Notes under the pieces: generated by a model
Seen by the model: the letters and a program-made list of their open reading frames with translations, nothing else
What the model was told of the DNA's origin: nothing
The model's database searches: none
Program-made: the position numbers and the translations under genes
Source of the DNA: Shinella sp.
GTDB lineage: Bacteria > Pseudomonadota > Alphaproteobacteria > Rhizobiales > Rhizobiaceae
DNA: 64,000 bases
Assembly: GCA_003248775.1 (NCBI GenBank)
Contig: QFQX01000023.1
Coordinates: forward strand, 940-64,939
Direction of reading: 5' to 3'
Part shown: positions 1 to 64,000 of the stretch, piece by piece
Layout of the letters: the number at the start of each line of letters is the position of its first letter
Numbering within the stretch: the stretch's first letter is position 1

Positions 1-184
1 CGCCGAGAAACTCCAGCGAGCCGAAACGCGTATCGGTCGAGCCGGGGCGGAAGGTGGCGATCGATGTCGCCTTGATCGGCGCGGCCACGATCTCGCTCGC
101 AGCGCCGACATCACCCCAGCCAACGGAAATGCCGATCAATGCGGCCGCGAGCAGGCGGCCAGACCGAACTCTTCCGACCCGCAC
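1..184 (-). CDS. exported hypothetical protein, N-terminal fragment (gene runs off the window start)
   Basis: Minus-strand frame is open from a GTG at 182-184 to position 1. Translation VRVGRVRSGRLLAAALIGISVGWGDVGAASE... resembles a signal peptide. Truncated, so absent from the ORF track. Confidence 0.3.
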   Translation of the reverse strand, partial: MRVGRVRSGRLLAAALIGISVGWGDVGAASEIVAAPIKATSIATFRPGSTDTRFGSLEFLG

Positions 185-188
185 GCTT

Positions 189-2093
189 TTAGCCGGCACG
201 ACGCATGCGACTGCCGCGCTTGCTGCCGCCTTCGCTCTGATCCTCGAAAAGTGCTGCAAGCTGTTCGGTCATCGCGCCCGCCAGTTCGTCGGCATCGACG
301 ATGGTGACGGCCTTGCGATAGTAGCGTGTCACGTCGTGACCGATACCGATGGCGAGAAGCTCGATCGACGAACGCGTCTCGATCTGCTCGATCACGGCGC
401 GCAGGTGTCGCTCCAGATAGTTGCCCGGATTAACCGACAGCGTCGAGTCATCGACCGGCGCACCGTCCGAAATCATCATCAGGATCTTACGCTGCTCCTG
501 CCGAGCCGCCAGCCGACTGTGAGCCCACATCAGGGCTTCGCCGTCGATGTTCTCCTTGAGAAGGCCTTCGCGCATCATCAGGCCGAGATTGCGGCGCGCG
601 CGGCGCCACGGCGCATCGGCCGACTTGTAGACGATGTGGCGCAGGTCATTGAGACGGCCGGGTGTCGGCGGCTTGCCGCTTGCCAGCCACTTCTCCCTCG
701 ACTGACCGCCCTTCCAGGCCTTGGTCGTGAAGCCCAGGATCTCGACCTTGACGCCGCAACGCTCGAGCGTGCGGGCAAGAATGTCGGCGCAGGTGGCTGC
801 AACGGTGATCGGCCGACCGCGCATCGAACCGGAATTGTCGATGACCAGCGTCACCACGGTATCGCGGAACTTGGTATCGCGCTCCCGCTTGAAGGACAGC
901 GGCTGCATCGGGTCGATCACCAGACGGGTGAGCCGGGCGCTATCGAGATAGCCTTCTTCCAGATCGAAGTCCCAGGAACGGTTCTGCTGTGCCATCAGGC
1001 GGCGCTGAAGCCGGTTTGCCAGCCGCCCGACGGCACCCTGCAGATGCGCAAGCTGCTTGTCGAGGAAGGCCCTGAGGCGGTCGAGTTCGGCCTCGTCGCA
1101 AAGCTCTTCCGCGGTGATGACCTCGTCGAACTCCTGAGTATAGATCCGGTAGTCGACCTTCTCGTTGAAATCGTCGAAGGGGCTTGCAGGGCGGCGCATC
1201 TCGCCGGGTGTTTCGGAATCGTCGTCGCCTTCATCCGACATGTCGTCGTCGGAGATTTCGGCGCCGTCCATCTCGCCGTCTTCCATCTGCTCCTGCGAGG
1301 CTTCGCTTTCCTCGGCGGGAGCGGATTCAGAACCGGCTTCCTCTTCGGCGTTTTCCTGCTCTTCCTCGTTGCTGCGCGGCTGATCCTCGTCGGTGGACTG
1401 GTCGTCCTCGCCCTCCTCCTGGTCCTCGCCGACATCCTCAGCCATTTCCATGGCCGAGAGCATGTGACGGATGACCTTGGCGAAGGCCTGCTGGTCGTTG
1501 ATCGTCCCGTTCAGCTGATCGAGGCTGGAGCCCGCCTTCTCCATGATGAAGGGGCGCCAGAGATCGAGAACCTTGCCGGCGCTGGCAGGCGGCTTCTCGC
1601 CCGTCAGTTTCTCGCGCACCAGCATGGCAACGGCCTCCTGGATCGGAGCATCCTCCTGCCGGCTGATGCCGGAGAAATTCGCCTTGGCGTATTTCTCCGC
1701 ATGCATGGCGCTCATATTGGCGGCCATGCCGCTCATCCTGAGCGCACCGATGGATTCCACGCGCGCCTGTTCCACGGCGTCGAAGACGGCACGGGCATCC
1801 GTGCCCTGCGGCGCCATGACGGCATGGACCTTCTGGTCGTGGCAGGCGATGCGAAGCGCCATGGAATCCCCGAGACCGCGGGTCACGGCCAGCTCATGGG
1901 CCGTCGGCCGCTTGGAGAGTTCCGGCAGGCGCACGCGCTCGCCGGCGAGGCCGGGTCGCTCGTTGGCGAACACCACCTCGACTTCCGCACTGCCGGCAAC
2001 CGACCGCACGCAGCCGGTTATCGCCCGCCGCATCGGTTCGGTATCAACGCCCACGCCGGGCTTCGCATTCACATTGTCGCCGCGACCTGCCAT
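189..2093 (-). CDS. cobT: aerobic cobaltochelatase subunit CobT
   Basis: 634-aa ORF with a central poly-acidic stretch ([16 protein letters not shown]...) and a C-terminal vWA-like domain ([12 protein letters not shown]). Lies directly downstream of cobS. Confidence 0.9.
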
Positions 2094-2106
2094 TCCGATC
2101 GCCTTC

Positions 2107-3099
2107 TTACGCGCCTACAACGATGTTGGCGGCGCTCTCCTTGAGTTCGACACCGAAGGCGCGCTGGTACTGTTCGGCCACCAGCGTACGCTCGAGCTCG
2201 TCGCACTTGTTGAGGAAGGTCACGCGGAAGGCGAAGGCCACATCACCGAAGATCACGGCGTTTTCCGCCCAGGTGATGACGGTACGCGGGCTCATGACGG
2301 TCGAAAGATCGCCATTCATGAAGGCGGCACGCGTGAGATCCGCAAGGCGAACCATGCGCGAAACCGTGTCACGGCCGGTGTCGTTGCCTGCAAAGGCCTT
2401 CACCTTGGCGAGAACGATATCGACTTCCTTGTCGTGCGGCAGGTAGTTCAGCGTGGTGACGATCGACCAGCGGTCCATCTGCGCCTGGTTGATCTGCTGG
2501 GTGCCGTGATAGAGGCCGGTGGTATCGCCCAGGCCGACCGTGTTGGCGGTCGCAAACAGGCGGAAAGCAGGGTGAGGACGGATGACCCGGCTCTGGTCGA
2601 GCAGCGTCAGGCGACCGGAGGATTCCAGCACGCGCTGGATGACGAACATGACGTCCGGACGGCCGGCATCGTATTCGTCGAACACGAGCGCGACATTGTG
2701 CTGGTAGGCCCAGGGCAGGATGCCGTCCTTGAATTCGGTGATCTGCTTGCCGTCTTTGAGAACGATGGCGTCCTTGCCGACGAGGTCGATACGGCTGACA
2801 TGGCTGTCGAGGTTGACGCGCACGCAAGGCCAGTTCAGCCGGGCTGCGACCTGCTCGATATGGGTCGACTTGCCGGTACCGTGGAAACCGGAAACCATCA
2901 CGCGGCGGTTATGGGCAAAGCCTGCAAGAATGGCAAGCGTCGTCTCGCGGTCGAAGAGATAGTCGGGGTCGAGATCCGGCACATAGGCATCTCCCTTGCT
3001 GTAGGCCGGAACGCGCAGGTCGGTGTCGATACCGAAGACTTCGCGGACCGACACAGTCGTGTCGGGGAGATTGGTAATATCAAGTTCAATTTTGCTCAT
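2107..3099 (-). CDS. cobS: aerobic cobaltochelatase subunit CobS (AAA+ ATPase)
   Basis: 330-aa ORF with Walker [13 protein letters not shown]. Typical CobS length and cobS-cobT tandem. Confidence 0.9.
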
Positions 3100-3165
3100 C
3101 GTGTCTCCATGCCGGACGCCCCGGACCCGGCCGCATAAAAATGAAACTTCCTGCCAAGCTTCGGA

Positions 3166-3792
3166 TTAACAGAAACCAGCCTGCTTTAACAATTGATACG
3201 CCTGAATGACAGCGCGAAAGCGCTCTTCCGAACCACGGTCGCCGCCATTTGCGTCAGGATGGTGTTTTTTTACAAGCTCCTTGTAGCGGGTCTTGATCTC
3301 CGCGGGAGAGGAATTGCCGGGAAGCCCCATCGTATCGAAGGCTTTGGCCTCCAGACTTTTCAGTTTTCGCAATTGCGGCTGCAAGCGCGGCCCATTGCCG
3401 CGGCCCTGCTGTACGAAACCGAAAGGGTCCTTCATGCGGGCCTGGGAGGCCGCAGAACCCGACCGCGCCGTCGAATGCAGCGGGCTTGCGCGCGCAGCCT
3501 TGTTGACCCCGACCGTCCAGGTCGGGCGATGCCCGGTAATCGCTTCCTTCTGGTAGCGCGCGATTTCCCCGTCCGAAAGGCCGGAGAAATAATTGTAGCC
3601 CTTGTTGTATTCCTTCACGTGCTCAAAGCAGAACAGGAAAAACTGGCCCTCGGCATTGCGACCGACAGGCGCGCGATGCGCGCCCGGCTTGTCGCAGCCG
3701 TCCCACTGACAGGTCGCAGGTGCGGGCTCGGCTTCCGGCGCTTTTTTCCGCTGCGTCCGGATCCGATCGAAATATTTTGAATCGAGTTTCAT
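3166..3792 (-). CDS. J-domain (DnaJ-like) protein
   Basis: C-terminal J domain (EIKTRYKELVKKHHPDANGGD with HPD motif). Start moved to the internal ATG (MKLDSKYFDRIR) at 3790-3792. Confidence 0.75.
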   Translation of the reverse strand: MKLDSKYFDRIRTQRKKAPEAEPAPATCQWDGCDKPGAHRAPVGRNAEGQFFLFCFEHVKEYNKGYNYFSGLSDGEIARYQKEAITGHRPTWTVGVNKAARASPLHSTARSGSAASQARMKDPFGFVQQGRGNGPRLQPQLRKLKSLEAKAFDTMGLPGNSSPAEIKTRYKELVKKHHPDANGGDRGSEERFRAVIQAYQLLKQAGFC

Positions 3793-3899
3793 CCGGTGAT
3801 TATGGTGCCTCCGGCAAATGACGACAAGAATTGACAAACGCGAATGTTCGGAGCTTTGTGGGGGCTTTTTCGAGGACTGCCGAAGCAGATTGGGAAAGC

Positions 3900-4181
3900 A
3901 TGGCCATACGCACCACAATTGAGGCGAAACTGCGCGCGGCCTTTTCGCCGGAACGGCTCCTGGTGATTGACGAGAGCGCCCAGCATGCCGGTCATCAGCC
4001 TGACATCACGGGCACGGGCGAAACCCACATGCGGGTAAGGATCGTTGCCGCCGAATTCAACGGCATGTCGAGGCTTGCCCGACACCGGGCGATTACGGAA
4101 CTGCTCAAGCCTGAGCTAGATGCAGGCCTGCATGCGCTGGCAATAGAACCAGCCGCACCGGGCGAAGCGACCCGCTGGTAA
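3900..4181 (+). CDS. bolA: BolA family protein
   Basis: MAIRTTIEAKLRAAF...LLVIDESAQHAGH...HMRVRIVAAEFNGMSRLARHRAI matches the BolA fold signature. Start taken at the ATG at 3900. Confidence 0.8.
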   Translation: MAIRTTIEAKLRAAFSPERLLVIDESAQHAGHQPDITGTGETHMRVRIVAAEFNGMSRLARHRAITELLKPELDAGLHALAIEPAAPGEATRW

Positions 4182-4260
4182 CCGCCAGACGATCCATTAC
4201 CGTGGGCCATTATCGTGGGAACGAACTCCAGATGGGCCCGCGAGGGGGTCATTTCAAGCG

Positions 4261-5145
4261 TTATTCGGCTTTCGCGGTATCCTCGACAGGACGAATCCTG
4301 AGCTTGGTCAGGCGGTTCTTCTCACGCTTCATCACGATAAAACGCTTGCCGTGGAACGTGAACGCCTGACGTTCCTCCGGGATGGATTTTGATTCGTGGA
4401 TGACGAGGCCGGCGATCGTCGTCGCCTCCTCGTCCGGCAGGCTCCAGTCGAGCACGCGATTGAGGTCCCGGATCGGCACGGAGCCATCGACCACAATCGA
4501 GCCGTCCGCTTCCTGCCGAACACCCTGGATCTCCAGATCATGTTCATCGGCAATGTCGCCGACGATTTCCTCGAGGATATCCTCAAGCGTCACGATGCCC
4601 TGCACTTCGCCATACTCATCGACGACCACGGCGAAATGCACCTTGCGCCGCAGGAAGGCGCCGAGCTGATCCCGAAGGCTGGTAGTATCGGGCACGAACC
4701 ACGGCTTCTGCGCAATCGCGGTAATGTCCAGCTTTTCCGGATCGACACCGGGCTCGGCAAGCGTCCGCAACAGGTCCTTGGCATGCACCACGCCGACGAT
4801 ATTTTCCGTCGATCCCCTCCACAGCGGCATGCGCGTGTAGGGGCTTTCCAGAACAGCCCGAACGACTACCCCCGGCGGATCGTCCACATTGACGCCCCGC
4901 ATGGCCGTGCGATGCCGCATGACGTCGGAAACTTCGAGCTCATCGAGTTCGAAGAGACCGCTCAGCCGGTCGCGCTCCGGCCTGTCGGAGGAGGCTTCGC
5001 GATGAACGAGCTGAAGCGCCGCGTGAAGCTCGTCGGAACTGGCGAGCGTCAGCGTATCTTCCGAAAGGCGCGCACCGGTGGTACGCAGGAGGCTGCGGAT
5101 CAGCGCATTGACAGCGCGCGACAGCAGGCCATTTCCCGAGGTCAT
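4261..5145 (-). CDS. CBS-pair / CorC-HlyC domain protein (TlyC-like)
   Basis: 294 aa with tandem CBS domains followed by a CorC_HlyC-type C-terminal domain. No N-terminal membrane domain is visible. Confidence 0.75.
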   Translation of the reverse strand: MTSGNGLLSRAVNALIRSLLRTTGARLSEDTLTLASSDELHAALQLVHREASSDRPERDRLSGLFELDELEVSDVMRHRTAMRGVNVDDPPGVVVRAVLESPYTRMPLWRGSTENIVGVVHAKDLLRTLAEPGVDPEKLDITAIAQKPWFVPDTTSLRDQLGAFLRRKVHFAVVVDEYGEVQGIVTLEDILEEIVGDIADEHDLEIQGVRQEADGSIVVDGSVPIRDLNRVLDWSLPDEEATTIAGLVIHESKSIPEERQAFTFHGKRFIVMKREKNRLTKLRIRPVEDTAKAE

Positions 5146-6269
5146 TTCTTGCGCTTTTCCTCCAGGAAACTGACAACCTCGGAGGCAGGCACATCGTCGG
5201 CGACGAAGGACTGGCCGATGCCGCGGGTCAGTATGAAGGTGAGCTTGCCGCCCTTGACCTTCTTGTCCTGCGCGATGGCATCCATCAGGAATTCGGTCGA
5301 TGGCAGCTCGCCCGGAATCTCATCGATCCGGGTCGGCAGGCCAACCGCCTTGAGATGGGCCTCGACACGCCCGGCATCATCCGGGCTCGCCAGATTGAGC
5401 CGCGCGGAGAACTGGTGCGCCAGCACCATGCCGATCGAGACGCCCTCGCCATGCACGAGGCGGCGGCTGTCGTATTCGGTTGCAGCTTCCAGCGCATGGC
5501 CGAAAGTATGTCCGAGGTTCAAAAGCGCCCGGCGACCATTCTCCCGCTCGTCGGCGACAACCACATCGGCCTTCGCCTGACAGCTCGTCGCAATCGCCTC
5601 GATGCGGGCCGCACCGCCGGAAAAGACTTCCTTCCAGTTCTTCTCGAGCCATTCGAAGAAATCGGGCTTGTCGATCAGGCCGTATTTGGCGACCTCGGCA
5701 TAACCGGCGCGAAATTCGCGTTCGCTCAGCGTATTCAGCACATCGGTATCGGCCAGCACGAGGTCGGGCTGGTTGAAGATGCCGACAAGGTTTTTGCCGT
5801 GGCGCGTGTTGATCCCGGTCTTGCCGCCGACGGAGCTGTCGACCTGCGACAAAAGCGATGTCGGGATCTGCACGAAACGCACGCCGCGTCGGACGATCCC
5901 CGCCGCAAAACCTGTGAGATCGCCGATGACGCCGCCGCCGAGCGCGATGACCGTATCGTTGCGCTCGATGCGCGCCTCCAGCAGGACGTCGCAAACCGTG
6001 GTGAGGCTGTCGAAGCTCTTGGTCTTCTCTCCCGGCGGCAGGCTGAGCGACACGGCTTCGATGCCATCGGTCTGCAGGCTGTCCATCAGCGGGTCGAGAT
6101 AGAGTTTACCGACATGCTCGTCGGTGATGATGGCCGCCTTGCGCCCCTTGATTCGCGTCGAGATCTCGCCGCCGGCGCGGCCGATCAGGCCGGGTCCGAT
6201 CAGAATGTCATAGGCGCGCTCGCCGAGCGGAACATGCACCAGCCGTTCGGTATTGTCTGAACTAGTCAT
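5142..6269 (-). CDS. aroB: 3-dehydroquinate synthase
   Basis: AroB-like sequence (GGGVIGDLTGFAAG, NLGHTFGHALE). Start set to the ATG at 6267-6269 (MTSSDN), 2 nt after the aroK stop. Confidence 0.9.
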   Translation of the reverse strand: MTSSDNTERLVHVPLGERAYDILIGPGLIGRAGGEISTRIKGRKAAIITDEHVGKLYLDPLMDSLQTDGIEAVSLSLPPGEKTKSFDSLTTVCDVLLEARIERNDTVIALGGGVIGDLTGFAAGIVRRGVRFVQIPTSLLSQVDSSVGGKTGINTRHGKNLVGIFNQPDLVLADTDVLNTLSEREFRAGYAEVAKYGLIDKPDFFEWLEKNWKEVFSGGAARIEAIATSCQAKADVVVADERENGRRALLNLGHTFGHALEAATEYDSRRLVHGEGVSIGMVLAHQFSARLNLASPDDAGRVEAHLKAVGLPTRIDEIPGELPSTEFLMDAIAQDKKVKGGKLTFILTRGIGQSFVADDVPASEVVSFLEEKRKK

Positions 6270-6858
6270 TCTTGCTTGCTGCCTTTGCGGTATGGTCAAT
6301 GATCGCCGTCAGAACCTCGTTGGCGATGATCTCCTTGCGCACGTCACGCGACAAGACGGAGATATCGGCCAGCGCATAGACCGGGTAGCGTTTCTGCATC
6401 AGGTCTTCCAGCGTCTTCTTCGGATTTTCCGTCTTGAGAAGAGGCCGGTGATCGCGCTTGTTGACCCTTTCCCACAACACATCGAGATCGGCGTTGAGCC
6501 AGAGCGAAATGCCGCCCTTCTCGATCTGCCTGCGGGTCTTTTCATTGATGAAGGCGCCGCCGCCGGTGGAGACCACGCGTGGCCCGGATTTCAGCAGGCG
6601 CTTGATCACCCGCGTCTCGAGTGCACGAAACTCGTCCTCGCCATAGGCGGCGAAAAGCTCGCTGATCGTCATGCGCGACACACGCTCGATTTCCACGTCG
6701 GTATCGACGAAGGGCAAGCCGAGCTGCCCCGCGACCATGCGGCCGATCGCGGATTTTCCAGCGCCCATCAATCCGACGAAGACGAGATTGCGGCGCCCCA
6801 GTGCGGCCCGGGCACGCTCGCCCAAAGTCGGGACATCGGGAAAAATCGTATCGGTCAT
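6262..6858 (-). CDS. aroK: shikimate kinase
   Basis: Walker A GLMGAGKSAIG followed by FVDTD. Start at the internal ATG (MTDTIF). Forms an aroK-aroB operon. Confidence 0.9.
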   Translation of the reverse strand: MTDTIFPDVPTLGERARAALGRRNLVFVGLMGAGKSAIGRMVAGQLGLPFVDTDVEIERVSRMTISELFAAYGEDEFRALETRVIKRLLKSGPRVVSTGGGAFINEKTRRQIEKGGISLWLNADLDVLWERVNKRDHRPLLKTENPKKTLEDLMQKRYPVYALADISVLSRDVRKEIIANEVLTAIIDHTAKAASKND

Positions 6859-7006
6859 AGGCCTGTTCGCAAGTGTTTTAACACGGTATTTACAAATGCA
6901 GGGCAAGCGTCAAGCCATACGCATGAAGGAAAGCGATGGCCGCGCGCCTTGCAATGCGCAGGATGCGTCGTCATATCAGCTTTCGGCCTGCTCCAAGGAC
7001 GATGCC

Positions 7007-7159
7007 ATGCCTACCTTGCTCCGTTTCGCTTTCTTCTGCGCCACTGCCGTCGCGATCGTCTACGGCATCATGTGGTCGCTGGTGGTATTCGTCGAACCCC
7101 GGGAACGGGATGTCACCGTTCGCATCCCTTCCGAGCGGGTCAATCCGCCCATACAATAA
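7007..7159 (+). CDS. small membrane protein (50 aa)
   Basis: Internal ATG of ORF 6671-7159 gives MPTLLRFAFFCATAVAIVYGIMWSLVVF..., with one clear TM helix. Sits just upstream of xerD. Confidence 0.4.
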   Translation: MPTLLRFAFFCATAVAIVYGIMWSLVVFVEPRERDVTVRIPSERVNPPIQ

Positions 7160-7174
7160 CCAGCGGAGGCCGTC

Positions 7175-8116
7175 TTGTCCGATTTGAGCCGGGCCCGCAT
7201 GGAGGCCTTCCTGGAGATGATGAGCGCGGAGCGCGGAGCCGCCGCCAACACGCTGTCGTCCTATGAGCGCGATCTCGACGACCTCCACGACTTTCTAAGC
7301 TCACGGAAGATCGGCCTCGATGCGGCCGACCAGCAGACGCTTTCCGCCTATCTCTCGGATCTCGCCAAAAGGGGATACGAGCCGACGTCTCAGGCCCGCC
7401 GCCTCTCCACCATGCGGCAGTTCTACAAGTTTCTCTATGCCGAGGGCCTGAGGGGCGACGATCCGACGGCCATTCTCGACTCTCCGAAGAAATCGCGGCC
7501 TCTCCCCAAGACGCTTTCCGAAGACGAGGTGAGCCGGTTGCTCTCGCTCGCCGAGCAGGAGGCGGCCCTTGCCGGTCCCGGACACCTGTCGCGACTGCGC
7601 ATGCTGGCTCTTCTGGAACTGTTGTACGCCACCGGCATGCGCGTCAGCGAACTGGTAGCCCTGCCGGTCAAGGTTCTGGCGCAGGAAGGCCGTTTCCTGA
7701 TGATCCGCGGCAAGGGAAACAAGGAAAGGCTGGTGCCGCTTTCCAAGGCCGCAATCGCCGCGGTCTCCCGCTATGGCGAACAACTTGCTGCGGAAACGGA
7801 CGGCGAAACCGGCCCCTTCCTTTTCCCCGCAGCGAGCAAGGAAGGCTATCTCCCCCGGCAGGTCTTCGCCCGCGACCTCAAGGATCTTGCGATGAGGGCC
7901 GGCTTGAGGGCGTCGGCCATTTCTCCCCATGTGCTGCGCCACGCCTTCGCCAGCCACCTCCTGCAGAACGGTGCGGACCTGCGTGTCGTGCAGGAATTGC
8001 TGGGTCACAGCGACATTTCCACCACACAAATCTACACGCATGTGCTGGATGAAAGGCTTCAGAAGCTGGTCCAGACACATCACCCCCTTGCAAAACAGGC
8101 CAAAAACCACGATTAG
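7175..8116 (+). CDS. xerD: site-specific tyrosine recombinase XerD
   Basis: 313 aa with the R..HxxR..Y catalytic region ([12 protein letters not shown] ... TTQIYTHV). TTG start preceded by GGAGG. The start could instead be the ATG at 7199. Confidence 0.88.
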
Positions 8117-8203
8117 AGCCTCGGCTCTCCAGACTGGCAATGCCAGCGCCCGGCATTTCACAGGCGTTTGAATGGCCAGGGCAGAAAGATCGGAACGGAT
8201 TTC

Positions 8204-9157
8204 ATGCACAACTATCTCGACTTCGAAAAGCCAATCTCCGACCTCGAGGCAAAGATCCACGAGTTGAAGAAACTTGCCGAGGAAGACCAGAGCATCGACA
8301 CCTCCGAGGAGATCGGTCGACTGGAGGCCCGTGTCGGCGAGGCCATGGTGGAGATCTATTCCAAGCTCAACCCCTGGCAGAAGACACAGGTCGCGCGCCA
8401 TCCGCAGCGTCCGCACTTCATCGACTATGCCGCACGGCTATTTACTGAATTCACGCCGCTTGCCGGCGACCGCAAGTTTGCCGAGGATGCCGCGATCCAG
8501 GCCGGTTTCGCCCGCTTCCGCGGTCAGCCCGTCGCCGTGATCGGCCAGGAAAAGGGTAACGACACCAAGTCCCGCCTCAAGCACAATTTCGGCAGCCCCC
8601 GTCCGGAAGGCTACCGCAAGGCCATCCGCATCATGGAAATGGCCGACCGCTTCGGCCTGCCGGTCGTCAGCCTGATCGACACGGCCGGTGCATATCCCGG
8701 CGTCGGGGCCGAGGAACGCGGCCAGGCGGAGGCCATCGCCCGCTCGACGGAAATGTGCCTTTCGCTGCACGTGCCGATCATATCGGTCGTGATCGGCGAA
8801 GGCGGCTCCGGCGGCGCGATCGCAATTGCCACCGGCAACCGCGTCTACATGCTGGAACACGCGATCTATTCGGTCATTTCGCCGGAAGGTGCGGCCTCCA
8901 TCCTCTGGCGCGATTCCACTCGCGCCAAGGAAGCGGCAACCAACATGAAGATAACCGCCGACGACCTCAAGGCGCTCGGCGTCATCGACGGCATCATTCC
9001 CGAACCTGTCGGCGGCGGCCATCGCGATCCCCAGCGGGTCATCGACACTGCCGGCGACGTCATCGCTGGCGCCCTCGCGGAGCTTTCGGGCCAGCCGGGA
9101 GACAAGCTGCGCAACGACCGTCGTCAGAAATTCCTCAACATCGGGCGCAATCTCTGA
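8204..9157 (+). CDS. accA: acetyl-CoA carboxylase carboxyltransferase alpha subunit
   Basis: MHNYLDFEKPISDLEAKIHELK... plus typical AccA body (IDTAGAYPGVGAEERGQAEAIA). Start at the ATG at 8204. Confidence 0.92.
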   Translation: MHNYLDFEKPISDLEAKIHELKKLAEEDQSIDTSEEIGRLEARVGEAMVEIYSKLNPWQKTQVARHPQRPHFIDYAARLFTEFTPLAGDRKFAEDAAIQAGFARFRGQPVAVIGQEKGNDTKSRLKHNFGSPRPEGYRKAIRIMEMADRFGLPVVSLIDTAGAYPGVGAEERGQAEAIARSTEMCLSLHVPIISVVIGEGGSGGAIAIATGNRVYMLEHAIYSVISPEGAASILWRDSTRAKEAATNMKITADDLKALGVIDGIIPEPVGGGHRDPQRVIDTAGDVIAGALAELSGQPGDKLRNDRRQKFLNIGRNL

Positions 9158-9340
9158 GGCTTGTAGTGCAGATCGGCCACAATGCTGCTGCTTTGCAGCA
9201 GTACCGGCGTCCACATACTGGTCGGGCTGGCGCCTTTGGTTTATGATTTGTAAAGATTGAAACCATAAATTGGCAGCATGGCGCTTTCCGGCGAAAGCAG
9301 ACGAAAGCACTTGTATCTTTTTCGAGATGAGCCGTCCGGA

Positions 9341-10636
9341 ATGCGTTGGAAATCATCTGTCCTCGTTTTGACCATGGCCGCACTGCTGGCCGGTTGCACA
9401 GTCAACGAAACGCTTGAAACCGTCGATCTGTCCCAGGTCAAGGACAAGGTAGACCATCCGCTTTCGCCAAAGATCCTCGCCGACATGCAGGCGAAGGGCA
9501 TGGAGCGCAACTCGCCGATCGCCATCCGCATCTTCAAGGAAGAAGGTGTTCTGGAGATCTGGAAGGCGAAGACGGACAACCGGTTCGAGAAGATCAAGGA
9601 ATACGCCATCTGCGCCTGGTCCGGAAAACTCGGGCCGAAGATAAAGGAAGGCGACCGGCAGGCACCGGAGGGCTTCTACCCGCTTTCGCCCCAGCATCTG
9701 AATCCGAATTCCAAGTATTACCTCGCCATCAACACCGGCTTCCCCAACCGCTACGACTCCGCCAACGGCCGTAACGGCACGAACCTGATGATCCATGGCG
9801 CCTGCTCGTCCGCCGGCTGCTATTCGATGACGGACGAACAGATCCTCGAGATCTACGCCTTCGCCCGCGACGCTTTCAAGGGCGGTCAGCAAACCATCCA
9901 GCTGCAGGCCTTCCCCTTCCGAATGACCGCGGAAAATATGGCGCGCCATCGCGCCAGCCAGCATTTCGAGTTCTGGCAAATGCTGAAAGCCGGTTACGAC
10001 AATTTCGAGGTGACCAAGCGTCCGCCCGAAGTTGCCGTCTGCGACAAGAAATACGTCTTCAACCAGCAGGTGGAAGGCGGCAAGGGTATCAGCGCCGGTG
10101 CGGCTTGCCCGCCCATGTCGACACCGCCAGCGCTCGAGATGGCCCTTAATTCCTACAACAAGACCTATCAGCTGGCCTATGACAAGGCGCTGAAGAAGCT
10201 CGGCGACAAGGTCTGGTACGATCCGACCGAGGCCGAGCGCAAGGCGATCGTCGCCAACCAGCGCAAGGGTCACGACCTTGCCTATGCACCGACTGGTTCG
10301 TCCCTGAAGGCCGGAAAGCTGGTCTCGCTGGAGGACGCCGAGAAGATGCAGGCCGCGCAGTCAACCGCGCCGACATCGGCGCCTGCTGCGATTGCCCGCA
10401 TGGCGGCTGCAACATCGAGCCAGAGCACGCCCGCCCCGGCGAATACCCAGCAGCCACCGCTGCAGACCGCAGCAGCAACTACCGTTGCAGCCGCGCCGCA
10501 GGGCGCGCAGGCCGCCGTTCCCGTACCGCAGCCAAATCCGCTGACCGCGGCAGCGGCAACGGACGCCACTGCGCCGGCACAGGAAACCGCTCAGGCTGAA
10601 AAGAAGCCGTTCTGGAAGTTCTGGCAAGCGCAATGA
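9341..10636 (+). CDS. L,D-transpeptidase family lipoprotein with Ala/Pro/Gln-rich C-terminal tail
   Basis: Lipobox signal MRWKSSVLVLTMAALLAGC. YkuD-type catalytic motif IHGACSSAGCYSM. Low-complexity C-terminus. Confidence 0.8.
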   Translation: MRWKSSVLVLTMAALLAGCTVNETLETVDLSQVKDKVDHPLSPKILADMQAKGMERNSPIAIRIFKEEGVLEIWKAKTDNRFEKIKEYAICAWSGKLGPKIKEGDRQAPEGFYPLSPQHLNPNSKYYLAINTGFPNRYDSANGRNGTNLMIHGACSSAGCYSMTDEQILEIYAFARDAFKGGQQTIQLQAFPFRMTAENMARHRASQHFEFWQMLKAGYDNFEVTKRPPEVAVCDKKYVFNQQVEGGKGISAGAACPPMSTPPALEMALNSYNKTYQLAYDKALKKLGDKVWYDPTEAERKAIVANQRKGHDLAYAPTGSSLKAGKLVSLEDAEKMQAAQSTAPTSAPAAIARMAAATSSQSTPAPANTQQPPLQTAAATTVAAAPQGAQAAVPVPQPNPLTAAAATDATAPAQETAQAEKKPFWKFWQAQ

Positions 10637-10869
10637 GCGAACCCGTGGTCTATGACCTCAAGGGGCTGAAATGCCCTCTGCCGGTCCTCAAGACCCGTCG
10701 CCGGATGGCCGATCTGGTCGCCGGCACCGAACTCACCATCGAAACCACCGACCCCCTGGCCGTAATCGACATCCCACACTTCTGCCATGAAGACGGACAT
10801 GACCTCCTGGAAAGCATCAAGATCGACGGTGGCCACCGCTTCCTGATCCGCAAGGGCGAAGAACGCTAA
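10633..10869 (+). CDS. TusA/SirA-like sulfurtransferase
   Basis: 78 aa with the LKCPLPVLK active-site Cys-Pro motif. The start overlaps the upstream stop (ATGA). Confidence 0.8.
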   Translation: MSEPVVYDLKGLKCPLPVLKTRRRMADLVAGTELTIETTDPLAVIDIPHFCHEDGHDLLESIKIDGGHRFLIRKGEER

Positions 10870-10880
10870 GGCGGTAGCAC

Positions 10881-12056
10881 TCAGATCTTCAGGCCCGGAA
10901 TGGCCAGCGGGTTATCTTCCAATGCGGCCCTGTCCGGCCGGTCGATCGCGGGGCGTCCGGTAAACGCATCGAACAATTCCCGCACGTAGGTTTCCGGAAG
11001 ATCCTTGGTGATCAGCACCAGACGGGTGCGCCGGTCGGACGGATCGGGCCAGGCCGGCAGGCGAACCGGCGGTGGGAAGATCGACTGCACCCCATGCAGG
11101 ACCACCGGACAATCCGGCCTGTCGGTCAGCGCCACCACCGCCTTCATACGTAAAAGCTTCTCTCCATGGGCCGAACGAAGAATGTCGAGAAACATCTCCA
11201 GCGCCATCGGATCGATCGGCCGGTCATGAATGATCGAATAGGACCGGATGTCATCACCGTGCCTGTTCACATCGTGGTGATGATGGTACCCATGATGGCG
11301 GTGATGCCCATGGTCATGGTGATGTTCGTGACCTTGGTGCTCATGTTCGTGATGGTCATGGCCGTGGTCATGCTCCGCCGCTATTTCGTCCTTCAACCAG
11401 CGATCGACATCGGCGATCTTCGTCGCCGGATCGTAGAGCCCGTTAACGAGAACCTCGGCCTTTCCGGCCTCTTCGCTGTCGCCATCGGTGATGACGGCGC
11501 GAGGATTGAGTTCCCTCAGCCGGGTGACAAGTGCGTCGATCGTCGTGGCGTCTACGAGCGTCTTTTTCGTCAGGAGCAGCCGGTCGGCGACCGACGCCTG
11601 TCGCAAGGCTTCGGAGAAACCTTCAAGCGTTTTCAGGCCATTGACCGCATCGACGACGGTTATCACGCCATCGAGGTCGAAATGCTGGCTGATCGCCGGA
11701 TGTCCCATGACGGATTGCATGACGGGTGCCGGATCGGCAAGACCGGTCGTCTCGATCACAACCCGCGAGATCGGTTTCAGCTTTCCGGTCTGCATGCCAT
11801 CGATCAGCATGGCGAGCGTCTCGACCAGTTCGCCGCGCACCGTGCAGCAAAGGCATCCATCCGCAAGTTCGATGACCGAGTCATTCGAGGCCTCGACCAG
11901 CATGTGGTCGATTCCTACCTCGCCGAACTCGTTGATGATGACGGCGGCGTCCTTCATCGCCGGATCCTTCAGGATCCGATTGAGAAGCGTCGACTTTCCG
12001 GCACCGAGGAAGCCGGTGATGATCGAGACCGGAATACGGCCTTTTGCAAGCGACAT
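10881..12056 (-). CDS. CobW/COG0523-family metallochaperone GTPase with His-rich insert
   Basis: GFLGAGKSTLLN Walker A, CLCC metal motif (DGCLCCTVRGE) and a His-rich stretch EHDHGHDHHEHEHQGHEHHHDHGHHRHHGYHHHH. Confidence 0.85.
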   Translation of the reverse strand: MSLAKGRIPVSIITGFLGAGKSTLLNRILKDPAMKDAAVIINEFGEVGIDHMLVEASNDSVIELADGCLCCTVRGELVETLAMLIDGMQTGKLKPISRVVIETTGLADPAPVMQSVMGHPAISQHFDLDGVITVVDAVNGLKTLEGFSEALRQASVADRLLLTKKTLVDATTIDALVTRLRELNPRAVITDGDSEEAGKAEVLVNGLYDPATKIADVDRWLKDEIAAEHDHGHDHHEHEHQGHEHHHDHGHHRHHGYHHHHDVNRHGDDIRSYSIIHDRPIDPMALEMFLDILRSAHGEKLLRMKAVVALTDRPDCPVVLHGVQSIFPPPVRLPAWPDPSDRRTRLVLITKDLPETYVRELFDAFTGRPAIDRPDRAALEDNPLAIPGLKI

Positions 12057-12070
12057 GGTATCTCTCGAAA

Positions 12071-13231
12071 TCAGAAGGTCGGCCGCGGCTTCGGGATCGG
12101 CACGTTGGCGATTTCCGCGACATCGGCACCACCGGGCTTCGTGGCCGCGGGTTCGCTGCCAGGGAGAAGACCCGCGAAGACTGTGCGCGGCGGCCGCCCC
12201 ATTTCGTGGATATAGGGCGAACGCAGCTTCATGCGCCCGGCCTCGTCACGACCTTCACTGCGCTCTACCCGAGCCTTAGGGTTGCAGACTTCCGCGCTGA
12301 TGTCGGTTACGCCACCGGAGACATCGCCATAGGGCTGCATCGTATCGAGACGCGGGCCGGAACCGCCCGATGTCGTCAACGCTTTCTGCAGCAGTTCGGC
12401 CGAAACGTCGGCGCGCCCGCCAAGACTGTCGGCACCGAGAACGACGGACACCACGGTCCGGCCATTGCGAGTGGCCGAGGAAACCTGGTTGAAGCCGGAG
12501 GCACAGATATAGCCCGTCTTCATGCCGTCCGCGCCGTCGAAACGGCCGATCAGCAGGTTGTAGTTAGGATATTCCTTCTTGCCGGTATTGATGCCTTCCA
12601 GCGAGAAATAGCCGGCATATTCCGGAAACTGCCGCCGCAACGCAACCGCCAGGATCGCAAGGTCACGCGCCGTCGTATACTGGCCCTTGCCCGGCAAACC
12701 GTTGGGATTGATGAAATGCGAAGAGGTCATGCCGAGGCTCAAAGCATCCGCGTTCATGCGAGCGACAAAGCCATCGAGCGACCCGCCGACCCGCTCGCCG
12801 ATGGCAACCGCGATGTCGTTCGCCGACTTGACCAGCATGATCTTCAGCGCGCTGTCGAGCGTCATTTGAGCGCCCGGCTTGTAATACATCTTGCTTGCCG
12901 GCTGATCGGCAGCGATCTTGCTCATCGTCACGATGCTTTCCAGCGAAACCTCGCCGGCTCGGATCGCCTTGAATGTAGAATAGGCGGTCATCATCTTGGT
13001 GAGCGAAGCGGGATACCATTTGCGAAATGCATCCTCATGCTCGATCACCCGGCCAGTGGCGACGTCGACCACCATCGTCGGATTGGCATGGGAGAGCGTC
13101 GGAAACGCCACTGTCAGCGCACAGAAAAAGGCTGCCAGCTTACGGCTGCTCAACTGGGTCTTCTGCACGGTGGAATACTTCGTCGACACGATCAGTCCTC
13201 TTAGGATGCGGATGAGTCTCGCAAATGGCAA
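12071..13231 (-). CDS. D-alanyl-D-alanine carboxypeptidase (PBP5/6, S11 family)
   Basis: SxxK (ASLTKMMT), SxN (KSANDIA) and KTG (MKTGYI) motifs plus a signal peptide. Exact start uncertain. Confidence 0.85.
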   Translation of the reverse strand: MPFARLIRILRGLIVSTKYSTVQKTQLSSRKLAAFFCALTVAFPTLSHANPTMVVDVATGRVIEHEDAFRKWYPASLTKMMTAYSTFKAIRAGEVSLESIVTMSKIAADQPASKMYYKPGAQMTLDSALKIMLVKSANDIAVAIGERVGGSLDGFVARMNADALSLGMTSSHFINPNGLPGKGQYTTARDLAILAVALRRQFPEYAGYFSLEGINTGKKEYPNYNLLIGRFDGADGMKTGYICASGFNQVSSATRNGRTVVSVVLGADSLGGRADVSAELLQKALTTSGGSGPRLDTMQPYGDVSGGVTDISAEVCNPKARVERSEGRDEAGRMKLRSPYIHEMGRPPRTVFAGLLPGSEPAATKPGGADVAEIANVPIPKPRPTF

Positions 13232-13346
13232 TTATTTGCCCTATGACTTCAAGCAATGGCAAAGCCCATTGAATACGTCAATCTTGAGGCGCGCATTCCC
13301 GCGCCAGTCCAAGCAATACTCTGAAATCGTCGAGCAGGAAAGCAAC

Positions 13347-14510
13347 ATGCCGATATTGAACCGCGCTGCCGAACTCCAGGCGGAGGTCAGCGAATGGCGT
13401 CGCCATCTTCATGCCAATCCGGAAATTCTCTACGATGTCGAAAACACCGCGGCCTTCGTCGCGGAAAAGCTCAGGGAATTCGGTGTCGACGAAATCGTAA
13501 CGGGGCTGGGCAGGACAGGGGTTGTGGGCGTCATCAAGGGCCGTGGCGAAAGCAACCGCTCCATTGGCCTGCGCGCCGACATGGATGCATTACCGATCGA
13601 GGAGATCAGCGGCAAGCCCTGGGCATCGAAGTTCGCGGGCAGGATGCATGCCTGCGGTCATGACGGCCACACGGCCATGCTCCTGGGCGCGGCAAAATAT
13701 CTCGCCGAAACCCGCAATTTCAACGGCCGGATCATCGTCATCTTTCAGCCGGCGGAAGAAGGCGGCGCAGGCGCGCTCGCCATGGTCCAAGACGGACTGA
13801 TGGAACGTTTCGGCATCGAGGAAGTCTACGGCATGCACAACATGCCGGGCCAACCGGTCGGCACCTTCTCGATCCGCAAGGGCGGCATCATGGCCGCCCC
13901 GGACAAGTTCTTCATCACCATCAAGGGGCGCGGCGGCCACGCGGCCGAACCGCACAACACTGTGGACCCGATCACCATCGGCGCCCAGATCGTCACCAAC
14001 CTGCAACTGATCACCGCGCGCAACGCCAACCCGATCCGTTCTGTCGTGGTTTCCGTCACCCGCTTCAACGCCGGCACGACCCACAACATCATCCCGGAAG
14101 AGGCTTCCCTGACCGGCACCGTCCGTTCACTCGATGAAAATGTCCGCGATCTCGCCGAAAAGCGCATCCATGAAATTGCCCAGGGCCTCGCCGCCGCCAA
14201 CGGGGCGGTGGCGGAAGTCGTCTACGAACGCGCCTGCCCGGTCACGGTCAACCATCCTCAAGAGACCGAACATGCCGCACGCGCCGCCATGGATGTCGCC
14301 GGCAAGGACAAGGTCAATACCGAGGTCGATCCCTCGATGGCCGGCGAGGATTTCGCCTTCATGCTGCAATCGAGGCCCGGCGCCTACATCATGATCGGCC
14401 ACGGCGACACCCCCGGCCTGCACAACCCGGCCTACGACTTCAACGACGAGGTTCTGGCCTACGGCATATCCTATTGGGTCAAGCTCGCCGAACAACGGCT
14501 GACCGACTGA
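13347..14510 (+). CDS. M20 family amidohydrolase (hippurate hydrolase / N-acyl-amino acid amidohydrolase type)
   Basis: MPILNRAAELQAEVSEWRRHLHANPE..., MHACGHDGH metal-binding motif. Start at the ATG at 13347 within the longer ORF. Confidence 0.85.
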   Translation: MPILNRAAELQAEVSEWRRHLHANPEILYDVENTAAFVAEKLREFGVDEIVTGLGRTGVVGVIKGRGESNRSIGLRADMDALPIEEISGKPWASKFAGRMHACGHDGHTAMLLGAAKYLAETRNFNGRIIVIFQPAEEGGAGALAMVQDGLMERFGIEEVYGMHNMPGQPVGTFSIRKGGIMAAPDKFFITIKGRGGHAAEPHNTVDPITIGAQIVTNLQLITARNANPIRSVVVSVTRFNAGTTHNIIPEEASLTGTVRSLDENVRDLAEKRIHEIAQGLAAANGAVAEVVYERACPVTVNHPQETEHAARAAMDVAGKDKVNTEVDPSMAGEDFAFMLQSRPGAYIMIGHGDTPGLHNPAYDFNDEVLAYGISYWVKLAEQRLTD

Positions 14511-14575
14511 AGCGGGCGCTGCGATCGGAAAAAGGCTTGGCTTCCCGCCCGGCCTTTTGTATGGATGCGTCAAGT

Positions 14576-14652
14576 GGTCCCGTAGCTCAGCAGGATAGAG
14601 CACCAGATTCCTAATCTGGGGGTCGCGCGTTCGAATCGCGCCGGGATCACCA
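14576..14652 (+). tRNA. tRNA-Arg (anticodon CCT)
   Basis: Hand-folded cloverleaf. Acceptor GGTCCCG/CGGGATC, anticodon stem CCAGA/TCTGG with loop TTCCTAA (CCT), T-arm GCGCG-TTCGAAT-CGCGC, encoded CCA. Confidence 0.9.
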
Positions 14653-14654
14653 TT
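14608..14654 (+). repeat. att direct repeat copy 1 (47 bp, inside tRNA-Arg 3' part)
   Basis: ttcctaatctgggggtcgcgcgttcgaatcgcgccgggatcaccatt is identical to 26747-26793. The flanking bases differ on both sides. Confidence 0.95.
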
Positions 14655-15741
14655 ACTTAGCTTCATGTCCTACTTCCTGTTTTGCAGCCCGTTTTGCAAA
14701 ATCTGTTTCCAAGACGTTCTCGAACTTGGCGATGGCGTTGTCCGCCATGGTGCTGGTACGAGCCAGGTACCTGTCCAAAATGTCCTGTGCGCGCTTGAGT
14801 GAATGGCCTGTGACGGAGACGATTTCCCCGAGATTGCATCCGGCCTGAAAAAGCATGGTTACTGTCGTTCCGCGAATGTCGTGGAAGTGAAGATCGGCTA
14901 TGCCAGCCTCCTTGCACGTCGCCTCCCACAGCTCCGCCAGATAGCGCTTCTTGAAGGCGCGCCCGGTCTTGGTGGTTAGGATCAGCGGGGAGCACTTCTG
15001 CAGACCGTCCAGCGTCTCCTTCAGGGCCTTCGTGCATTTGATCGTCACGAGCCGCCCTTCCAGCTTACCGCGCCGCGCCTTGCCCTGCCGGAGAACGATA
15101 TGAGTGCCGTTATAGGCGCTCCAGGGAAGAGTGAGCAGATCGCCCTGCCGCTGCCCCGTGTGGAGTGCGAGGACCAGAGCTAACTTCAGCTCCGGTGCAG
15201 CCACCGCCATGAAGGCATCAACGTGCTCCGGAAGCCAGATCATTTCGGACCGGTCACCCTGATAGGCGCGCTCGAACCCGTCGAGAACGTTCACCTTCAG
15301 AGGACCATCTTTCGCCGCCCACGAAAGAACACGCGCCAAAACGGTCACACGGTTGTCAGCCTCGCGGGGCTTTTCTTCGGAAAACTGATCGTGCCACTTG
15401 ATGACATCGCGACGGAATGCCTTATCCTCGAGCGCGGCATGCGGGCATGAGCCATACTTCACTTCCCAAAACTTGAAGATGCGACGGTACTCAGAGCGCG
15501 TCGAATCAGCGAGCTTCCGCCACTGCTTCGTTTCTTCAAAGTCGCGCATTAGGCCGCCCAATGTGCCGGCATCACGTTTTCGTGCCCGCGCTTCCGCAGT
15601 AGCGATCGACGCGATGAATGCTGGCGACCCAGGCTCTCCAGAGAGAGGCGCCCCTGTGGCACGATGGTAATAGTAGGTCTTGATGGTACCGTCAGCGAGT
15701 TCACGCGTCACCTTGTTGATACCTTTGAGCCTAGCCAGCAT
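14653..15741 (-). CDS. int: tyrosine integrase
   Basis: C-terminal catalytic region HFHDIRGTTVTMLFQAGCNLGEIVSVTGHSLKRAQDILDRYLART (HxxR ... H ... Y). The stop codon overlaps the end of the att repeat. Start taken at the ATG at 15739-15741. Confidence 0.9.
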   Translation of the reverse strand: MLARLKGINKVTRELADGTIKTYYYHRATGAPLSGEPGSPAFIASIATAEARARKRDAGTLGGLMRDFEETKQWRKLADSTRSEYRRIFKFWEVKYGSCPHAALEDKAFRRDVIKWHDQFSEEKPREADNRVTVLARVLSWAAKDGPLKVNVLDGFERAYQGDRSEMIWLPEHVDAFMAVAAPELKLALVLALHTGQRQGDLLTLPWSAYNGTHIVLRQGKARRGKLEGRLVTIKCTKALKETLDGLQKCSPLILTTKTGRAFKKRYLAELWEATCKEAGIADLHFHDIRGTTVTMLFQAGCNLGEIVSVTGHSLKRAQDILDRYLARTSTMADNAIAKFENVLETDFAKRAAKQEVGHEAK

Positions 15742-15931
15742 TGTCTGCTTTCCATTGCTCGAAAGGCGACGCGGAAGCATCTACAACTGGAGAGGACCCG
15801 TCTTCGCCGATAAACTCGGTTCTTCCGTCGGGATGGTTGATGAACCGCGCCCTTGAATAACCCGCCGCCCGGGCGGCCTTAAAAAGGCTATTCGCGTCAG
15901 ACTGGAGGATGATAGACTGCCGTTTTGCCAT
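15731..15931 (-). CDS. small hypothetical protein (66 aa) overlapping the integrase start
   Basis: Internal ATG gives MAKRQSIILQSDANSLFKAARAAGYSRARFINHPDGRTEF.... Its 3' end overlaps the int start by 11 nt. No recognised motif. Confidence 0.4.
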   Translation of the reverse strand: MAKRQSIILQSDANSLFKAARAAGYSRARFINHPDGRTEFIGEDGSSPVVDASASPFEQWKADNAG

Positions 15932-16048
15932 TGACCCGTTCCTGTCGCTTAAAAGTGCGACCCCCGACGAAGCCGGGAATCGCGAGGGCGACGCGATATA
16001 CTTGCGCCACCAGGAGAACGATGACGGCACCAATGTCATCGAATTCAG

Positions 16049-16369
16049 TCAGTTCTTGATTCGAACCTCGATGGAGGTTGCATCGGAAGCTGCAGGGGAA
16101 GTGGCGTGTCCCACAAGGGTGTTTCCGCTAGCCGTGGCGGTGATCGCGGCTCCGGTCCAGTATGCCGCCGCACCTTCAGCCAAGCTCGTGCCCGCCGCCT
16201 TCGGAAGGCTGAATACACCCTCCAGCGCGACGGCAACCTTCTCGCCTTCCAGTGCCGCCTTGGTGGCAACGCCGAACAGGGCGCCGAACATTTTTGCCTG
16301 CCCCGAGGAAAGTCCCCCGGAAGGGGCTGTAAGGTCGATTGTATGACCGGGTTTGATGTAGTTTTTCAT
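16049..16369 (-). CDS. DUF2190-family phage head protein (decoration-like)
   Basis: MKNYIKPGHTIDLTAPSGGLSSGQ...FGVA...VFSLPKA...YW... follows the pattern I recall for DUF2190 phage proteins. Sits in the head module. Confidence 0.7.
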   Translation of the reverse strand: MKNYIKPGHTIDLTAPSGGLSSGQAKMFGALFGVATKAALEGEKVAVALEGVFSLPKAAGTSLAEGAAAYWTGAAITATASGNTLVGHATSPAASDATSIEVRIKN

Positions 16370-16596
16370 CTTCGATATCCTTTGACACCTTGAATGTTGA
16401 CGATGCGCGGAGCCCCGCCGAGAATGGCGGCGATCCGCCGTTCCACGTCAGCCAGTGCGGCCGCAAGTTCGCTGTCAGTGCGGAATTCCACTTCCTGATG
16501 CATGACAGGGGAGTGGAGAACCGCCCGCTTAAGCCCGCCAGCGCGGGCTTTGATGAGCTTGTCGCGAAACTCCTGAAGCTCTGCGAGTGTGATCAT
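16366..16596 (-). CDS. gpW-like head-tail joining protein
   Basis: 76 aa MITLAELQEFRDKLIKARAGG...EVEFRTDSELAAALADVERRIAAI mirrors the lambda gpW pattern (ELxxxRxxL...G...VEF...L..YI..LE..I). 4-nt and 1-nt overlaps with its neighbours. Confidence 0.6.
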   Translation of the reverse strand: MITLAELQEFRDKLIKARAGGLKRAVLHSPVMHQEVEFRTDSELAAALADVERRIAAILGGAPRIVNIQGVKGYRR

Positions 16597-18386
16597 TAGC
16601 TACCAGCCGCATGATCGAGCCGGGTCCAGGACCGCCATTCCAGCCAACCCAAACCAAAATCCTGCCGGATCTTGAAGTCGATGTTGTCGGTATCGAAGTT
16701 CTGCCGGCTGTCGGTGAAGGGCGCTTCATTGCCGCGAAGGAAGACGCGCGTCGCACCGTCCATTTTGGCGGGCTCCACCGCAAGCCAGCTCTTGGCAGAG
16801 TTGGTCAGGCGGGGTTCAACGATAATCTGGAGCTTGCCAGCAAGCGGGTTGACATCGGCGATAGAACTGGCCGTCACGCTGGCGAGGATGCGAACAGCCG
16901 TTTCTTCGTAGTCAGAATGGACAAGCCAGTGAGTGGGGTATTCCCCGATCATCACGTCGCCTTTGCCTTTCCGTTTCGCCATCTTCGAACGGAAACCCAT
17001 GATGTCGGCGATATAGCTCGCGGCATCCTGTGTGAAGGTCTCGATGTTGCCCCGGCTGGCGTGAAAGACAGGGTTGCCGTCCGCCATCGCCGGGCCTGCA
17101 AAACTCGTCTGCACCAGGAACGCGACCTGCCGGTCAGCGATGTCGGCCGCGAGCCGCTTGCCGTATTTCTGTCCCATGTTGCCGAGCCGCGCGCCCGCGT
17201 TGATCGACAACTCGCGGGTAATGCCGGTCACGCCACCGATTGTGTGGACGAAAACCGTCTCGCCGCTCTCATCGACATAGGAGGCGCGATAGGTTCCGTT
17301 CTCCAGCTTGTCACCAACGGCGAGCGTGGTCCAATCGACCATGCCGACAGTTTCCTTGTTGAAACTCGCGACCGTCGTACGCCCGAACAATGCTGACACC
17401 GGCGAAGCTTGCGCCTCATATTCCCGCCGCATTGAGAGATTGAAAGTTGCACCGGCGATGATCGCGTAGTCGCTGGTCGCCGCCGCGTTCCGCCTCACCA
17501 TGTCGTCAGAAAGACCCGTCAGATTTTCACCGGCGTTGCGAAGTAGGCGCCGAGCGAAAGCGGCCTCGCCGTCCGCGAAGACGGAAGCCGCCGCGCCCTG
17601 CGGCTGTTCGTTGCGGTTCATTGCATCGAAAGCCTCGATGGCGGCACGGCGGAGAACCTGCGGATTGTCGAGCGTTTCGTCATTGTGATTGGAAGCGGTG
17701 CGTACCGTGGGCTTGGCGTTGAGCGTGGCCAGCATGGTCTGCATCTTCTGTTCTGTCGTGGCATCGGTCGCGAGCACCGCATCGATCACCGTGTCCGCAA
17801 CGCCGGCCGCTTTCGCGAGGCTGCGGAGCTGCACATCATTTGCTTCCGAGGTATCGTCGTTTTCGCCCGGAACAGGATTGGCCTGCGGCATTGTCTGATT
17901 CCTTATCGTTGAGAGGGGGTCAGCCGGATTGACCACAAGCGAGCCTTCGACCAGCCGTCCGGCAAGGGCTGTCCGCATTTTCTTGCCCGATACCGGGTCT
18001 TTTCCATCGCGCCATTTCGTTACCGCGAAGGCGATCGAGAAAGCCGTCTGCACGCCGTCTTTGATGTTGGCGGCAAGGGCTTCGTTGTCGGTCCTGCTGG
18101 AAAGTGTGGCATCGGCGGTTACTGCGCGGGTGCCGTCCGTCAAGGTTTCGAGACGGAAGTTCGTCAGTCGCCCGATGGTGTCGCGAACGCTGGTGGAGTG
18201 ATCAGTCTGCAGAGGCAGACTTTGCGGCAGGCCGGCCGCAAAGAAGCTGTCGATGTCGATCACCTCGACATATGCCCCGCGATCTACATTGCCACCGGTG
18301 GCGGCAACCACAGTGAAGGTGCGAGTTTCGGGATTGAAGCTGTTCGGGCGGGCCTGCGCCTGAAACCGGCGAACCGTATGCGTCAT
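16596..18386 (-). CDS. prohead protease - major capsid protein fusion
   Basis: 596 aa. The N-terminus has an HK97/S78-type prohead protease signature (PLQTDHSTSVRDTIGRLTNF). The C-terminal ~330 aa resemble a capsid protein (Mu gpT/HK97-like). Overlaps the portal stop by 4 nt. Confidence 0.7.
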   Translation of the reverse strand: MTHTVRRFQAQARPNSFNPETRTFTVVAATGGNVDRGAYVEVIDIDSFFAAGLPQSLPLQTDHSTSVRDTIGRLTNFRLETLTDGTRAVTADATLSSRTDNEALAANIKDGVQTAFSIAFAVTKWRDGKDPVSGKKMRTALAGRLVEGSLVVNPADPLSTIRNQTMPQANPVPGENDDTSEANDVQLRSLAKAAGVADTVIDAVLATDATTEQKMQTMLATLNAKPTVRTASNHNDETLDNPQVLRRAAIEAFDAMNRNEQPQGAAASVFADGEAAFARRLLRNAGENLTGLSDDMVRRNAAATSDYAIIAGATFNLSMRREYEAQASPVSALFGRTTVASFNKETVGMVDWTTLAVGDKLENGTYRASYVDESGETVFVHTIGGVTGITRELSINAGARLGNMGQKYGKRLAADIADRQVAFLVQTSFAGPAMADGNPVFHASRGNIETFTQDAASYIADIMGFRSKMAKRKGKGDVMIGEYPTHWLVHSDYEETAVRILASVTASSIADVNPLAGKLQIIVEPRLTNSAKSWLAVEPAKMDGATRVFLRGNEAPFTDSRQNFDTDNIDFKIRQDFGLGWLEWRSWTRLDHAAGS

Positions 18387-19708
18387 GGCGTTTCGGTTTC
18401 CTTCTGCTGGGATTTGTTGGAAGAAGCTGCCGCGGAGGCAGGTTGGAATTCATCCGCCTCGATCTCTGCGCTGACAGCGGTGAAATCCCGGCCCCGACCT
18501 TCGATGACTTCCTTGCGGGACTTGAGGCCAGCCTGCACAAGCGCAATATCCGCGTTGGCTTCCTTCTCCCGGTCGATCTCCGGCCAGGTCGGCTCGATCC
18601 ATTTCGGGGAAGGGACCTCGATGTTTCGGCCCTTCAATTGTTCGATGGCGCGCCAGCGATTGAAGACCGGGAAGAGAAAACCGTCGATCAGCAACACCTT
18701 GCGGCGTGTCTCCGCTTTGCGGCGAGCGGTCAGCGCCCCGGCGCGATAGCTGGAGTAGTTTACGCCGGACAGGTCGCCGGTCATGTCCTCGTAGGTTACG
18801 CCAATGGCGGCAGCGCATTGGTGATAGATCAGTTTCAGGAAGGCAGGCAGATCACCCGCATCACCGCCCTGTGCGCTGCTGATCTCCTCTCCAGGGTTCA
18901 ACCGCACCAGTGCGCCGGGCTCGAGACTGGGGCGTGCGTCGCCAAAAATATCGGAACCGTCAGGCGATGTCAGAAAGGCGGTGAACAATGCCGAAACTTG
19001 AAGCTTCTTCAAACCGGCCTCTGTGGCGACGGAGGCGGTATTGACGGAAGTGAGGATCGGGGTCAGCGGCGAAATGCCCCGGACCTGTCCAGCATATTCC
19101 CGCTCGAACACGTGGATGACATCGCCGGCCTCGAAACGCTGCGATTGCATGATCCGGATGAAAGGATCATCTGGCGCATTCGGAAGCAGCCAGTAAGCGA
19201 CCCGGCGATCAAAGGCATCCAGCTCTACCCCTGCAATAATACGGTTGCCATCGCCGAGATCCTCGTTACGGCTACGGTCAAGCTGCTCAGGGTTCAGCAG
19301 ATGAACTGCGAACTCCCCGTCAATGACCGTCAGCAGTGCGAGAGCCTCGCCGGTCGTTACCCAAGAACGAATGGTGGCCTGCTGGAGCGCGGTCAGAGAA
19401 AGCAGGCGGGATGGATCAAATCGACCGTTATTAAATTCGGCATCGAGCACCTCGTCTGAGGTGTTCAGCCGAGTGCCGATTCCAACGACCATACTGACAA
19501 TAGTCTCCAGCGCCGAAGAGACAACGGGATCGTTCTTTGCCAACCCCGCTACTCGTTGGCCGACCACCTGCGCGCTTGCAAGCACGTCCCGGTTCGGAGA
19601 CGGCATACGCGGATCGTCCGGCCAGACCGCTGCTGCGTTCATGCTACGAGCATGATTTGCTGCGGATTTGTTCTTTCGGCGAATGAACCCGAGCATGTCG
19701 AACTCCAT
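18383..19708 (-). CDS. phage portal protein, lambda family
   Basis: 441 aa with lambda gpB-type features (GVNYSSYRAGALTARRKAETRRK..., WPEIDREKEANADIALVQAGLKSRKEVIEGRG). Confidence 0.85.
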   Translation of the reverse strand: MEFDMLGFIRRKNKSAANHARSMNAAAVWPDDPRMPSPNRDVLASAQVVGQRVAGLAKNDPVVSSALETIVSMVVGIGTRLNTSDEVLDAEFNNGRFDPSRLLSLTALQQATIRSWVTTGEALALLTVIDGEFAVHLLNPEQLDRSRNEDLGDGNRIIAGVELDAFDRRVAYWLLPNAPDDPFIRIMQSQRFEAGDVIHVFEREYAGQVRGISPLTPILTSVNTASVATEAGLKKLQVSALFTAFLTSPDGSDIFGDARPSLEPGALVRLNPGEEISSAQGGDAGDLPAFLKLIYHQCAAAIGVTYEDMTGDLSGVNYSSYRAGALTARRKAETRRKVLLIDGFLFPVFNRWRAIEQLKGRNIEVPSPKWIEPTWPEIDREKEANADIALVQAGLKSRKEVIEGRGRDFTAVSAEIEADEFQPASAAASSNKSQQKETETP

Positions 19709-19711
19709 GGA

Positions 19712-20290
19712 TTAGTTCTCCATGGCTTTCGAAAGAGACTGGCCGTCGGTGAGCTGGTCGAAGAGATGCGAGGCTCTGGAAATGAGAGGCGTCAGATTCA
19801 GCAGCGTCGCGCTACCCAACGGCTTGGAGCGATTTGACGCCACTGTTTTCAGCCTTTCAGTCACTTCATCGAAGGTACCGACGCAGAGGAAGCTGGGCAC
19901 CTTTTCAAGGCTGTCATCTTCCCCGCCGATGACGCGGCCGACCTTCCCGGACATCGTGAAGAAACAGGCGAAAATCACTTCCCCGTGTTCAACACGACGG
20001 GTGGCCTCCATAGCGAACTGCGGCCAAGCCTCGACACTCAGCTTGGCCGCATCCCGAGATGTCGACGTCTGAGTGACAAGAGCGTCAGCGATTCCGAGCA
20101 TGATCGCTTCAACAGGATAATAGCCGAAGGTGTCTACTTCCTCGTCAGCGCGAAGGTTAGACGGCTGGGGAGCTGGCCACTCAGGCTTGTCGCCCGGGAG
20201 GCGTGGTACCTGATTGCGCCGTGCCAGACTGCGAAAAGCCTGCTGATTAACGTCTGCAAGAGCGAGATAATGGCGGCGATAGAGAAGCAT
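19712..20290 (-). CDS. hypothetical protein (192 aa) at head of portal-capsid operon
   Basis: Long ORF ending 4 nt before the portal start. Start set to MLLYRRHYLAL (ATG 20288-20290), which has an upstream GAGG. No recognisable domain. Confidence 0.55.
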   Translation of the reverse strand: MLLYRRHYLALADVNQQAFRSLARRNQVPRLPGDKPEWPAPQPSNLRADEEVDTFGYYPVEAIMLGIADALVTQTSTSRDAAKLSVEAWPQFAMEATRRVEHGEVIFACFFTMSGKVGRVIGGEDDSLEKVPSFLCVGTFDEVTERLKTVASNRSKPLGSATLLNLTPLISRASHLFDQLTDGQSLSKAMEN

Positions 20291-20301
20291 GGAAAACCTC
20301 G

Positions 20302-20356
20302 TTGTGTCACTTGACACAAAGGTACGTTAAAATTCGACCTTGTGTCAAGCGACACA
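20302..20356. promoter_or_regulatory. two operator-like palindromes sharing TTGTGTCA
   Basis: 20302-20319 is TTGTGTCA-ct-TGACACAA (8-bp arms). 20341-20356 is TGTGTC-aagc-GACACA. Both lie in the 77-bp gap upstream of the 192-aa ORF. Confidence 0.6.
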
Positions 20357-20367
20357 TATCATCGCCT

Positions 20368-20832
20368 TTATTGCTCGCTGACCTTCCGCAGAATGTGCAG
20401 CGTGCTGTCGGTGAAATATTCGCGAGGCGAAAGTCGATGTCCGTCCCAAATGATGGCCGCCCAATAGCCCCAGCATCGGTCCATGTCGCTCCAGAGCCGT
20501 TCGACATGAAAGACATCGCGATTTTTGCCATTGTTCCACAGCAACTCATAGTTACCGGGACCAGTCCAAGGAACTTTCGGCGGAATGGCCGACACGATGA
20601 CGCTGCCAGATCCGTGCTTCGTCACCACATATTGACCGGAAGGCGCATCGCAGCCGGGATGCAGTTCCGCCAAGACGGATTTCAATTGAGCGATACAGGC
20701 CCCAACGCGTTCTTCGGCGGTGAGCGTCGGCGCGTCGACAGTAACCGCCGTGGCGGTGGTCGGTATCGTTGCGGCCATTCCGGCGACGGCAGATTTCAGC
20801 AGCTTGCGGCGGTTCAGGTGTTGCAGGTCCAT
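20368..20832 (-). CDS. Tat-signal exported hypothetical protein (154 aa)
   Basis: N-terminus MDLQHLNRRKLLKSAVAGMAATIPTTATAV matches the twin-arginine consensus (RRxLLK plus h-region). The mature part has no recognised domain. Confidence 0.6.
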   Translation of the reverse strand: MDLQHLNRRKLLKSAVAGMAATIPTTATAVTVDAPTLTAEERVGACIAQLKSVLAELHPGCDAPSGQYVVTKHGSGSVIVSAIPPKVPWTGPGNYELLWNNGKNRDVFHVERLWSDMDRCWGYWAAIIWDGHRLSPREYFTDSTLHILRKVSEQ

Positions 20833-20846
20833 GGTCCGTTTATCCT

Positions 20847-21029
20847 TTAGATTTCCAGTTCGCTTTCGAAATCGACATCCTCTTCGCGGTCCACGTCGCC
20901 ATCGAATTCGTTGAGGAGGTCAATGAGATTTTCGATTGTGGCTTCAATCTGTTGCCGCATCGCAGGCGTTAGCTCGACAATGCGGACAAAGCTATCCTGT
21001 TCGCGAAAATGGTATCCCATCGCGTTCAT
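20847..21029 (-). CDS. small acidic hypothetical protein (60 aa)
   Basis: MNAMGYHFREQDSFVRIVELTPAMRQQIEATIENLIDLLNEFDGDVDREEDVDFESELEI. AGGA lies upstream of the ATG at 21027-21029. 14-nt gap to the next gene. Confidence 0.45.
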   Translation of the reverse strand: MNAMGYHFREQDSFVRIVELTPAMRQQIEATIENLIDLLNEFDGDVDREEDVDFESELEI

Positions 21030-21134
21030 CCTTGTCCTAATGATGAAATCAGTGCATTGTAACGATAACGGCACGAAGGCCGTACGTCAATACGAAATCG
21101 GTACAATGTAATGATGTTGCCTATTCAGTGCAAA

Positions 21135-21353
21135 ATGGCGCGAACAGCGGTGGGATGGGGAGTACGAGACTTAGCCAAAGTGGCGGGCGTATCGGTCGAT
21201 ACGGTTTCACGATTTGAGCGAGGCGAGGATCTTTTACCTAGAACGCTTGCCGCCCTCCAAAGCGCCCTTGAAGCTGCCGGAGTGATTTTCGTTCCGGAAA
21301 ATGGCGAAGGAGCTGGAGTTAGACTAAGAAAATCCGTAAATGGGGCGAAATAA
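21135..21353 (+). CDS. XRE-family helix-turn-helix transcriptional regulator
   Basis: MARTAVGWGVRDLAKVAGVSVDTVSRFERGE...LEAAGVIFVPENGEGAGVRLRK is a typical short HTH_XRE protein. Divergent from the 60-aa ORF. Confidence 0.8.
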   Translation: MARTAVGWGVRDLAKVAGVSVDTVSRFERGEDLLPRTLAALQSALEAAGVIFVPENGEGAGVRLRKSVNGAK

Positions 21354-21370
21354 ACTCAAGGATTTGCACA

Positions 21371-21532
21371 ATGGAAAACAGAAAAATTGATGCGATCATC
21401 AAAGACATTTCCAAGCTTGACAATGAAGAATACATCGTTGTCGCAAAGGAAGTGAATAAGGGATTAATCGAGAGAGGAATTGTAAAACCAAAAGCAAATC
21501 CGCTCGGGCGCCGTTTTCCTTTTCGATTCTGA
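21371..21532 (+). CDS. tiny hypothetical protein (53 aa) in AT-rich segment
   Basis: Hand-translated: MENRKIDAIIKDISKLDNEEYIVVAKEVNKGLIERGIVKPKANPLGRRFPFRF. Below the ORF-track cut-off. Starts 17 nt after the HTH stop. Confidence 0.35.
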   Translation: MENRKIDAIIKDISKLDNEEYIVVAKEVNKGLIERGIVKPKANPLGRRFPFRF

Positions 21533-21584
21533 CTACCGATAACCTTTAACTTTCCGGAACTCAGCAAAGATTCGAGGATAAGAA

Positions 21585-21782
21585 ATGACCCAGACTGAAG
21601 ATTCGAGTGTCGATCCTTGGATTGATGGCGGCGTGACGGTCGGTCAATTGCGGGAGGCATTGTCGCTCCACCACGACGACTGCACGGTAATTTTCGGTCC
21701 GGACACGCAGAGAAATGCCCTGCGGTTCTATCGCGTGAAGAAGCGCGGTGAAGAACTCGTCCAGATTGAATTCAATCCCTGA
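21585..21782 (+). CDS. small hypothetical protein (65 aa)
   Basis: ORF track entry MTQTEDSSVDPWIDGGVTVGQLREAL..., preceded by aggataagaa. No recognised domain. Confidence 0.45.
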   Translation: MTQTEDSSVDPWIDGGVTVGQLREALSLHHDDCTVIFGPDTQRNALRFYRVKKRGEELVQIEFNP

Positions 21783-21980
21783 GAAATAGAACGGCTTGCG
21801 GAATCACCTGAAAACCGTCGTCACCTACGATGGTTCAGAATGGTAAGGAATTCCCCCACCCTATTGTCTCAACTGCTGAATTTCCGCAGTTAGAACCATC
21901 ACAGCGGATTCGAATGCGCATTTTTGTCAGCTTCGCAAAAGCCAGACATACTAAAAATTCACTTCCCATCCTCTACATAA

Positions 21981-21996
21981 TATGCGTAAACGCATA
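21981..21996. promoter_or_regulatory. 16-bp palindrome upstream of hicB-like gene (probable operator)
   Basis: TATGCGT-aa-ACGCATA lies 41 nt upstream of the antitoxin ATG. Further ATGCG/CGCAT half-sites follow at 22004-22016. Confidence 0.5.
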
Positions 21997-22036
21997 ATCG
22001 AATGAGCGAATGCGCTTATTGTCAGGAGTCCATCGC

Positions 22037-22279
22037 ATGAAGCACGTCTCAATCATCGTACGGGCCGCGTGGGATGAGGAAGCAGGCGTCTGGGTTGCCA
22101 CTAGCAACGATATTGACGGTCTGGCCGTTGAAGCCGCGACCATGGAAGAGCTGGAAAAGAAGGTTCTTGCCGCGGTTACCGATCTGCTGGAATTGAACGG
22201 TCCCGCCTCCGATTTGCCCGAAATTCCGGTGCACATCATGGCCGAGCACTTGGCAAAAGTACCGAATCCCTGTTTCTAA
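22037..22279 (+). CDS. hicB: DUF1902/HicB-like antitoxin
   Basis: MKHVSIIVRAAWDEEAGVWVATSNDIDGLAVEAATMEELEKKV... is a DUF1902-type fold pattern. CAGGAG RBS. Lies 8 nt upstream of hicA. Confidence 0.7.
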   Translation: MKHVSIIVRAAWDEEAGVWVATSNDIDGLAVEAATMEELEKKVLAAVTDLLELNGPASDLPEIPVHIMAEHLAKVPNPCF

Positions 22280-22286
22280 TCCCGCT

Positions 22287-22481
22287 ATGGCGGGATATCT
22301 GCGCGAACTGAAAGACCTCTTGACCAAGGCCGGATGTTATTACGTCCGGCCTGGCAAGGGCGACCACGAAATTTGGTTCAGTCCGATCACCAGTCGCCAT
22401 TTTACCGTCGATCATGGCGTCAAGTCTCGCCATACTGCTAACGAAACGCTGAAGCAGGCGGGATTGCCGAAGGCCTTCTGA
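22287..22481 (+). CDS. hicA: HicA family mRNA interferase toxin
   Basis: 64 aa with LLTKAGCYYVRPGKGDHEIWFSPITSRHFTVDHGVKSRHTANETLKQAGL, the canonical HicA/YcfA pattern. Confidence 0.8.
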   Translation: MAGYLRELKDLLTKAGCYYVRPGKGDHEIWFSPITSRHFTVDHGVKSRHTANETLKQAGLPKAF

Positions 22482-22484
22482 TCT

Positions 22485-24269
22485 TCATCTCATCCACTTG
22501 CTCTTGATCATCTGTGGCGATTGTTCTGATTTTACCACCTCGCCGCGACGCAACTCGTCGGCGCGCTGCATCCAGTTTATGTTCAGCATCTGGCGAGCCG
22601 CGAAGCCGTAAACCGTACAGTCCAGCCCTTCCGCCTGCTTGCCAGCGATACGCTCGAACCGCCGCGACGGCTGTCCCCGCGCGTAACGCACCACGATCCG
22701 TTCGCTGGCAAGCTGTTCGAACCATGATGCCGGAAGGTCGCTGGCAAACCGGATAGTGCTTCCGCGCGTCAGCCGAGCCACAAGATGGCTCTTGATGCCG
22801 TCAACGCCAATCAGGAACAACCGGCCGCGCTGGTTTTTCACCTTCGACATTTCGATCCACGGCCGGTTGCCCGCCACGCCCTTGCCGGCGAAGATCTTAC
22901 GGCGGTAGCGCGGAAAGCAAAAGGCATAGACCCGCTCCATGGTCTCGCCGTCACCGCTATCCACCACGGCCGCATCAAGCCCGATCCGCCCGCCCAGAGC
23001 ATGGGGCCAGCGTGTCGATAACAGGCTCTCCAACTCGTGCCAGGTTTCTTCATCATGTGGGTTACCCCAGATCACACGATGGCCCAGCACCAGGCAATTG
23101 CCGCCCTCGGTCCAGCCCAGGAATGTGATTTCAAGTCGGTCGCGCTGGACGTCAACGCCGACCGTCAAGGCCAGCGCCTCTGCAGGCACCAGGTCGAGGT
23201 TGAAGGTTTCGCGCCGGCTGAACAGGTCGTTTTCGTCGAGTTCTTCACCCCCCTCGTTCCACCCTTCGGCCAGGATCGTGTTGGTGAACACCTGCAACAA
23301 TGCCGGATCGTCCTTGGCGGCAAGAAATTCCTTCGCCAGCTTGCCCCAAGAGGCGTTCGCCAGCAGCGAGACCAGCGCCGTCAGGCGGAAGCCTGCGTGC
23401 CCCTTAACGTCGGGCCGTGTGGCCCGCCAGCGGCCGCCGGCGACCATGGCAGGCTTGTGCCGCTCCTCGATCAGACAACCGCATTCAGGGCAGGCATAGG
23501 CGGCCTTCTCGGGCTCGCCTTCCGGCCACTGGATATCCTTCCACCTGATTTCGTTGAAATGGCCGCACTCCGGACAGGCGACCTCGAAAATTCGCTGATC
23601 GGATTGCCCATAGGACCGCAGCACATGGGAGGTATCGGCGAAGACGGGTGTAGAGCCGATGACGATCTTGCGATCGGCGAAGGACAGGGTTCGCCGTTCG
23701 GCCAACAGAATCGGCGAGCCTTCAGCGCCGTTCTCCATGCCGTCCACCTCGTCACACAATAGCACACGGACATTGTGCCGGCGAAGATTGCGCGGTGCCT
23801 TGGCGGCAACCACCTTCAGCGAGCCGCCCGGGAAGCGGCGATGCAGCAGCGTGTTGCGGTCTCCGCTTTCTTCCTCGCCCTTCAGCAGCAGTCCGGCCAG
23901 TTCCGGCGAGGCGCCGAAGATAGGCTCGATATCGGAAACCATATAGTCGCGGCAATCGGCCTCTGTCGGCAGCAGGCAGAGGATCGGCGACGGATCGTTG
24001 GCAATATAGCCACCAAGCGCGCCGGTCAAAAGCGTGGTGAAACCGACGCGCACCGGTTTGACCAGCGTCACCCGCTCGATCGCCGGATCACCGATCGCGT
24101 CTGCGATATCGCGCTGGAACGGCCACAGCCGCACGGGGCCGGGCAGCGCCGACACGTCGTTCGGCAACATGACATTGCGCTCGATCCATTCCGAGAACTT
24201 CAGCTTCGGCGGTGGCATCAACGCCGCAAGGGCGCGTCGGCGGATGTTCGCGAGTGTTTCACTGGTCAT
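22485..24269 (-). CDS. terL: terminase large subunit, GpA (lambda) family
   Basis: About 594 aa. The N-terminal LPGPVRLWPFQRDIADA... motif and the zinc-ribbon-like CPECGHFNEI...CPECGC are typical of Terminase_GpA. Start at the ATG at 24267-24269. Confidence 0.88.
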   Translation of the reverse strand: MTSETLANIRRRALAALMPPPKLKFSEWIERNVMLPNDVSALPGPVRLWPFQRDIADAIGDPAIERVTLVKPVRVGFTTLLTGALGGYIANDPSPILCLLPTEADCRDYMVSDIEPIFGASPELAGLLLKGEEESGDRNTLLHRRFPGGSLKVVAAKAPRNLRRHNVRVLLCDEVDGMENGAEGSPILLAERRTLSFADRKIVIGSTPVFADTSHVLRSYGQSDQRIFEVACPECGHFNEIRWKDIQWPEGEPEKAAYACPECGCLIEERHKPAMVAGGRWRATRPDVKGHAGFRLTALVSLLANASWGKLAKEFLAAKDDPALLQVFTNTILAEGWNEGGEELDENDLFSRRETFNLDLVPAEALALTVGVDVQRDRLEITFLGWTEGGNCLVLGHRVIWGNPHDEETWHELESLLSTRWPHALGGRIGLDAAVVDSGDGETMERVYAFCFPRYRRKIFAGKGVAGNRPWIEMSKVKNQRGRLFLIGVDGIKSHLVARLTRGSTIRFASDLPASWFEQLASERIVVRYARGQPSRRFERIAGKQAEGLDCTVYGFAARQMLNINWMQRADELRRGEVVKSEQSPQMIKSKWMR

Positions 24270-24780
24270 GGGCAAGGTCCTCAAGGACTAGCCGGATCTC
24301 GGCTTCGATCACGGCCGCGTCATGCGCCGTCAAATGGGCGAGCTGCTGACGAACGCGGGAAGGCACAGCGAGGATGCCGGATCGGACCTTTCGCAGAATG
24401 CCGGACCATTCTCGTTCGACCTCGGATGCCTTCACCAGGTCGCGGCGAAGGACGGCGTTGCGCAGCTCGACCGCATCGGCCTGCTCTTTCGCAAGCCTTG
24501 TCTTTTCTGCGGTCAGGGTGTGGCGATGTTTATCCTCGCTGAAGGCAAAGGCGCTTTGTCCCTGCGCAATGCTCTTCCCAACATCGACGTTCTCGCTGAT
24601 CCATAAGCGTCCCCGCGCCACATCGATTTTGCCGTCGGTTTCGACAGGCAAGCCTTTCGCGATCATCTGCGACACTCGCCCAGCCGTCACACCGATCACC
24701 TTCGCAAAGCCACTCTTCGACACGGATCTCGGCTCGCCGATTTTCTGATTTTCCGGCAATGAGCTATGCAGGACACTCAT
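24259..24780 (-). CDS. terS: terminase small subunit (Nu1-like, N-terminal HTH)
   Basis: MSVLHSSLPENQKIGEPRSVSKSGFAKVIGVTAGRVSQMIAKGLPV... is an HTH resembling lambda Nu1. Overlaps the terL start. Confidence 0.65.
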   Translation of the reverse strand: MSVLHSSLPENQKIGEPRSVSKSGFAKVIGVTAGRVSQMIAKGLPVETDGKIDVARGRLWISENVDVGKSIAQGQSAFAFSEDKHRHTLTAEKTRLAKEQADAVELRNAVLRRDLVKASEVEREWSGILRKVRSGILAVPSRVRQQLAHLTAHDAAVIEAEIRLVLEDLAHDQ

Positions 24781-25018
24781 GACTTCAAGCCCTTTCCCTT
24801 TTTGTTTTAGCATTAAATTTCCCTAATATAGGCTGAGGCCCCGGGTCGACCCGCGCCCGCTTGGCACACCTCCCGGAAGGACCCACAGTCATCGAAATCC
24901 CCTTGCCAGACGTCGAAGCTCGGCAACGATTTCACTCTTGTCCTCATGGAACCGCTCTGGATTGCGATGCGATGGCGACAGTCTCGCGACATGCTCTGCC
25001 AGTGTGCTCAAGACATCC

Positions 25019-25074
25019 GGAAGGGAAGGGCCGACCGCCCTGCTGTGGTGGCCAGCGGTCGGCCCTTCCCTTCC
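25019..25074. repeat. perfect 20-bp inverted repeat (16-nt spacer)
   Basis: GGAAGGGAAGGGCCGACCGC (25019-25038) and its exact reverse complement (25055-25074). Located between the iteron array and terS. Confidence 0.9.
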
Positions 25075-25118
25075 TTGCCCTCGCTGGCCGACGCTGGCCC
25101 CGCTTGCCGAGGGTTGCC

Positions 25119-25320
25119 GCTCCACTCTGCTCCAGTCCGTTTCGCGGCTCATAACCTGCTCCACTCCCATACCCGGACGCCCGGTGCTCCAGTGCTCCAG
25201 TTGGGTTCCCCCCTGAAGGGGGGAAACCCCAACAAGAGCGTGAACTGGAGCAACCCCACATTTGGCGTCCAATACGCTCCAGTGCTCCAGTTTGCTCCAG
25301 TTGGTTTTTGAACTGGAGCG
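25119..25320. repeat. iteron array, candidate replication origin
   Basis: GCTCCAG occurs at 25129, 25186, 25194, 25276, 25284 and 25294. GCTCCAC occurs at 25119 and 25158. Inverted CTGGAGC occurs at 25245 and 25313. A GC hairpin TTCCCCCC-tgaa-GGGGGGAA sits at 25206-25225. The array lies immediately 3' of the helicase gene. Confidence 0.8.
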
Positions 25321-25324
25321 GGTC

Positions 25325-26593
25325 TCATTCTGCCCATTCCCCAACCCTCACAACTCGACGTTCTCGCCGCCGTTCATCCACTATGAAATCGATCTTCAAG
25401 GCTCCGTTTTCGATCCATGTTTTGAGAAGAGTTTTGATCCTCTGCTTTGCTGTTGGATCATCAGCATCAAGCCCAAGCACATCCGCGACGACCCTTCCGG
25501 CCCAGTTCGGCGAGCGGATATCTTCTCGCCATTCGGCGTTGTGGAGATGCTTCTGGACGTCGGACAGGTGCGCGATGGTCACGTCGTCGAAAGCGCCTGG
25601 CGGCTCCCACGCGGCCACCACGCCGACGTGATCGCCGTTCGGGAGCATCACGTTCTTGATCTCGTACCAATCAGAGATTTCAGCAGGCGGAGCCATATTG
25701 GCCTTATCCGAGTACATTCGGAAAAAGCTGCGATGGTTCGTTACGCCAAACTTGACCCCCTCTTCGGCAGACATCCGATTGATGGCCCGCACCTCGCGAG
25801 CGGCATCTGTCAGCGCCTTGCCGCCACGGGAGCTTTCCGCCGTTACCTCCGCATCACTGCCAAGTTTGCGAGTGTGGTGCACCAGGTGGATCGCGCAATT
25901 GGTAACCTCGGCGACCTTGCCCCACTCCTTCGCGACCGCATCCATTGCCGGGTTATCGTTCTCAGACACCGCATGCGACGAAATGAACGGATCGACGATG
26001 AAGACATCAATCTGCCTCGCCCGTATTTCCTCGATCATGGCGTCCATAACAGGGCGCTGGATGATGGTTCGGTTTTTGTTGGTGACAGCGGTGCAAAGCG
26101 GGTGGTCGCGCCCACTATCAACAAAGAAGCGATCTCCGATGTCGGCCGCCGAAATATCGTAGTGTTCGCAAGCTGCCTGAATGCGGCGCTGTAGCTCGTC
26201 GAGCGGGTCTTCAAGGTTCCAAAGCCAGACGCGCGACGCCTTCTCGACGTATTTGTTCAACAGTGCCCGCCCTGTCACCAGCGACAAAGCCTCAACGATC
26301 GACAGTGAGCTTTTCCCGACGCCGCCAGGCGCAACCGTTACCGTGACGAATCTGCGGATCAGGCTGCGCCCATAGATCCACTCTCGCTTCGGAAGGTCAT
26401 TCGGATCGGTCCAGCAATATGGCGTCGCGTAGACGCCGCTCTTCGATCCGTCAGGCAGCGGTTTCGGCAAAGGGGGCCGTCGCGACAGCACCTTGTCCTC
26501 TAGTAAAGCCTCATATTTGAGTCTTTGAGCTCGAGCAGAAGCCATCATGCGGAGAACCGCGTCAGGCACCTTGTGTTCTCCGGAACCCTCCAT
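25325..26593 (-). CDS. RepA-like AAA ATPase / replicative helicase
   Basis: 422 aa with Walker A VAPGGVGKSSLSI and Walker B IDVFIVDPF. This is the AAA_25/RepA-type architecture common in satellites and small integrative elements. Confidence 0.75.
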   Translation of the reverse strand: MEGSGEHKVPDAVLRMMASARAQRLKYEALLEDKVLSRRPPLPKPLPDGSKSGVYATPYCWTDPNDLPKREWIYGRSLIRRFVTVTVAPGGVGKSSLSIVEALSLVTGRALLNKYVEKASRVWLWNLEDPLDELQRRIQAACEHYDISAADIGDRFFVDSGRDHPLCTAVTNKNRTIIQRPVMDAMIEEIRARQIDVFIVDPFISSHAVSENDNPAMDAVAKEWGKVAEVTNCAIHLVHHTRKLGSDAEVTAESSRGGKALTDAAREVRAINRMSAEEGVKFGVTNHRSFFRMYSDKANMAPPAEISDWYEIKNVMLPNGDHVGVVAAWEPPGAFDDVTIAHLSDVQKHLHNAEWREDIRSPNWAGRVVADVLGLDADDPTAKQRIKTLLKTWIENGALKIDFIVDERRRERRVVRVGEWAE

Positions 26594-26746
26594 CCCGGTC
26601 AGCCAATCACCAGCGCCCGACTACCCGACGAAGCAGCAACGCCAGTTTGCTGGTTTGCAAAACCATAGGTAACACATTGAGTTGTCTGGACTGTATTTCG
26701 AGTTATTTTGCAGAAATCTGCTTCCGAAACATCAAACCGGGGCTGC

Positions 26747-26793
26747 TTCCTAATCTGGGGGTCGCGCGTTCGAATCGCGCCGGGATCACCATT
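26747..26793 (+). repeat. att direct repeat copy 2 (47 bp, tRNA-Arg 3' fragment)
   Basis: Identical to 14608-14654. It lacks the 5' half of the tRNA, so it is an att scar and not a gene. Confidence 0.95.
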
Positions 26794-26889
26794 GGCCCCT
26801 TTAAGCACATAATCAGACCCGAAGCCGGCAAGTTAGCCGTGGATATTTACCAACATTTGAGATTTCCCTAATCAAGCGGGACTTACATC

Positions 26890-27240
26890 TTGATCCCAAA
26901 TGGAACATCCGGGATGATCTTATGGTTATCATTGCTGTGGGGGGCCGCGGTGCAGAACGAAATCGGCATCTTTGGGTTTGAGATCCGTGCCCTGCAGAAG
27001 ATGGGGTGGCCGCTGTGGCTTCTCGCCATCTTCGCCTTCGTCGTCCTTCTCGCTGCATTTCGCCGGATAACATCAAGGCCCCAAAACATCGAGACCACTT
27101 TCCGCAACACCTTCCGCCTTACGGACGACGAGATGATGGAATCCATCATCGAGTATTACATGGGAAAGCACGATTGCTGCAGGAAGGACGCCATGCGACA
27201 GCTTTTACGAGAAGTGGATCCGGAGTTGGTGCGGGCCTGA
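26890..27240 (+). CDS. small membrane protein (116 aa)
   Basis: Two hydrophobic segments (MILWLSLLWGAAV, WPLWLLAIFAFVVLLAAF). Lies in lower-GC DNA just outside attR. Start uncertain (TTG at 26890 or ATG at 26914). Confidence 0.4.
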   Translation: MIPNGTSGMILWLSLLWGAAVQNEIGIFGFEIRALQKMGWPLWLLAIFAFVVLLAAFRRITSRPQNIETTFRNTFRLTDDEMMESIIEYYMGKHDCCRKDAMRQLLREVDPELVRA

Positions 27241-27315
27241 TAACGCCCCTGAGTATCAAGTCATTTCACCTGCAATAAGGAATGTAACCTGCGGCGGGCT
27301 AACTCAAGCGAAAAC

Positions 27316-27480
27316 TCAATAGCATTTGGTTCCTTCGAAACTGCCGATGCTGGCTGTCAGCTGGCCGTCGAGATGTGGCGCGTTGTCCTGAAAGGCCCAC
27401 ACACCGATACCGATCAGACACGCCCACATGGCGAGTGAGATATTGGTTGCGAAAATGAGGGATTTCATCCTCGTGGTCAT
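27316..27480 (-). CDS. tiny membrane protein (54 aa)
   Basis: Hand-translated: MTTRMKSLIFATNISLAMWACLIGIGVWAFQDNAPHLDGQLTASIGSFEGTKCY. AGGAG lies 10 nt upstream. Below the ORF-track cut-off. Confidence 0.35.
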   Translation of the reverse strand: MTTRMKSLIFATNISLAMWACLIGIGVWAFQDNAPHLDGQLTASIGSFEGTKCY

Positions 27481-27735
27481 GGTCGGTCGCTCCTGGATCA
27501 GTCAGGAACAGAATGACGCGGATGCTTTTGAGTCCGCTTAAGTCGATTGCTAAAATGCAATCTATCTGCACGATTTCCCTGCCACGCGCCTGAACAAGTG
27601 CCTTTCCGGCAGTAAGCAAGCCAGCCCAGCCCCTGGAAACAGCCGCAGTTTTCCGCCCTCGGCGACGCCAGACGCGACCGGACGTTCCTGCCGTTACGGC
27701 AGGCGTTTCCATGATGAAAGGTCGCCGTTTTCTCA

Positions 27736-27760
27736 GGAACCACCCAGCACTGGAGACGTT
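27736..27760 (+). promoter_or_regulatory. ECF (EcfG-type) promoter GGAAC-N16-CGTT
   Basis: GGAAC (27736-27740), exactly 16 nt, then CGTT (27757-27760). It ends 46 nt before the proposed sigma-factor start. Confidence 0.6.
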
Positions 27761-27806
27761 AAGGGAGAATCTTTCGTCCATCCGTTTGCCATGGAGGGTG
27801 ACGACA

Positions 27807-28331
27807 TTGGCAACCCGCACAACACGGCGCGATGCGCAAATGGAAGTGGTGGACCTGATCCCCGCGCTGCGGGCCTTCGCCAGAACCTTCTGCTCGAAAG
27901 CGGAAGACGTCGACGATCTCGTACAGGAAACGCTGCTGAACGCACTTGCCAACCTCGACAAGTTCGAGCCCGGCACGCGGCTGAAATCATGGCTGTTCAC
28001 CATCATGCGCAACAGCTTCTGCACGCGCATTCGTCGCCGCAGCCGCGAGAGCGTCGGCCTGCCGGACGATATTGCCGAACACCTGACAATCGAGGCAAGT
28101 CAGGACTGGTGCGCACAGGCTGACGATGTGCGCAGGGCGCTCTACCGTCTGCCGGAGCATCACAGGGAAATGCTGATCCTGATCGTCATGCTCGGAGAGC
28201 GCTACAGGGATGCGGCCGATATCTGCGGATGTCCCATGGGAACCGTGAAAAGCCGTCTCAACCGCGCACGCATGCAGTTGCGAAGGGAACTGGGTGAGCG
28301 ACCGGAAGAGATGAGCCGACCCTACCTCTAA
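27807..28331 (+). CDS. ECF-family RNA polymerase sigma factor
   Basis: Region 2 (DDLVQETLLNALANLDKFEPGTRLKSWLFTIMRNSF) and region 4 (EMLILIVMLGERYRDAADICGCPMGTVKSRLNRAR). TTG start at 27807 chosen because GGAGG lies 9 nt upstream and the ECF promoter lies inside the longer ORF. The ATG at 27840 is an alternative. Confidence 0.8.
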   Translation: MATRTTRRDAQMEVVDLIPALRAFARTFCSKAEDVDDLVQETLLNALANLDKFEPGTRLKSWLFTIMRNSFCTRIRRRSRESVGLPDDIAEHLTIEASQDWCAQADDVRRALYRLPEHHREMLILIVMLGERYRDAADICGCPMGTVKSRLNRARMQLRRELGERPEEMSRPYL

Positions 28332-28415
28332 GAATGCAGCTTTATCGCCGAGTAAGTCCTCCGGCCGAAAGAGCGTCGGCTTATGCAACATCATGCATTG
28401 TCGGCTATGCAGCAA

Positions 28416-28441
28416 CGAGGCCCGGTTTGCACCGGGCCTCG
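28416..28441. terminator. 10-bp perfect hairpin between convergent genes
   Basis: CGAGGCCCGG-tttgca-CCGGGCCTCG between the sigma stop and the DUF892 stop. No clear U-tract on either strand. Confidence 0.45.
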
Positions 28442-28457
28442 CAATGTCCGAACCCTG

Positions 28458-28958
28458 TCAGGCAGCTTTCTTGCGTGCGGCGACATTGACCGCGCTTTCG
28501 GCAAGCTTGGTCAAGGCGTCGTCCGTGTCGCTCTCCTCCTCGAGGGTAGCCTCGAGCAGGGTCACCGCGTCCCGGTGCCCGAGTTGCCTCGCCCAGGCCC
28601 GCAAGGTGCCGTAGCGGCTGATCTCGTAATGCTCGACCGCCTGCGCCGCCGCCAACAGGCCGGCATCGAGAGCCGGCGTTCCCTTGAACTCATCGAGAAT
28701 TTCTTCGCCTTCCTCGATGATGCCGTCAATTGCCGGACACGTCTTGGCGCGGGGGCGCTTGCCGATGATTTCGAAGACCTGCTGCAGGCGCTCGACCTGG
28801 CCTTCGGTCTCTTCCTTGTGTTTCTCGAAAGCCGCCTTCAACCTCGGATCCTGCGCACCGCGCGCCATCTTCGGCAAGGCCTTCAGGATCTTACGCTCGG
28901 CGTAGTAGATGTCCTTCAGGGTCTCGTGAAACAAATCGTCCAGTGTCTTCTGTGTCAT
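28458..28958 (-). CDS. DUF892 / YciE-YciF ferritin-like stress protein
   Basis: MTQKTLDDLFHETLKDIYYAERKILKALPKMA... and AQAVEHYEISRYGTL are the typical DUF892 signature. Confidence 0.85.
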   Translation of the reverse strand: MTQKTLDDLFHETLKDIYYAERKILKALPKMARGAQDPRLKAAFEKHKEETEGQVERLQQVFEIIGKRPRAKTCPAIDGIIEEGEEILDEFKGTPALDAGLLAAAQAVEHYEISRYGTLRAWARQLGHRDAVTLLEATLEEESDTDDALTKLAESAVNVAARKKAA

Positions 28959-28998
28959 CGCCGCTATCTCCTCATCGCGTTGAAAATCACAGTTTCAG

Positions 28999-29023
28999 AA
29001 CCACGCAGGGACGGCTTTGTTCC
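28999..29023 (-). promoter_or_regulatory. near-consensus ECF-type promoter GGAAC-N16-GGTT
   Basis: The minus strand reads GGAAC aaagccgtccctgcgt GGTT, about 40 nt upstream of the DUF892 ATG. The -10 deviates by one base from CGTT. Confidence 0.4.
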
Positions 29024-29048
29024 GGAAAAACAAGAAAACGCGAATATA

Positions 29049-30893
29049 TCAACCGCGCAGCGCCCGCAGGGCGTTCAGGATCACCGCGACGTCGACCAGT
29101 TCCTGCAACAGCGCGCCCTGGACAGGAGGAAGATAACCGAAAGCGGCAACGACCATCGCAACCAGCGACAAGGCGAGACCGGCCAGAACGCTTTGCCGCG
29201 CGATCCTTCGCGCCCTTCGGGCAATCGCCAATGCCTGCGGAAGACGATCCAGCATATCGACGAGCAATACCACGTCGGCGGTTTCGGAGGATGCCGCAGC
29301 ACCTCGGGCACCCATGGCCACCCCCACATCTGCCGCAGCCAGCGCCGGAGCATCGTTGACACCGTCCCCGATCATCATCACCGGACCGTTCTTTCGTTCG
29401 GCCAGCACGATCTCGACCTTCTCTCCCGGTAACAGGCCACCACGGATCTCGTCGACGCCCAGCAGCCTACCTGCAGCTTCCACGACATCGGCGCGATCGC
29501 CGGAAGCAAGCACGAAACGCCGGACTCCCTGTGCACGGAAGGCCTTGATCGCCAGACCCGCATCCGCGCGAAGACGGTCCGAGAGAAGAATGATGCCCGC
29601 CACCTTGCCATCGACACCCAGCGCGACAACCGCGGTTCCGGGCGGCAGATCGCGCCCCAGCATATAGGGATCGCCGACCGAACATCGCTCATGCACGAAG
29701 TCGCTTCCGCCAACCACCACGGAGCGCCCGTCGAGCTGGCCCTCCAGACCGGAACCGGGCGTCTCCACGATATCGGCGGGAGTGGAAAGCACCATGCCCC
29801 GGGCCCGAGCCTCCCGCACCAACGCTTCGGCGCTGACATGGTTGGAAGCCTGGTCAAGCGACGCCGCAAGCCTCAGTACCTCGCCCTCCGGAACGACACC
29901 GGTCGTGCGGATCGCGACCACTCCTGCCTGTCCGCTGGTCAGTGTACCCGTCTTGTCGAGAACCGCCGTCCGGATTCTGGCAAGCGATTCGAGCGCGCCA
30001 CCGCTCTTGACCAGCACGCCACGGGAAGCCGCCCGCGACAGGCCTGAAATGATTGCAACCGGCACGGCGAGAATGAGCGGACAGGGCGTCGCAACGACCA
30101 GAACCGCAAGCGCCCTTGTTCCCTCACCGCTCGCCCACCACGCCGCGCCCGCAATTGCAAGCGTCAGCAACAGGAACCAGACGGCATAGTGATCGGCCAG
30201 TCGCATGATCGGTGCACGGCTTTGCTGGGCACCCTCCACCAGCCGCACGATACCGGCATAGGTGCTCTCGTCGGAGCGCCGCAAGACCTCGACATCGAAG
30301 GCGCCGCCGACCACCGTGCCCCCGCTCGCCACTTCGTCCCGCCGGGCGAGCCGGACGGGAAGCGCCTCCCCTGTCAGCGCCGACATATCGACATCCGCCC
30401 GCTCGGACAGAAGCAGCCCATCGACGGGCACGACCTCGCCACGGCGCACGAGGATATGGTCGCCGGGACAGAGATCCTCGATCGGAACTTCTTCCAGCCG
30501 CCCGTCGACATAGCGCATGGCGGTATGCGCCACACGGCCGAGAAGCGCTGTCATTTCGCGCCGCGCACGACCTTCGGCAAAGTTTTCAAGCTGCTGCCCG
30601 CCGGCATACATCAGCGCCACGATGGCGCCGGCCAGAGGCTCACCGAAGACAAGCGCGGCAGACATGGAGAGCCCTGCGATCACATCGACACCGAAATGCC
30701 CTTTGGCCAGCGATCGCAGGATTTCCACTGCAAGTGCGGCAAGAACAACTCCTGTTCCCGCAAACCAGGCAAGCGACGCAAGATCGGGTCGACCGAGGAA
30801 AAGGAAAAGTCCGCCGCCGCCAAGCGCGAAAAGCGCCAGCACAGCCAGAACTGCGGCACTATAGTCGTGCACGAACGTCGAAATGCTTCTCAT
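29049..30893 (-). CDS. P1B-type heavy-metal P-type ATPase with TPCP transmembrane motif, no soluble metal-binding domain
   Basis: DKTGTLT, GDGVNDAPAL and a TM motif VVATPCPLILAVP. About 614 aa beginning directly with TM helices. Start at the ATG at 30891-30893 (a GTG at 30902 is possible). Confidence 0.85.
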   Translation of the reverse strand: MRSISTFVHDYSAAVLAVLALFALGGGGLFLFLGRPDLASLAWFAGTGVVLAALAVEILRSLAKGHFGVDVIAGLSMSAALVFGEPLAGAIVALMYAGGQQLENFAEGRARREMTALLGRVAHTAMRYVDGRLEEVPIEDLCPGDHILVRRGEVVPVDGLLLSERADVDMSALTGEALPVRLARRDEVASGGTVVGGAFDVEVLRRSDESTYAGIVRLVEGAQQSRAPIMRLADHYAVWFLLLTLAIAGAAWWASGEGTRALAVLVVATPCPLILAVPVAIISGLSRAASRGVLVKSGGALESLARIRTAVLDKTGTLTSGQAGVVAIRTTGVVPEGEVLRLAASLDQASNHVSAEALVREARARGMVLSTPADIVETPGSGLEGQLDGRSVVVGGSDFVHERCSVGDPYMLGRDLPPGTAVVALGVDGKVAGIILLSDRLRADAGLAIKAFRAQGVRRFVLASGDRADVVEAAGRLLGVDEIRGGLLPGEKVEIVLAERKNGPVMMIGDGVNDAPALAAADVGVAMGARGAAASSETADVVLLVDMLDRLPQALAIARRARRIARQSVLAGLALSLVAMVVAAFGYLPPVQGALLQELVDVAVILNALRALRG

Positions 30894-31010
30894 AGTGCCC
30901 ACTCCGGCTTTCGCCAGCGATAGTGCAGCGGCTCCAACATTGTAAGCAATACTTGCCGCCTGCCGCTTTCCCTTGTAGACGGATCGGCAAATGAAGCAAT
31001 CTCCGGATAA

Positions 31011-32210
31011 ATGCAGATGACGACGGAAACCGGAAGGCCGCGGCGCCTCACAATCCTCGGTTCGACCGGTTCGATCGGCGTCAACACCCTTGATGTCGTC
31101 CGCCAGCTCGGTGGCAGGGATGCGTTCGAAGTGATGGCACTCACCGGCAACGGCAACATCGAGCTTCTGGCGCAGCAGGCGCGCGAGACCGGCGCGAAGC
31201 TCGCGGTTACCGCCGACGAGAGCCAGTACATGACGCTGAAGGATGCGCTTTCCGGCAGCGGCGTCGATGTGGCTGCAGGCGTATCAGGGCTGGATGAAGC
31301 TGCAAGTCTGGAAGCCGAATGGGTCATGGCGGCAATCGTCGGCACGGCGGGGCTTGCCCCGACGCTGAAGGCAGCAAGCCGCGGCGCCGACATCGCACTC
31401 GCCAACAAGGAATGCCTGGTCTCTGCAGGCGAACTCTTCGTCGAGGCCGTCAAGGCCGGCGGCGGCCGTTTGATCCCGGTCGACAGCGAACACAGCGCGA
31501 TCTTCCAGTGTCTCGACAACGACCAGCGACACGCGCTGGAGCGGATCGTGCTCACCGCCTCGGGCGGTCCGTTTCGCACCTATACCCGCGAGCAGATGGC
31601 GAATGTCACCGTCGAGACCGCCAGAACCCATCCCAACTGGTCGATGGGCCTGAAGATCTCCGTCGGCAGCGCCTCGATGTTCAACAAGGCGCTGGAGATG
31701 GTCGAGGCCAAGCATCTCTTCGGCCTTCGTCCCGATCAGGTCGAGGTGATCGTCCACCCGCAGTCCATCGTCCATTCCATGGTCGGTTACAGCGACGGCT
31801 CCGTCATTGCCCAGCTCGGCGCGCCGGATATGCGCACCGCGATCGGCTATGCGCTGACCTATCCGAAACGCCCGAAGCTGGATGTGGAGCGGCTCGACTT
31901 CGCAAAGCTCGCGCGTCTCGATTTCGAAGCGCCTGACGAGAAGCGCTTTCCGGCGCTACGGCTTGCCCGTACCGCGATGGAGCGCGGCGGCGTTCAGGCC
32001 GCCGTCATGAATGCCGCGGAAGAAACCGCCTTCAACGCCTTCATCGCAAGCCGGATTGGCTTTCTCGGCATGGCGGAAATCGTCGAAGACGTGATGGAAA
32101 GGCTCATTTCATTGCCGCCGGCAAGGACCATTGCGGAAGTTTACGCAGCAGACTCGGAGGCGAGACGAACCGCCGCCCAGGTCATCGCGATCCGGGAACA
32201 GGCGGCCTGA
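31011..32210 (+). CDS. dxr: 1-deoxy-D-xylulose 5-phosphate reductoisomerase
   Basis: LTILGSTGSIGVNTLDV NADPH motif and conserved Dxr body (NKECLVSAG, DSEHSAIFQC). Confidence 0.92.
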   Translation: MQMTTETGRPRRLTILGSTGSIGVNTLDVVRQLGGRDAFEVMALTGNGNIELLAQQARETGAKLAVTADESQYMTLKDALSGSGVDVAAGVSGLDEAASLEAEWVMAAIVGTAGLAPTLKAASRGADIALANKECLVSAGELFVEAVKAGGGRLIPVDSEHSAIFQCLDNDQRHALERIVLTASGGPFRTYTREQMANVTVETARTHPNWSMGLKISVGSASMFNKALEMVEAKHLFGLRPDQVEVIVHPQSIVHSMVGYSDGSVIAQLGAPDMRTAIGYALTYPKRPKLDVERLDFAKLARLDFEAPDEKRFPALRLARTAMERGGVQAAVMNAAEETAFNAFIASRIGFLGMAEIVEDVMERLISLPPARTIAEVYAADSEARRTAAQVIAIREQAA

Positions 32211-32232
32211 TCCTCAGGCCGTCAAATCACCC

Positions 32233-33354
32233 TCAGCGGTGCCCGTAGACGGCGCGGCGCAGCATTTCGGGATAGAACCCCATGCAGCCTTCCAGCGCCG
32301 TGTTCGTCATGCTGACAACGGTCAGGCCTTCAGCGGGATCGATGAACCAGCTATTGCCGTAGACGCCGCCCCATTGCACGGCGCCAGGTGGCAGCACGGT
32401 TCCCGCCTCGCGCGAATCTGTGATCACCGCTCCGAAGAAACCGAACCGCGCACCGGGTTCGCCCTCGATATCCCCGATCTGGTTGGAGAGGCCGGCCCTG
32501 ACGGTCTCGGATTTAAGGATCGGTGCACCGCCGGTGCGAAGCGTCTCCAGAAGCTTGAGAAGATCATCCGCCGTGCCCGCCATACCGGCGCCACCGGACT
32601 GGAACGCCTTCGGATTGAAGATCCGCGAAGGAGAAAAGACGGCCCTCCAGCCGGCATCTTCCCCGGCAACCCAGGGATTGGGCATCCTGACCGGCCGCGC
32701 CGGGCCATCTCCATAGGCCACCGTCAGGCGCTCGGGATCGGTGACATGAAAACGCGCATCCCGCATTCCAAGTGGACCCGCAACGTAGTGAACCACGGCC
32801 GCTTCCAGAGTGTCGCCATGCACGGCGGCCACGACACCGCCAAGGATATCCGTCGCGAAGGAGTAGGCCCAACGCTCGCCCGGCGCAAAGGCGAGCGGAA
32901 TATCATTGTGACGCGCGAAGTTCTCCTCCAGCCCGAGATCCGTGTCGGCAATTCCGAGCGTAATCGCCCTGTCATCGGGAAGAAGCTCCAGCCCCTGATC
33001 ATAGACGAGACCGGAGGTGTGGGTGAGGAGGTGCCGGATGGTGATCGACGCTTCGATCCCGTCGTCCGTCTTCGGCCGGAACCAGGGGAGATACTGCGAA
33101 ACCCGATCATCGAGCCCGAACAGCCCCGCATCGATCATCGCCAGCGCCGTTGCCGCCACGATAGGCTTGGTGATAGACGAATAACGAAAGATGCTGTCGA
33201 TCTGCATGGGGATACCGACTTCCCGATCCGAGAACCCGGCAGCGCGCCTCAACAATGGCTCGCCGTTGCGATAGACCAACACGACAGCGCCGGTAATGCG
33301 CTCCTGCTCGACAGCCTGATCGATCATCCGGTTGACGCGGTCGGCAACACTCAT
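32233..33354 (-). CDS. serine hydrolase (class C beta-lactamase/esterase family)
   Basis: 373 aa with SxxK nucleophile motif SITKPIVA. Beta-lactamase-fold family pattern. Confidence 0.75.
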   Translation of the reverse strand: MSVADRVNRMIDQAVEQERITGAVVLVYRNGEPLLRRAAGFSDREVGIPMQIDSIFRYSSITKPIVAATALAMIDAGLFGLDDRVSQYLPWFRPKTDDGIEASITIRHLLTHTSGLVYDQGLELLPDDRAITLGIADTDLGLEENFARHNDIPLAFAPGERWAYSFATDILGGVVAAVHGDTLEAAVVHYVAGPLGMRDARFHVTDPERLTVAYGDGPARPVRMPNPWVAGEDAGWRAVFSPSRIFNPKAFQSGGAGMAGTADDLLKLLETLRTGGAPILKSETVRAGLSNQIGDIEGEPGARFGFFGAVITDSREAGTVLPPGAVQWGGVYGNSWFIDPAEGLTVVSMTNTALEGCMGFYPEMLRRAVYGHR

Positions 33355-33369
33355 CCTTGGAAACCCCCG

Positions 33370-33406
33370 AAACGAAAAATGCGGACCATGTTTCCATGGT
33401 CCGCAT
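33370..33406 (-). terminator. rho-independent terminator of hemA
   Basis: 12-bp perfect stem ATGCGGACCATG / CATGGTCCGCAT with a 4-nt loop, followed on the minus strand by TTTTTCGTTTC. Confidence 0.8.
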
Positions 33407-33432
33407 CGGAATGACAGCGATTGTGCCGGCGA

Positions 33433-34647
33433 TCAAGCCACAGCGCGAGCAAGCGCGCAACGCGACCACAGCTGGTGCAACGCGCCGACCAGATGATCGA
33501 TATCGGCATCCGAATGCAGCGGCGTCGGCGTGATGCGCAGGCGCTCGGTCTTCTTCGGCACGGTCGGATAGTTGATCGGCTGGACGTAGATGTTGAAGTT
33601 GTCGAGCAGGATGTCCGAGATCCACTTGCACTTGGAAGCGTCGCCGACCATCACCGGAACGATGTGGCTCGGGTTCGGCATGTGCGGAATACCACGGGCA
33701 TCGAGCATGGAACGCAGGCGGCGGACACGTTCCTGATGGGCGAAGCGCTCGATCTGGCTCGTCTTCAGGTGACGGATCGAGGCAACAGCGCCGGCAGCCA
33801 GCGCCGGCGGCAGGGCAGTCGTGAAGATGAAGCCGGATGCGAAGGAGCGGATGAAGTCGCAGAGCGCGGTGGACGCCGTGATGTAGCCGCCCATGACGCC
33901 GAAGGCCTTGCCGAGCGTACCTTCGATGATCGTCAGGCGATCCATCAGGCCCTCGCGTTCGGCAACACCGCCACCACGCGGACCGTACATGCCGACGGCA
34001 TGTACTTCATCGAGATAGGTCATCGCGCCATACTTGTCGGCGAGATCGCAGATTTCCTTGATCGGCGAAATATCGCCATCCATCGAATAGACCGATTCGA
34101 AAGCGATCAGCTTCGGCGCCTTGGGATCGGCTGCCGCCAGCTTGGCTTCGAGGTCCTTGAGGTCGTTGTGCTTCCAGATCACCCGCTCGCACTTGGCATA
34201 GCGGATGCCCTCGATCATCGAGGCGTGGTTCAACGCATCGGAGAAGATGATGAGGCCGGGGATCTTCTGGCCGAGCGTACCGAGCGTCGCCCAGTTCGAA
34301 ATATAGCCGGAGGTGAAGATCAGCGCCGATTCCTTGCCGTGCAGGTCGGCAAGCTCGCGCTCGAGAAGGACGTGGTAGTGGTTTGTGCCAGAGATATTCC
34401 GGGTGCCTCCCGCACCCGCGCCACAGTGATCGATCGTCGATTTCATCGCCTCGATCACGGACGCGTTCTGGCCCATGCCCAGATAGTCGTTGGAACACCA
34501 GACGGTAACGTCATGCTGGCCATCCGCAGTGTAGCGCGTGGCGCGGGGAAAGTTGCCCTGCTGCCGTTCAAGATCCGCGAAAACCCGGTAACGTCCTTCT
34601 TCGTGAAGGCCTTCCAGCTCGCTCTTGAAAAACGCTTCGAAATCCAT
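33433..34647 (-). CDS. hemA: 5-aminolevulinate synthase
   Basis: [28 protein letters not shown]... with PLP-lysine context [15 protein letters not shown] at 34645-34647 with GGAG upstream. Confidence 0.92.
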
Positions 34648-34815
34648 CGTCAAAACTCCAGCCTGCTGCTTCTCTTTTGGGATCCTGCGCGCCAGCGGTC
34701 AACCCCGGCATTGTAAATTCATTCTAAACTGCGACAAAAGGCGCGGTTTGGGGAATCTTTCCAGAGAAGTGCTAATCGATCGTCTCCATTTCAAACTTGA
34801 TCTGCATCAAGCTGG

Positions 34816-34841
34816 ATAAAAAAGGGCAGCCGGAGCCGCCC
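34816..34841 (-). terminator. rho-independent terminator after coxM-like gene
   Basis: The minus strand reads GGGCGGC-tccg-GCTGCCC followed by TTTTTTAT. Confidence 0.65.
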
Positions 34842-34868
34842 TTTCCCAATGTCGCAGTTCAAGGCAAC

Positions 34869-35669
34869 TCACGCTGCAGCAACGGCCCGCTTCGTCATCA
34901 CTTTCACCAGATTGGCGCGGTAATCCGCCGTCGCATGAAGATCAGCCATCAGATCGGACGAATCGACGGAGACACCTGCAATGGCCGCAGGCGACCAGTC
35001 ACGCGAAAGAGCCTCTTCGAGCCCGTCGTGACGGAAGACACCATCCGAACCGGCGCCGGTCACCGCCACGCGCACGCCCGATACCCCCTTGGACACGAAG
35101 ACGCCGGTCATTGCGAAGCGTGACGCCGGATTGGCGAATTTGGCATAGCCCGCCCTGTCGGGCGCGGTGAAGCGGACCGCCCGTATGATCTCGCCTTCCT
35201 CAAGCGCCGTCTCGAAAAGGCCAACGAAGAAATCGTCCGCGCCGATCTCGCGACGGTCGGTCACGATGGTTGCGCCGAGCCCGAGCATCGCCGCCGGATA
35301 ATCCGCCGCCGGATCGTCATTGGCGATCGATCCGCCGATCGTCCCGAGATGGCGCACATGGGGATCGCCGATCAGCGAAGCGAGATAGCAGACCGCCGGA
35401 CAGACAGAGCGGATGAGGCCCGATTCCGCCACTTCGGCATGGGTGACACCTGCTCCGATGGTCACCGTCCGGCCTTCGACCGCAATCCCCTTCAGGGCCG
35501 CGATGTGCCTAAGGTCGATCAGATCGGACGGCTGGGCGAGACGCTGCTTCAGCGTCGCGATCAGGGTCTGGCCACCGGCGATATACTTGCCGTCATCGGC
35601 CCCGGAAAGAAGCCGTCCGGCCTCCTCCAGCGAGGAGGCGCGATGATAGCTGGTTGGATAAAGCTGCAT
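34869..35669 (-). CDS. molybdo-dehydrogenase FAD-binding (medium) subunit, CoxM/CutM family
   Basis: 266 aa with an FAD_binding_5-type N-terminus (YIAGGQTLIATLK). Operon with large and small subunits. Confidence 0.8.
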   Translation of the reverse strand: MQLYPTSYHRASSLEEAGRLLSGADDGKYIAGGQTLIATLKQRLAQPSDLIDLRHIAALKGIAVEGRTVTIGAGVTHAEVAESGLIRSVCPAVCYLASLIGDPHVRHLGTIGGSIANDDPAADYPAAMLGLGATIVTDRREIGADDFFVGLFETALEEGEIIRAVRFTAPDRAGYAKFANPASRFAMTGVFVSKGVSGVRVAVTGAGSDGVFRHDGLEEALSRDWSPAAIAGVSVDSSDLMADLHATADYRANLVKVMTKRAVAAA

Positions 35670-35684
35670 GACACATCCTCCCTC

Positions 35685-38033
35685 TTATTCCGCAGCCTGC
35701 AACGCCGACCAGACCGCATTCGGCGTGGCGGGCATGTTGAGCCTGTTATTTCCGATAGCGTCCGTGATGGCATTGATGAGCGCAGGCGGAGAACCGATGG
35801 CGCCGGCTTCGCCGCAACCCTTGATGCCGAGCGGATTGCCCGGGCATGGCGTGTTCTGGTGCGACACTTCGAAGGACGGCAGGTCGTCGGCGCGCGGCAT
35901 GGCGTAGTCCATGTAGCTTGCGGTCAACAACTGCCCGTTCGATGGGTCATAGTGAACGCCCTCCAGAAGAGCCTGCCCGATGCCCTGGGCAATGCCCCCA
36001 TGCACCTGTCCCTCGACGATCATCGGATTGATGATATTGCCGAAGTCGTCGGCCGCCACGAACTTGACGATCGTCGTCTTGCCCGTTTCCGGATCGATCT
36101 CGACCTCGCAGATGTAGCACCCTGCCGGGAAGGTGAAGTTGGACGGATCATAGAACGCGCCCTCCTTCAACCCCGGCTCCATGCCGGCCGGCAGATTGTG
36201 CGCCGTGTACGCGGCAAGCGCCACCTGGAACCACGGCAGCGTCTTGTCGGTACCGGCAACCTTAAGCTCGCCGTTTTCGATGACGATGTCGCGTTCGTCG
36301 GCTTCCATCAGATGCGCTGCAATCTTCTTCGCCTTGGCTTCGACCTTGTCGAGCGCCTTGACGATAGCCGACATGCCAACCGCACCTGAGCGTGAGCCAT
36401 AGGTCCCCATCCCCATCTGCACCTTGTCGGTGTCGCCGTGAACGATGGAAACATTTTCGATCGGCACACCGAGCCGGTCACAGACGAGCTGGGCGAAGGT
36501 CGTCTCGTGCCCCTGGCCATGACTGTGCGAGCCGGTCAACACTTCGACGGTGCCGACGGCATTGACCCTCACTTCGGCCGATTCCCAGAGACCGACGCCG
36601 GCACCGAGCGAACCCACCGCCTGCGAGGGTGCGATGCCGCATGCCTCGATGTAACAGCTCATGCCGATGCCGCGCCTCTTGCCACGAGCGGCGGCCTCCG
36701 CCCTCCGCGCCGGAAAGCCCGTCCAGTCGGCGGCAGCCATCGCTGCTTCCAGCGAAGCTTCATAGTCACCGGCGTCATAGTTCATGATCACAGGCGTCTG
36801 GTGCGGGAAGGTACGGACGAAGTTCAGCCGCCGCAGTTCGGCAGGGGAAACCCCGAGTTCGCGCGCCGCCGTCTCCATGGTCCGCTCCAGAAGATAGGTC
36901 GCTTCCGGGCGGCCCGCGCCGCGATAGGCATCGACCGGCACCGTGTTGGTATAGACGGTGCGGACATTGGCATGGATCGCCGGGATCGCATATTGGCCCG
37001 AAAGCAACGTCGCATAGAGATAGGTCGGCACCGCCGATGAGAAGAGCGACATATAGGCGCCGAGATTGGCGATGGTGTCGACCTTCAGGCCGATGATCCG
37101 GTTGTCGCTATCGAAGGCCATCTTGACCTTGGAGACATGGTCGCGCCCATGGGCATCCGTCAGGAAGGCCTCCGTGCGGTCGGACGTCCACTTCACCGGC
37201 ACGCCGGTCTTCTTCGACGCCCAGAGACAGACGATCTCCTCAGGATAGATATAGATCTTCGAACCGAAGCCGCCGCCGACATCGGGAGCGATGACGCGCA
37301 ACTTGTTTTCCGGCGCGACATTGTAGAAGGCGCTCATCACGAGGCGCGCCACATGCGGATTCTGGCTCGTGGTATAGCAGGTGTAATGATCCTCAGCCGC
37401 GTCATAGATGCCGAGCGCCGCGCGCGGCTCCATCGGGTTGGGCGAGAGGCGGTTGTTGTGGATCTCGATCTCGGTCACATGCGCAGCCGAGGCAATCGCC
37501 CGGTCGGTCGCGGCGCTGTCGCCGATCTCCCAGTCGAAGATCAGGTTGCCCGGCGCTTCGGTATGCAATTGCGGCGCACTGGATTTCAGTGCCTCGGTAG
37601 CCCCGGTCACGACCGGCAGTTCCTCGTAATCGACGACCACGGCCTCTGCGGCATCACGGGCTTCCGCGGCGCTGTCGGCCACAACCACCGCGACGGCATC
37701 GCCGACATAACGAACCGTGTCATGTGCCAGCGGCCGCCACGCGCCCATCTTCATCGGCGAGCCGTCCTTGGAATGGATCATCCAGCCGCAGATCAGATTG
37801 CCGATGCCATCAGCAAGCAACTGCTTGCCATCCAATACATCGATCACGCCGGGCATGGACTTGGCGGCGGAAGCGTCCACGCCCTTGACCCTGGCATGGG
37901 CATAGGGCGAACGCACGAAATAAGCATATTTCATTCCCGGCACGAACATGTCGTCCGTATACCGGCCCTTGCCGGTCAGGAAGCGCTTGTCTTCCTTGCG
38001 CGCCACGCGCGCACCAATTCCCTCAACACCCAT
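35685..38033 (-). CDS. molybdopterin dehydrogenase large subunit, form-II CoxL-like
   Basis: About 782 aa of the aldehyde oxidase/xanthine dehydrogenase family. Active-site loop reads AYRGAGR (form II), not AYXCSFR. ATG at 38031-38033 with GGAGG upstream. Confidence 0.85.
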   Translation of the reverse strand: MGVEGIGARVARKEDKRFLTGKGRYTDDMFVPGMKYAYFVRSPYAHARVKGVDASAAKSMPGVIDVLDGKQLLADGIGNLICGWMIHSKDGSPMKMGAWRPLAHDTVRYVGDAVAVVVADSAAEARDAAEAVVVDYEELPVVTGATEALKSSAPQLHTEAPGNLIFDWEIGDSAATDRAIASAAHVTEIEIHNNRLSPNPMEPRAALGIYDAAEDHYTCYTTSQNPHVARLVMSAFYNVAPENKLRVIAPDVGGGFGSKIYIYPEEIVCLWASKKTGVPVKWTSDRTEAFLTDAHGRDHVSKVKMAFDSDNRIIGLKVDTIANLGAYMSLFSSAVPTYLYATLLSGQYAIPAIHANVRTVYTNTVPVDAYRGAGRPEATYLLERTMETAARELGVSPAELRRLNFVRTFPHQTPVIMNYDAGDYEASLEAAMAAADWTGFPARRAEAAARGKRRGIGMSCYIEACGIAPSQAVGSLGAGVGLWESAEVRVNAVGTVEVLTGSHSHGQGHETTFAQLVCDRLGVPIENVSIVHGDTDKVQMGMGTYGSRSGAVGMSAIVKALDKVEAKAKKIAAHLMEADERDIVIENGELKVAGTDKTLPWFQVALAAYTAHNLPAGMEPGLKEGAFYDPSNFTFPAGCYICEVEIDPETGKTTIVKFVAADDFGNIINPMIVEGQVHGGIAQGIGQALLEGVHYDPSNGQLLTASYMDYAMPRADDLPSFEVSHQNTPCPGNPLGIKGCGEAGAIGSPPALINAITDAIGNNRLNMPATPNAVWSALQAAE

Positions 38034-38117
38034 GATTTCCTCCCGATGGCGTTTCCGGCCCGGCAATCCTTCCGCCGCGGCTCCTCAACCGCAACGTCCG
38101 GCCGGAGGATGAAACGG

Positions 38118-38606
38118 TTACTCGGCAGCCTGTCGTCTGCCATGCATTTCCGCATTGGCTGCCAGCACCGCCTTGACGATATTGTGGTAGCCGGTGCAAC
38201 GACAGATATTGCCTTCGAGCTCATGACGAACCGTCGCTTCATCGAGATGCCCGCCATGGCGATTGATCATGTCGACCGCGGTCATCACCATACCCGGCGT
38301 GCAGAAGCCGCATTGCAGGCCGTGATGTTCCTTGAAGGCCGCCTGCACCGGATGCAGGTCTCCGCCACCCGCCAGCCCCTCGATGGTGGTGATGCTCGAG
38401 CCGGATGCCTGGACGGCAAGGATCGAACAGCTCTTCACCGACTTGCCATCCATATGCACCACGCAGGCGCCGCACTGGGTGGTGTCGCAGCCGACATGCG
38501 TGCCGGTCAGTCCAAGTTTCTCACGAATGAAATGCACGAGCAGCGTGCGATCCTCGCAGTCGCCGCTCACCGAACGGCCGTTCACCGTCAGCGTTACTTT
38601 TGCCAT
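38118..38606 (-). CDS. [2Fe-2S] small subunit, CoxS/CutS family
   Basis: [11 protein letters not shown]... with cluster motifs [12 protein letters not shown] and [18 protein letters not shown]. Confidence 0.88.
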
Positions 38607-38909
38607 ATTGTTCCTCCTCGTGTCTCTCCCGGACACGAAGAGCATCATTTGACTTTTTCACATCATCTTCAACCTGTACTTTCATGCATGTTTGAAATTT
38701 ATATTTCGCGCCGCAGCAAAACATCGCATCCGTTCTTGTCACGTGAAGCGCAGTCCATACTGGAGACCCATCATCGACTTTGATCTCCATGGACTTTCTC
38801 GATTTGCCGGCTATTCTGCGATCACGGTCGTCGTGACAATGCCTGCGGGGCAGGCACGGCCGATGCCGGCCCGGCCTTGCCGGACGCATAACCAGTGGAG
38901 AAGAAACGC

Positions 38910-39176
38910 ATGAAAAAAGCTCTTGTGCTCGTACTGCTCGGCCTGACGGTCGCAGGCTGCACGCAGACCGAAAAGGGCGCTACCATCGGCGCGGCTTCGG
39001 GCGCAATCATCGGCGGGGCAGTAACCGGCAACGTCCGTGGCGCAGCCGTGGGCGCTGCAATCGGCGGTGTATCCGGCGCCATCATCGGCAACGTCGCAGA
39101 ACAGCCCGGCCAGTGCTACTACCGCGACCGCTACGGCCGTCGCTACATCGACTCGTGCCCGCGCGGCGGCTACTGA
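38910..39176 (+). CDS. glycine-zipper outer-membrane lipoprotein
   Basis: Lipobox MKKALVLVLLGLTVAGC followed by a Gly-zipper GAASGAIIGGAVTGNVRGAAVGAAIGGVSGAIIG. Confidence 0.75.
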   Translation: MKKALVLVLLGLTVAGCTQTEKGATIGAASGAIIGGAVTGNVRGAAVGAAIGGVSGAIIGNVAEQPGQCYYRDRYGRRYIDSCPRGGY

Positions 39177-39191
39177 GACCCGATTTCGGGA

Positions 39192-39231
39192 GGGTCCGGG
39201 CACACCCGGCCCCTCTCTTTGATTCGTTTTT
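39192..39231 (+). terminator. putative terminator after lipoprotein gene
   Basis: GGGTCCGGG-caca-CCCGGCCCC hairpin (one mismatch) followed by a T-rich tract (tctctttgattcgttttt). Confidence 0.45.
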
Positions 39232-39330
39232 ATCTAAAAAGTGTGTCCTATCCGGTTTTTTACGTCTAAACTGGAAAGGGTTGGGCGGAATTGTCCGTAC
39301 GGCCGATCCCGTTGTCGAGCAAAGTAGTGC

Positions 39331-41256
39331 ATGCCGAGTAAATTGAGACCCCCGATTGGACGTATTGCGTTTCGGACGGCCGGCACTGCATTCACGCTTG
39401 CTGCAAGCCTATGCTTTTCAATGGCTTTTGCCGACGAAGCCTATGCCTTCAAGATCTTCGGCATCACCATTTTCGGCGACGACGAGACGGAAGTCACCGT
39501 CATCGATCCCGTCCGCTACACCGTCACCTTCGACACCGATGGCTCCGACAAGGACCTTGCGGATTCCCTGGAGCGGACCTCCCTTCTTGTCGGCGACGAA
39601 AAGAAGCCGGTATCAGGCGACCTTGGCGTCGTCATCAAGGCCCGTGACGACCGCGACCGGCTGATCGCCACGCTTTACGAAAACGCCCGCTACGGTGGCG
39701 TCGTGAACGTGACCATCGCGGGCCAGAACCTCGATGCCCTACCTCCGAACCCCGCCTTCGATCGATCGGCACCGGTGCCGGTCTCCGTCCGCATCGATCC
39801 CGGTCCGCTCTTCACCATCGGTGACGTTACGCTGGAGGGAGACGCGGCAAGGCTCGACCCCCGCGCTTACGATCTCCGTCCCGGCGGTCCTGCGGGTTCG
39901 CTGATGGTCCTGAAGGCCGGCAGCAAGATCGTCGACGACCTGAAGGCCGAGGGGCGCCCCCTGGTGCACCTGACGAAACGCGAAGTGGTCGCCGATCACG
40001 AGACGAACACGATCGACGTGGTGATCGCGGCCGAAGCCGGCCCCGTGGCGCCGCTCGGGCCGATCGCCGTCAAGGGCGCCCGCAAGGTGGACGAGGCCTT
40101 CATCCGCCGTTACTCGCGGCTTCAACCGGGCCAGCAATATTCGCCTGAACAGTTGCGCAAGGCTGGCGAGCGCCTGCGGGCACTCGGCGTATTCTCCAGC
40201 GTGAATATCGAGGAAGCAGACAAGCTCTCGAGCGATGGCTCGCTGCCGCTCGGCATCGTCGTCTCGGAAGGCAAGCATCGCTACTTCGGCTTCGGGGCCA
40301 ATTGGTCGTCGCTCGACGGTGTCGGTCTGCAGGGCTATTGGGGCCACCGCAATCTGTTCGGACAGGCGGAATCGCTCAGGCTGGAAGGAACCGTCAGCGG
40401 CCTCGGCGACGGAAATATTCTCGATAATCTCGATTATTCCGCGGGCATTACCTTCGTGAAACCCGGTGCCTTCTTCCCTTCCGCGACTCTGGAAGCCAGC
40501 ATCAAGGGCACGACGCTCACCACCGATTCCTATGACGCGAATTCCATCGCCGGCAAGGTCGCCCTCGCCTACGAGATCAGTGACCACGACACCGTCAGCG
40601 GCGGTCTTTCGCTGACATATGACGACATCGACGACGCCTTCGGCAACAACAGTTACCTGACCTTCGGCGTCCCCATCAGCTATATCCGCGATACGCGCGA
40701 CAACAAGCTCAACCCGACCGAGGGCTATTATGCGTCGGCCAGCGCGATCCCAAGCTATGAGATCACCGGCAACACCATATTCTCCTCCTTCGAAGGCTCG
40801 GTCTCCGGCTACTATGGTATTGGCGCGGAGGATCGCGTGGTTCTCGCCGCAAAGCTTTCGGCCGGCACCCTGCTCGGCGCCGGCGACCTCAAGGCCATTC
40901 CCGCCACGCGGCGCTTCTATGCCGGCGGTGGCGGCTCGGTGCGCGGCTATGCCTATCAGGAAGTCTCGCCCTATAATGACAATGGCGATGCTACCGGCGG
41001 GCGCTCCTATGCTCTGGGTTCCTTCGAAGCGCGGGTGAACATCACGGAAAAGATCGGTATCGTGCCGTTTCTCGATATCGGCAGCGTCTCGACTGCAAAT
41101 TTTCCGGATTTCTCCGATCTAAGAATGGGAGCGGGCATCGGCCTGCGCTATATGACGCCATTCGGACCGCTGAGACTTGACGTCGCCATGCCGCTCGACC
41201 GCTATGACGGGGGCAGCCAGTACGGCATCTATGCCGGGATCGGACAGAGTTTCTGA
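39331..41256 (+). CDS. tamA: translocation and assembly module outer-membrane subunit TamA (Omp85 family)
   Basis: 641 aa with a signal peptide, POTRA-like repeats and an Omp85 barrel ending in ...GIGQSF. Followed by tamB. Confidence 0.8.
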   Translation: MPSKLRPPIGRIAFRTAGTAFTLAASLCFSMAFADEAYAFKIFGITIFGDDETEVTVIDPVRYTVTFDTDGSDKDLADSLERTSLLVGDEKKPVSGDLGVVIKARDDRDRLIATLYENARYGGVVNVTIAGQNLDALPPNPAFDRSAPVPVSVRIDPGPLFTIGDVTLEGDAARLDPRAYDLRPGGPAGSLMVLKAGSKIVDDLKAEGRPLVHLTKREVVADHETNTIDVVIAAEAGPVAPLGPIAVKGARKVDEAFIRRYSRLQPGQQYSPEQLRKAGERLRALGVFSSVNIEEADKLSSDGSLPLGIVVSEGKHRYFGFGANWSSLDGVGLQGYWGHRNLFGQAESLRLEGTVSGLGDGNILDNLDYSAGITFVKPGAFFPSATLEASIKGTTLTTDSYDANSIAGKVALAYEISDHDTVSGGLSLTYDDIDDAFGNNSYLTFGVPISYIRDTRDNKLNPTEGYYASASAIPSYEITGNTIFSSFEGSVSGYYGIGAEDRVVLAAKLSAGTLLGAGDLKAIPATRRFYAGGGGSVRGYAYQEVSPYNDNGDATGGRSYALGSFEARVNITEKIGIVPFLDIGSVSTANFPDFSDLRMGAGIGLRYMTPFGPLRLDVAMPLDRYDGGSQYGIYAGIGQSF

Positions 41257-41287
41257 TGGATAGCCGAGACGGGAAGACGAGATCCTG

Positions 41288-44200
41288 ATGCTGAAGCGCC
41301 TGACCAGATGGATCTTTCGGCTGTTCGCCTACACGGCGGGCGGAGCGCTTGCGCTCGCGGTCGTCGCAATCCTTTTCGGCGGCTTCACCACGACCGGCGC
41401 CGGCATTGTCACCAGCTGGCTTTCGGCGATGCTGTCGAACCCCGACCAACGCATCACCATCGATGGCGCCGGGCCGCTGCTGACCGGCGCATTGCGCGTC
41501 GAACATGTCGCTATCGCCGACACCGAAGGCGTCTATGCCGAAATCGACAATCTCGCGCTCGACTGGACACCACTCGATCTCCTCTCCGGCACCTTCCGCG
41601 CCCAGCGTCTGGCCGCCGACCGGGTAAGACTCGACCGCACGCCGGTGACAACCGTAGAAAAGACGCAAAGCAGCGGCGGATTTTCTTTGCCGATTGCAAT
41701 CAACGTCAAGAAGCTGGAGCTTCCCTCGGTCGAGATCGGCACGGAACTGGCCCGTCGCGAAATCCGCCTCTCGCTCACCGGATCCGGCAAGGCTTCGGGC
41801 GACACCATAACCGCCAATATCGAGGCCCAAAGACCCGATTCTCCGGAGACCAGCGCCCGCGCGGATCTCGTGTATGCGCCATTCAAAAACCGGCTGCAGA
41901 TTGCCGCCAATATCGTAGAGCCGACCGGCGGCCTGCTGGCAGGTCTTCTCAAGCTGCCCGGCACACCCGCCATCGACCTCACGATTGAAGGCGACGGCCC
42001 GCTATCGGATTGGCAGGGCAAGATTGCCGCCGCGCTCGACGGCCGGCCCACGCTTGCCATCCACGCGACCCACAAGCAATCCGCCGATGGCACGCGCCGC
42101 ATTCTTGTCGAAGGCGGTGGCCGTTTCGACGCCATGCTTCCGCCGGGACTTCGCCCGCCATTTGCGGACGAAACGGCCATCGATATCGATGCGAGCCTCG
42201 CCCCCGGCGGCGCGATCCAGATCGACCGCGGCAGCCTGTCCACCGGGGCGCTGTCCCTTTCGGCATCCGGCCGCTACGACCCCTCAGGCGAAAACGACCT
42301 TTCCGCCGAACTGACTGGTCTCAAGGGTCCCGTCGATTTCAACTATCCAAGCGGCAACGATAACATCGCGCTCGCCATTCGCGAGGCAAGCCTCTCGCTA
42401 CGTGGCCGCGCCGACGCCGCCCTGTTCGAAATGTCCGCCAAGCTCGACAAGGTGAAGACAGCACAGGGCGAATTCGATGGCCTGGCCATCGAGGCGAAGA
42501 GCAAGGCCTTTGATCTGGCCAACCAGACCGGCCGCATAGAGACGATGGTAACGGTCGCCGGCATGCAGTTCGCCGATGCCGAACTCAACCGTCTCCTGCA
42601 GGCACCGATGACGCTGAAGGCGCCGATCGTGCTCGTCGCAACAGCCGTAGGTCTTGAAGCGGCAACCATCGAAAGCGCCAGCATCGGCGGTACCGTCGTC
42701 GGCCAGTACGCCCTTGCCGACAAGCGCCTCACCGGCCGCTTCGAACTCTTCGGCATTCCCGGCATCCTGCCCGACGCCATCGCGGCCAAGCTGCGCGACA
42801 CCATTCGCGTCTCCGGCAACCTGAATTACAACCTGCCGCAGGACATCAAGCTCAACAACCTGAAGATCACCACCAATCTCGGGGAAGCTTCCGGTAACAT
42901 AGAACTCGATGCGGAAAAGAAGCTGACGGCTGATCTTGCCGGTCGTATCATCGATATCGGCGCCTTGATGGACAACACCAAGGGCATCTCCGACTTCTCG
43001 CTTTCCGCCAATGGACCGCTCGATGCGCTGGCAACCCGTCTTTCCCTCAGAAGCGAGGCAGCAACCGTTGCGGGCCGCAAGCTTGAGGGCTTCACGGTGG
43101 ACGTCGAAGGCACCGCCAGCAAAGCCGCGCCCAAGGGCACCCTGCGCATGGCCGGCCGTATCGACGGACAGCCGGTGCAGGGCACCGCCGACCTTGTCGC
43201 GGAAAATGGCCGTTCCGCCATTCCGGCACTCAACATCACTGTCGGCAGCAACAGGCTCGACGGGGCTATCGCTTTTTCTCCGGCCTTCCTGCCATCCGGT
43301 AATCTGACCTTCGATTTCCCCGATATCGGCCTGCTTGCAGCTTTCGCCGGACAAACAGCAAGCGGCGATCTCAAGGGCAAGCTTGCGCTACAGGAAAACA
43401 ACGGAAAGCTATCGGCTGAGGTGGTGGCTGCGGGCAACGGCATCCAGCGCGACACCCTCACCGTCGCCAAGCCCGATATCAAGCTGAACATTTCCGACCT
43501 TGCAGCCTTCGCGATCGAGGGAACGGTCGCAGCCTCCGAGATCAAATCCGGCGCTAACCGGGTAGAAGCACCGAAACTTGCGTTCACGCGACAGGGTGCA
43601 AGCACCGCCTTCGATCTGAATGCGCGCTATGATGCAGCGCCGCTGGTCGTCGCGGGCAGTGTCACGCAGAACGCCAGCGGACTGGATATCGCCCTCGACA
43701 AGGCATCGGCGGCACCGAGCGGCATCGCTCTGAAACTCGCTCGCCCCGCGGCATTGCGGCTGAGCGAGGGCACTGTAAGCATCGAGACCGCCACGATTTC
43801 CGCCGGCAGCGGCACGGTCGATATCAAGGGCAGCGCCGGCCACGAACTCGATCTCGCCATCACGCTGGATCGCCTGCCCGCTTCGCTTGCGGCGAAGGCA
43901 GCGCCAAGCCTTTCGCCCGAAGGCGTCATATCCGGTACGATAACCGTCAAGGGAACGGCGGCAGCGCCTGCGCTGACCTATAATCTCAACTGGGCCGATG
44001 CAGGATTGAGCCAGACAAGATCGGCGGGAGTCGGCAGCTTTTCGATATCGGCAAACGGCGAATTCAGGGACCAGAATCTTTCTCTCGACACCCGGGTAAC
44101 GGGCCAGCAGGGCCTTGCCTTCGCAGGCGGCGGCACGCTTGGCCTCGCCGGCAGCCGGCCGATCAACATGAAGTTCACCGGCAACCTCCCCTTCGCGGTT

Positions 44201-45445
44201 CTGGGCGGGATACTGTCCGGGCAGGGGTTGATCCTCGAAGGCAGCGCCACCGCCGATGTCACCGTCACCGGCACTGCCGGCGCACCCGAAATCAACGGTA
44301 CGGCGAGAACCTCCGGCGCCAAGCTCATCGACGTTCGCCGCAATCTGGCGCTCGAACAACTTGCGGCCACCATCAGCCTGCGCGGCGACCGGGCGGAAAT
44401 CACCGAACTCGGCGGCAAGCTCGCCAGCGGTGGCCGCATTTCCGGCAGCGGCACGATCGACATTCGCTCGCCCGGGCTGCCAGCAGATATCGCGGTTACG
44501 CTGGACAAGGCCGTGTATGTCGACGGAACCATGGTTGCAAGTACCGCCGACGGCAAGCTCGCGCTCAAGGGTCCCCTGCTGAACAACCCGGTACTCTCGG
44601 GCACCATCGCCCTTTCGCGGACAGCGATCACCATTCCGGAAAAACTGCCCGCCAGCCTTTCGCAACTGAACATCCAGCACAGGAATGCGCCCGCCAACGT
44701 TCGCAATCAGATGGCGAAGGTGACGAAGACCGAAGAACACGGCTCCTCCTCCACCATAGCGCTCGATCTGACGATCTCGTCTCCCTCGCAGATCTTCGTG
44801 CGCGGACGTGGTATCGACGCGGAACTCGGCGGAACAGTCCGGGTGACAGGAAACGCCGTGAACCCGAATGTCTCCGGTGGTTTCGAACTGCGCCGCGGGC
44901 GCATGTCCATCCTGACCAAGCGGCTGGAATTCACCGAAGGCAACATCACCTTCGGCGGCGGCCTCATTCCGATCCTCGACATGAAGGCCACCACGACATC
45001 GGGCTCGACGACGATCACCATCACGATCGCGGGCTTTGCCAACGATCCCTCGGTGTCCTTCTCGTCATCCCCCGCCCTGCCACAGGATGAAATCCTCGCG
45101 CAGCTGATCTTCGGTCAGTCGATGTCCCGTCTGTCGGCCCTGCAGATCGCCCAGCTTGCCGATGCGGCTAGCCAGCTTGCCGGCGGCCGCTCGGGTTCGC
45201 TCTTCGAAAGCCTGCGCTCCTCACTCGGCGTCGACGACCTCGATATCTCCACCGACGAGACCGGCCAGACCAATGTCAGCGCCGGGAAGTACCTCAACAA
45301 CCGCACCTATATCGAGCTGCAGCAGAGCGGGTCTGGCCAGAGCAAGGCCGTCATCAACCTGGATGTAGGCCGCGGCGTGAAGCTGAAGGGCGAAGCAGGT
45401 GCTGAAGGCGCCGGCGGCGGCATTTTCTACGAAAAGGAATACTGA
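41288..45445 (+). CDS. tamB: translocation and assembly module inner-membrane subunit TamB (DUF490)
   Basis: 1385 aa with an N-terminal TM anchor, a long beta-rich body and a DUF490-like C-terminus (GKYLNNRTYIELQQ). Confidence 0.8.
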   Translation: MLKRLTRWIFRLFAYTAGGALALAVVAILFGGFTTTGAGIVTSWLSAMLSNPDQRITIDGAGPLLTGALRVEHVAIADTEGVYAEIDNLALDWTPLDLLSGTFRAQRLAADRVRLDRTPVTTVEKTQSSGGFSLPIAINVKKLELPSVEIGTELARREIRLSLTGSGKASGDTITANIEAQRPDSPETSARADLVYAPFKNRLQIAANIVEPTGGLLAGLLKLPGTPAIDLTIEGDGPLSDWQGKIAAALDGRPTLAIHATHKQSADGTRRILVEGGGRFDAMLPPGLRPPFADETAIDIDASLAPGGAIQIDRGSLSTGALSLSASGRYDPSGENDLSAELTGLKGPVDFNYPSGNDNIALAIREASLSLRGRADAALFEMSAKLDKVKTAQGEFDGLAIEAKSKAFDLANQTGRIETMVTVAGMQFADAELNRLLQAPMTLKAPIVLVATAVGLEAATIESASIGGTVVGQYALADKRLTGRFELFGIPGILPDAIAAKLRDTIRVSGNLNYNLPQDIKLNNLKITTNLGEASGNIELDAEKKLTADLAGRIIDIGALMDNTKGISDFSLSANGPLDALATRLSLRSEAATVAGRKLEGFTVDVEGTASKAAPKGTLRMAGRIDGQPVQGTADLVAENGRSAIPALNITVGSNRLDGAIAFSPAFLPSGNLTFDFPDIGLLAAFAGQTASGDLKGKLALQENNGKLSAEVVAAGNGIQRDTLTVAKPDIKLNISDLAAFAIEGTVAASEIKSGANRVEAPKLAFTRQGASTAFDLNARYDAAPLVVAGSVTQNASGLDIALDKASAAPSGIALKLARPAALRLSEGTVSIETATISAGSGTVDIKGSAGHELDLAITLDRLPASLAAKAAPSLSPEGVISGTITVKGTAAAPALTYNLNWADAGLSQTRSAGVGSFSISANGEFRDQNLSLDTRVTGQQGLAFAGGGTLGLAGSRPINMKFTGNLPFAVLGGILSGQGLILEGSATADVTVTGTAGAPEINGTARTSGAKLIDVRRNLALEQLAATISLRGDRAEITELGGKLASGGRISGSGTIDIRSPGLPADIAVTLDKAVYVDGTMVASTADGKLALKGPLLNNPVLSGTIALSRTAITIPEKLPASLSQLNIQHRNAPANVRNQMAKVTKTEEHGSSSTIALDLTISSPSQIFVRGRGIDAELGGTVRVTGNAVNPNVSGGFELRRGRMSILTKRLEFTEGNITFGGGLIPILDMKATTTSGSTTITITIAGFANDPSVSFSSSPALPQDEILAQLIFGQSMSRLSALQIAQLADAASQLAGGRSGSLFESLRSSLGVDDLDISTDETGQTNVSAGKYLNNRTYIELQQSGSGQSKAVINLDVGRGVKLKGEAGAEGAGGGIFYEKEY

Positions 45446-45494
45446 CGCCGCTTGGGCGTCGGACGTCTGAAAGCGACGGACAAAGGCCTTCGCC

Positions 45495-45929
45495 TCAACT
45501 CACCTTGCTGGTCTTCAGCAGAATGCTGGATTCCGTCGTGTTGATGCCCTCGATCAGGCGGATGCGCCGCAAGGTCTCGTCGAAGGAGGCGAGATCCCGA
45601 TCCTCCAGTTCGGCGATGAAATCCCAGCGGCCGTTGGTGCTGTGAAGCGCCCTCACCTGGGGCAGGCCGCGCAGCTGATGCGCCACGCGGTCGGCAAACT
45701 TGCCGACAACCTCAATCATCGCGATCGCCCTCACCCCCGCCGGTCGAATCTCGCTTCCCGTCCTGATCGTGAACGCCGCAATCGTGCCATCCGCCACCAT
45801 CCTGTCGATGCGTGCGGTCACGGTTGCCCGCGATGCACCCGTTGTTGCGGCAAGCGAGGAGGCCGAAATACGCGCATTGTGGCGCAACGCGCTGAGAATA
45901 TCACGATCCAGATCATCCATGCTTATCAC
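45495..45929 (-). CDS. Lrp/AsnC family transcriptional regulator
   Basis: N-terminal HTH LDRDILSALRHNARISASSLAATTGASRATVTARIDRM plus a C-terminal RAM-type domain. Divergent from the arginase gene. Confidence 0.85.
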   Translation of the reverse strand: MISMDDLDRDILSALRHNARISASSLAATTGASRATVTARIDRMVADGTIAAFTIRTGSEIRPAGVRAIAMIEVVGKFADRVAHQLRGLPQVRALHSTNGRWDFIAELEDRDLASFDETLRRIRLIEGINTTESSILLKTSKVS

Positions 45930-46051
45930 TTCGTCAGTTTAATCCATCGTTTTGGGCAATCTAGCTTTCTTTTCGACAATTTTCCATCTTTTTGCCAACG
46001 CAGGCTTTGATAACAATCCGGCTTTTCCTGCCAGTTCCAAAGGAGATCCGG

Positions 46052-46984
46052 ATGACGGAGAAGAAGGCGGCAACCTTGATCGGCGTTCCCCTTGAAGAAG
46101 GCTCCGGCCGCGGCGGGTGTGCCATGGGGCCGGCTGCGCTGCGCATCGCCGGGATCAGCCATGCGCTCGGAGAGCTTGGCTACGCCGTCACCGATATCGG
46201 CGACCTTCGTCCCGCCCCCGCAACGGATCTGCCCCGCCACCAGAATGCACGTCACCTGCCGGTTGTTGCTGCCTTTACCCGCGCGCTGGAGGATCGCACC
46301 TATCAGGCGGCCCATGCCGGCACCATCCCCATCCTGCTCGGCGGCGATCACAGCCTTTCCATGGGCAGCGTCTCCGGCATGGCCCGCCACGCAGCAGATC
46401 TCGGCCGGCCGCTCTATGTTCTCTGGCTGGACGCGCACACCGACTTCAATTCCCCGGAAACATCCCCTTCGGGCAACATGCACGGCATGCCGGTCGCATT
46501 CTTCTGCGGAAAGGCGGAATTCACGCCGATCCTGCCGGCCGGACGGCCGCTGGTCGAGCCGAGCCACGTCTATCAGGTCGGCATCCGCTCGGTCGATGAA
46601 GAGGAGCGCGTGGCAATCAGGAAGAACAAGGTCAACGTTTTCGACATGCGCGCCATCGACGAGGAAGGCGTCGGCGCCATCATCCGCCGTATCATCGCCG
46701 ACGTCTCGAACGCCAATGGCCTTCTGCATGTCAGCCTCGACGTGGATTTTCTCGATCCGGATGTCGCGCCGGGCGTCGGCACGACGGTTCCCGGCGGCGC
46801 TACTTTCCGTGAAGCGCACCTGATCATGGAAATGCTGCACGACAGCGGGCTCGTTTCTTCGCTCGATCTGGTCGAACTCAATCCCTTTCTCGATGACCGG
46901 GGCAAGAGCGCCCGCGTGATGGTCGAACTGGCTGCCAGCCTGTTCGGACGCCGGGTTCTCGATCGCCCCACCCGCGCTGCGTGA
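46052..46984 (+). CDS. rocF: arginase
   Basis: Mn-binding motifs GGDHSLSMGS, DAHTDFN and SLDVDFLDP. ATG at 46052 with AGGAGA RBS. Confidence 0.88.
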   Translation: MTEKKAATLIGVPLEEGSGRGGCAMGPAALRIAGISHALGELGYAVTDIGDLRPAPATDLPRHQNARHLPVVAAFTRALEDRTYQAAHAGTIPILLGGDHSLSMGSVSGMARHAADLGRPLYVLWLDAHTDFNSPETSPSGNMHGMPVAFFCGKAEFTPILPAGRPLVEPSHVYQVGIRSVDEEERVAIRKNKVNVFDMRAIDEEGVGAIIRRIIADVSNANGLLHVSLDVDFLDPDVAPGVGTTVPGGATFREAHLIMEMLHDSGLVSSLDLVELNPFLDDRGKSARVMVELAASLFGRRVLDRPTRAA

Positions 46985-47017
46985 ACACGGAACGGATACA
47001 CGCATACTTCCTGCCAC

Positions 47018-47058
47018 ATACGGTCAGGGCGATGACGCGCCCTGACCGTATTTCATTG
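47018..47058 (+). terminator. putative terminator after arginase
   Basis: 14-bp perfect stem ATACGGTCAGGGCG / CGCCCTGACCGTAT with a 6-nt loop, then TTTCATT. Confidence 0.55.
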
Positions 47059-47428
47059 AACCAGAACGCCGGCCACCTGCTTACGACCTTCCACAATTCT
47101 CGAGAGAGACGACATCATCATGGATGAATGAGGCCATTCACATCCGGCGGCGATATAGAAGTAATTCTTCAATCAAGAAATAGCTAATGGTTGATATAAC
47201 AAAAAATGCAACCAAAGATAATCTATCTGGACCCGATATAGTTGATATTCAGGTCAAAAAACCACCAATAAGGATATTTTAACTCAAATACTCATATATT
47301 TTGCCCCGAAAATAAAACAAATCCCGGGACAAATCCCGAGGGGACATTCAGTCAGATTTGACTATTGCCAAATTCTGTCTGGGAGCCATCGTGATGAGAA
47401 ACGGAACGCTCGGAGCAAAGGCGCTTAT

Positions 47429-49216
47429 ATGACGATCCTGATGCCCTTCGGTTCGGATGCAAAGGCAATCCTCGCCGCAATCAGCAAGTCCCAGGCAATG
47501 ATCGAATTCGATCTGCAGGGAAACATTCTCCTTGCCAACGAGAATTTCTGCAAAGCACTTGGTTATGATCTCGGGGAGATAAAAGGCAAGCATCACCGCA
47601 TGTTCTGCGATCCGGCCTATGTAGCCTCTCCAGAATACAAGGAATTCTGGGCCAAGCTCGCCAGGGGCGAATTCGATGCGCGCGAGTACAAGCGTATTGC
47701 CAAGTCCGGCAAGGAGGTCTGGATCCAGGCTTCGTACAACCCCGTTTTCTCCGGCGGTAAACCCTACAAGGTCGTGAAGTTCGCGACCGATATCACCGAA
47801 GCAAAGCTGAAGGCGGCGGAAGACTCCGGCAAGCTCGACGCAATCTCCCGTGCGCAGGCAACCATCGAATTCACGCCCGGCGGGGAAGTACTGACGGCCA
47901 ACGAGAACTTCCTGTCGACGCTCGGCTACACGCTGCCGGAGATCCGCGGCAAGCATCACTCGATGTTTTGCGAGCCCGCCTATGTCCACAGTAACGATTA
48001 CAAGCTCTTCTGGCAGAAACTCGCCGGAGGCGAGTTCATTGCCCAGGAGTTCAAGCGCATCGGCAAGGGCGGAAAGGTCGTCTGGATCCAGGCATCCTAC
48101 AACCCGATCTTCGATATGAACGGGAAAGTCTTCAAGGTCGTCAAATTCGCAACGGACATCACCGAACGTGTGCGCGCCGTTGATGATCTTGCAATTGGCC
48201 TGACCGCACTTTCGAATGGCGACCTGACGACGCGCATCGAGAAGGCCTTCATACCGACCCTCGAAAAGGTCCGCACCGACTTCAACGCCTCGATCGAAAA
48301 GCTGCAGGGCGCCATGCGCACCGTCGGCGAGAACGCGGAAGGAATTGCCGCCAGCTCGGCGCAGATCCACGCCGCCTCCGACAGCCTCGCCACCAGAACC
48401 CAACAACAGGCGGCCGCTGTCGAAGAGACTGCAGCAGCGCTGGAGGAAATCACTCAGACGGTCGCCGACAGTTCCAAGCGCGCCGGCGAGGCGGGCCAAC
48501 TGGTTGCCCGCACCAGGACAGCCGCGGAACGCTCCGGCCAGGTAGTGAAAAATGCCATTGGCGCCATGGGCCAGATCGAGAACTCGTCGAATGAGATTTC
48601 CAACATCATCGGCGTCATCGATGACATCGCTTTCCAGACCAACCTGCTGGCGCTGAATGCAGGCGTAGAAGCAGCCCGTGCTGGCGAAGCCGGCAAGGGT
48701 TTTGCCGTCGTCGCGCAGGAAGTCCGCGAACTCGCCCAACGGTCCGCGAATGCTGCAAAGGAAATCAAGACGCTGATCCATACTTCCGGCGATCAGGTGA
48801 AGAACGGCGTTTCGCTGGTCGGCGAGACTGGCAGGGCGCTAGACCAGATCGTGGCCGAGGTGCAGGAGATCGACCGCAACGTCGCCGCCATCGTCGATGC
48901 TTCACGCGAACAGTCAACTGCGCTGCAGGAAATCAATCGCGCCGTGAACGGGATGGATCAGAACACCCAGCAGAATGCGGCCATGGTCGAAGAAACATCG
49001 GCTGCCAGCCATAGTCTTGCGCGGGAAGCAGAAACACTCAAGAATCTGCTCGCGCAATTTAGATTTGGGCAACACTCTTCCGGTACAGTAAAACTAGCGC
49101 GTCCTGATGCTTCGCCCGTCGCATCCCCGGCACGCACACTCATGGCAAAGGTCGCCCGCGCCTCCACCGGCGCAGCCGCTTCTGCCCAGGCACAGGAAAG
49201 TTGGGAAGAATTCTGA
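47429..49216 (+). CDS. soluble methyl-accepting chemotaxis protein with two PAS domains
   Basis: Two PAS repeats ([20 protein letters not shown] / [20 protein letters not shown]). Conserved signalling hairpin [40 protein letters not shown]. No TM helix. C-terminal SWEEF. Confidence 0.88.
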
Positions 49217-49695
49217 TGGCAACGACGATCAACTCCACGACCTTCGGCGGGGAAACCCTCGAAATCATCGCCTTCCGCCTGCATGATCAGGAATTCTGCG
49301 TGAAGACGACCACGATACGCGAAATCCGCGGCTGGGCTCCGTCGACACCGATCCCGCATGCTCCCGCCGATGTCATCGGCGTCATGAACCTCCGCGGTTC
49401 GGTTATCCCGATCATCGACCTCGCCTATAAGCTCGGCATGAAGAGCACGGTTGCCAACGAACGCTCCGCCATCGTCGTCGCTGAAGTGCATAACATGGTC
49501 ATCGGAATGCTCGTCGACCGCGTCTCCGACATCCTTACCATCCCGTCGAGCCAGGTGCAGCCCGTTCCGGAAATCTCCGCCTCCTTCGACAAATCCTTCT
49601 CTGAAGGCATAATCGCCAACGAGAACGGCATGATCTGCTTCCTGAATCTCTCAAAGATGTTCAAGGGCACCGAAGCGGAAGACCTCGCGGCCTGA
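49216..49695 (+). CDS. cheW: chemotaxis coupling protein CheW
   Basis: About 159 aa with a CheW-like domain (LEIIAFRLHDQEFCV...VMNLRGSVIPIIDL). The ATG overlaps the MCP stop (TGATG). Confidence 0.88.
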   Translation: MATTINSTTFGGETLEIIAFRLHDQEFCVKTTTIREIRGWAPSTPIPHAPADVIGVMNLRGSVIPIIDLAYKLGMKSTVANERSAIVVAEVHNMVIGMLVDRVSDILTIPSSQVQPVPEISASFDKSFSEGIIANENGMICFLNLSKMFKGTEAEDLAA

Positions 49696-49730
49696 TCCCT
49701 TCACAATCGGACGGATACTCCTTGCTTCGA

Positions 49731-49759
49731 AGGCTCCATTCGTGGGGCCTTTTTCGTTT
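49731..49759 (+). terminator. rho-independent terminator after cheW
   Basis: AGGCTCC-attcgt-GGGGCCT stem followed by TTTTCGTTT. Confidence 0.65.
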
Positions 49760-49913
49760 CACGCTCCCCTTCGTGTTTAAGTTTATCAAAATTTGCTTAT
49801 GTAATTAGAAGATTATTAAATATGGAAATGCCATCATAACGTGTATTCCGGTGTGATCGCCGACATGACGGCACAGCCGGAGGGAGGCCGCGGCCAAGGG
49901 AAAGGCAACTCGG

Positions 49914-51590
49914 ATGGCATGGTTTGCAGCAAGCAGTGATTCCAGCAACGTACGTTCCGCACTTTCTAAGTCCCAGGCAATGATCGAGTTCGATCTGACC
50001 GGGACCATTCTCGATGCCAATGAGAACTTCTGCCAAACGGTCGGCTACAACCGGGAAGAGATCGTCGGCAAGCACCACAGGATCTTCTGCGATCCTGCCT
50101 ATGCGGAATCGGCTCAGTACCGCGAATTCTGGACCAGTCTGGCCTCCGGCAAGTTCGACGCCCGCGAGTACAAGCGCTTCGGCAAGGGCGGTCGGGAAAT
50201 TTGGATCCAGGCCTCCTACAACCCCGTCTTTTCCGGCGGCAAGCCGTACAAGGTGGTCAAGATCGCCACCGACATCACCGAAGCAAAGAAGAGAAGCCTC
50301 GAGGATGCCGACAAGATTGCCGCCATTTCCCGTTCCCAGGCCGTGATCGAATTCACCCCGGACGGGCGGATCCTCAAAGCCAACGAAAATTTCTGCAACG
50401 CCACGGGCTACGAACTTTCTGAAATCGTCGGCCGGCATCACAGCATGTTTTGCGATCCGGCATATGCCGCCAGCGCCGAATACAAGACCTTCTGGGCACA
50501 GCTTGCCGAAGGCCGCTTCACGGCCAATGAATTCGTCCGTTATGGCAAGGGCGGTAAGGAAGTCTGGATCCAGGCATCCTACAATCCCATTCACGACCTG
50601 AACGGGCAGGTCTACAAGGTGGTCAAGTTCGCAACCGATGTCACGCCGCGCATGACAGCAATCGACGCTCTGGGCCGCGCGCTGAATGCCGTCGCCGACG
50701 GCGATCTCTTGCAGTGCCTCGACCAGCCTTTCGTTCCGACCATGGAAAAGGTCCGTCAGGACTTCAACAGCGCCGTCGCCAAGCTGCGCAACGCCCTCCA
50801 GACGGTCGCCATCAATGCGGAAGGCATCGCATCAGCCTCCGCCGAAGTGCGCGAGGCCTCGGATGATCTCGCACATCGCACCGAGCGTCAGGCCGCCTCG
50901 CTCGAAGAAGCCGCCGCCGCCCTCGAGGAAATCACCACCACCGTCGCCGACGCCAGCCGCAGGGCAGACGAAGCAGGCCGCCTAGTTCGGGAGACGCGCA
51001 AGAGTGCGGAGACCTCCGGCGAAGTCGTCGAACAGGCCATCGAGGCCATGAGCCGCATCGCAGAATCGTCAAAGCAGATCACCAGCATCATCGGCGTCAT
51101 CGACGAGATCGCCTTCCAGACCAATCTGCTGGCGCTGAACGCCGGCGTCGAGGCCGCCCGTGCCGGAGAGGCCGGCAAGGGCTTTGCCGTCGTTGCTCAG
51201 GAAGTACGGGAACTGGCGCAGCGCTCGGCACAGGCGGCCAAGGAAATCAAGACGCTGATCCACACATCCGGCGAGCAGGTAAAGAGCGGCGTCTCATTGG
51301 TCGGCAGGACGGGAGCGGCGTTGCACGAGATATCCTCCCGCGTCGGCGAGATAGACACCAACGTCACGGCCATCGTCGGCGCCTCCCGCGAACAGTCCGG
51401 CGCACTCAGGGAAATCAGCCAGTCCGTCAACCATATGGATCAGGCGACCCAGAAGAATGCTGCCATGGTCGAGGAAACCACGGCTGCCAGCCACGGTCTC
51501 GCGCGAGAGGCGGAAAGCCTGCACAATCTTCTCGGCGATTTCCGGATAGGCCGACCCGGTGACATCAGGCACTCACTCGTCGCGGCATAG
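49914..51590 (+). CDS. soluble methyl-accepting chemotaxis protein with two PAS domains (paralog)
   Basis: Same architecture and long identical stretches with the 47429-49216 product. Lacks the C-terminal xWxxF pentapeptide. Confidence 0.88.
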
Positions 51591-51613
51591 GTAGAGCGTA
51601 CCGGCGACACCAT

Positions 51614-51657
51614 AAGGCAGAGGCAAACGATGTTTTGTCTCTGCCTTTTCGGTTTTG
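51614..51657 (+). terminator. rho-independent terminator after second MCP
   Basis: AAGGCAGAGGCAAA-cgatgt-TTTGTCTCTGCCTT stem followed by TTCGGTTTTGG. Confidence 0.75.
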
Positions 51658-51741
51658 GGAAATCACACTCCGGCAAATGGTGAGAAGGTCTTTCGGGGAG
51701 TGCTTCGACCACCCTCGAAAGACAGGAACAGACGAGTCCGC

Positions 51742-51972
51742 TTACGCTGCTACCGGCCGTTTCACCGCCTTGGAGGCCTCGATCACCAGCGGCAACAACC
51801 CCTCGCCACCCTTGTCGATATGCTCGAAGAACTGGCGGCGCATACGCGGCTCCCAGAACTTGTTGATGTGGTTCGCAACGCCCTCCACCCGCACGTCCTC
51901 CGGCTGGGAAAGGAAGAAGGTGGCGATCTGGTTCGCCATGCGAACGATCTTTTCCGAGGTGTCATGCGACAT
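51742..51972 (-). CDS. fdsD: formate dehydrogenase delta subunit
   Basis: MSHDTSEKIVRMANQIATFFLSQPE...HINKFWEPRMR is the typical FdsD pattern. Last gene of the fds operon. Confidence 0.8.
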   Translation of the reverse strand: MSHDTSEKIVRMANQIATFFLSQPEDVRVEGVANHINKFWEPRMRRQFFEHIDKGGEGLLPLVIEASKAVKRPVAA

Positions 51973-52780
51973 TGGCGGCAACTCCAGCGACGATGCGCTC
52001 CGATCCGGTGAAAACTTCGAAATCATGCCCTCGGGCGATACCGATCAGCGTCATGCCCGCTTCTTCCGCTGTGCGAATGGCAAGCGCGGTCGGCGCCGAA
52101 ATGGCGACCAGCACCGAAGCGCCGAGAATGGCGGCCTTCTGCACCATCTCCACCGAGAGGCGACTGGTGACGACCACGACGCCCTCCTCGCCCCGAAGAC
52201 CGGCGCGCAGCACCGCGCCCACCAGCTTGTCCAGCGCGTTGTGACGCCCGACATCCTCGCGAATGGCCAGAAGACCCTCGCCCGGCACGAAGAAGCCTGC
52301 GCCATGCACAGCGCGTGTTTCACGGTTCAACACCTGGGCGCGACCAAGGGCCGTCATGGCTTCCTCGATATCTTCAGGCGCAAGACGCAAGCCTGCGGCC
52401 GCCACCCGCGGCACCGGACGGCTTGCCTGCTCGATCGATTCGATACCGCAAAGGCCGCATCCGACAGGACCCGCCATCCGCCGGCGGCGCACCGTCAGCG
52501 CATCCGCCGTCGCATCCCGAAGCGTCACCTGAACATCGAGCCCCGCCCCGGCTTCCAGCGGTTCGACTGCAAGGATCTCGTCCGGCGAGGTGATGATCCC
52601 TTCCGCCAGCGAAAAACCGAAGGCGAAGTCCTCGAGATCCGCCGGCGTCGCCATCATCACCGCATGGGTGGACCCACCATAGGAAAACGCTATCGGCGTT
52701 TCCTCCGGCACAGCTCTCGATGACGGCGCAAGCACGCCATCGCGGAACTGCAGTTCGCGGGCGGACAGGTAAGTCTTCAT
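51962..52780 (-). CDS. fdhD: formate dehydrogenase accessory sulfurtransferase FdhD/FdsC
   Basis: 272 aa with the conserved GPVGCGLCG motif and an FdhD-like body. Confidence 0.88.
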   Translation of the reverse strand: MKTYLSARELQFRDGVLAPSSRAVPEETPIAFSYGGSTHAVMMATPADLEDFAFGFSLAEGIITSPDEILAVEPLEAGAGLDVQVTLRDATADALTVRRRRMAGPVGCGLCGIESIEQASRPVPRVAAAGLRLAPEDIEEAMTALGRAQVLNRETRAVHGAGFFVPGEGLLAIREDVGRHNALDKLVGAVLRAGLRGEEGVVVVTSRLSVEMVQKAAILGASVLVAISAPTALAIRTAEEAGMTLIGIARGHDFEVFTGSERIVAGVAANVA

Positions 52781-52792
52781 GCAATCTGGCTC

Positions 52793-55675
52793 CTACTCCG
52801 CCGCCTCCAGCTTTCCGGCGATGCGACGCGAACGACGTGACAGCTCCTCATAGTCCTGCTGCCAATCGGTCGGACCGTTGGAGGGCGAGATCTGCACGGC
52901 CGTCACCTTATATTCCGGGCAGTTGGTTGCCCAGTCGGAATAGTCCGTGGTGATGACATTCGCCTGCGTATCGGGATGGTGGAAGGTCGTATAGACCACG
53001 CCTGGAGCCACCCGGTCGGTGATCAGTGCACGAAGCGTCGTATCGCCGGAACGGCTGGAGAGCTTGACCCAGTCGCCTTCCTTGATGCCCCGCTGCTCGG
53101 CGTCATGCGGATGGATTTCCAGCCGGTCTTCCGCATGCCATGTGACATTGTCCGTCCTGCGGGTCTGCGCACCGACATTATACTGCGACAGGATGCGACC
53201 GGTCGTCAGAAGCAGCGGGAAGCGTGGTCCAGTCCGCTCGTCGGTCGCGACATATTCTGTCCGGATGAACTTGCCCTTGCCGCGCACGAAGCCGTCGATG
53301 TGCATGATCGGCGACCCCTCGGGGAACTTCTCGTTGCATGGCCACTGCACCGAGCCCATCTTGTCGAGATAATCATAGGAGACGCTGGCAAAGCTCGGCG
53401 TCGTCGCGGCGATCTCGTCCATAATCTCGGAGGGATGCTTGTAGTTCCAGTTGAGGCCCATGGCCTGAGCGAGCTTCTGGGTGATCTCCCAGTCGCCATA
53501 GCCATTCTTCGGGGTCATCACCTTGCGCACGCGATTGATACGACGCTCGGCATTGGTGAAAGTGCCGTCCTTTTCGAGGAAGGTCGAGCCCGGCAGGAAG
53601 ACATGGGCGTAATTGGCCGTCTCGTTGAGGAAGAGATCCTGCACCACCACACATTCCATTGCGGCGAGACCGGCCGATACATGCTTGGTGTCGGGATCGG
53701 ATTGCAGGATATCCTCGCCCTGAATGTAGATGCCCTTGAATGAGCCATCGACGGCCGCATCCAGCATGTTGGGAATGCGCAGGCCCGGCTCGCTGTCGAG
53801 CTTGACGCCCCAGAGCTTTTCGAAGGTCTCGCGCGTCGCATCGTCGGAAACGTGGCGATAGCCCGGAAGCTCGTGCGGGAACGACCCCATGTCGCAGGAG
53901 CCCTGCACATTGTTCTGGCCGCGCAGCGGATTAACGCCAACGCCCGGACGCCCGATATTGCCGGTTGCCATTGCAAGGTTGGCGATCGCCATGACCGTGG
54001 TCGAACCCTGGCTGTGCTCGGTCACGCCGAGACCGTAATAGATCGCGCCATTGCCACCGGTCGCAAACAGCCTTGCGGCGCCGCGCATCAGATCAGCCGG
54101 AACGCCGGTAAACGCTTCGGTCTCTTCCGGGCTGTGCTGCGGCTCGGCAACGAAGGCCGCCCAGTCCTCGAATTCCGACCAGTCGCACCGTTCGCGGATG
54201 AACCTCTCGTCGAACAGGCTTTCCGTCACGATGACATGGGCAAGCGCCGTCATCACGGCGACATTGGTGCCCGGTTTCAGCGACAGATGATAGGCTGCCT
54301 CGACATGGGGACTGCGCACGATATCCGTGCGGCGGGGATCGACGACGATCAGCTTCGCGCCCTGACGCAGCCGCTTCTTCAACCGCGAGCCGAACACCGG
54401 ATGACCGTCCGTCGGGTTGGCGCCGATCACCATGACCACGTCGGAATGCTCGACGGAATCGAAATCCTGCGTGCCGGCCGAGGTGCCGAAAGCCTGACCC
54501 AGACCGTAGCCGGTCGGCGAGTGGCAGACACGGGCGCAGGTATCGACATTGTTGTTGCCGAAACCGGCGCGGATCAGCTTCTGGACGAGGAAGGTTTCCT
54601 CATTGGTGCAGCGGGAGGACGTGATGCCGCCGATCGAATCCTTGCCGTACTGGTACTGGATACGGCGGAACTCGGTCGCCACATGGGCATAAGCCTCTTC
54701 CCATGTGACCTCGCGCCAGGGATCGCTGATCTTTTCGCGGATCATCGGATTGAGGATGCGGTCCTTGTGGCTGGCATAACCATAGGCGAAACGGCCCTTG
54801 ACGCAGGAATGGCCGCGATTGGCCTTGCCGTCCTTCCACGGTACCATGCGCACCAGTTCCTCGCCGCGCATCTCCGCCTTGAACGAGCAGCCGACGCCGC
54901 AATAGGCACAGGTGGTGACCGCCGAATGCTCCGGCTGGCCGATGGCGATCACCGATTTTTCCGTCAGCGTGGCAGTCGGGCAGGCCTGCACGCAGGCGCC
55001 GCAGGAGACGCATTCGGACGAGAGGAATTGCTCGTGCATGCCGGGCGAAACACGGCTGTCGAAGCCGCGGCCTTCGATGGTCAGCGCAAAGGTGCCCTGC
55101 ACCTCTTCACAGGCTCGCACGCAACGGGAGCAGACGATGCACTTCGCCGGATCATAGGTGAAATAGGGGTTGGATTCGTCTTTCGGCATCCAGCGGGCGT
55201 TTACCTCGCCGACACCATCACGCGCCTTGACGTGATTGTCGCCCTCATAGCCGTAGCGGACATCACGCAGACCAACGGCACCGGCCATGTCCTGCAGCTC
55301 GCAATCGCCATTGGCGGCACAGGTCAGACAGTCCAGCGGATGGTCGGAGATATAGAGCTCCATCACCCCCTTGCGGATCTGCTTCAGCCGGTCCGTCTGG
55401 GTATGCACGACCATTCCCGGTGCGCAGGGCGTGGTGCAGGAGGCCGGGGTGCCGTTGCGGCCCTCGACCTCGACGAGACAGAGGCGGCACGAGCCGAAGG
55501 CATCGACCATGTCGGTCGCGCAGAGCTTCGGCACCTGGATGCCCGCCTCCATGGAGGCACGCATGATCGAGGTGCCCGAAGCTACGGTGACCTGCCGGCC
55601 ATCGATCGTCAGCGTCACCGTCTCGGTGGATTTCGATGCTGGCGTGCCGTAGTCGATTTCGTGAATGAGAGACAT
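52793..55675 (-). CDS. fdsA: NAD-dependent formate dehydrogenase alpha subunit
   Basis: About 960 aa with N-terminal 2Fe-2S and 4Fe-4S Cys clusters plus a molybdopterin oxidoreductase body. ATG at 55673-55675 (MSLIHEIDYG). Confidence 0.9.
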   Translation of the reverse strand: MSLIHEIDYGTPASKSTETVTLTIDGRQVTVASGTSIMRASMEAGIQVPKLCATDMVDAFGSCRLCLVEVEGRNGTPASCTTPCAPGMVVHTQTDRLKQIRKGVMELYISDHPLDCLTCAANGDCELQDMAGAVGLRDVRYGYEGDNHVKARDGVGEVNARWMPKDESNPYFTYDPAKCIVCSRCVRACEEVQGTFALTIEGRGFDSRVSPGMHEQFLSSECVSCGACVQACPTATLTEKSVIAIGQPEHSAVTTCAYCGVGCSFKAEMRGEELVRMVPWKDGKANRGHSCVKGRFAYGYASHKDRILNPMIREKISDPWREVTWEEAYAHVATEFRRIQYQYGKDSIGGITSSRCTNEETFLVQKLIRAGFGNNNVDTCARVCHSPTGYGLGQAFGTSAGTQDFDSVEHSDVVMVIGANPTDGHPVFGSRLKKRLRQGAKLIVVDPRRTDIVRSPHVEAAYHLSLKPGTNVAVMTALAHVIVTESLFDERFIRERCDWSEFEDWAAFVAEPQHSPEETEAFTGVPADLMRGAARLFATGGNGAIYYGLGVTEHSQGSTTVMAIANLAMATGNIGRPGVGVNPLRGQNNVQGSCDMGSFPHELPGYRHVSDDATRETFEKLWGVKLDSEPGLRIPNMLDAAVDGSFKGIYIQGEDILQSDPDTKHVSAGLAAMECVVVQDLFLNETANYAHVFLPGSTFLEKDGTFTNAERRINRVRKVMTPKNGYGDWEITQKLAQAMGLNWNYKHPSEIMDEIAATTPSFASVSYDYLDKMGSVQWPCNEKFPEGSPIMHIDGFVRGKGKFIRTEYVATDERTGPRFPLLLTTGRILSQYNVGAQTRRTDNVTWHAEDRLEIHPHDAEQRGIKEGDWVKLSSRSGDTTLRALITDRVAPGVVYTTFHHPDTQANVITTDYSDWATNCPEYKVTAVQISPSNGPTDWQQDYEELSRRSRRIAGKLEAAE

Positions 55676-55679
55676 GGCT

Positions 55680-57236
55680 TTACTCCGCTGCTTCAACGAA
55701 TGGGGTTGGCGCGAAATCTTCAGGGAAATGCGTCATGGCGCTCATGACCGGATAGGGCGTGAACCCGCCAAGCGCGCAGAGCGATCCGAACTTCATGGTG
55801 TTGCAGAGGTCGCCGAGCAGCGCCCTGTTCTTCTCCGGCTCGATGCCACGGGCGATCCGATCGACCGTCTCCACCCCGCGGGTCGAACCGATGCGGCAGG
55901 GCGTGCACTTTCCACAGCTTTCGACCGAGCAGAATTCCATGGCGAAACGGGCCTGCTTCAGCATGTCGACCGTATCGTCGAATACGACGATACCCGCATG
56001 ACCGATCAGGCCATCCTTCGCCGCGAAAGCCTCGTAGTCGAAGATCGTGTCGAACAGCGAGGGCGGAAAATAGGCGCCGAGCGGCCCGCCGACCTGCACC
56101 GCCTTGACCGGACGACCGTTGGCCGTGCCGCCGCCGATGTCGTAGACAAGCTCTCCGAGGGTGAGACCGAAAGCCGTCTCGTAAAGACCGCCATGCTTGA
56201 CGTTGCCTGCGAGCTGGATCGGGATCGTGCCATGCGAGCGGCCGACGCCGTAATCGCGGTAGAAGGCAGCCCCCCGGTCCATGATGACCGGCACCGACGC
56301 CAGCGACATGACGTTATTGACCACGGTCGGACAGCCGAAAAGCCCCTGAAGCGCCGGCAGCGGCGGCTTGGCGCGCACGATGCCGCGCTTGCCTTCCAGC
56401 GAGTTGAGAAGCGACGTCTCTTCGCCGCAGACATAGGCGCCCGCGCCCATGCGGACTTCCATGTCGAAAGCGCGGCCACATCCCATCACGGAAGGACCGA
56501 GAATGCCGGCCTCCCGTGCGATCCGGATCGCTTCCGTCATAACGCGGATCGCATGGGGATATTCCGAGCGGGTGTAGACGTAGCCCTTGGTCGCCCCGGT
56601 CGCGAGGCCGGCAATCGCCATCCCCTCGATCAGCACGAAGGGATCGCCCTCCATGATCATCCGGTCGGAAAACGTGCCGCTATCGCCCTCATCCGCATTG
56701 CAGACGATGTATTTGCGATCACCCGGCGCATCGAGAACCGTCTTCCATTTGATCCCGGTCGGGAACCCCGCACCGCCTCGTCCGCGCAGACCGCTGTCGG
56801 CCACCTGCTTGACGATATCGGCAGGCGCCATGGCGATCGCCTTTTCCAGTCCCTTAAGGCCCTGGTATTGGCGATAATCCTCCAGAGAAAGTGGATCGGT
56901 CACGCCACAGCGAGAAAAGGTAAGGCGCGTCTGACGCGACAGGAAGGGCATATCCCTCGTCTGCCCATGCAAGAGCGGATGCTCGCCGCCCTCAAGGAAA
57001 TTGGCGTCGAACAGCCCGGGCACATCAGAGGCCTTCACAGGTCCATAGGCGACACGATGATGGTCGGAGCGAACCTCGACAAGCGGCTCCAGCCAGAGGA
57101 GGCCGCGCGAACCGTTGCGCACCACATGCACATCGAGGCCGCGAGCCTTTGCCTCGCGCTCGATCGCTGCGGCCACCTTGTCGGCACCAACGGCAAGTGC
57201 GGCAGAATCCCCGGGAACAAAAATGGTTACGGTCAT
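55680..57236 (-). CDS. fdsB: NAD-dependent formate dehydrogenase beta subunit (NuoF-like)
   Basis: 518 aa with a NuoF-type FMN/NADH domain (GLRGRGGAGFPTG) and a 4Fe-4S motif (ESCGKCTPCR). Confidence 0.9.
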   Translation of the reverse strand: MTVTIFVPGDSAALAVGADKVAAAIEREAKARGLDVHVVRNGSRGLLWLEPLVEVRSDHHRVAYGPVKASDVPGLFDANFLEGGEHPLLHGQTRDMPFLSRQTRLTFSRCGVTDPLSLEDYRQYQGLKGLEKAIAMAPADIVKQVADSGLRGRGGAGFPTGIKWKTVLDAPGDRKYIVCNADEGDSGTFSDRMIMEGDPFVLIEGMAIAGLATGATKGYVYTRSEYPHAIRVMTEAIRIAREAGILGPSVMGCGRAFDMEVRMGAGAYVCGEETSLLNSLEGKRGIVRAKPPLPALQGLFGCPTVVNNVMSLASVPVIMDRGAAFYRDYGVGRSHGTIPIQLAGNVKHGGLYETAFGLTLGELVYDIGGGTANGRPVKAVQVGGPLGAYFPPSLFDTIFDYEAFAAKDGLIGHAGIVVFDDTVDMLKQARFAMEFCSVESCGKCTPCRIGSTRGVETVDRIARGIEPEKNRALLGDLCNTMKFGSLCALGGFTPYPVMSAMTHFPEDFAPTPFVEAAE

Positions 57237-57712
57237 CGGCGTGCCTCCGCAACGAGTTCGCCAAGACCGTCTTCATCGAGACGCCCATGCAGCTCGCCGT
57301 CCAGCATGGCGCTGGGCGCGCAGGCACAGAGCCCGAGACAGAAGACCGGTTCGAGCGTCACGGCGCCATCGGGCGTCGTCTCGTGAAAATCGATACCCAG
57401 AAGCGATTTGACCCGCTCGGCCAGCGCATCCCCGCCCATCGACTGACAGGCCTCGGCCCGACAGAGCTTCAGCACATGGCGACCGGCGGTATGGGAGCGG
57501 AAATCGTGATAGAAGGAAACGACGCCATGCACTTCCGCACGCGACAGGTTGAGCGCCTGCGCGATCAGCGGCTTGGCCTGTTCAGGCACATAGCCGAACA
57601 TTTCCTGCACGGCATGCAGGATGGGCAGCAGCGGTCCTTCAAGACCCTGCAATTCGGATATGATCGCGGACGTGCGAGACAGCACATCATCCGAAGATGA
57701 TCTTACATTCAT
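57233..57712 (-). CDS. fdsG: NAD-dependent formate dehydrogenase gamma subunit (NuoE-like)
   Basis: About 159 aa with NuoE-type 2Fe-2S cysteines (CRAEACQ ... CLGLCACAP). 4-nt overlap with fdsB. Confidence 0.85.
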   Translation of the reverse strand: MNVRSSSDDVLSRTSAIISELQGLEGPLLPILHAVQEMFGYVPEQAKPLIAQALNLSRAEVHGVVSFYHDFRSHTAGRHVLKLCRAEACQSMGGDALAERVKSLLGIDFHETTPDGAVTLEPVFCLGLCACAPSAMLDGELHGRLDEDGLGELVAEARR

Positions 57713-57905
57713 GTTCAGTCCTCCCAAACCGACACGAACATCGCCAACTGGCCGACTTCTGAACCCGGGCGTCGCCGTCGGATAAACTGGCCGAAACGTT
57801 GACGAAGACCGGGACTTCCCATTCCCGGCCTACTTTCCGCAAGAATGATCCTCCGCCCCCCGCAAGGTCAATAAAGCAGTCATGTGAATTGATAGAAATT
57901 TTCTA

Positions 57906-58805
57906 TCAAAACGCCCGGGCATTGGCCAGTCGCCCGGCCTCGTGCAGCAGGGCAGAGACAAGCGGCGTGAAAGGTTCCCGATATTGGGCGACAAGGCCGA
58001 CGGAGTGTTCAGCCTCCGGCTCGCCGATCGGGATCATTCGGATCTCTTCGGGAAAGCCGAAGGATTCCGCGACATTGCGCGGCATGATCGAGGCCCACTT
58101 GCCCGTACGGATATGGGCGAACAGCACGATCATCGAATTGGATTCAAGCGTCGGGTGCGGCGTGACCCCGGCTTCCGCCATATGCTGGTTGATGATGCGG
58201 CGGTTCTGCATATCCGCGGTCAATAGGCAAAGCCGAAGATCGGCCATGTCCCGCCACGTCACTTTTTCGCGATCCGACAACGGCGTCCCTGCGGCCGTGA
58301 TCAGATGGTAACGCTCCGAATAGAGCGGTACGCTGGTCACGCGCCCAAGCGGTTCGTTGTCGAGATAGGTAATCCCGGCATCGATCTCCAGATTTTCAAG
58401 CAGGCTCAGCACCTGCAACGAGGTGCGCGACAGGATCGAAAAGGTCACGTCCGGATGTTTGGCCTGAAAAGGCTCGGTAATGCGCGGCACCATGGAAAGT
58501 GCCGTTGGAACGACGGCAATGCGGATATGCCCGGCAAGGCCGCGGCGAGCGGCTCGCATCTCCTCTCGCATGGTCCGCGCATCGCCGACGATGCGCCGCG
58601 CCCATTCCAGCACCCGCTGCCCCTCCGGAGTGAGCCCCTGATAGCGGGAACCGCGCTGCACCAGCATCACCCCGAGCTGATCCTCCAGTTGCCGGATCGC
58701 CGCCGAAAGCGTCGGCTGGGTAATGCCACATTCCTCAGCCGCGCGGCCGAAATGTTCCGCTCTTGCAAGCGCAATGAAAAATTCAAGCTTGTCGATCAAC
58801 GCCAC
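57906..58805 (-). CDS. LysR family transcriptional regulator
   Basis: N-terminal HTH FFIALARAEHFGRAAEECGITQPTLSAAIRQLE plus a LysR substrate-binding domain. Adjacent to the fds operon. Confidence 0.85.
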   Translation of the reverse strand: MALIDKLEFFIALARAEHFGRAAEECGITQPTLSAAIRQLEDQLGVMLVQRGSRYQGLTPEGQRVLEWARRIVGDARTMREEMRAARRGLAGHIRIAVVPTALSMVPRITEPFQAKHPDVTFSILSRTSLQVLSLLENLEIDAGITYLDNEPLGRVTSVPLYSERYHLITAAGTPLSDREKVTWRDMADLRLCLLTADMQNRRIINQHMAEAGVTPHPTLESNSMIVLFAHIRTGKWASIMPRNVAESFGFPEEIRMIPIGEPEAEHSVGLVAQYREPFTPLVSALLHEAGRLANARAF

Positions 58806-58855
58806 CCTCCCCTGTATGCGCCAGCCGAGGAAGATCCGCTACAACGTTGCAGGGC

Positions 58856-59254
58856 TCAGACGTTCTCGTGCACCTGATCGACTACGGCTGTCTTCTCGTC
58901 AGGTTCGCAATACATCTTGTAGAGCACGGAAACGAGTTCGTTGAGCGCCGGATCGCCGATCCGGTAGAAAATCATCCGCCCCTCGCGGCGCGTCCGCACC
59001 AAATGTTCGGACCTAAGGCGGGCAAGCTGCTGGGAAACCACCGCCTGTTGCAGCCCGAGGATCGTCTCGATTTCGCCGACGGTCTTTTCGCCACGGCTGA
59101 GAATGCAAAGGATCAGCAGCCGCGTTTCGTGCGACAGCGCCTTGAGGAGGGTACTCGCAGCCCGCGCCTTCGACATGAAGTCGTCCAGCTGGTCCTTTTT
59201 CATATCGGGACTGAAGGTCGGAACACTCATCAAACCATCCGGGCACGAGGACAA
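58856..59254 (-). CDS. ArsR/SmtB family transcriptional regulator
   Basis: LKALSHETRLLILCILSRGEKTVGEIETILGLQQAVVSQQLARLR is a winged-HTH signature. Start may be the internal ATG (MSVPTF). Confidence 0.8.
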   Translation of the reverse strand: MSSCPDGLMSVPTFSPDMKKDQLDDFMSKARAASTLLKALSHETRLLILCILSRGEKTVGEIETILGLQQAVVSQQLARLRSEHLVRTRREGRMIFYRIGDPALNELVSVLYKMYCEPDEKTAVVDQVHENV

Positions 59255-59356
59255 TTACCGCCATGCATCATATATAACGCAATGCAGCGAAACCCTAAAT
59301 AGACGACTGCCACTCTCTGGAAAAGAGCCTGCCCAACTCACAGAAATTGACAAAAA

Positions 59357-60352
<996 letters not shown>

Positions 60353-60474
60353 TCAATTGCCTTCCTCTGCCGCCATCGAAAAAACCAACGGCAGAAACCG
60401 GATGACGTCGTTACGATTGCTCTGTTTAAATGGCATGACAACGCGCCGCGATCCGCGGCAAAGACGGGACCATC

Positions 60475-61419
60475 ATGCGAAAACTGCCGGCACTTTCCGC
60501 CATGAAGATCTTCGAGGTCGTGGGACAGACCCGCAGCTTCACCCGCGCCGCCGACAGGCTGAACCTGACCCAGAGCGCGGTGAGCCGACAGGTGCGCAAT
60601 CTTGAGGAACAGCTCGGCGAAACACTGGTCATCCGTCGCCACCATCATCTCGATCTGACGCCGTCGGGCATCGAATTGCTGGAAGCGCTCCAGCGCGCAT
60701 TCCACGACGTGGAGCTGACTGTCCGCAACATCATGGAGAAAAGCAACCAGCATCGCCTGCGCGTCAACGTACCGCCGACCTTCGCCAAACGCTGGCTGAT
60801 GCCCCGGCTTGGCAGCCTGCGCCGCTTCCTTCCCGATATCGAGATCAGCATCACCACGCAATTGCAGGACAGCCTGACCGAACGCAGCATTCCCGATTGC
60901 GCGATCCGTTTCGGCGATGGCGAGTGGCCCATGCTGCAATCGCAACTGCTGATGACCGAACGCCATATCGCCGTCTGCGCGCCTCAACTGCTGGCCGGTC
61001 GCACAACCGGCGGCCCTCTCGACCTTACCGGCCTGACCTTCCTTCATGTCCTGGCCTCGGCCGACCAGCGTTATCTTACATGGCAGCATTGGCTGGATGC
61101 AGCGGGCCTGAGCCATACCCATACCCGTGGCGGACTGGAATTCGATCTCCTGGACATGGCCATAGAAGCCGCCTGCAATGGCCTTGGCGTCACCGTTGCC
61201 GACCGTTTCATGGTGGCATCGCTGATGGAAGAGGGGCGCCTGACACAGGTGCTGGATGTCGAGGTGGAAGGCCACGAATCCTACTGGCTGGTGACGCGGG
61301 GCGAGCAAGCGGAACCGGCCAATGTGAAGGCCTTCCGTCAATGGCTTCAGCTGGAGCTTTCCGCAGATCCGGAACTTGCCGGAAGCTCGGAAATTGCGGG
61401 CAAGGCCGGCGCGACCTGA
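60475..61419 (+). CDS. LysR family transcriptional regulator (GcvA-like)
   Basis: LSAMKIFEVVGQTRSFTRAADRLNLTQSAVSRQVRNLE HTH plus a substrate-binding domain. Confidence 0.85.
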   Translation: MRKLPALSAMKIFEVVGQTRSFTRAADRLNLTQSAVSRQVRNLEEQLGETLVIRRHHHLDLTPSGIELLEALQRAFHDVELTVRNIMEKSNQHRLRVNVPPTFAKRWLMPRLGSLRRFLPDIEISITTQLQDSLTERSIPDCAIRFGDGEWPMLQSQLLMTERHIAVCAPQLLAGRTTGGPLDLTGLTFLHVLASADQRYLTWQHWLDAAGLSHTHTRGGLEFDLLDMAIEAACNGLGVTVADRFMVASLMEEGRLTQVLDVEVEGHESYWLVTRGEQAEPANVKAFRQWLQLELSADPELAGSSEIAGKAGAT

Positions 61420-61520
61420 AACATTCGATTTTCGAATGATGTCCCCGAGAATAACTCGCTTGCGCGAACAGGCGGGACGGCTCCTACTCGACGGAAATTC
61501 CGCCGGAAAGCCAGGGGTCC

Positions 61521-62945
61521 ATGACAGAGTATCGCAACTTCATCGACGGCCGTTTCATCTCGACGGGCGAGAACCCCTCGATCGACGTCGTAAACCCCGC
61601 CACCGGTGAAGCCTTCGCGAAAGTCCCCACCGCCTCGCAAGCCGATGTCATCCAGGCCGTCGAAACCGCAGCACGTGCCCAGAAGAGCTGGGGACGACTT
61701 CCGGCAATCGACCGCGGCGACACCCTGCGACGGCTCGCCGACGCGGTGGAGCGTCGTGCGGGGCAGATCGGTGAGGCGCTTGCCCGGGAGTCCGGCAAGA
61801 GCATCGCGGATGCGACAGCCGAGACGATCTACGCCGCTATCCTCATGCGCTATCACGCCGAATGGGCGCGGCGCATCGAGGGCGAGGTAATCGAGAGCGA
61901 CACGCCCGACGAGACGCTGATGCTGAAACGCACCCCGATCGGCGTCGTGGCCTGCCTCATCCCCTTCAATTTCCCGATCTACACGCTGGTGCGCAAGATC
62001 GCCCCGGCCCTTATCGCTGGCAATGCCGTCGTCGTGCGCCCGAGCAACAACACGCCCACCTCCGCCTTCGTCCTTGCCGAAGCGATTGAGGAAGCCGCCC
62101 TGCCGGCCGGACTGAACAACATCATGACGATGACCCATGACGTCGCCGCAGCCATGTGCACCCGGCCCGAAGTCGGCATGATCACGCTCACCGGCAGCGT
62201 CGCAGCCGGCCGCACGGTTCTCGAATACTGCAAGGCCAATATCGCCAAGCCGTCGCTGGAGCTCGGCGGCAAGACCCCGGTGATCGTCGAGCCTGACGCA
62301 GATCTCGATGCCGTCGCCCGCCTGGTGGTTGCCGCCAAGACCGCCCATTGCGGACAGGTCTGCACCTCGGTCGAGCGCCTCTACGTACATGAAGCCGTTC
62401 ATGACGCATTGCTCGGCAAGCTTCGCGAGGCGTTTTCATCCCGCCGTTTTGGCGACCGTTCCGGGGACCCCGATCTGATGGGGCCTCTCGTCAACGCGGC
62501 TGCCCGTTCGCGCATCCATGCCATGGTCGAACGCGCCACGGCAGAAGGAGCGAAGGTCGAGGCAGGCGGCGTCATCCCTCAAGGGGCCGGCTTCTTTTAT
62601 CCGCCGACGCTTCTTTCCGGTTGCCGGCAGGACATGGAGATCGTTCGCGAGGAGGTCTTCGGTCCCGTACTTGCGGTCATCCCCTATGGAGATTTCGACG
62701 AAGCACTGGCCATGGCGAGCGACCACCAATATGGCCTCGCCTCCGTCGTCTTCTCGGAAAACTACCGCAAGGTGATGAAGGCCGCCAACGAGATCGAAGC
62801 CGGCGAGCTTTATGTCAACCGTTTCCCGGCCGACCCCTATCAGGGTTACCATGCCGGCTGGAAACGTTCCGGCCTCGGCGGGGACGACGGCAAGCACGGC
62901 ATGCTGGAATTCACCCAGACCCGATTGGTCATCCTGAAACACTGA
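61521..62945 (+). CDS. NAD(P)-dependent aldehyde dehydrogenase
   Basis: 474 aa with the ELGGKTP glutamate motif and a catalytic Cys context GQVCTSVERLYV. Confidence 0.88.
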   Translation: MTEYRNFIDGRFISTGENPSIDVVNPATGEAFAKVPTASQADVIQAVETAARAQKSWGRLPAIDRGDTLRRLADAVERRAGQIGEALARESGKSIADATAETIYAAILMRYHAEWARRIEGEVIESDTPDETLMLKRTPIGVVACLIPFNFPIYTLVRKIAPALIAGNAVVVRPSNNTPTSAFVLAEAIEEAALPAGLNNIMTMTHDVAAAMCTRPEVGMITLTGSVAAGRTVLEYCKANIAKPSLELGGKTPVIVEPDADLDAVARLVVAAKTAHCGQVCTSVERLYVHEAVHDALLGKLREAFSSRRFGDRSGDPDLMGPLVNAAARSRIHAMVERATAEGAKVEAGGVIPQGAGFFYPPTLLSGCRQDMEIVREEVFGPVLAVIPYGDFDEALAMASDHQYGLASVVFSENYRKVMKAANEIEAGELYVNRFPADPYQGYHAGWKRSGLGGDDGKHGMLEFTQTRLVILKH

Positions 62946-63009
62946 CCGAACCGCTCACCAGCCTGCAAGCCCAAGAATACGATCGAACAATATCCCCGGG
63001 GGAACCACC

Positions 63010-64000
63010 ATGAAGATCGCATCGCTCAAGACCCACGTCGTAGCCGTCCCGCCACCGCATATCGGCGGCATGTACTGGATCTTCGTCGAACTCGAGACGG
63101 CCTGCGGCATCAAGGGCATCGGCGAGATCTACGATACCGCCTTCCATCCCTCCGGCCTCGTTCCTCTGATCGAGGATGTCTTCCAGCGCTATCTGCTGGA
63201 TCACGATCCGCACCGGATCGAGCGCTTCTGGCGTGCCGCCTATTCCAGCGGCTTCACCCAGCGTCCCGACCCGACGATGATGGGCATCGTCTCCGGTCTG
63301 GAAATCGCCTGCTGGGATATCATCGGCAAGGCCGCCGGACGTCCCGTCTCCGATCTGCTCGGCGGGACCGTCCACGAAAAGCTGCGCGCCTATACCTATC
63401 TTTACCCGAAGAACTCAGCCGGCGAATACGACTATAACGATCCCGATCTCGCCGCCGACGAGGCAGTCCGTATGGTCGAAATGGGCTTCACCGCCGTGAA
63501 GTTCGACCCCGCCGGTCCCTACACCAACTATTCCGGCCACCAGCTTTCGCTAGGCGTCATGGATCGCTCGGAGGAATTCTGCCGCAAGATCCGCGACGCC
63601 GTTGGCAGCCGAGCCGATATTCTCTTCGGCACCCATGGCCAGATGGTACCGTCCTCCGCGATCCGGCTGGCAAAGCGGCTGGAGAAATACGATCCTCTCT
63701 GGTTCGAGGAGCCCGTGCCGCCCGGACAGGAAGCCGCCATGGCGGAAGTCGCCCGGGCGACCTCGATCCCTGTCTCGACCGGCGAACGCCTCACTACCAA
63801 ATACGAATTCCAGCGCGTTCTCCAGCTCGGTGCGGCCTCGATCCTGCAAATGAACGTTGCCCGCGTCGGTGGCCTTCTGGAGGCGAAGAAGATCGCCGGA
63901 ATGGCGGAAGCCTTCTATGCCCAGATCGCCCCGCACCTCTATAACGGTCCGGTTGGTGCGGCCGCATCCATCCAGCTTTCCGCGGCAACGCCCAACTTCC
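63010..64000 (+). CDS. enolase-superfamily enzyme (mandelate racemase / galactonate dehydratase-like), 3'-truncated by window end
   Basis: Hand-translated from the ATG at 63010: MKIASLKTHVVAVPPPHIGGMYWIFVELETACGIKGIGEIY...GLEIACWDIIGKAAGRPVSDLLGG. The frame stays open to the window end. Confidence 0.75.
   Translation, partial: MKIASLKTHVVAVPPPHIGGMYWIFVELETACGIKGIGEIYDTAFHPSGLVPLIEDVFQRYLLDHDPHRIERFWRAAYSSGFTQRPDPTMMGIVSGLEIACWDIIGKAAGRPVSDLLGGTVHEKLRAYTYLYPKNSAGEYDYNDPDLAADEAVRMVEMGFTAVKFDPAGPYTNYSGHQLSLGVMDRSEEFCRKIRDAVGSRADILFGTHGQMVPSSAIRLAKRLEKYDPLWFEEPVPPGQEAAMAEVARATSIPVSTGERLTTKYEFQRVLQLGAASILQMNVARVGGLLEAKKIAGMAEAFYAQIAPHLYNGPVGAAASIQLSAATPNF

Follow-up and report, generated by a model that had tools for sequence, protein, structure and literature searches.

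[quoted passage not shown] One of these, the 15.5-kb cf-PICI EcCIEDL933, forms capsids of T=4 size, and the cf-PICIs listed in a 2026 review are all from gamma-Proteobacteria or Bacillota. The Shinella element described below resembles them in carrying int, rep, terS, terL, portal, protease, capsid and adaptor genes without tail or holin genes. By gene content it would be equipped to replicate, to form a small head and to pack its own DNA into it. We found no earlier description of an alphaproteobacterial head-only family. As judged from sequence, the element is probably an integrative, capsid-forming, tail-dependent phage satellite, belonging to a coherent alphaproteobacterial family whose members are mostly 11–12 kb long.

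An insertion in tRNA-Arg(CCT)

The analysed stretch of Shinella DNA (64 kb in total, hereafter 'the window') contains a single tRNA according to ARAGORN, an intact tRNA-Arg(CCT) at 14576..14652 (+ strand) whose 3' half is re-supplied by the att core of the element. The insertion is 12,186 bp (12.2 kb) in length and is bounded by a perfect 47-bp direct repeat (attL, 14608..14654; attR, 26747..26793, the displaced tRNA 3' half), found in a repeat search of the window with 100% identity and a spacing of 12139. The repeat extends from the anticodon loop to 2 nt past the CCA; we estimate that 64 kb of sequence would contain an exactly repeated 47-mer by chance ∼1e-19 times. The flanks hold housekeeping genes (to one side CobW and peptidases of the S11 and M20 families; to the other an ECF sigma factor, a P-type ATPase and Dxr), and the remainder of the window is chromosomal. 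No helper prophage was found within the 64-kb window, nor any tail genes in the flanks that it covers.

The tyrosine integrase (14653..15780, − strand, 362 aa from the pipeline start; PF00589 6e-13, phrog_1 6e-34) has a TAA stop codon that overlaps the repeat by 2 nt. Both this overlap and the perfect repeat at the tRNA had been reported in an initial annotation of the sequence, and our ORF reading, ARAGORN and the repeat search agree with it. A 102-aa ORF that the same annotation placed beside int proved instead to be a 66-aa gene (MAKRQSIILQ..., 15731..15931, − strand). This ORF has no profile match. Elements that share the Shinella integrase type have it conserved immediately upstream of int, and it is also called as a 66-aa gene in a metagenome contig (L024); in elements with other integrase types its slot is filled by small proteins that resemble, by eye, AlpA/Xis-type HTH proteins. 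It is likely an excisionase or recombination directionality factor.

The far end of the element carries a RepA-like AAA_25 replicative helicase (25325..26593, − strand; PF13481 4e-36, phrog_25693 8e-51) and, directly downstream of it, an iteron array that is a candidate origin (25119..25322; CTGGAGCA and variants in both orientations, repeat families D1–D6 and I3–I15). All six exact copies of CTGGAGCA in the window fall within 25128–25300, in keeping with the iterons and helicase previously called there.

Head and packaging genes

Profile searches against Pfam and PHROGs identified a λ-type head and packaging module, encoded throughout on the − strand. It comprises a Nu1-like TerS (24259..24813; phrog_57 2.5e-31, with a sub-threshold Pfam Nu1 match of 8e-4), a TerL of the λ GpA type with ATPase and nuclease domains (22485..24284; PF05876 5e-85, PF20454 2e-87), a λ-family portal (18383..19708; PF05136 3e-67), an S78 prohead protease fused to an HK97-fold major capsid protein (16596..18386; PF04586 and PF25209, phrog_4523 'major head and protease' 4e-69) and a capsid cement or decoration protein (16049..16369; PF09956, formerly DUF2190, 2e-25; phrog_122 1e-28). 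These searches confirmed the initial calls for all five proteins. The call of a gpW-like protein stood less firmly, since the sequence support for the 76-aa ORF (16366..16596, − strand) is weak: it matches phrog_2545 (Ad1) at 2.9e-5 and λ gpW in hhalign at an E value of 3.5e-4 (probability 37%). Its AF2 model (pLDDT 78) forms a helix, a beta-hairpin and a helix, and its best two PDB fold matches are λ gpW, 2l6q and 8k38_M, but at an E value of only 0.57.

The ORFs are intact and, as first described, tightly packed, with overlaps of 4 nt between portal and protease-capsid, 1 nt between protease-capsid and gpW-like protein, and 4 nt between the latter and the cement protein. The dN/dS ratios of TerL, portal and protease-capsid lie at 0.08–0.23 with dS of at least 1 (0.08–0.2 for protease-capsid), indicating strong purifying selection and retained function.

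Small ORFs and cargo

A hypervariable 192-aa ORF precedes the portal (19712..20290, − strand). The copy in the window has no Pfam or PHROG match and its AF2 model (pLDDT 64) matches no PDB fold, including tail folds; identity among elements is ∼15%, and 7 of 15 positional homologues match MerR_1 (an N-terminal MerR-type HTH; best 1.4e-7). We suspect that it is a regulator. Two further ORFs lie on the same strand: a 154-aa ORF (20368..20832) with a twin-arginine-like signal (NRRKLLK) read from its translation and a weak match to phrog_38066, which is sporadic in the family (homologues in L009 and L013), and a 60-aa acidic ORF (20847..21029), which opens the long leftward operon, has no family match, is conserved in many elements and is called as a gene in L024.

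Divergent from this morphogenesis operon is an 80-aa XRE-type HTH protein (21111..21353, + strand; HTH_31 7e-8, HTH_3 4e-6), with an opposite-strand homologue in most relatives; its position and conservation make it a candidate master repressor. Beyond it, a low-GC patch (0.47–0.52; 21585..22481, + strand) holds orf65 and a HicAB pair, consisting of a DUF1902/HicB-like antitoxin (22010–22279, + strand; PF08972 4e-21) and a HicA toxin (22287–22481, + strand; PF07927 1e-7, phrog_353 4e-14). The same slot in relatives often carries anti-phage defence genes (PD-T7-4, 7e-67; PDC-S45, 8e-71; SoFic-like, 9e-14), and one further cargo set is methyltransferase/HNH. This variable terL–portal slot, a defence hotspot of the kind seen in satellites, carries toxin–antitoxin or anti-phage defence cargo that would benefit the host.

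Searched against Pfam and PHROGs at E ≤ 0.01, no ORF of the element matches tail, holin or endolysin families, which bears out the reported absence of tail and lysis genes; tail-completion genes are lacking as well. A length of 12 kb, which the initial annotation considered far below that of an autonomous tailed phage, does not by itself rule such a phage out: Astrid is cited as a non-satellite phage of 11.6 kb, and gene content rather than size carries the case for a satellite. With autonomous tailed phages extending down to that size, and five ORFs here without annotation, the element could conceivably be a miniature tailed phage with its tail proteins hidden among those ORFs. We consider this highly improbable. 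The head, packaging, recombination and replication genes occupy ∼8.4 kb and the cargo and repressor ∼1.4 kb, and the unannotated same-strand ORFs total ∼1.4 kb (60, 154 and 192 aa); unlike structural genes, they are sporadic or hypervariable in the family, and one has a Tat-type signal, while relatives encode a MerR-HTH protein at the pre-portal position. The search for cryptic tail genes, extended through the precomputed Pfam annotation of relatives, likewise recovered none.

A family across Alphaproteobacteria

Capsid homologues at E < 1e-10 numbered 74, many of them on 10–15-kb contigs; they come from Shinella, Brucella/Ochrobactrum, Martelella, Pannonibacter, Paracoccus, Pseudooceanicola and Methylocystis. 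One gene order is shared by ∼30 related loci found in Rhizobiales, Rhodobacterales and Methylocystis: [rep]–terS–terL–[cargo and opposite-strand HTH]–preportal–portal–protease-capsid–gpW–cement–(xis)–int–tRNA, with the integrase and tRNA closing the locus where the sequence reaches that far (genome loci L001 and L007–L016; metagenome contigs L002, L017, L023, L024 and L027; IMG/VR entries L030–L036, L041 and L042; plasmid-borne L088). The arrangement first noted in Shinella, with head genes abutting int and rep at the far end, is also conserved in relatives. Wherever the integrase-side end is visible (L001, L007, L009–L016 and L027, contigs L002, L017, L023 and L024, and the IMG/VR entries that reach it), the integrase lies within ∼0.2–1 kb of the last head gene, followed by a tRNA in genome loci with flanking sequence. 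In the plasmid-borne L088 a 209-aa hypothetical protein follows the cement gene, and then a gap in the PLSDB gene table.

Nine relatives are bounded by direct repeats; eight measure 11,339–12,294 bp and one 14,504 bp, the latter longer because a 365-aa transposase-like ORF, by eye of IS30 type, has inserted into it. The tRNA genes used as targets include those for Ser, Phe, Arg, Gly, Trp and Met, and a change of target is accompanied by matching swaps of int and the adjacent small ORF: integrase identity to the Shinella protein is 72–78% in L008 and L013 and only 24% in elements with other tRNA targets. Integrase, replication and cargo modules are exchanged between members. IMG/VR yielded no attP junction, and no circularly permuted contig was found; element-sized contigs break inside the att repeat. 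The family is distinct from known phages: among GenBank phages the best identity is <30% with the capsid protein and 37% with TerL, and contigs of 38–51 kb appear only at ≤27% capsid identity.

These comparisons bear on whether the element is an inert, decaying prophage, the head half of a λ-like siphophage whose tail, lysis and early regions were deleted. A single deletion could yield both the head-only content and the head genes abutting int, and 'incomplete' prophages are numerous in Hyphomicrobiales according to PHASTER-type surveys. Against this, both att repeats are perfect and every gene is intact; the boundaries and order recur in ∼30 loci across different genera and tRNA targets within a tight size range (11.3–12.3 kb); dN/dS remains at ∼0.1–0.2 after synonymous saturation; and the members carry replication modules of their own as well as a conserved cos-like site. 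Tail and lysis modules, which the initial annotation had envisaged in relatives of a deleted copy, are absent from every locus with a visible integrase-side end. The relatives are not one vertically inherited locus at one site, and we regard this reading as largely refuted and very unlikely to be correct.

A candidate cos site and a proposed life cycle

A motif ∼60 nt upstream of terS (GGGTCCTTCC-N14-GCGGG-N10-CCCGG; 24835..24884, − strand) occurs once in the 64-kb window. In 20 of 24 elements it precedes the start of TerL by a fixed distance (520–602 nt); 5' of it, sequences are unrelated from element to element. Its conservation and position suggest a candidate cos site. An orf59 annotated initially at 24813–24992 overlies this conserved non-coding motif and is probably no gene. 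Between the motif and the iterons lies a perfect 20-bp inverted repeat with a 16-nt loop (25019..25074; repeat I1).

While the element is lysogenic, the candidate XRE repressor (80 aa), transcribed together with the HicAB cargo, would silence the divergent operon from orf60 through portal, capsid, gpW, cement and xis to int, and probably rep–terS–terL as well. Since it has no peptidase domain, derepression probably needs an anti-repressor, which would most plausibly come from an infecting or induced helper phage. The derepressed element would then excise and replicate from the iteron origin, and terminase would cut at the cos-like site to package 12-kb DNA of unit length into small capsids of the element's own making. 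For P4 the packaged length is 11.6 kb; together with the 15.5 kb of EcCIEDL933 in a T=4 shell, this makes T=4 the likely size class. The heads would contribute portal and gpW only, with an FII-like head-closure protein, tail and lysis functions supplied by a helper siphophage with a λ-like neck. With a single recognisable neck protein, and that one weakly assigned (2.9e-5, 3.5e-4 and 0.57), this mode of tail docking is speculative. We infer dependence on a helper for tails, and the element most likely spreads on tails borrowed from other phages.

Rhizobiales and Rhodobacterales are rich in GTAs, cf-PICIs spontaneously release tail-less capsids, and no helper was identified here; the element might accordingly be a helper-independent vehicle, either releasing DNA-filled, tail-less capsids that transfer by a tail-free route or acting as a host-domesticated, GTA-like transfer agent. 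We think this unlikely. An int/xis pair, multiple tRNA targets, module swapping, the presence of L010 and L011 in a single genome and a copy on a plasmid all mark a selfish mobile element rather than a domesticated locus, and a dedicated cos-like site argues for self-packaging rather than packaging of random host DNA. The portal and gpW-like adaptor amount to a tail-docking vertex, and there are no lysis genes for release.

Comparison with known systems

Phage RcKemmy has the order terS–terL–gpW–portal–protease-capsid fusion–x–head-tail attachment–tail genes, whereas the present family stops exactly at the head/tail border. The initial annotation read the element as a satellite that forms its own capsids, or else as a related new lineage; a capsid-forming satellite is supported, and of the two affiliations the new lineage holds up while cf-PICI proper does not. 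A true cf-PICI of EcCIEDL933-type ancestry in a new host class would share the gene logic and the lack of tail and holin genes, and MerR-type regulators appear both among PICI/cfPICI regulator profiles and in the relatives. That affiliation is nonetheless quite unlikely: the 2026 review lists cf-PICIs from other bacteria only, and their packaging operons are of HK97-type origin with an HNH nuclease and a head-tail connector, whereas the Shinella module is λ-type (GpA-type TerL, Nu1-like TerS, PF05136 portal and protease-fused PF25209 capsid), and no HNH, connector or AlpA gene was found in the window. Its gene order is also inverted relative to cf-PICIs: int adjoins the head genes, and rep lies at the opposite end. 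The best reading is thus of a satellite that would work by a mechanism like that of cf-PICIs, yet is not a member of that group.

The integrated element and its gene content

The only tRNA gene in the 64-kb window is tRNA-Arg(CCT), at positions 14576–14652. The perfect direct repeat described in the initial annotation was recovered exactly, as 47 nucleotides at 14608–14654 and again at 26747–26793; it starts in the anticodon loop, ends 2 nucleotides beyond CCA, and bounds a unit of 12,186 bp. Housekeeping genes flank that unit (CobW, S11 and M20 peptidases on one side; an ECF sigma factor, a P-type ATPase and Dxr on the other), and no helper prophage is present in the window, the flanks and remaining 37 kb of which are chromosomal. 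Elsewhere in the window, two adjacent genes (47429–49216 and 49914–51590, both on the plus strand) encode paralogous methyl-accepting chemotaxis proteins that share one PAS-PAS domain layout; they bear no relation to the element.

Profile searches against Pfam and PHROGs upheld nearly all of the gene assignments that had been made by reading motifs. The tyrosine integrase (PF00589, 6e-13) has a stop codon that overlaps the repeat, as claimed. The portal belongs to the lambda family (PF05136), TerL is of the GpA type (GpA_ATPase and GpA_nuclease domains), the predicted protease-capsid fusion is a single 596-aa protein (S78 protease, PF04586, joined to a PF25209 capsid; ‘procap’ below), and the head protein formerly of DUF2190 type is a PF09956 cement protein. 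The proposed Nu1-like small terminase was recognized as a TerS (phrog_57, 2.5e-31), while its match to Nu1 itself fell below threshold. The RepA-like helicase proved to be an AAA_25 protein; it contains no primase domain, and PHROG primase/helicase matches cover only its helicase part. The opposite strand of the element encodes an XRE HTH protein, a small ORF and a DUF1902(HicB-like)/HicA pair, and in the XRE HTH/HicAB stretch the GC content falls from ∼0.60 to 0.47–0.52. The gene order is indeed unusual, with int adjoining the head genes and rep located at the far end.

No ORF of the element matched a tail, tail-completion, holin or endolysin family in Pfam or PHROGs, in agreement with the reported absence of tail and lysis genes, and none matched an HNH nuclease family in the same searches. 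Nor is there a candidate for a head-tail connector, since only a 66-aa Xis-like ORF (candidate excisionase, 15731–15931, minus strand) and int follow the cement gene. An AlpA regulator was not found in the element; the XRE HTH gene is present mid-element instead. The initial observation of a head-only integrative element is therefore confirmed. That a tail might be hidden among the unannotated ORFs is implausible, because those on the same strand amount to only ∼1.4 kb and are sporadic or hypervariable across related elements.

One further ORF (154 aa, 20368–20832, minus strand) begins with a twin-arginine-type signal, NRRKLLKSAVAGMAATIPTTATA, and similar N-termini are found in two related loci (L009 and L001). 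This leader suggests an exported protein, perhaps with a surface or exclusion function.

A putative gpW-like adaptor and a reduced neck

The 76-aa ORF of the element gave a weak match to the PHROG ‘head-tail adaptor Ad1’ (2.9e-5), and its family profile aligned with lambda gpW at an hhalign E-value of 3.5e-4 and a probability of 37%. Its AlphaFold model (pLDDT 78) displays the helix/beta-hairpin/helix topology seen in gpW; the best two matches to that model among 350,542 PDB chains were lambda gpW (2l6q) and chain 8k38_M, which is gpW in the lambda portal-adaptor complex, at a non-significant E-value of 0.57. A non-significant fold E-value is usual for so small a domain. Weak as they are and individually short of significance, the three indications agree in pointing to a gpW-like protein. 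Searches of PDB sequences returned only spurious matches to designed proteins for the gpW profile, and no matches for the capsid profile. The element has neither an FII-like gene nor any other gene for head closure or a connector, and its heads would thus need the head-closure protein and the tail of a helper.

A family of related elements in Alphaproteobacteria

At E < 1e-10 we identified 74 homologs of the capsid fusion, in Shinella, Brucella/Ochrobactrum, Martelella, Pannonibacter, Paracoccus, Pseudooceanicola and Methylocystis. Contigs of 10–15 kb account for a conspicuous proportion of them. Their genomic contexts were drawn from representative genomes, assemblies, IMG/VR and plasmids, and the loci (designated L001 to L088) were compared by mapping the window's proteins onto each. 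The order that recurs is a replication module, terS, terL, variable cargo with an opposite-strand HTH gene, a ‘pre-portal’ ORF, portal, procap, the gpW-like gene, the cement gene, in some cases a small ORF, int and the tRNA gene. It is kept even in loci whose capsid identity is ∼29–40% (L027, L041, L042 and L088). IMG/VR already contains members of this family as unnamed small proviruses.

Wherever both ends are visible, the elements are bounded by direct repeats derived from the target tRNA gene; the targets include Ser(GGA/TGA), Phe, Arg(ACG/CCG/CCT), Gly, Trp and Met. The size so defined is 11,339–12,294 bp in eight relatives and 14,504 bp in one outlier, L012, the excess being due to an inserted 365-aa transposase-like ORF (13251–14348 of that locus; IS30-type by eye) between the cement/xis region and int, which may be disrupted or displaced there. 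Brucella pituitosa CCUG 50899 (NZ_PYSY02000001.1) carries two diverged copies (L010, 452203–473972, and L011, 1630950–1652719), one of which lies at tRNA-Phe and has a direct repeat of 47 bp; within the fetched flank of the second copy, no direct repeat was found. Shinella zoogloeoides (CP093528) is another carrier strain.

Individual modules are swapped between members. Integrase identity to that of the window is either 72–78% or ∼24%, and the small ORF just upstream of int switches along with the integrase type, as expected of an int/excisionase pair: the type seen in the window is the 66-aa protein, and with other integrases the slot holds AlpA/Xis-type HTH-like proteins (by eye). The replication modules are exchanged freely between members, and comprise an AAA_25 helicase (window element and L014), Toprim plus AAA_25 (L017), an HTH_36 initiator (L001), a family-A DNA polymerase (L027) or a large toprim protein (L088). 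The packaging and head genes are conserved, with dN/dS values of 0.08–0.23 for TerL, portal and procap at saturated synonymous sites, and are under strong purifying selection. A TerS dN/dS of 1.49 (window versus L009) was discarded as an alignment or frame artefact.

The element displays one general trait of phage satellites, being a discrete mobile unit with att repeats, int, rep and iterons whose family occupies ∼30 loci at different tRNA genes. The alternative that it is a deletion remnant of a prophage, which would likewise lack a tail, is refuted by the recurrence of the unit, its conserved boundaries and constrained size, its intact att sites and ORFs, and the purifying selection on its genes.

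Several loci depart from the common plan. L038 (IMG/VR UViG 2681813562_000002) has an integrase-like match upstream of terS rather than behind the cement gene, in a classical PICI-like orientation; its pre-portal ORF, 35% identical to that of the window, is the only detectably similar one in the set. L039 (IMG/VR UViG 3300047160_030740, 4681 nt, 41% capsid identity) contains portal, procap, gpW-like and cement genes, then ∼650 nt in which no int, rep or recognizable terS was found, and then the N-terminus of TerL; it represents either a differently arranged element, a tandem or concatemer, or one of far smaller size. L086, a 10.69-kb extrachromosomal record (NZ_OW485609.1, 1–10690, Rhodovastum atsumiense ‘plasmid RHOAph’), encodes ParA, a RelE/Phd pair, a DUF3987 primase-helicase and a protease-capsid fusion that is 26% identical. 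Annotated without portal or terminase, it may represent a different type of capsid-encoding episome. Finally, an optional ORF of ∼90 aa (MEIQLLG...RVWPP...; no Pfam match, SpoVG-like by eye) is conserved between the cement and xis-like genes in a subset of elements (L008, 12342–12617; L009, 11990–12262; L010/L011, 12258–12599; L017, 10553–10825) and is missing from the window.

Candidate packaging and replication sites

Approximately 60 nt upstream of terS lies the motif GGGTCCTTCC followed by GCGGG-N10-CCCG(A)GATTTC, which occurs once in the window (∼24875–24884, minus strand). In 20 of 24 elements it keeps a fixed position, 520–602 nt upstream of where TerL starts, and conservation starts abruptly at the motif, the sequence on its 5′ side being unrelated between elements with differing replication modules. 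For a Nu1/GpA terminase the motif stands where cos would be expected, and we regard it, on its position and conservation, as a candidate cos site. If so, an ORF implied by the initial annotation at 24813–24992 is probably no gene. A short conserved coding-like stretch (24889–25010, minus strand; …FHEDKSEIVAELRRLARGF*) stops exactly at the GGGTCCTTCC motif and has equivalents in L007, L013, L014 and L017, elements with AAA_25-type replicases. The long ORF in its frame overlaps the iterons, and the stretch might be a small gene situated between ori and cos.

The iterons noted earlier were also found: CTGGAGCA has six exact copies in the window, every one of them within 173 bp directly downstream of repA, accompanied by additional degenerate copies in both orientations. 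SaPIs similarly have an iteron ori next to the replicase, and the array adjoining repA is likely the ori. Between it and the cos-like motif, a perfect inverted repeat of 20 bp encloses a 16-nt loop (25019–25074) and lacks a T-run; it could be a rep terminator, part of cosB, or a recombination site.

Regulation, the pre-portal ORF and cargo

The 80-aa XRE HTH gene is divergent from a long operon (a 60-aa acidic ORF, portal, capsid, gpW-like, cement, xis and int) and is the first gene of a short operon that contains the cargo. The protein has no peptidase domain, so that SOS self-cleavage is unlikely; the most likely inducer would be an anti-repressor, plausibly supplied by the helper. Predicted promoters and terminators in the divergent region did not exceed shuffled expectation, and a full CtrA box (TTAA-N7-TTAA) is absent from the window.

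The pre-portal ORF (192 aa, 19712–20290, minus strand) has a counterpart in every element, yet at only ∼15% identity, as compared with 55–83% for its neighbors TerL and portal. A MerR-type HTH (MerR_1) is recognizable in 7 of 15 copies and is not detectable in that of the window, which gave no profile match and for which an AF2 model (pLDDT 64, N-terminal 66 residues disordered) gave no significant PDB fold match. It is a candidate regulator or helper-specificity factor, and is the least understood part of the element.

The cargo slot holds HicAB in the window and different genes elsewhere: PD-T7-4 in L008 (7e-67), PDC-S45 in L015 (8e-71), SoFic-like Fic proteins in L001 and L027, a DUF2971/PDC-S31-like protein in L004, and a methyltransferase/HNH set in L088.

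Predicted excision products and element-sized contigs

Excision is predicted to generate the attP junction ATCAAACCGGGGCTGC-[47-bp core]-ACTTAGCTTCATGTCC and the empty attB site AGGATAGAGCACCAGA-[core]-GGCCCCTTTAAGCACA. The exact 79-nt attP junction had no match in IMG/VR. Contigs of 12,152 nt in several sequencing runs do match the window element at 100% identity; runs carrying the identical element include SRR35124216, SRR34083688 and ERZ27312619. We considered whether such 12.15-kb contigs represent circles and rejected this reading: their ends lie inside the att repeat, indicating that the assembly breaks at the repeat, which is no proof of circles. Terminal overlaps were not found in element-sized contigs, and none of the 7 loci of a JGI metagenome scan gave permuted contigs.

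Interpretation and significance

[quoted passage not shown] The lack of genes for a tail, for head closure and for lysis suggests that it would depend on a helper. The initial annotation had proposed such a satellite ‘or a related new lineage’, and it is in the latter form that the proposal is supported. A far more novel reading, to which we assign very little credence, is a fully independent (fourth or later) lambda-derived invention with a gpW-only neck that accepts foreign head-closure proteins and tails. In its most radical version, the tails would not have to come from a conventional helper prophage and could be the free tails of unrelated phages (‘tail piracy’), or the tails of RcGTA-like gene transfer agents (GTAs), which to our knowledge are near-universal in the same host orders. 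If true, the use of GTA tails would link two alphaproteobacterial gene-transfer systems.

If the element is a satellite that works like cf-PICIs, the strategy of ‘make your own head, steal a tail’ would have evolved again, from another phage lineage, with the genes in another order and with a reduced neck. The family is compact and easily recognized. Its members occur in Rhizobiales, Rhodobacterales and Methylocystaceae, groups to which Brucella/Ochrobactrum, Shinella, Paracoccus and roseobacters belong. Its defined cargo slot, with toxin-antitoxin and anti-phage defense genes, makes it a likely vector of defense systems among alphaproteobacteria of soil, rhizosphere and sea. According to a 2026 review, next to nothing is known of the satellites of soil and plant-associated bacteria, and in our incomplete coverage of the literature on satellites and PICIs in alphaproteobacterial taxa we found no account of this family. 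Current detectors probably overlook these elements or label them ‘incomplete prophage’; SatelliteFinder requires HK97-type components, and PHASTER sorts by completeness class. The cos-like motif, the 11–12-kb unit length and the swappable replication modules offer handles for experiments and for a search model.

Comparison with known systems

The element shares with classical PICIs, SaPIs and P4-like satellites its direct-repeat-bounded integration, a putative divergent repressor/operon switch, a likely iteron ori adjoining the replicase, a variable hotspot for defense or toxin-antitoxin cargo and a size of ∼11–15 kb (11.6 kb in P4). Such satellites remodel the capsids of their helpers and do not themselves encode a capsid, portal or TerL; the window element encodes all three.

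Among GenBank phages, none has a capsid more than ∼30% or a TerL more than 37% identical, and in IMG/VR contigs of 38–51 kb appear only at or below 27% capsid identity, all closer ones being 10–13 kb. The Rhodobacter siphophage RcKemmy possesses the same kinds of gene (TerS, GpA-like TerL, a gpW-like protein, portal, protease-capsid fusion and a small post-capsid protein), but its capsid is only ∼27% identical and its genome is 41 kb. Its order is terS, terL, gpW-like, portal, protease-capsid fusion, small protein, head-tail attachment and a full tail module; in the family, the gpW-like gene is behind the capsid gene rather than between terL and portal, and xis, int and the tRNA gene directly follow the cement gene. 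The RcKemmy head module shows a picture of the ancestral module: those of the family end exactly at the head/tail border, and the gap between terL and portal has become the slot for cargo and regulation.

Acinetobacter Aci01-2-Phanie and the Streptomyces satellites MiniFlayer and MulchRoom also have small genomes, own capsid genes and tails from a helper. By their descriptions they are set apart from the window element, having been isolated as virions from unrelated hosts, and being lytic or having lost integration; the window element is integrative, with int and xis.

GTAs of the RcGTA type have a ∼15-kb head-related gene cluster, small capsids and the same host orders, so that the element might be read as a similarly domesticated head. 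GTAs encode their tails, have no int, att sites or replication module, are inherited vertically at a single locus, and fill their particles with random pieces of host DNA. The element is the opposite on every point tested; domestication is contradicted by its lack of tail genes and its int/xis, att sites and rep, as well as by the many integration sites, exchange of modules and dedicated cos-like site.

The closest parallel in organization is with the cf-PICIs (EcCIEDL933, KpCIDSM30104), which make tail-less T=4 capsids and acquire phage tails, the adaptor and connector setting tail compatibility. Both are integrative elements of ∼12–15 kb with their own int and replication module, with TerS, TerL, portal, prohead protease and an HK97-fold capsid, and with tail and holin genes lacking; cf-PICIs have at least one head-tail adaptor, for which the gpW-like ORF is the candidate in the element. 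The element would be expected to build small capsids of its own that depend on phage tails. The SatelliteFinder cfPICI model lists 11 core components, forbids tail and holin genes, and calls a cf-PICI from at least 9 of the 11 HK97-type components. Of these features the element has integrase, TerS, TerL, portal, prohead protease, capsid and the exclusion of tail and holin genes; it has no HNH nuclease, head-tail connector or HK97-type packaging operon.

True membership of the cf-PICI family, for which the shared components might speak, is not supported, as the element is lambda-derived, lacks HNH and connector, and differs in gene order. The packaging operons of cf-PICIs derive from HK97-type phages and include HNH and a head-tail connector; the family instead has a lambda-like head and packaging module (Nu1/GpA terminase, PF05136 portal, gpW-like protein), with a fused protease-capsid and a cement protein and without a connector or head-closure gene. 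A putative XRE repressor and the MerR-type pre-portal ORF replace AlpA, the type of replicase varies among members (RepA helicase, HTH_36 initiator, PolA or Toprim-helicase), int adjoins the head genes with rep at the far end, and the hosts are Alphaproteobacteria, whereas the 2026 review places cf-PICIs in gamma-Proteobacteria and Bacillota only. The authors of SatelliteFinder state that the capsid/TerL modules of cf-PICIs arose independently three times; the family described here would be a further, separate origin of capsid-forming satellites.
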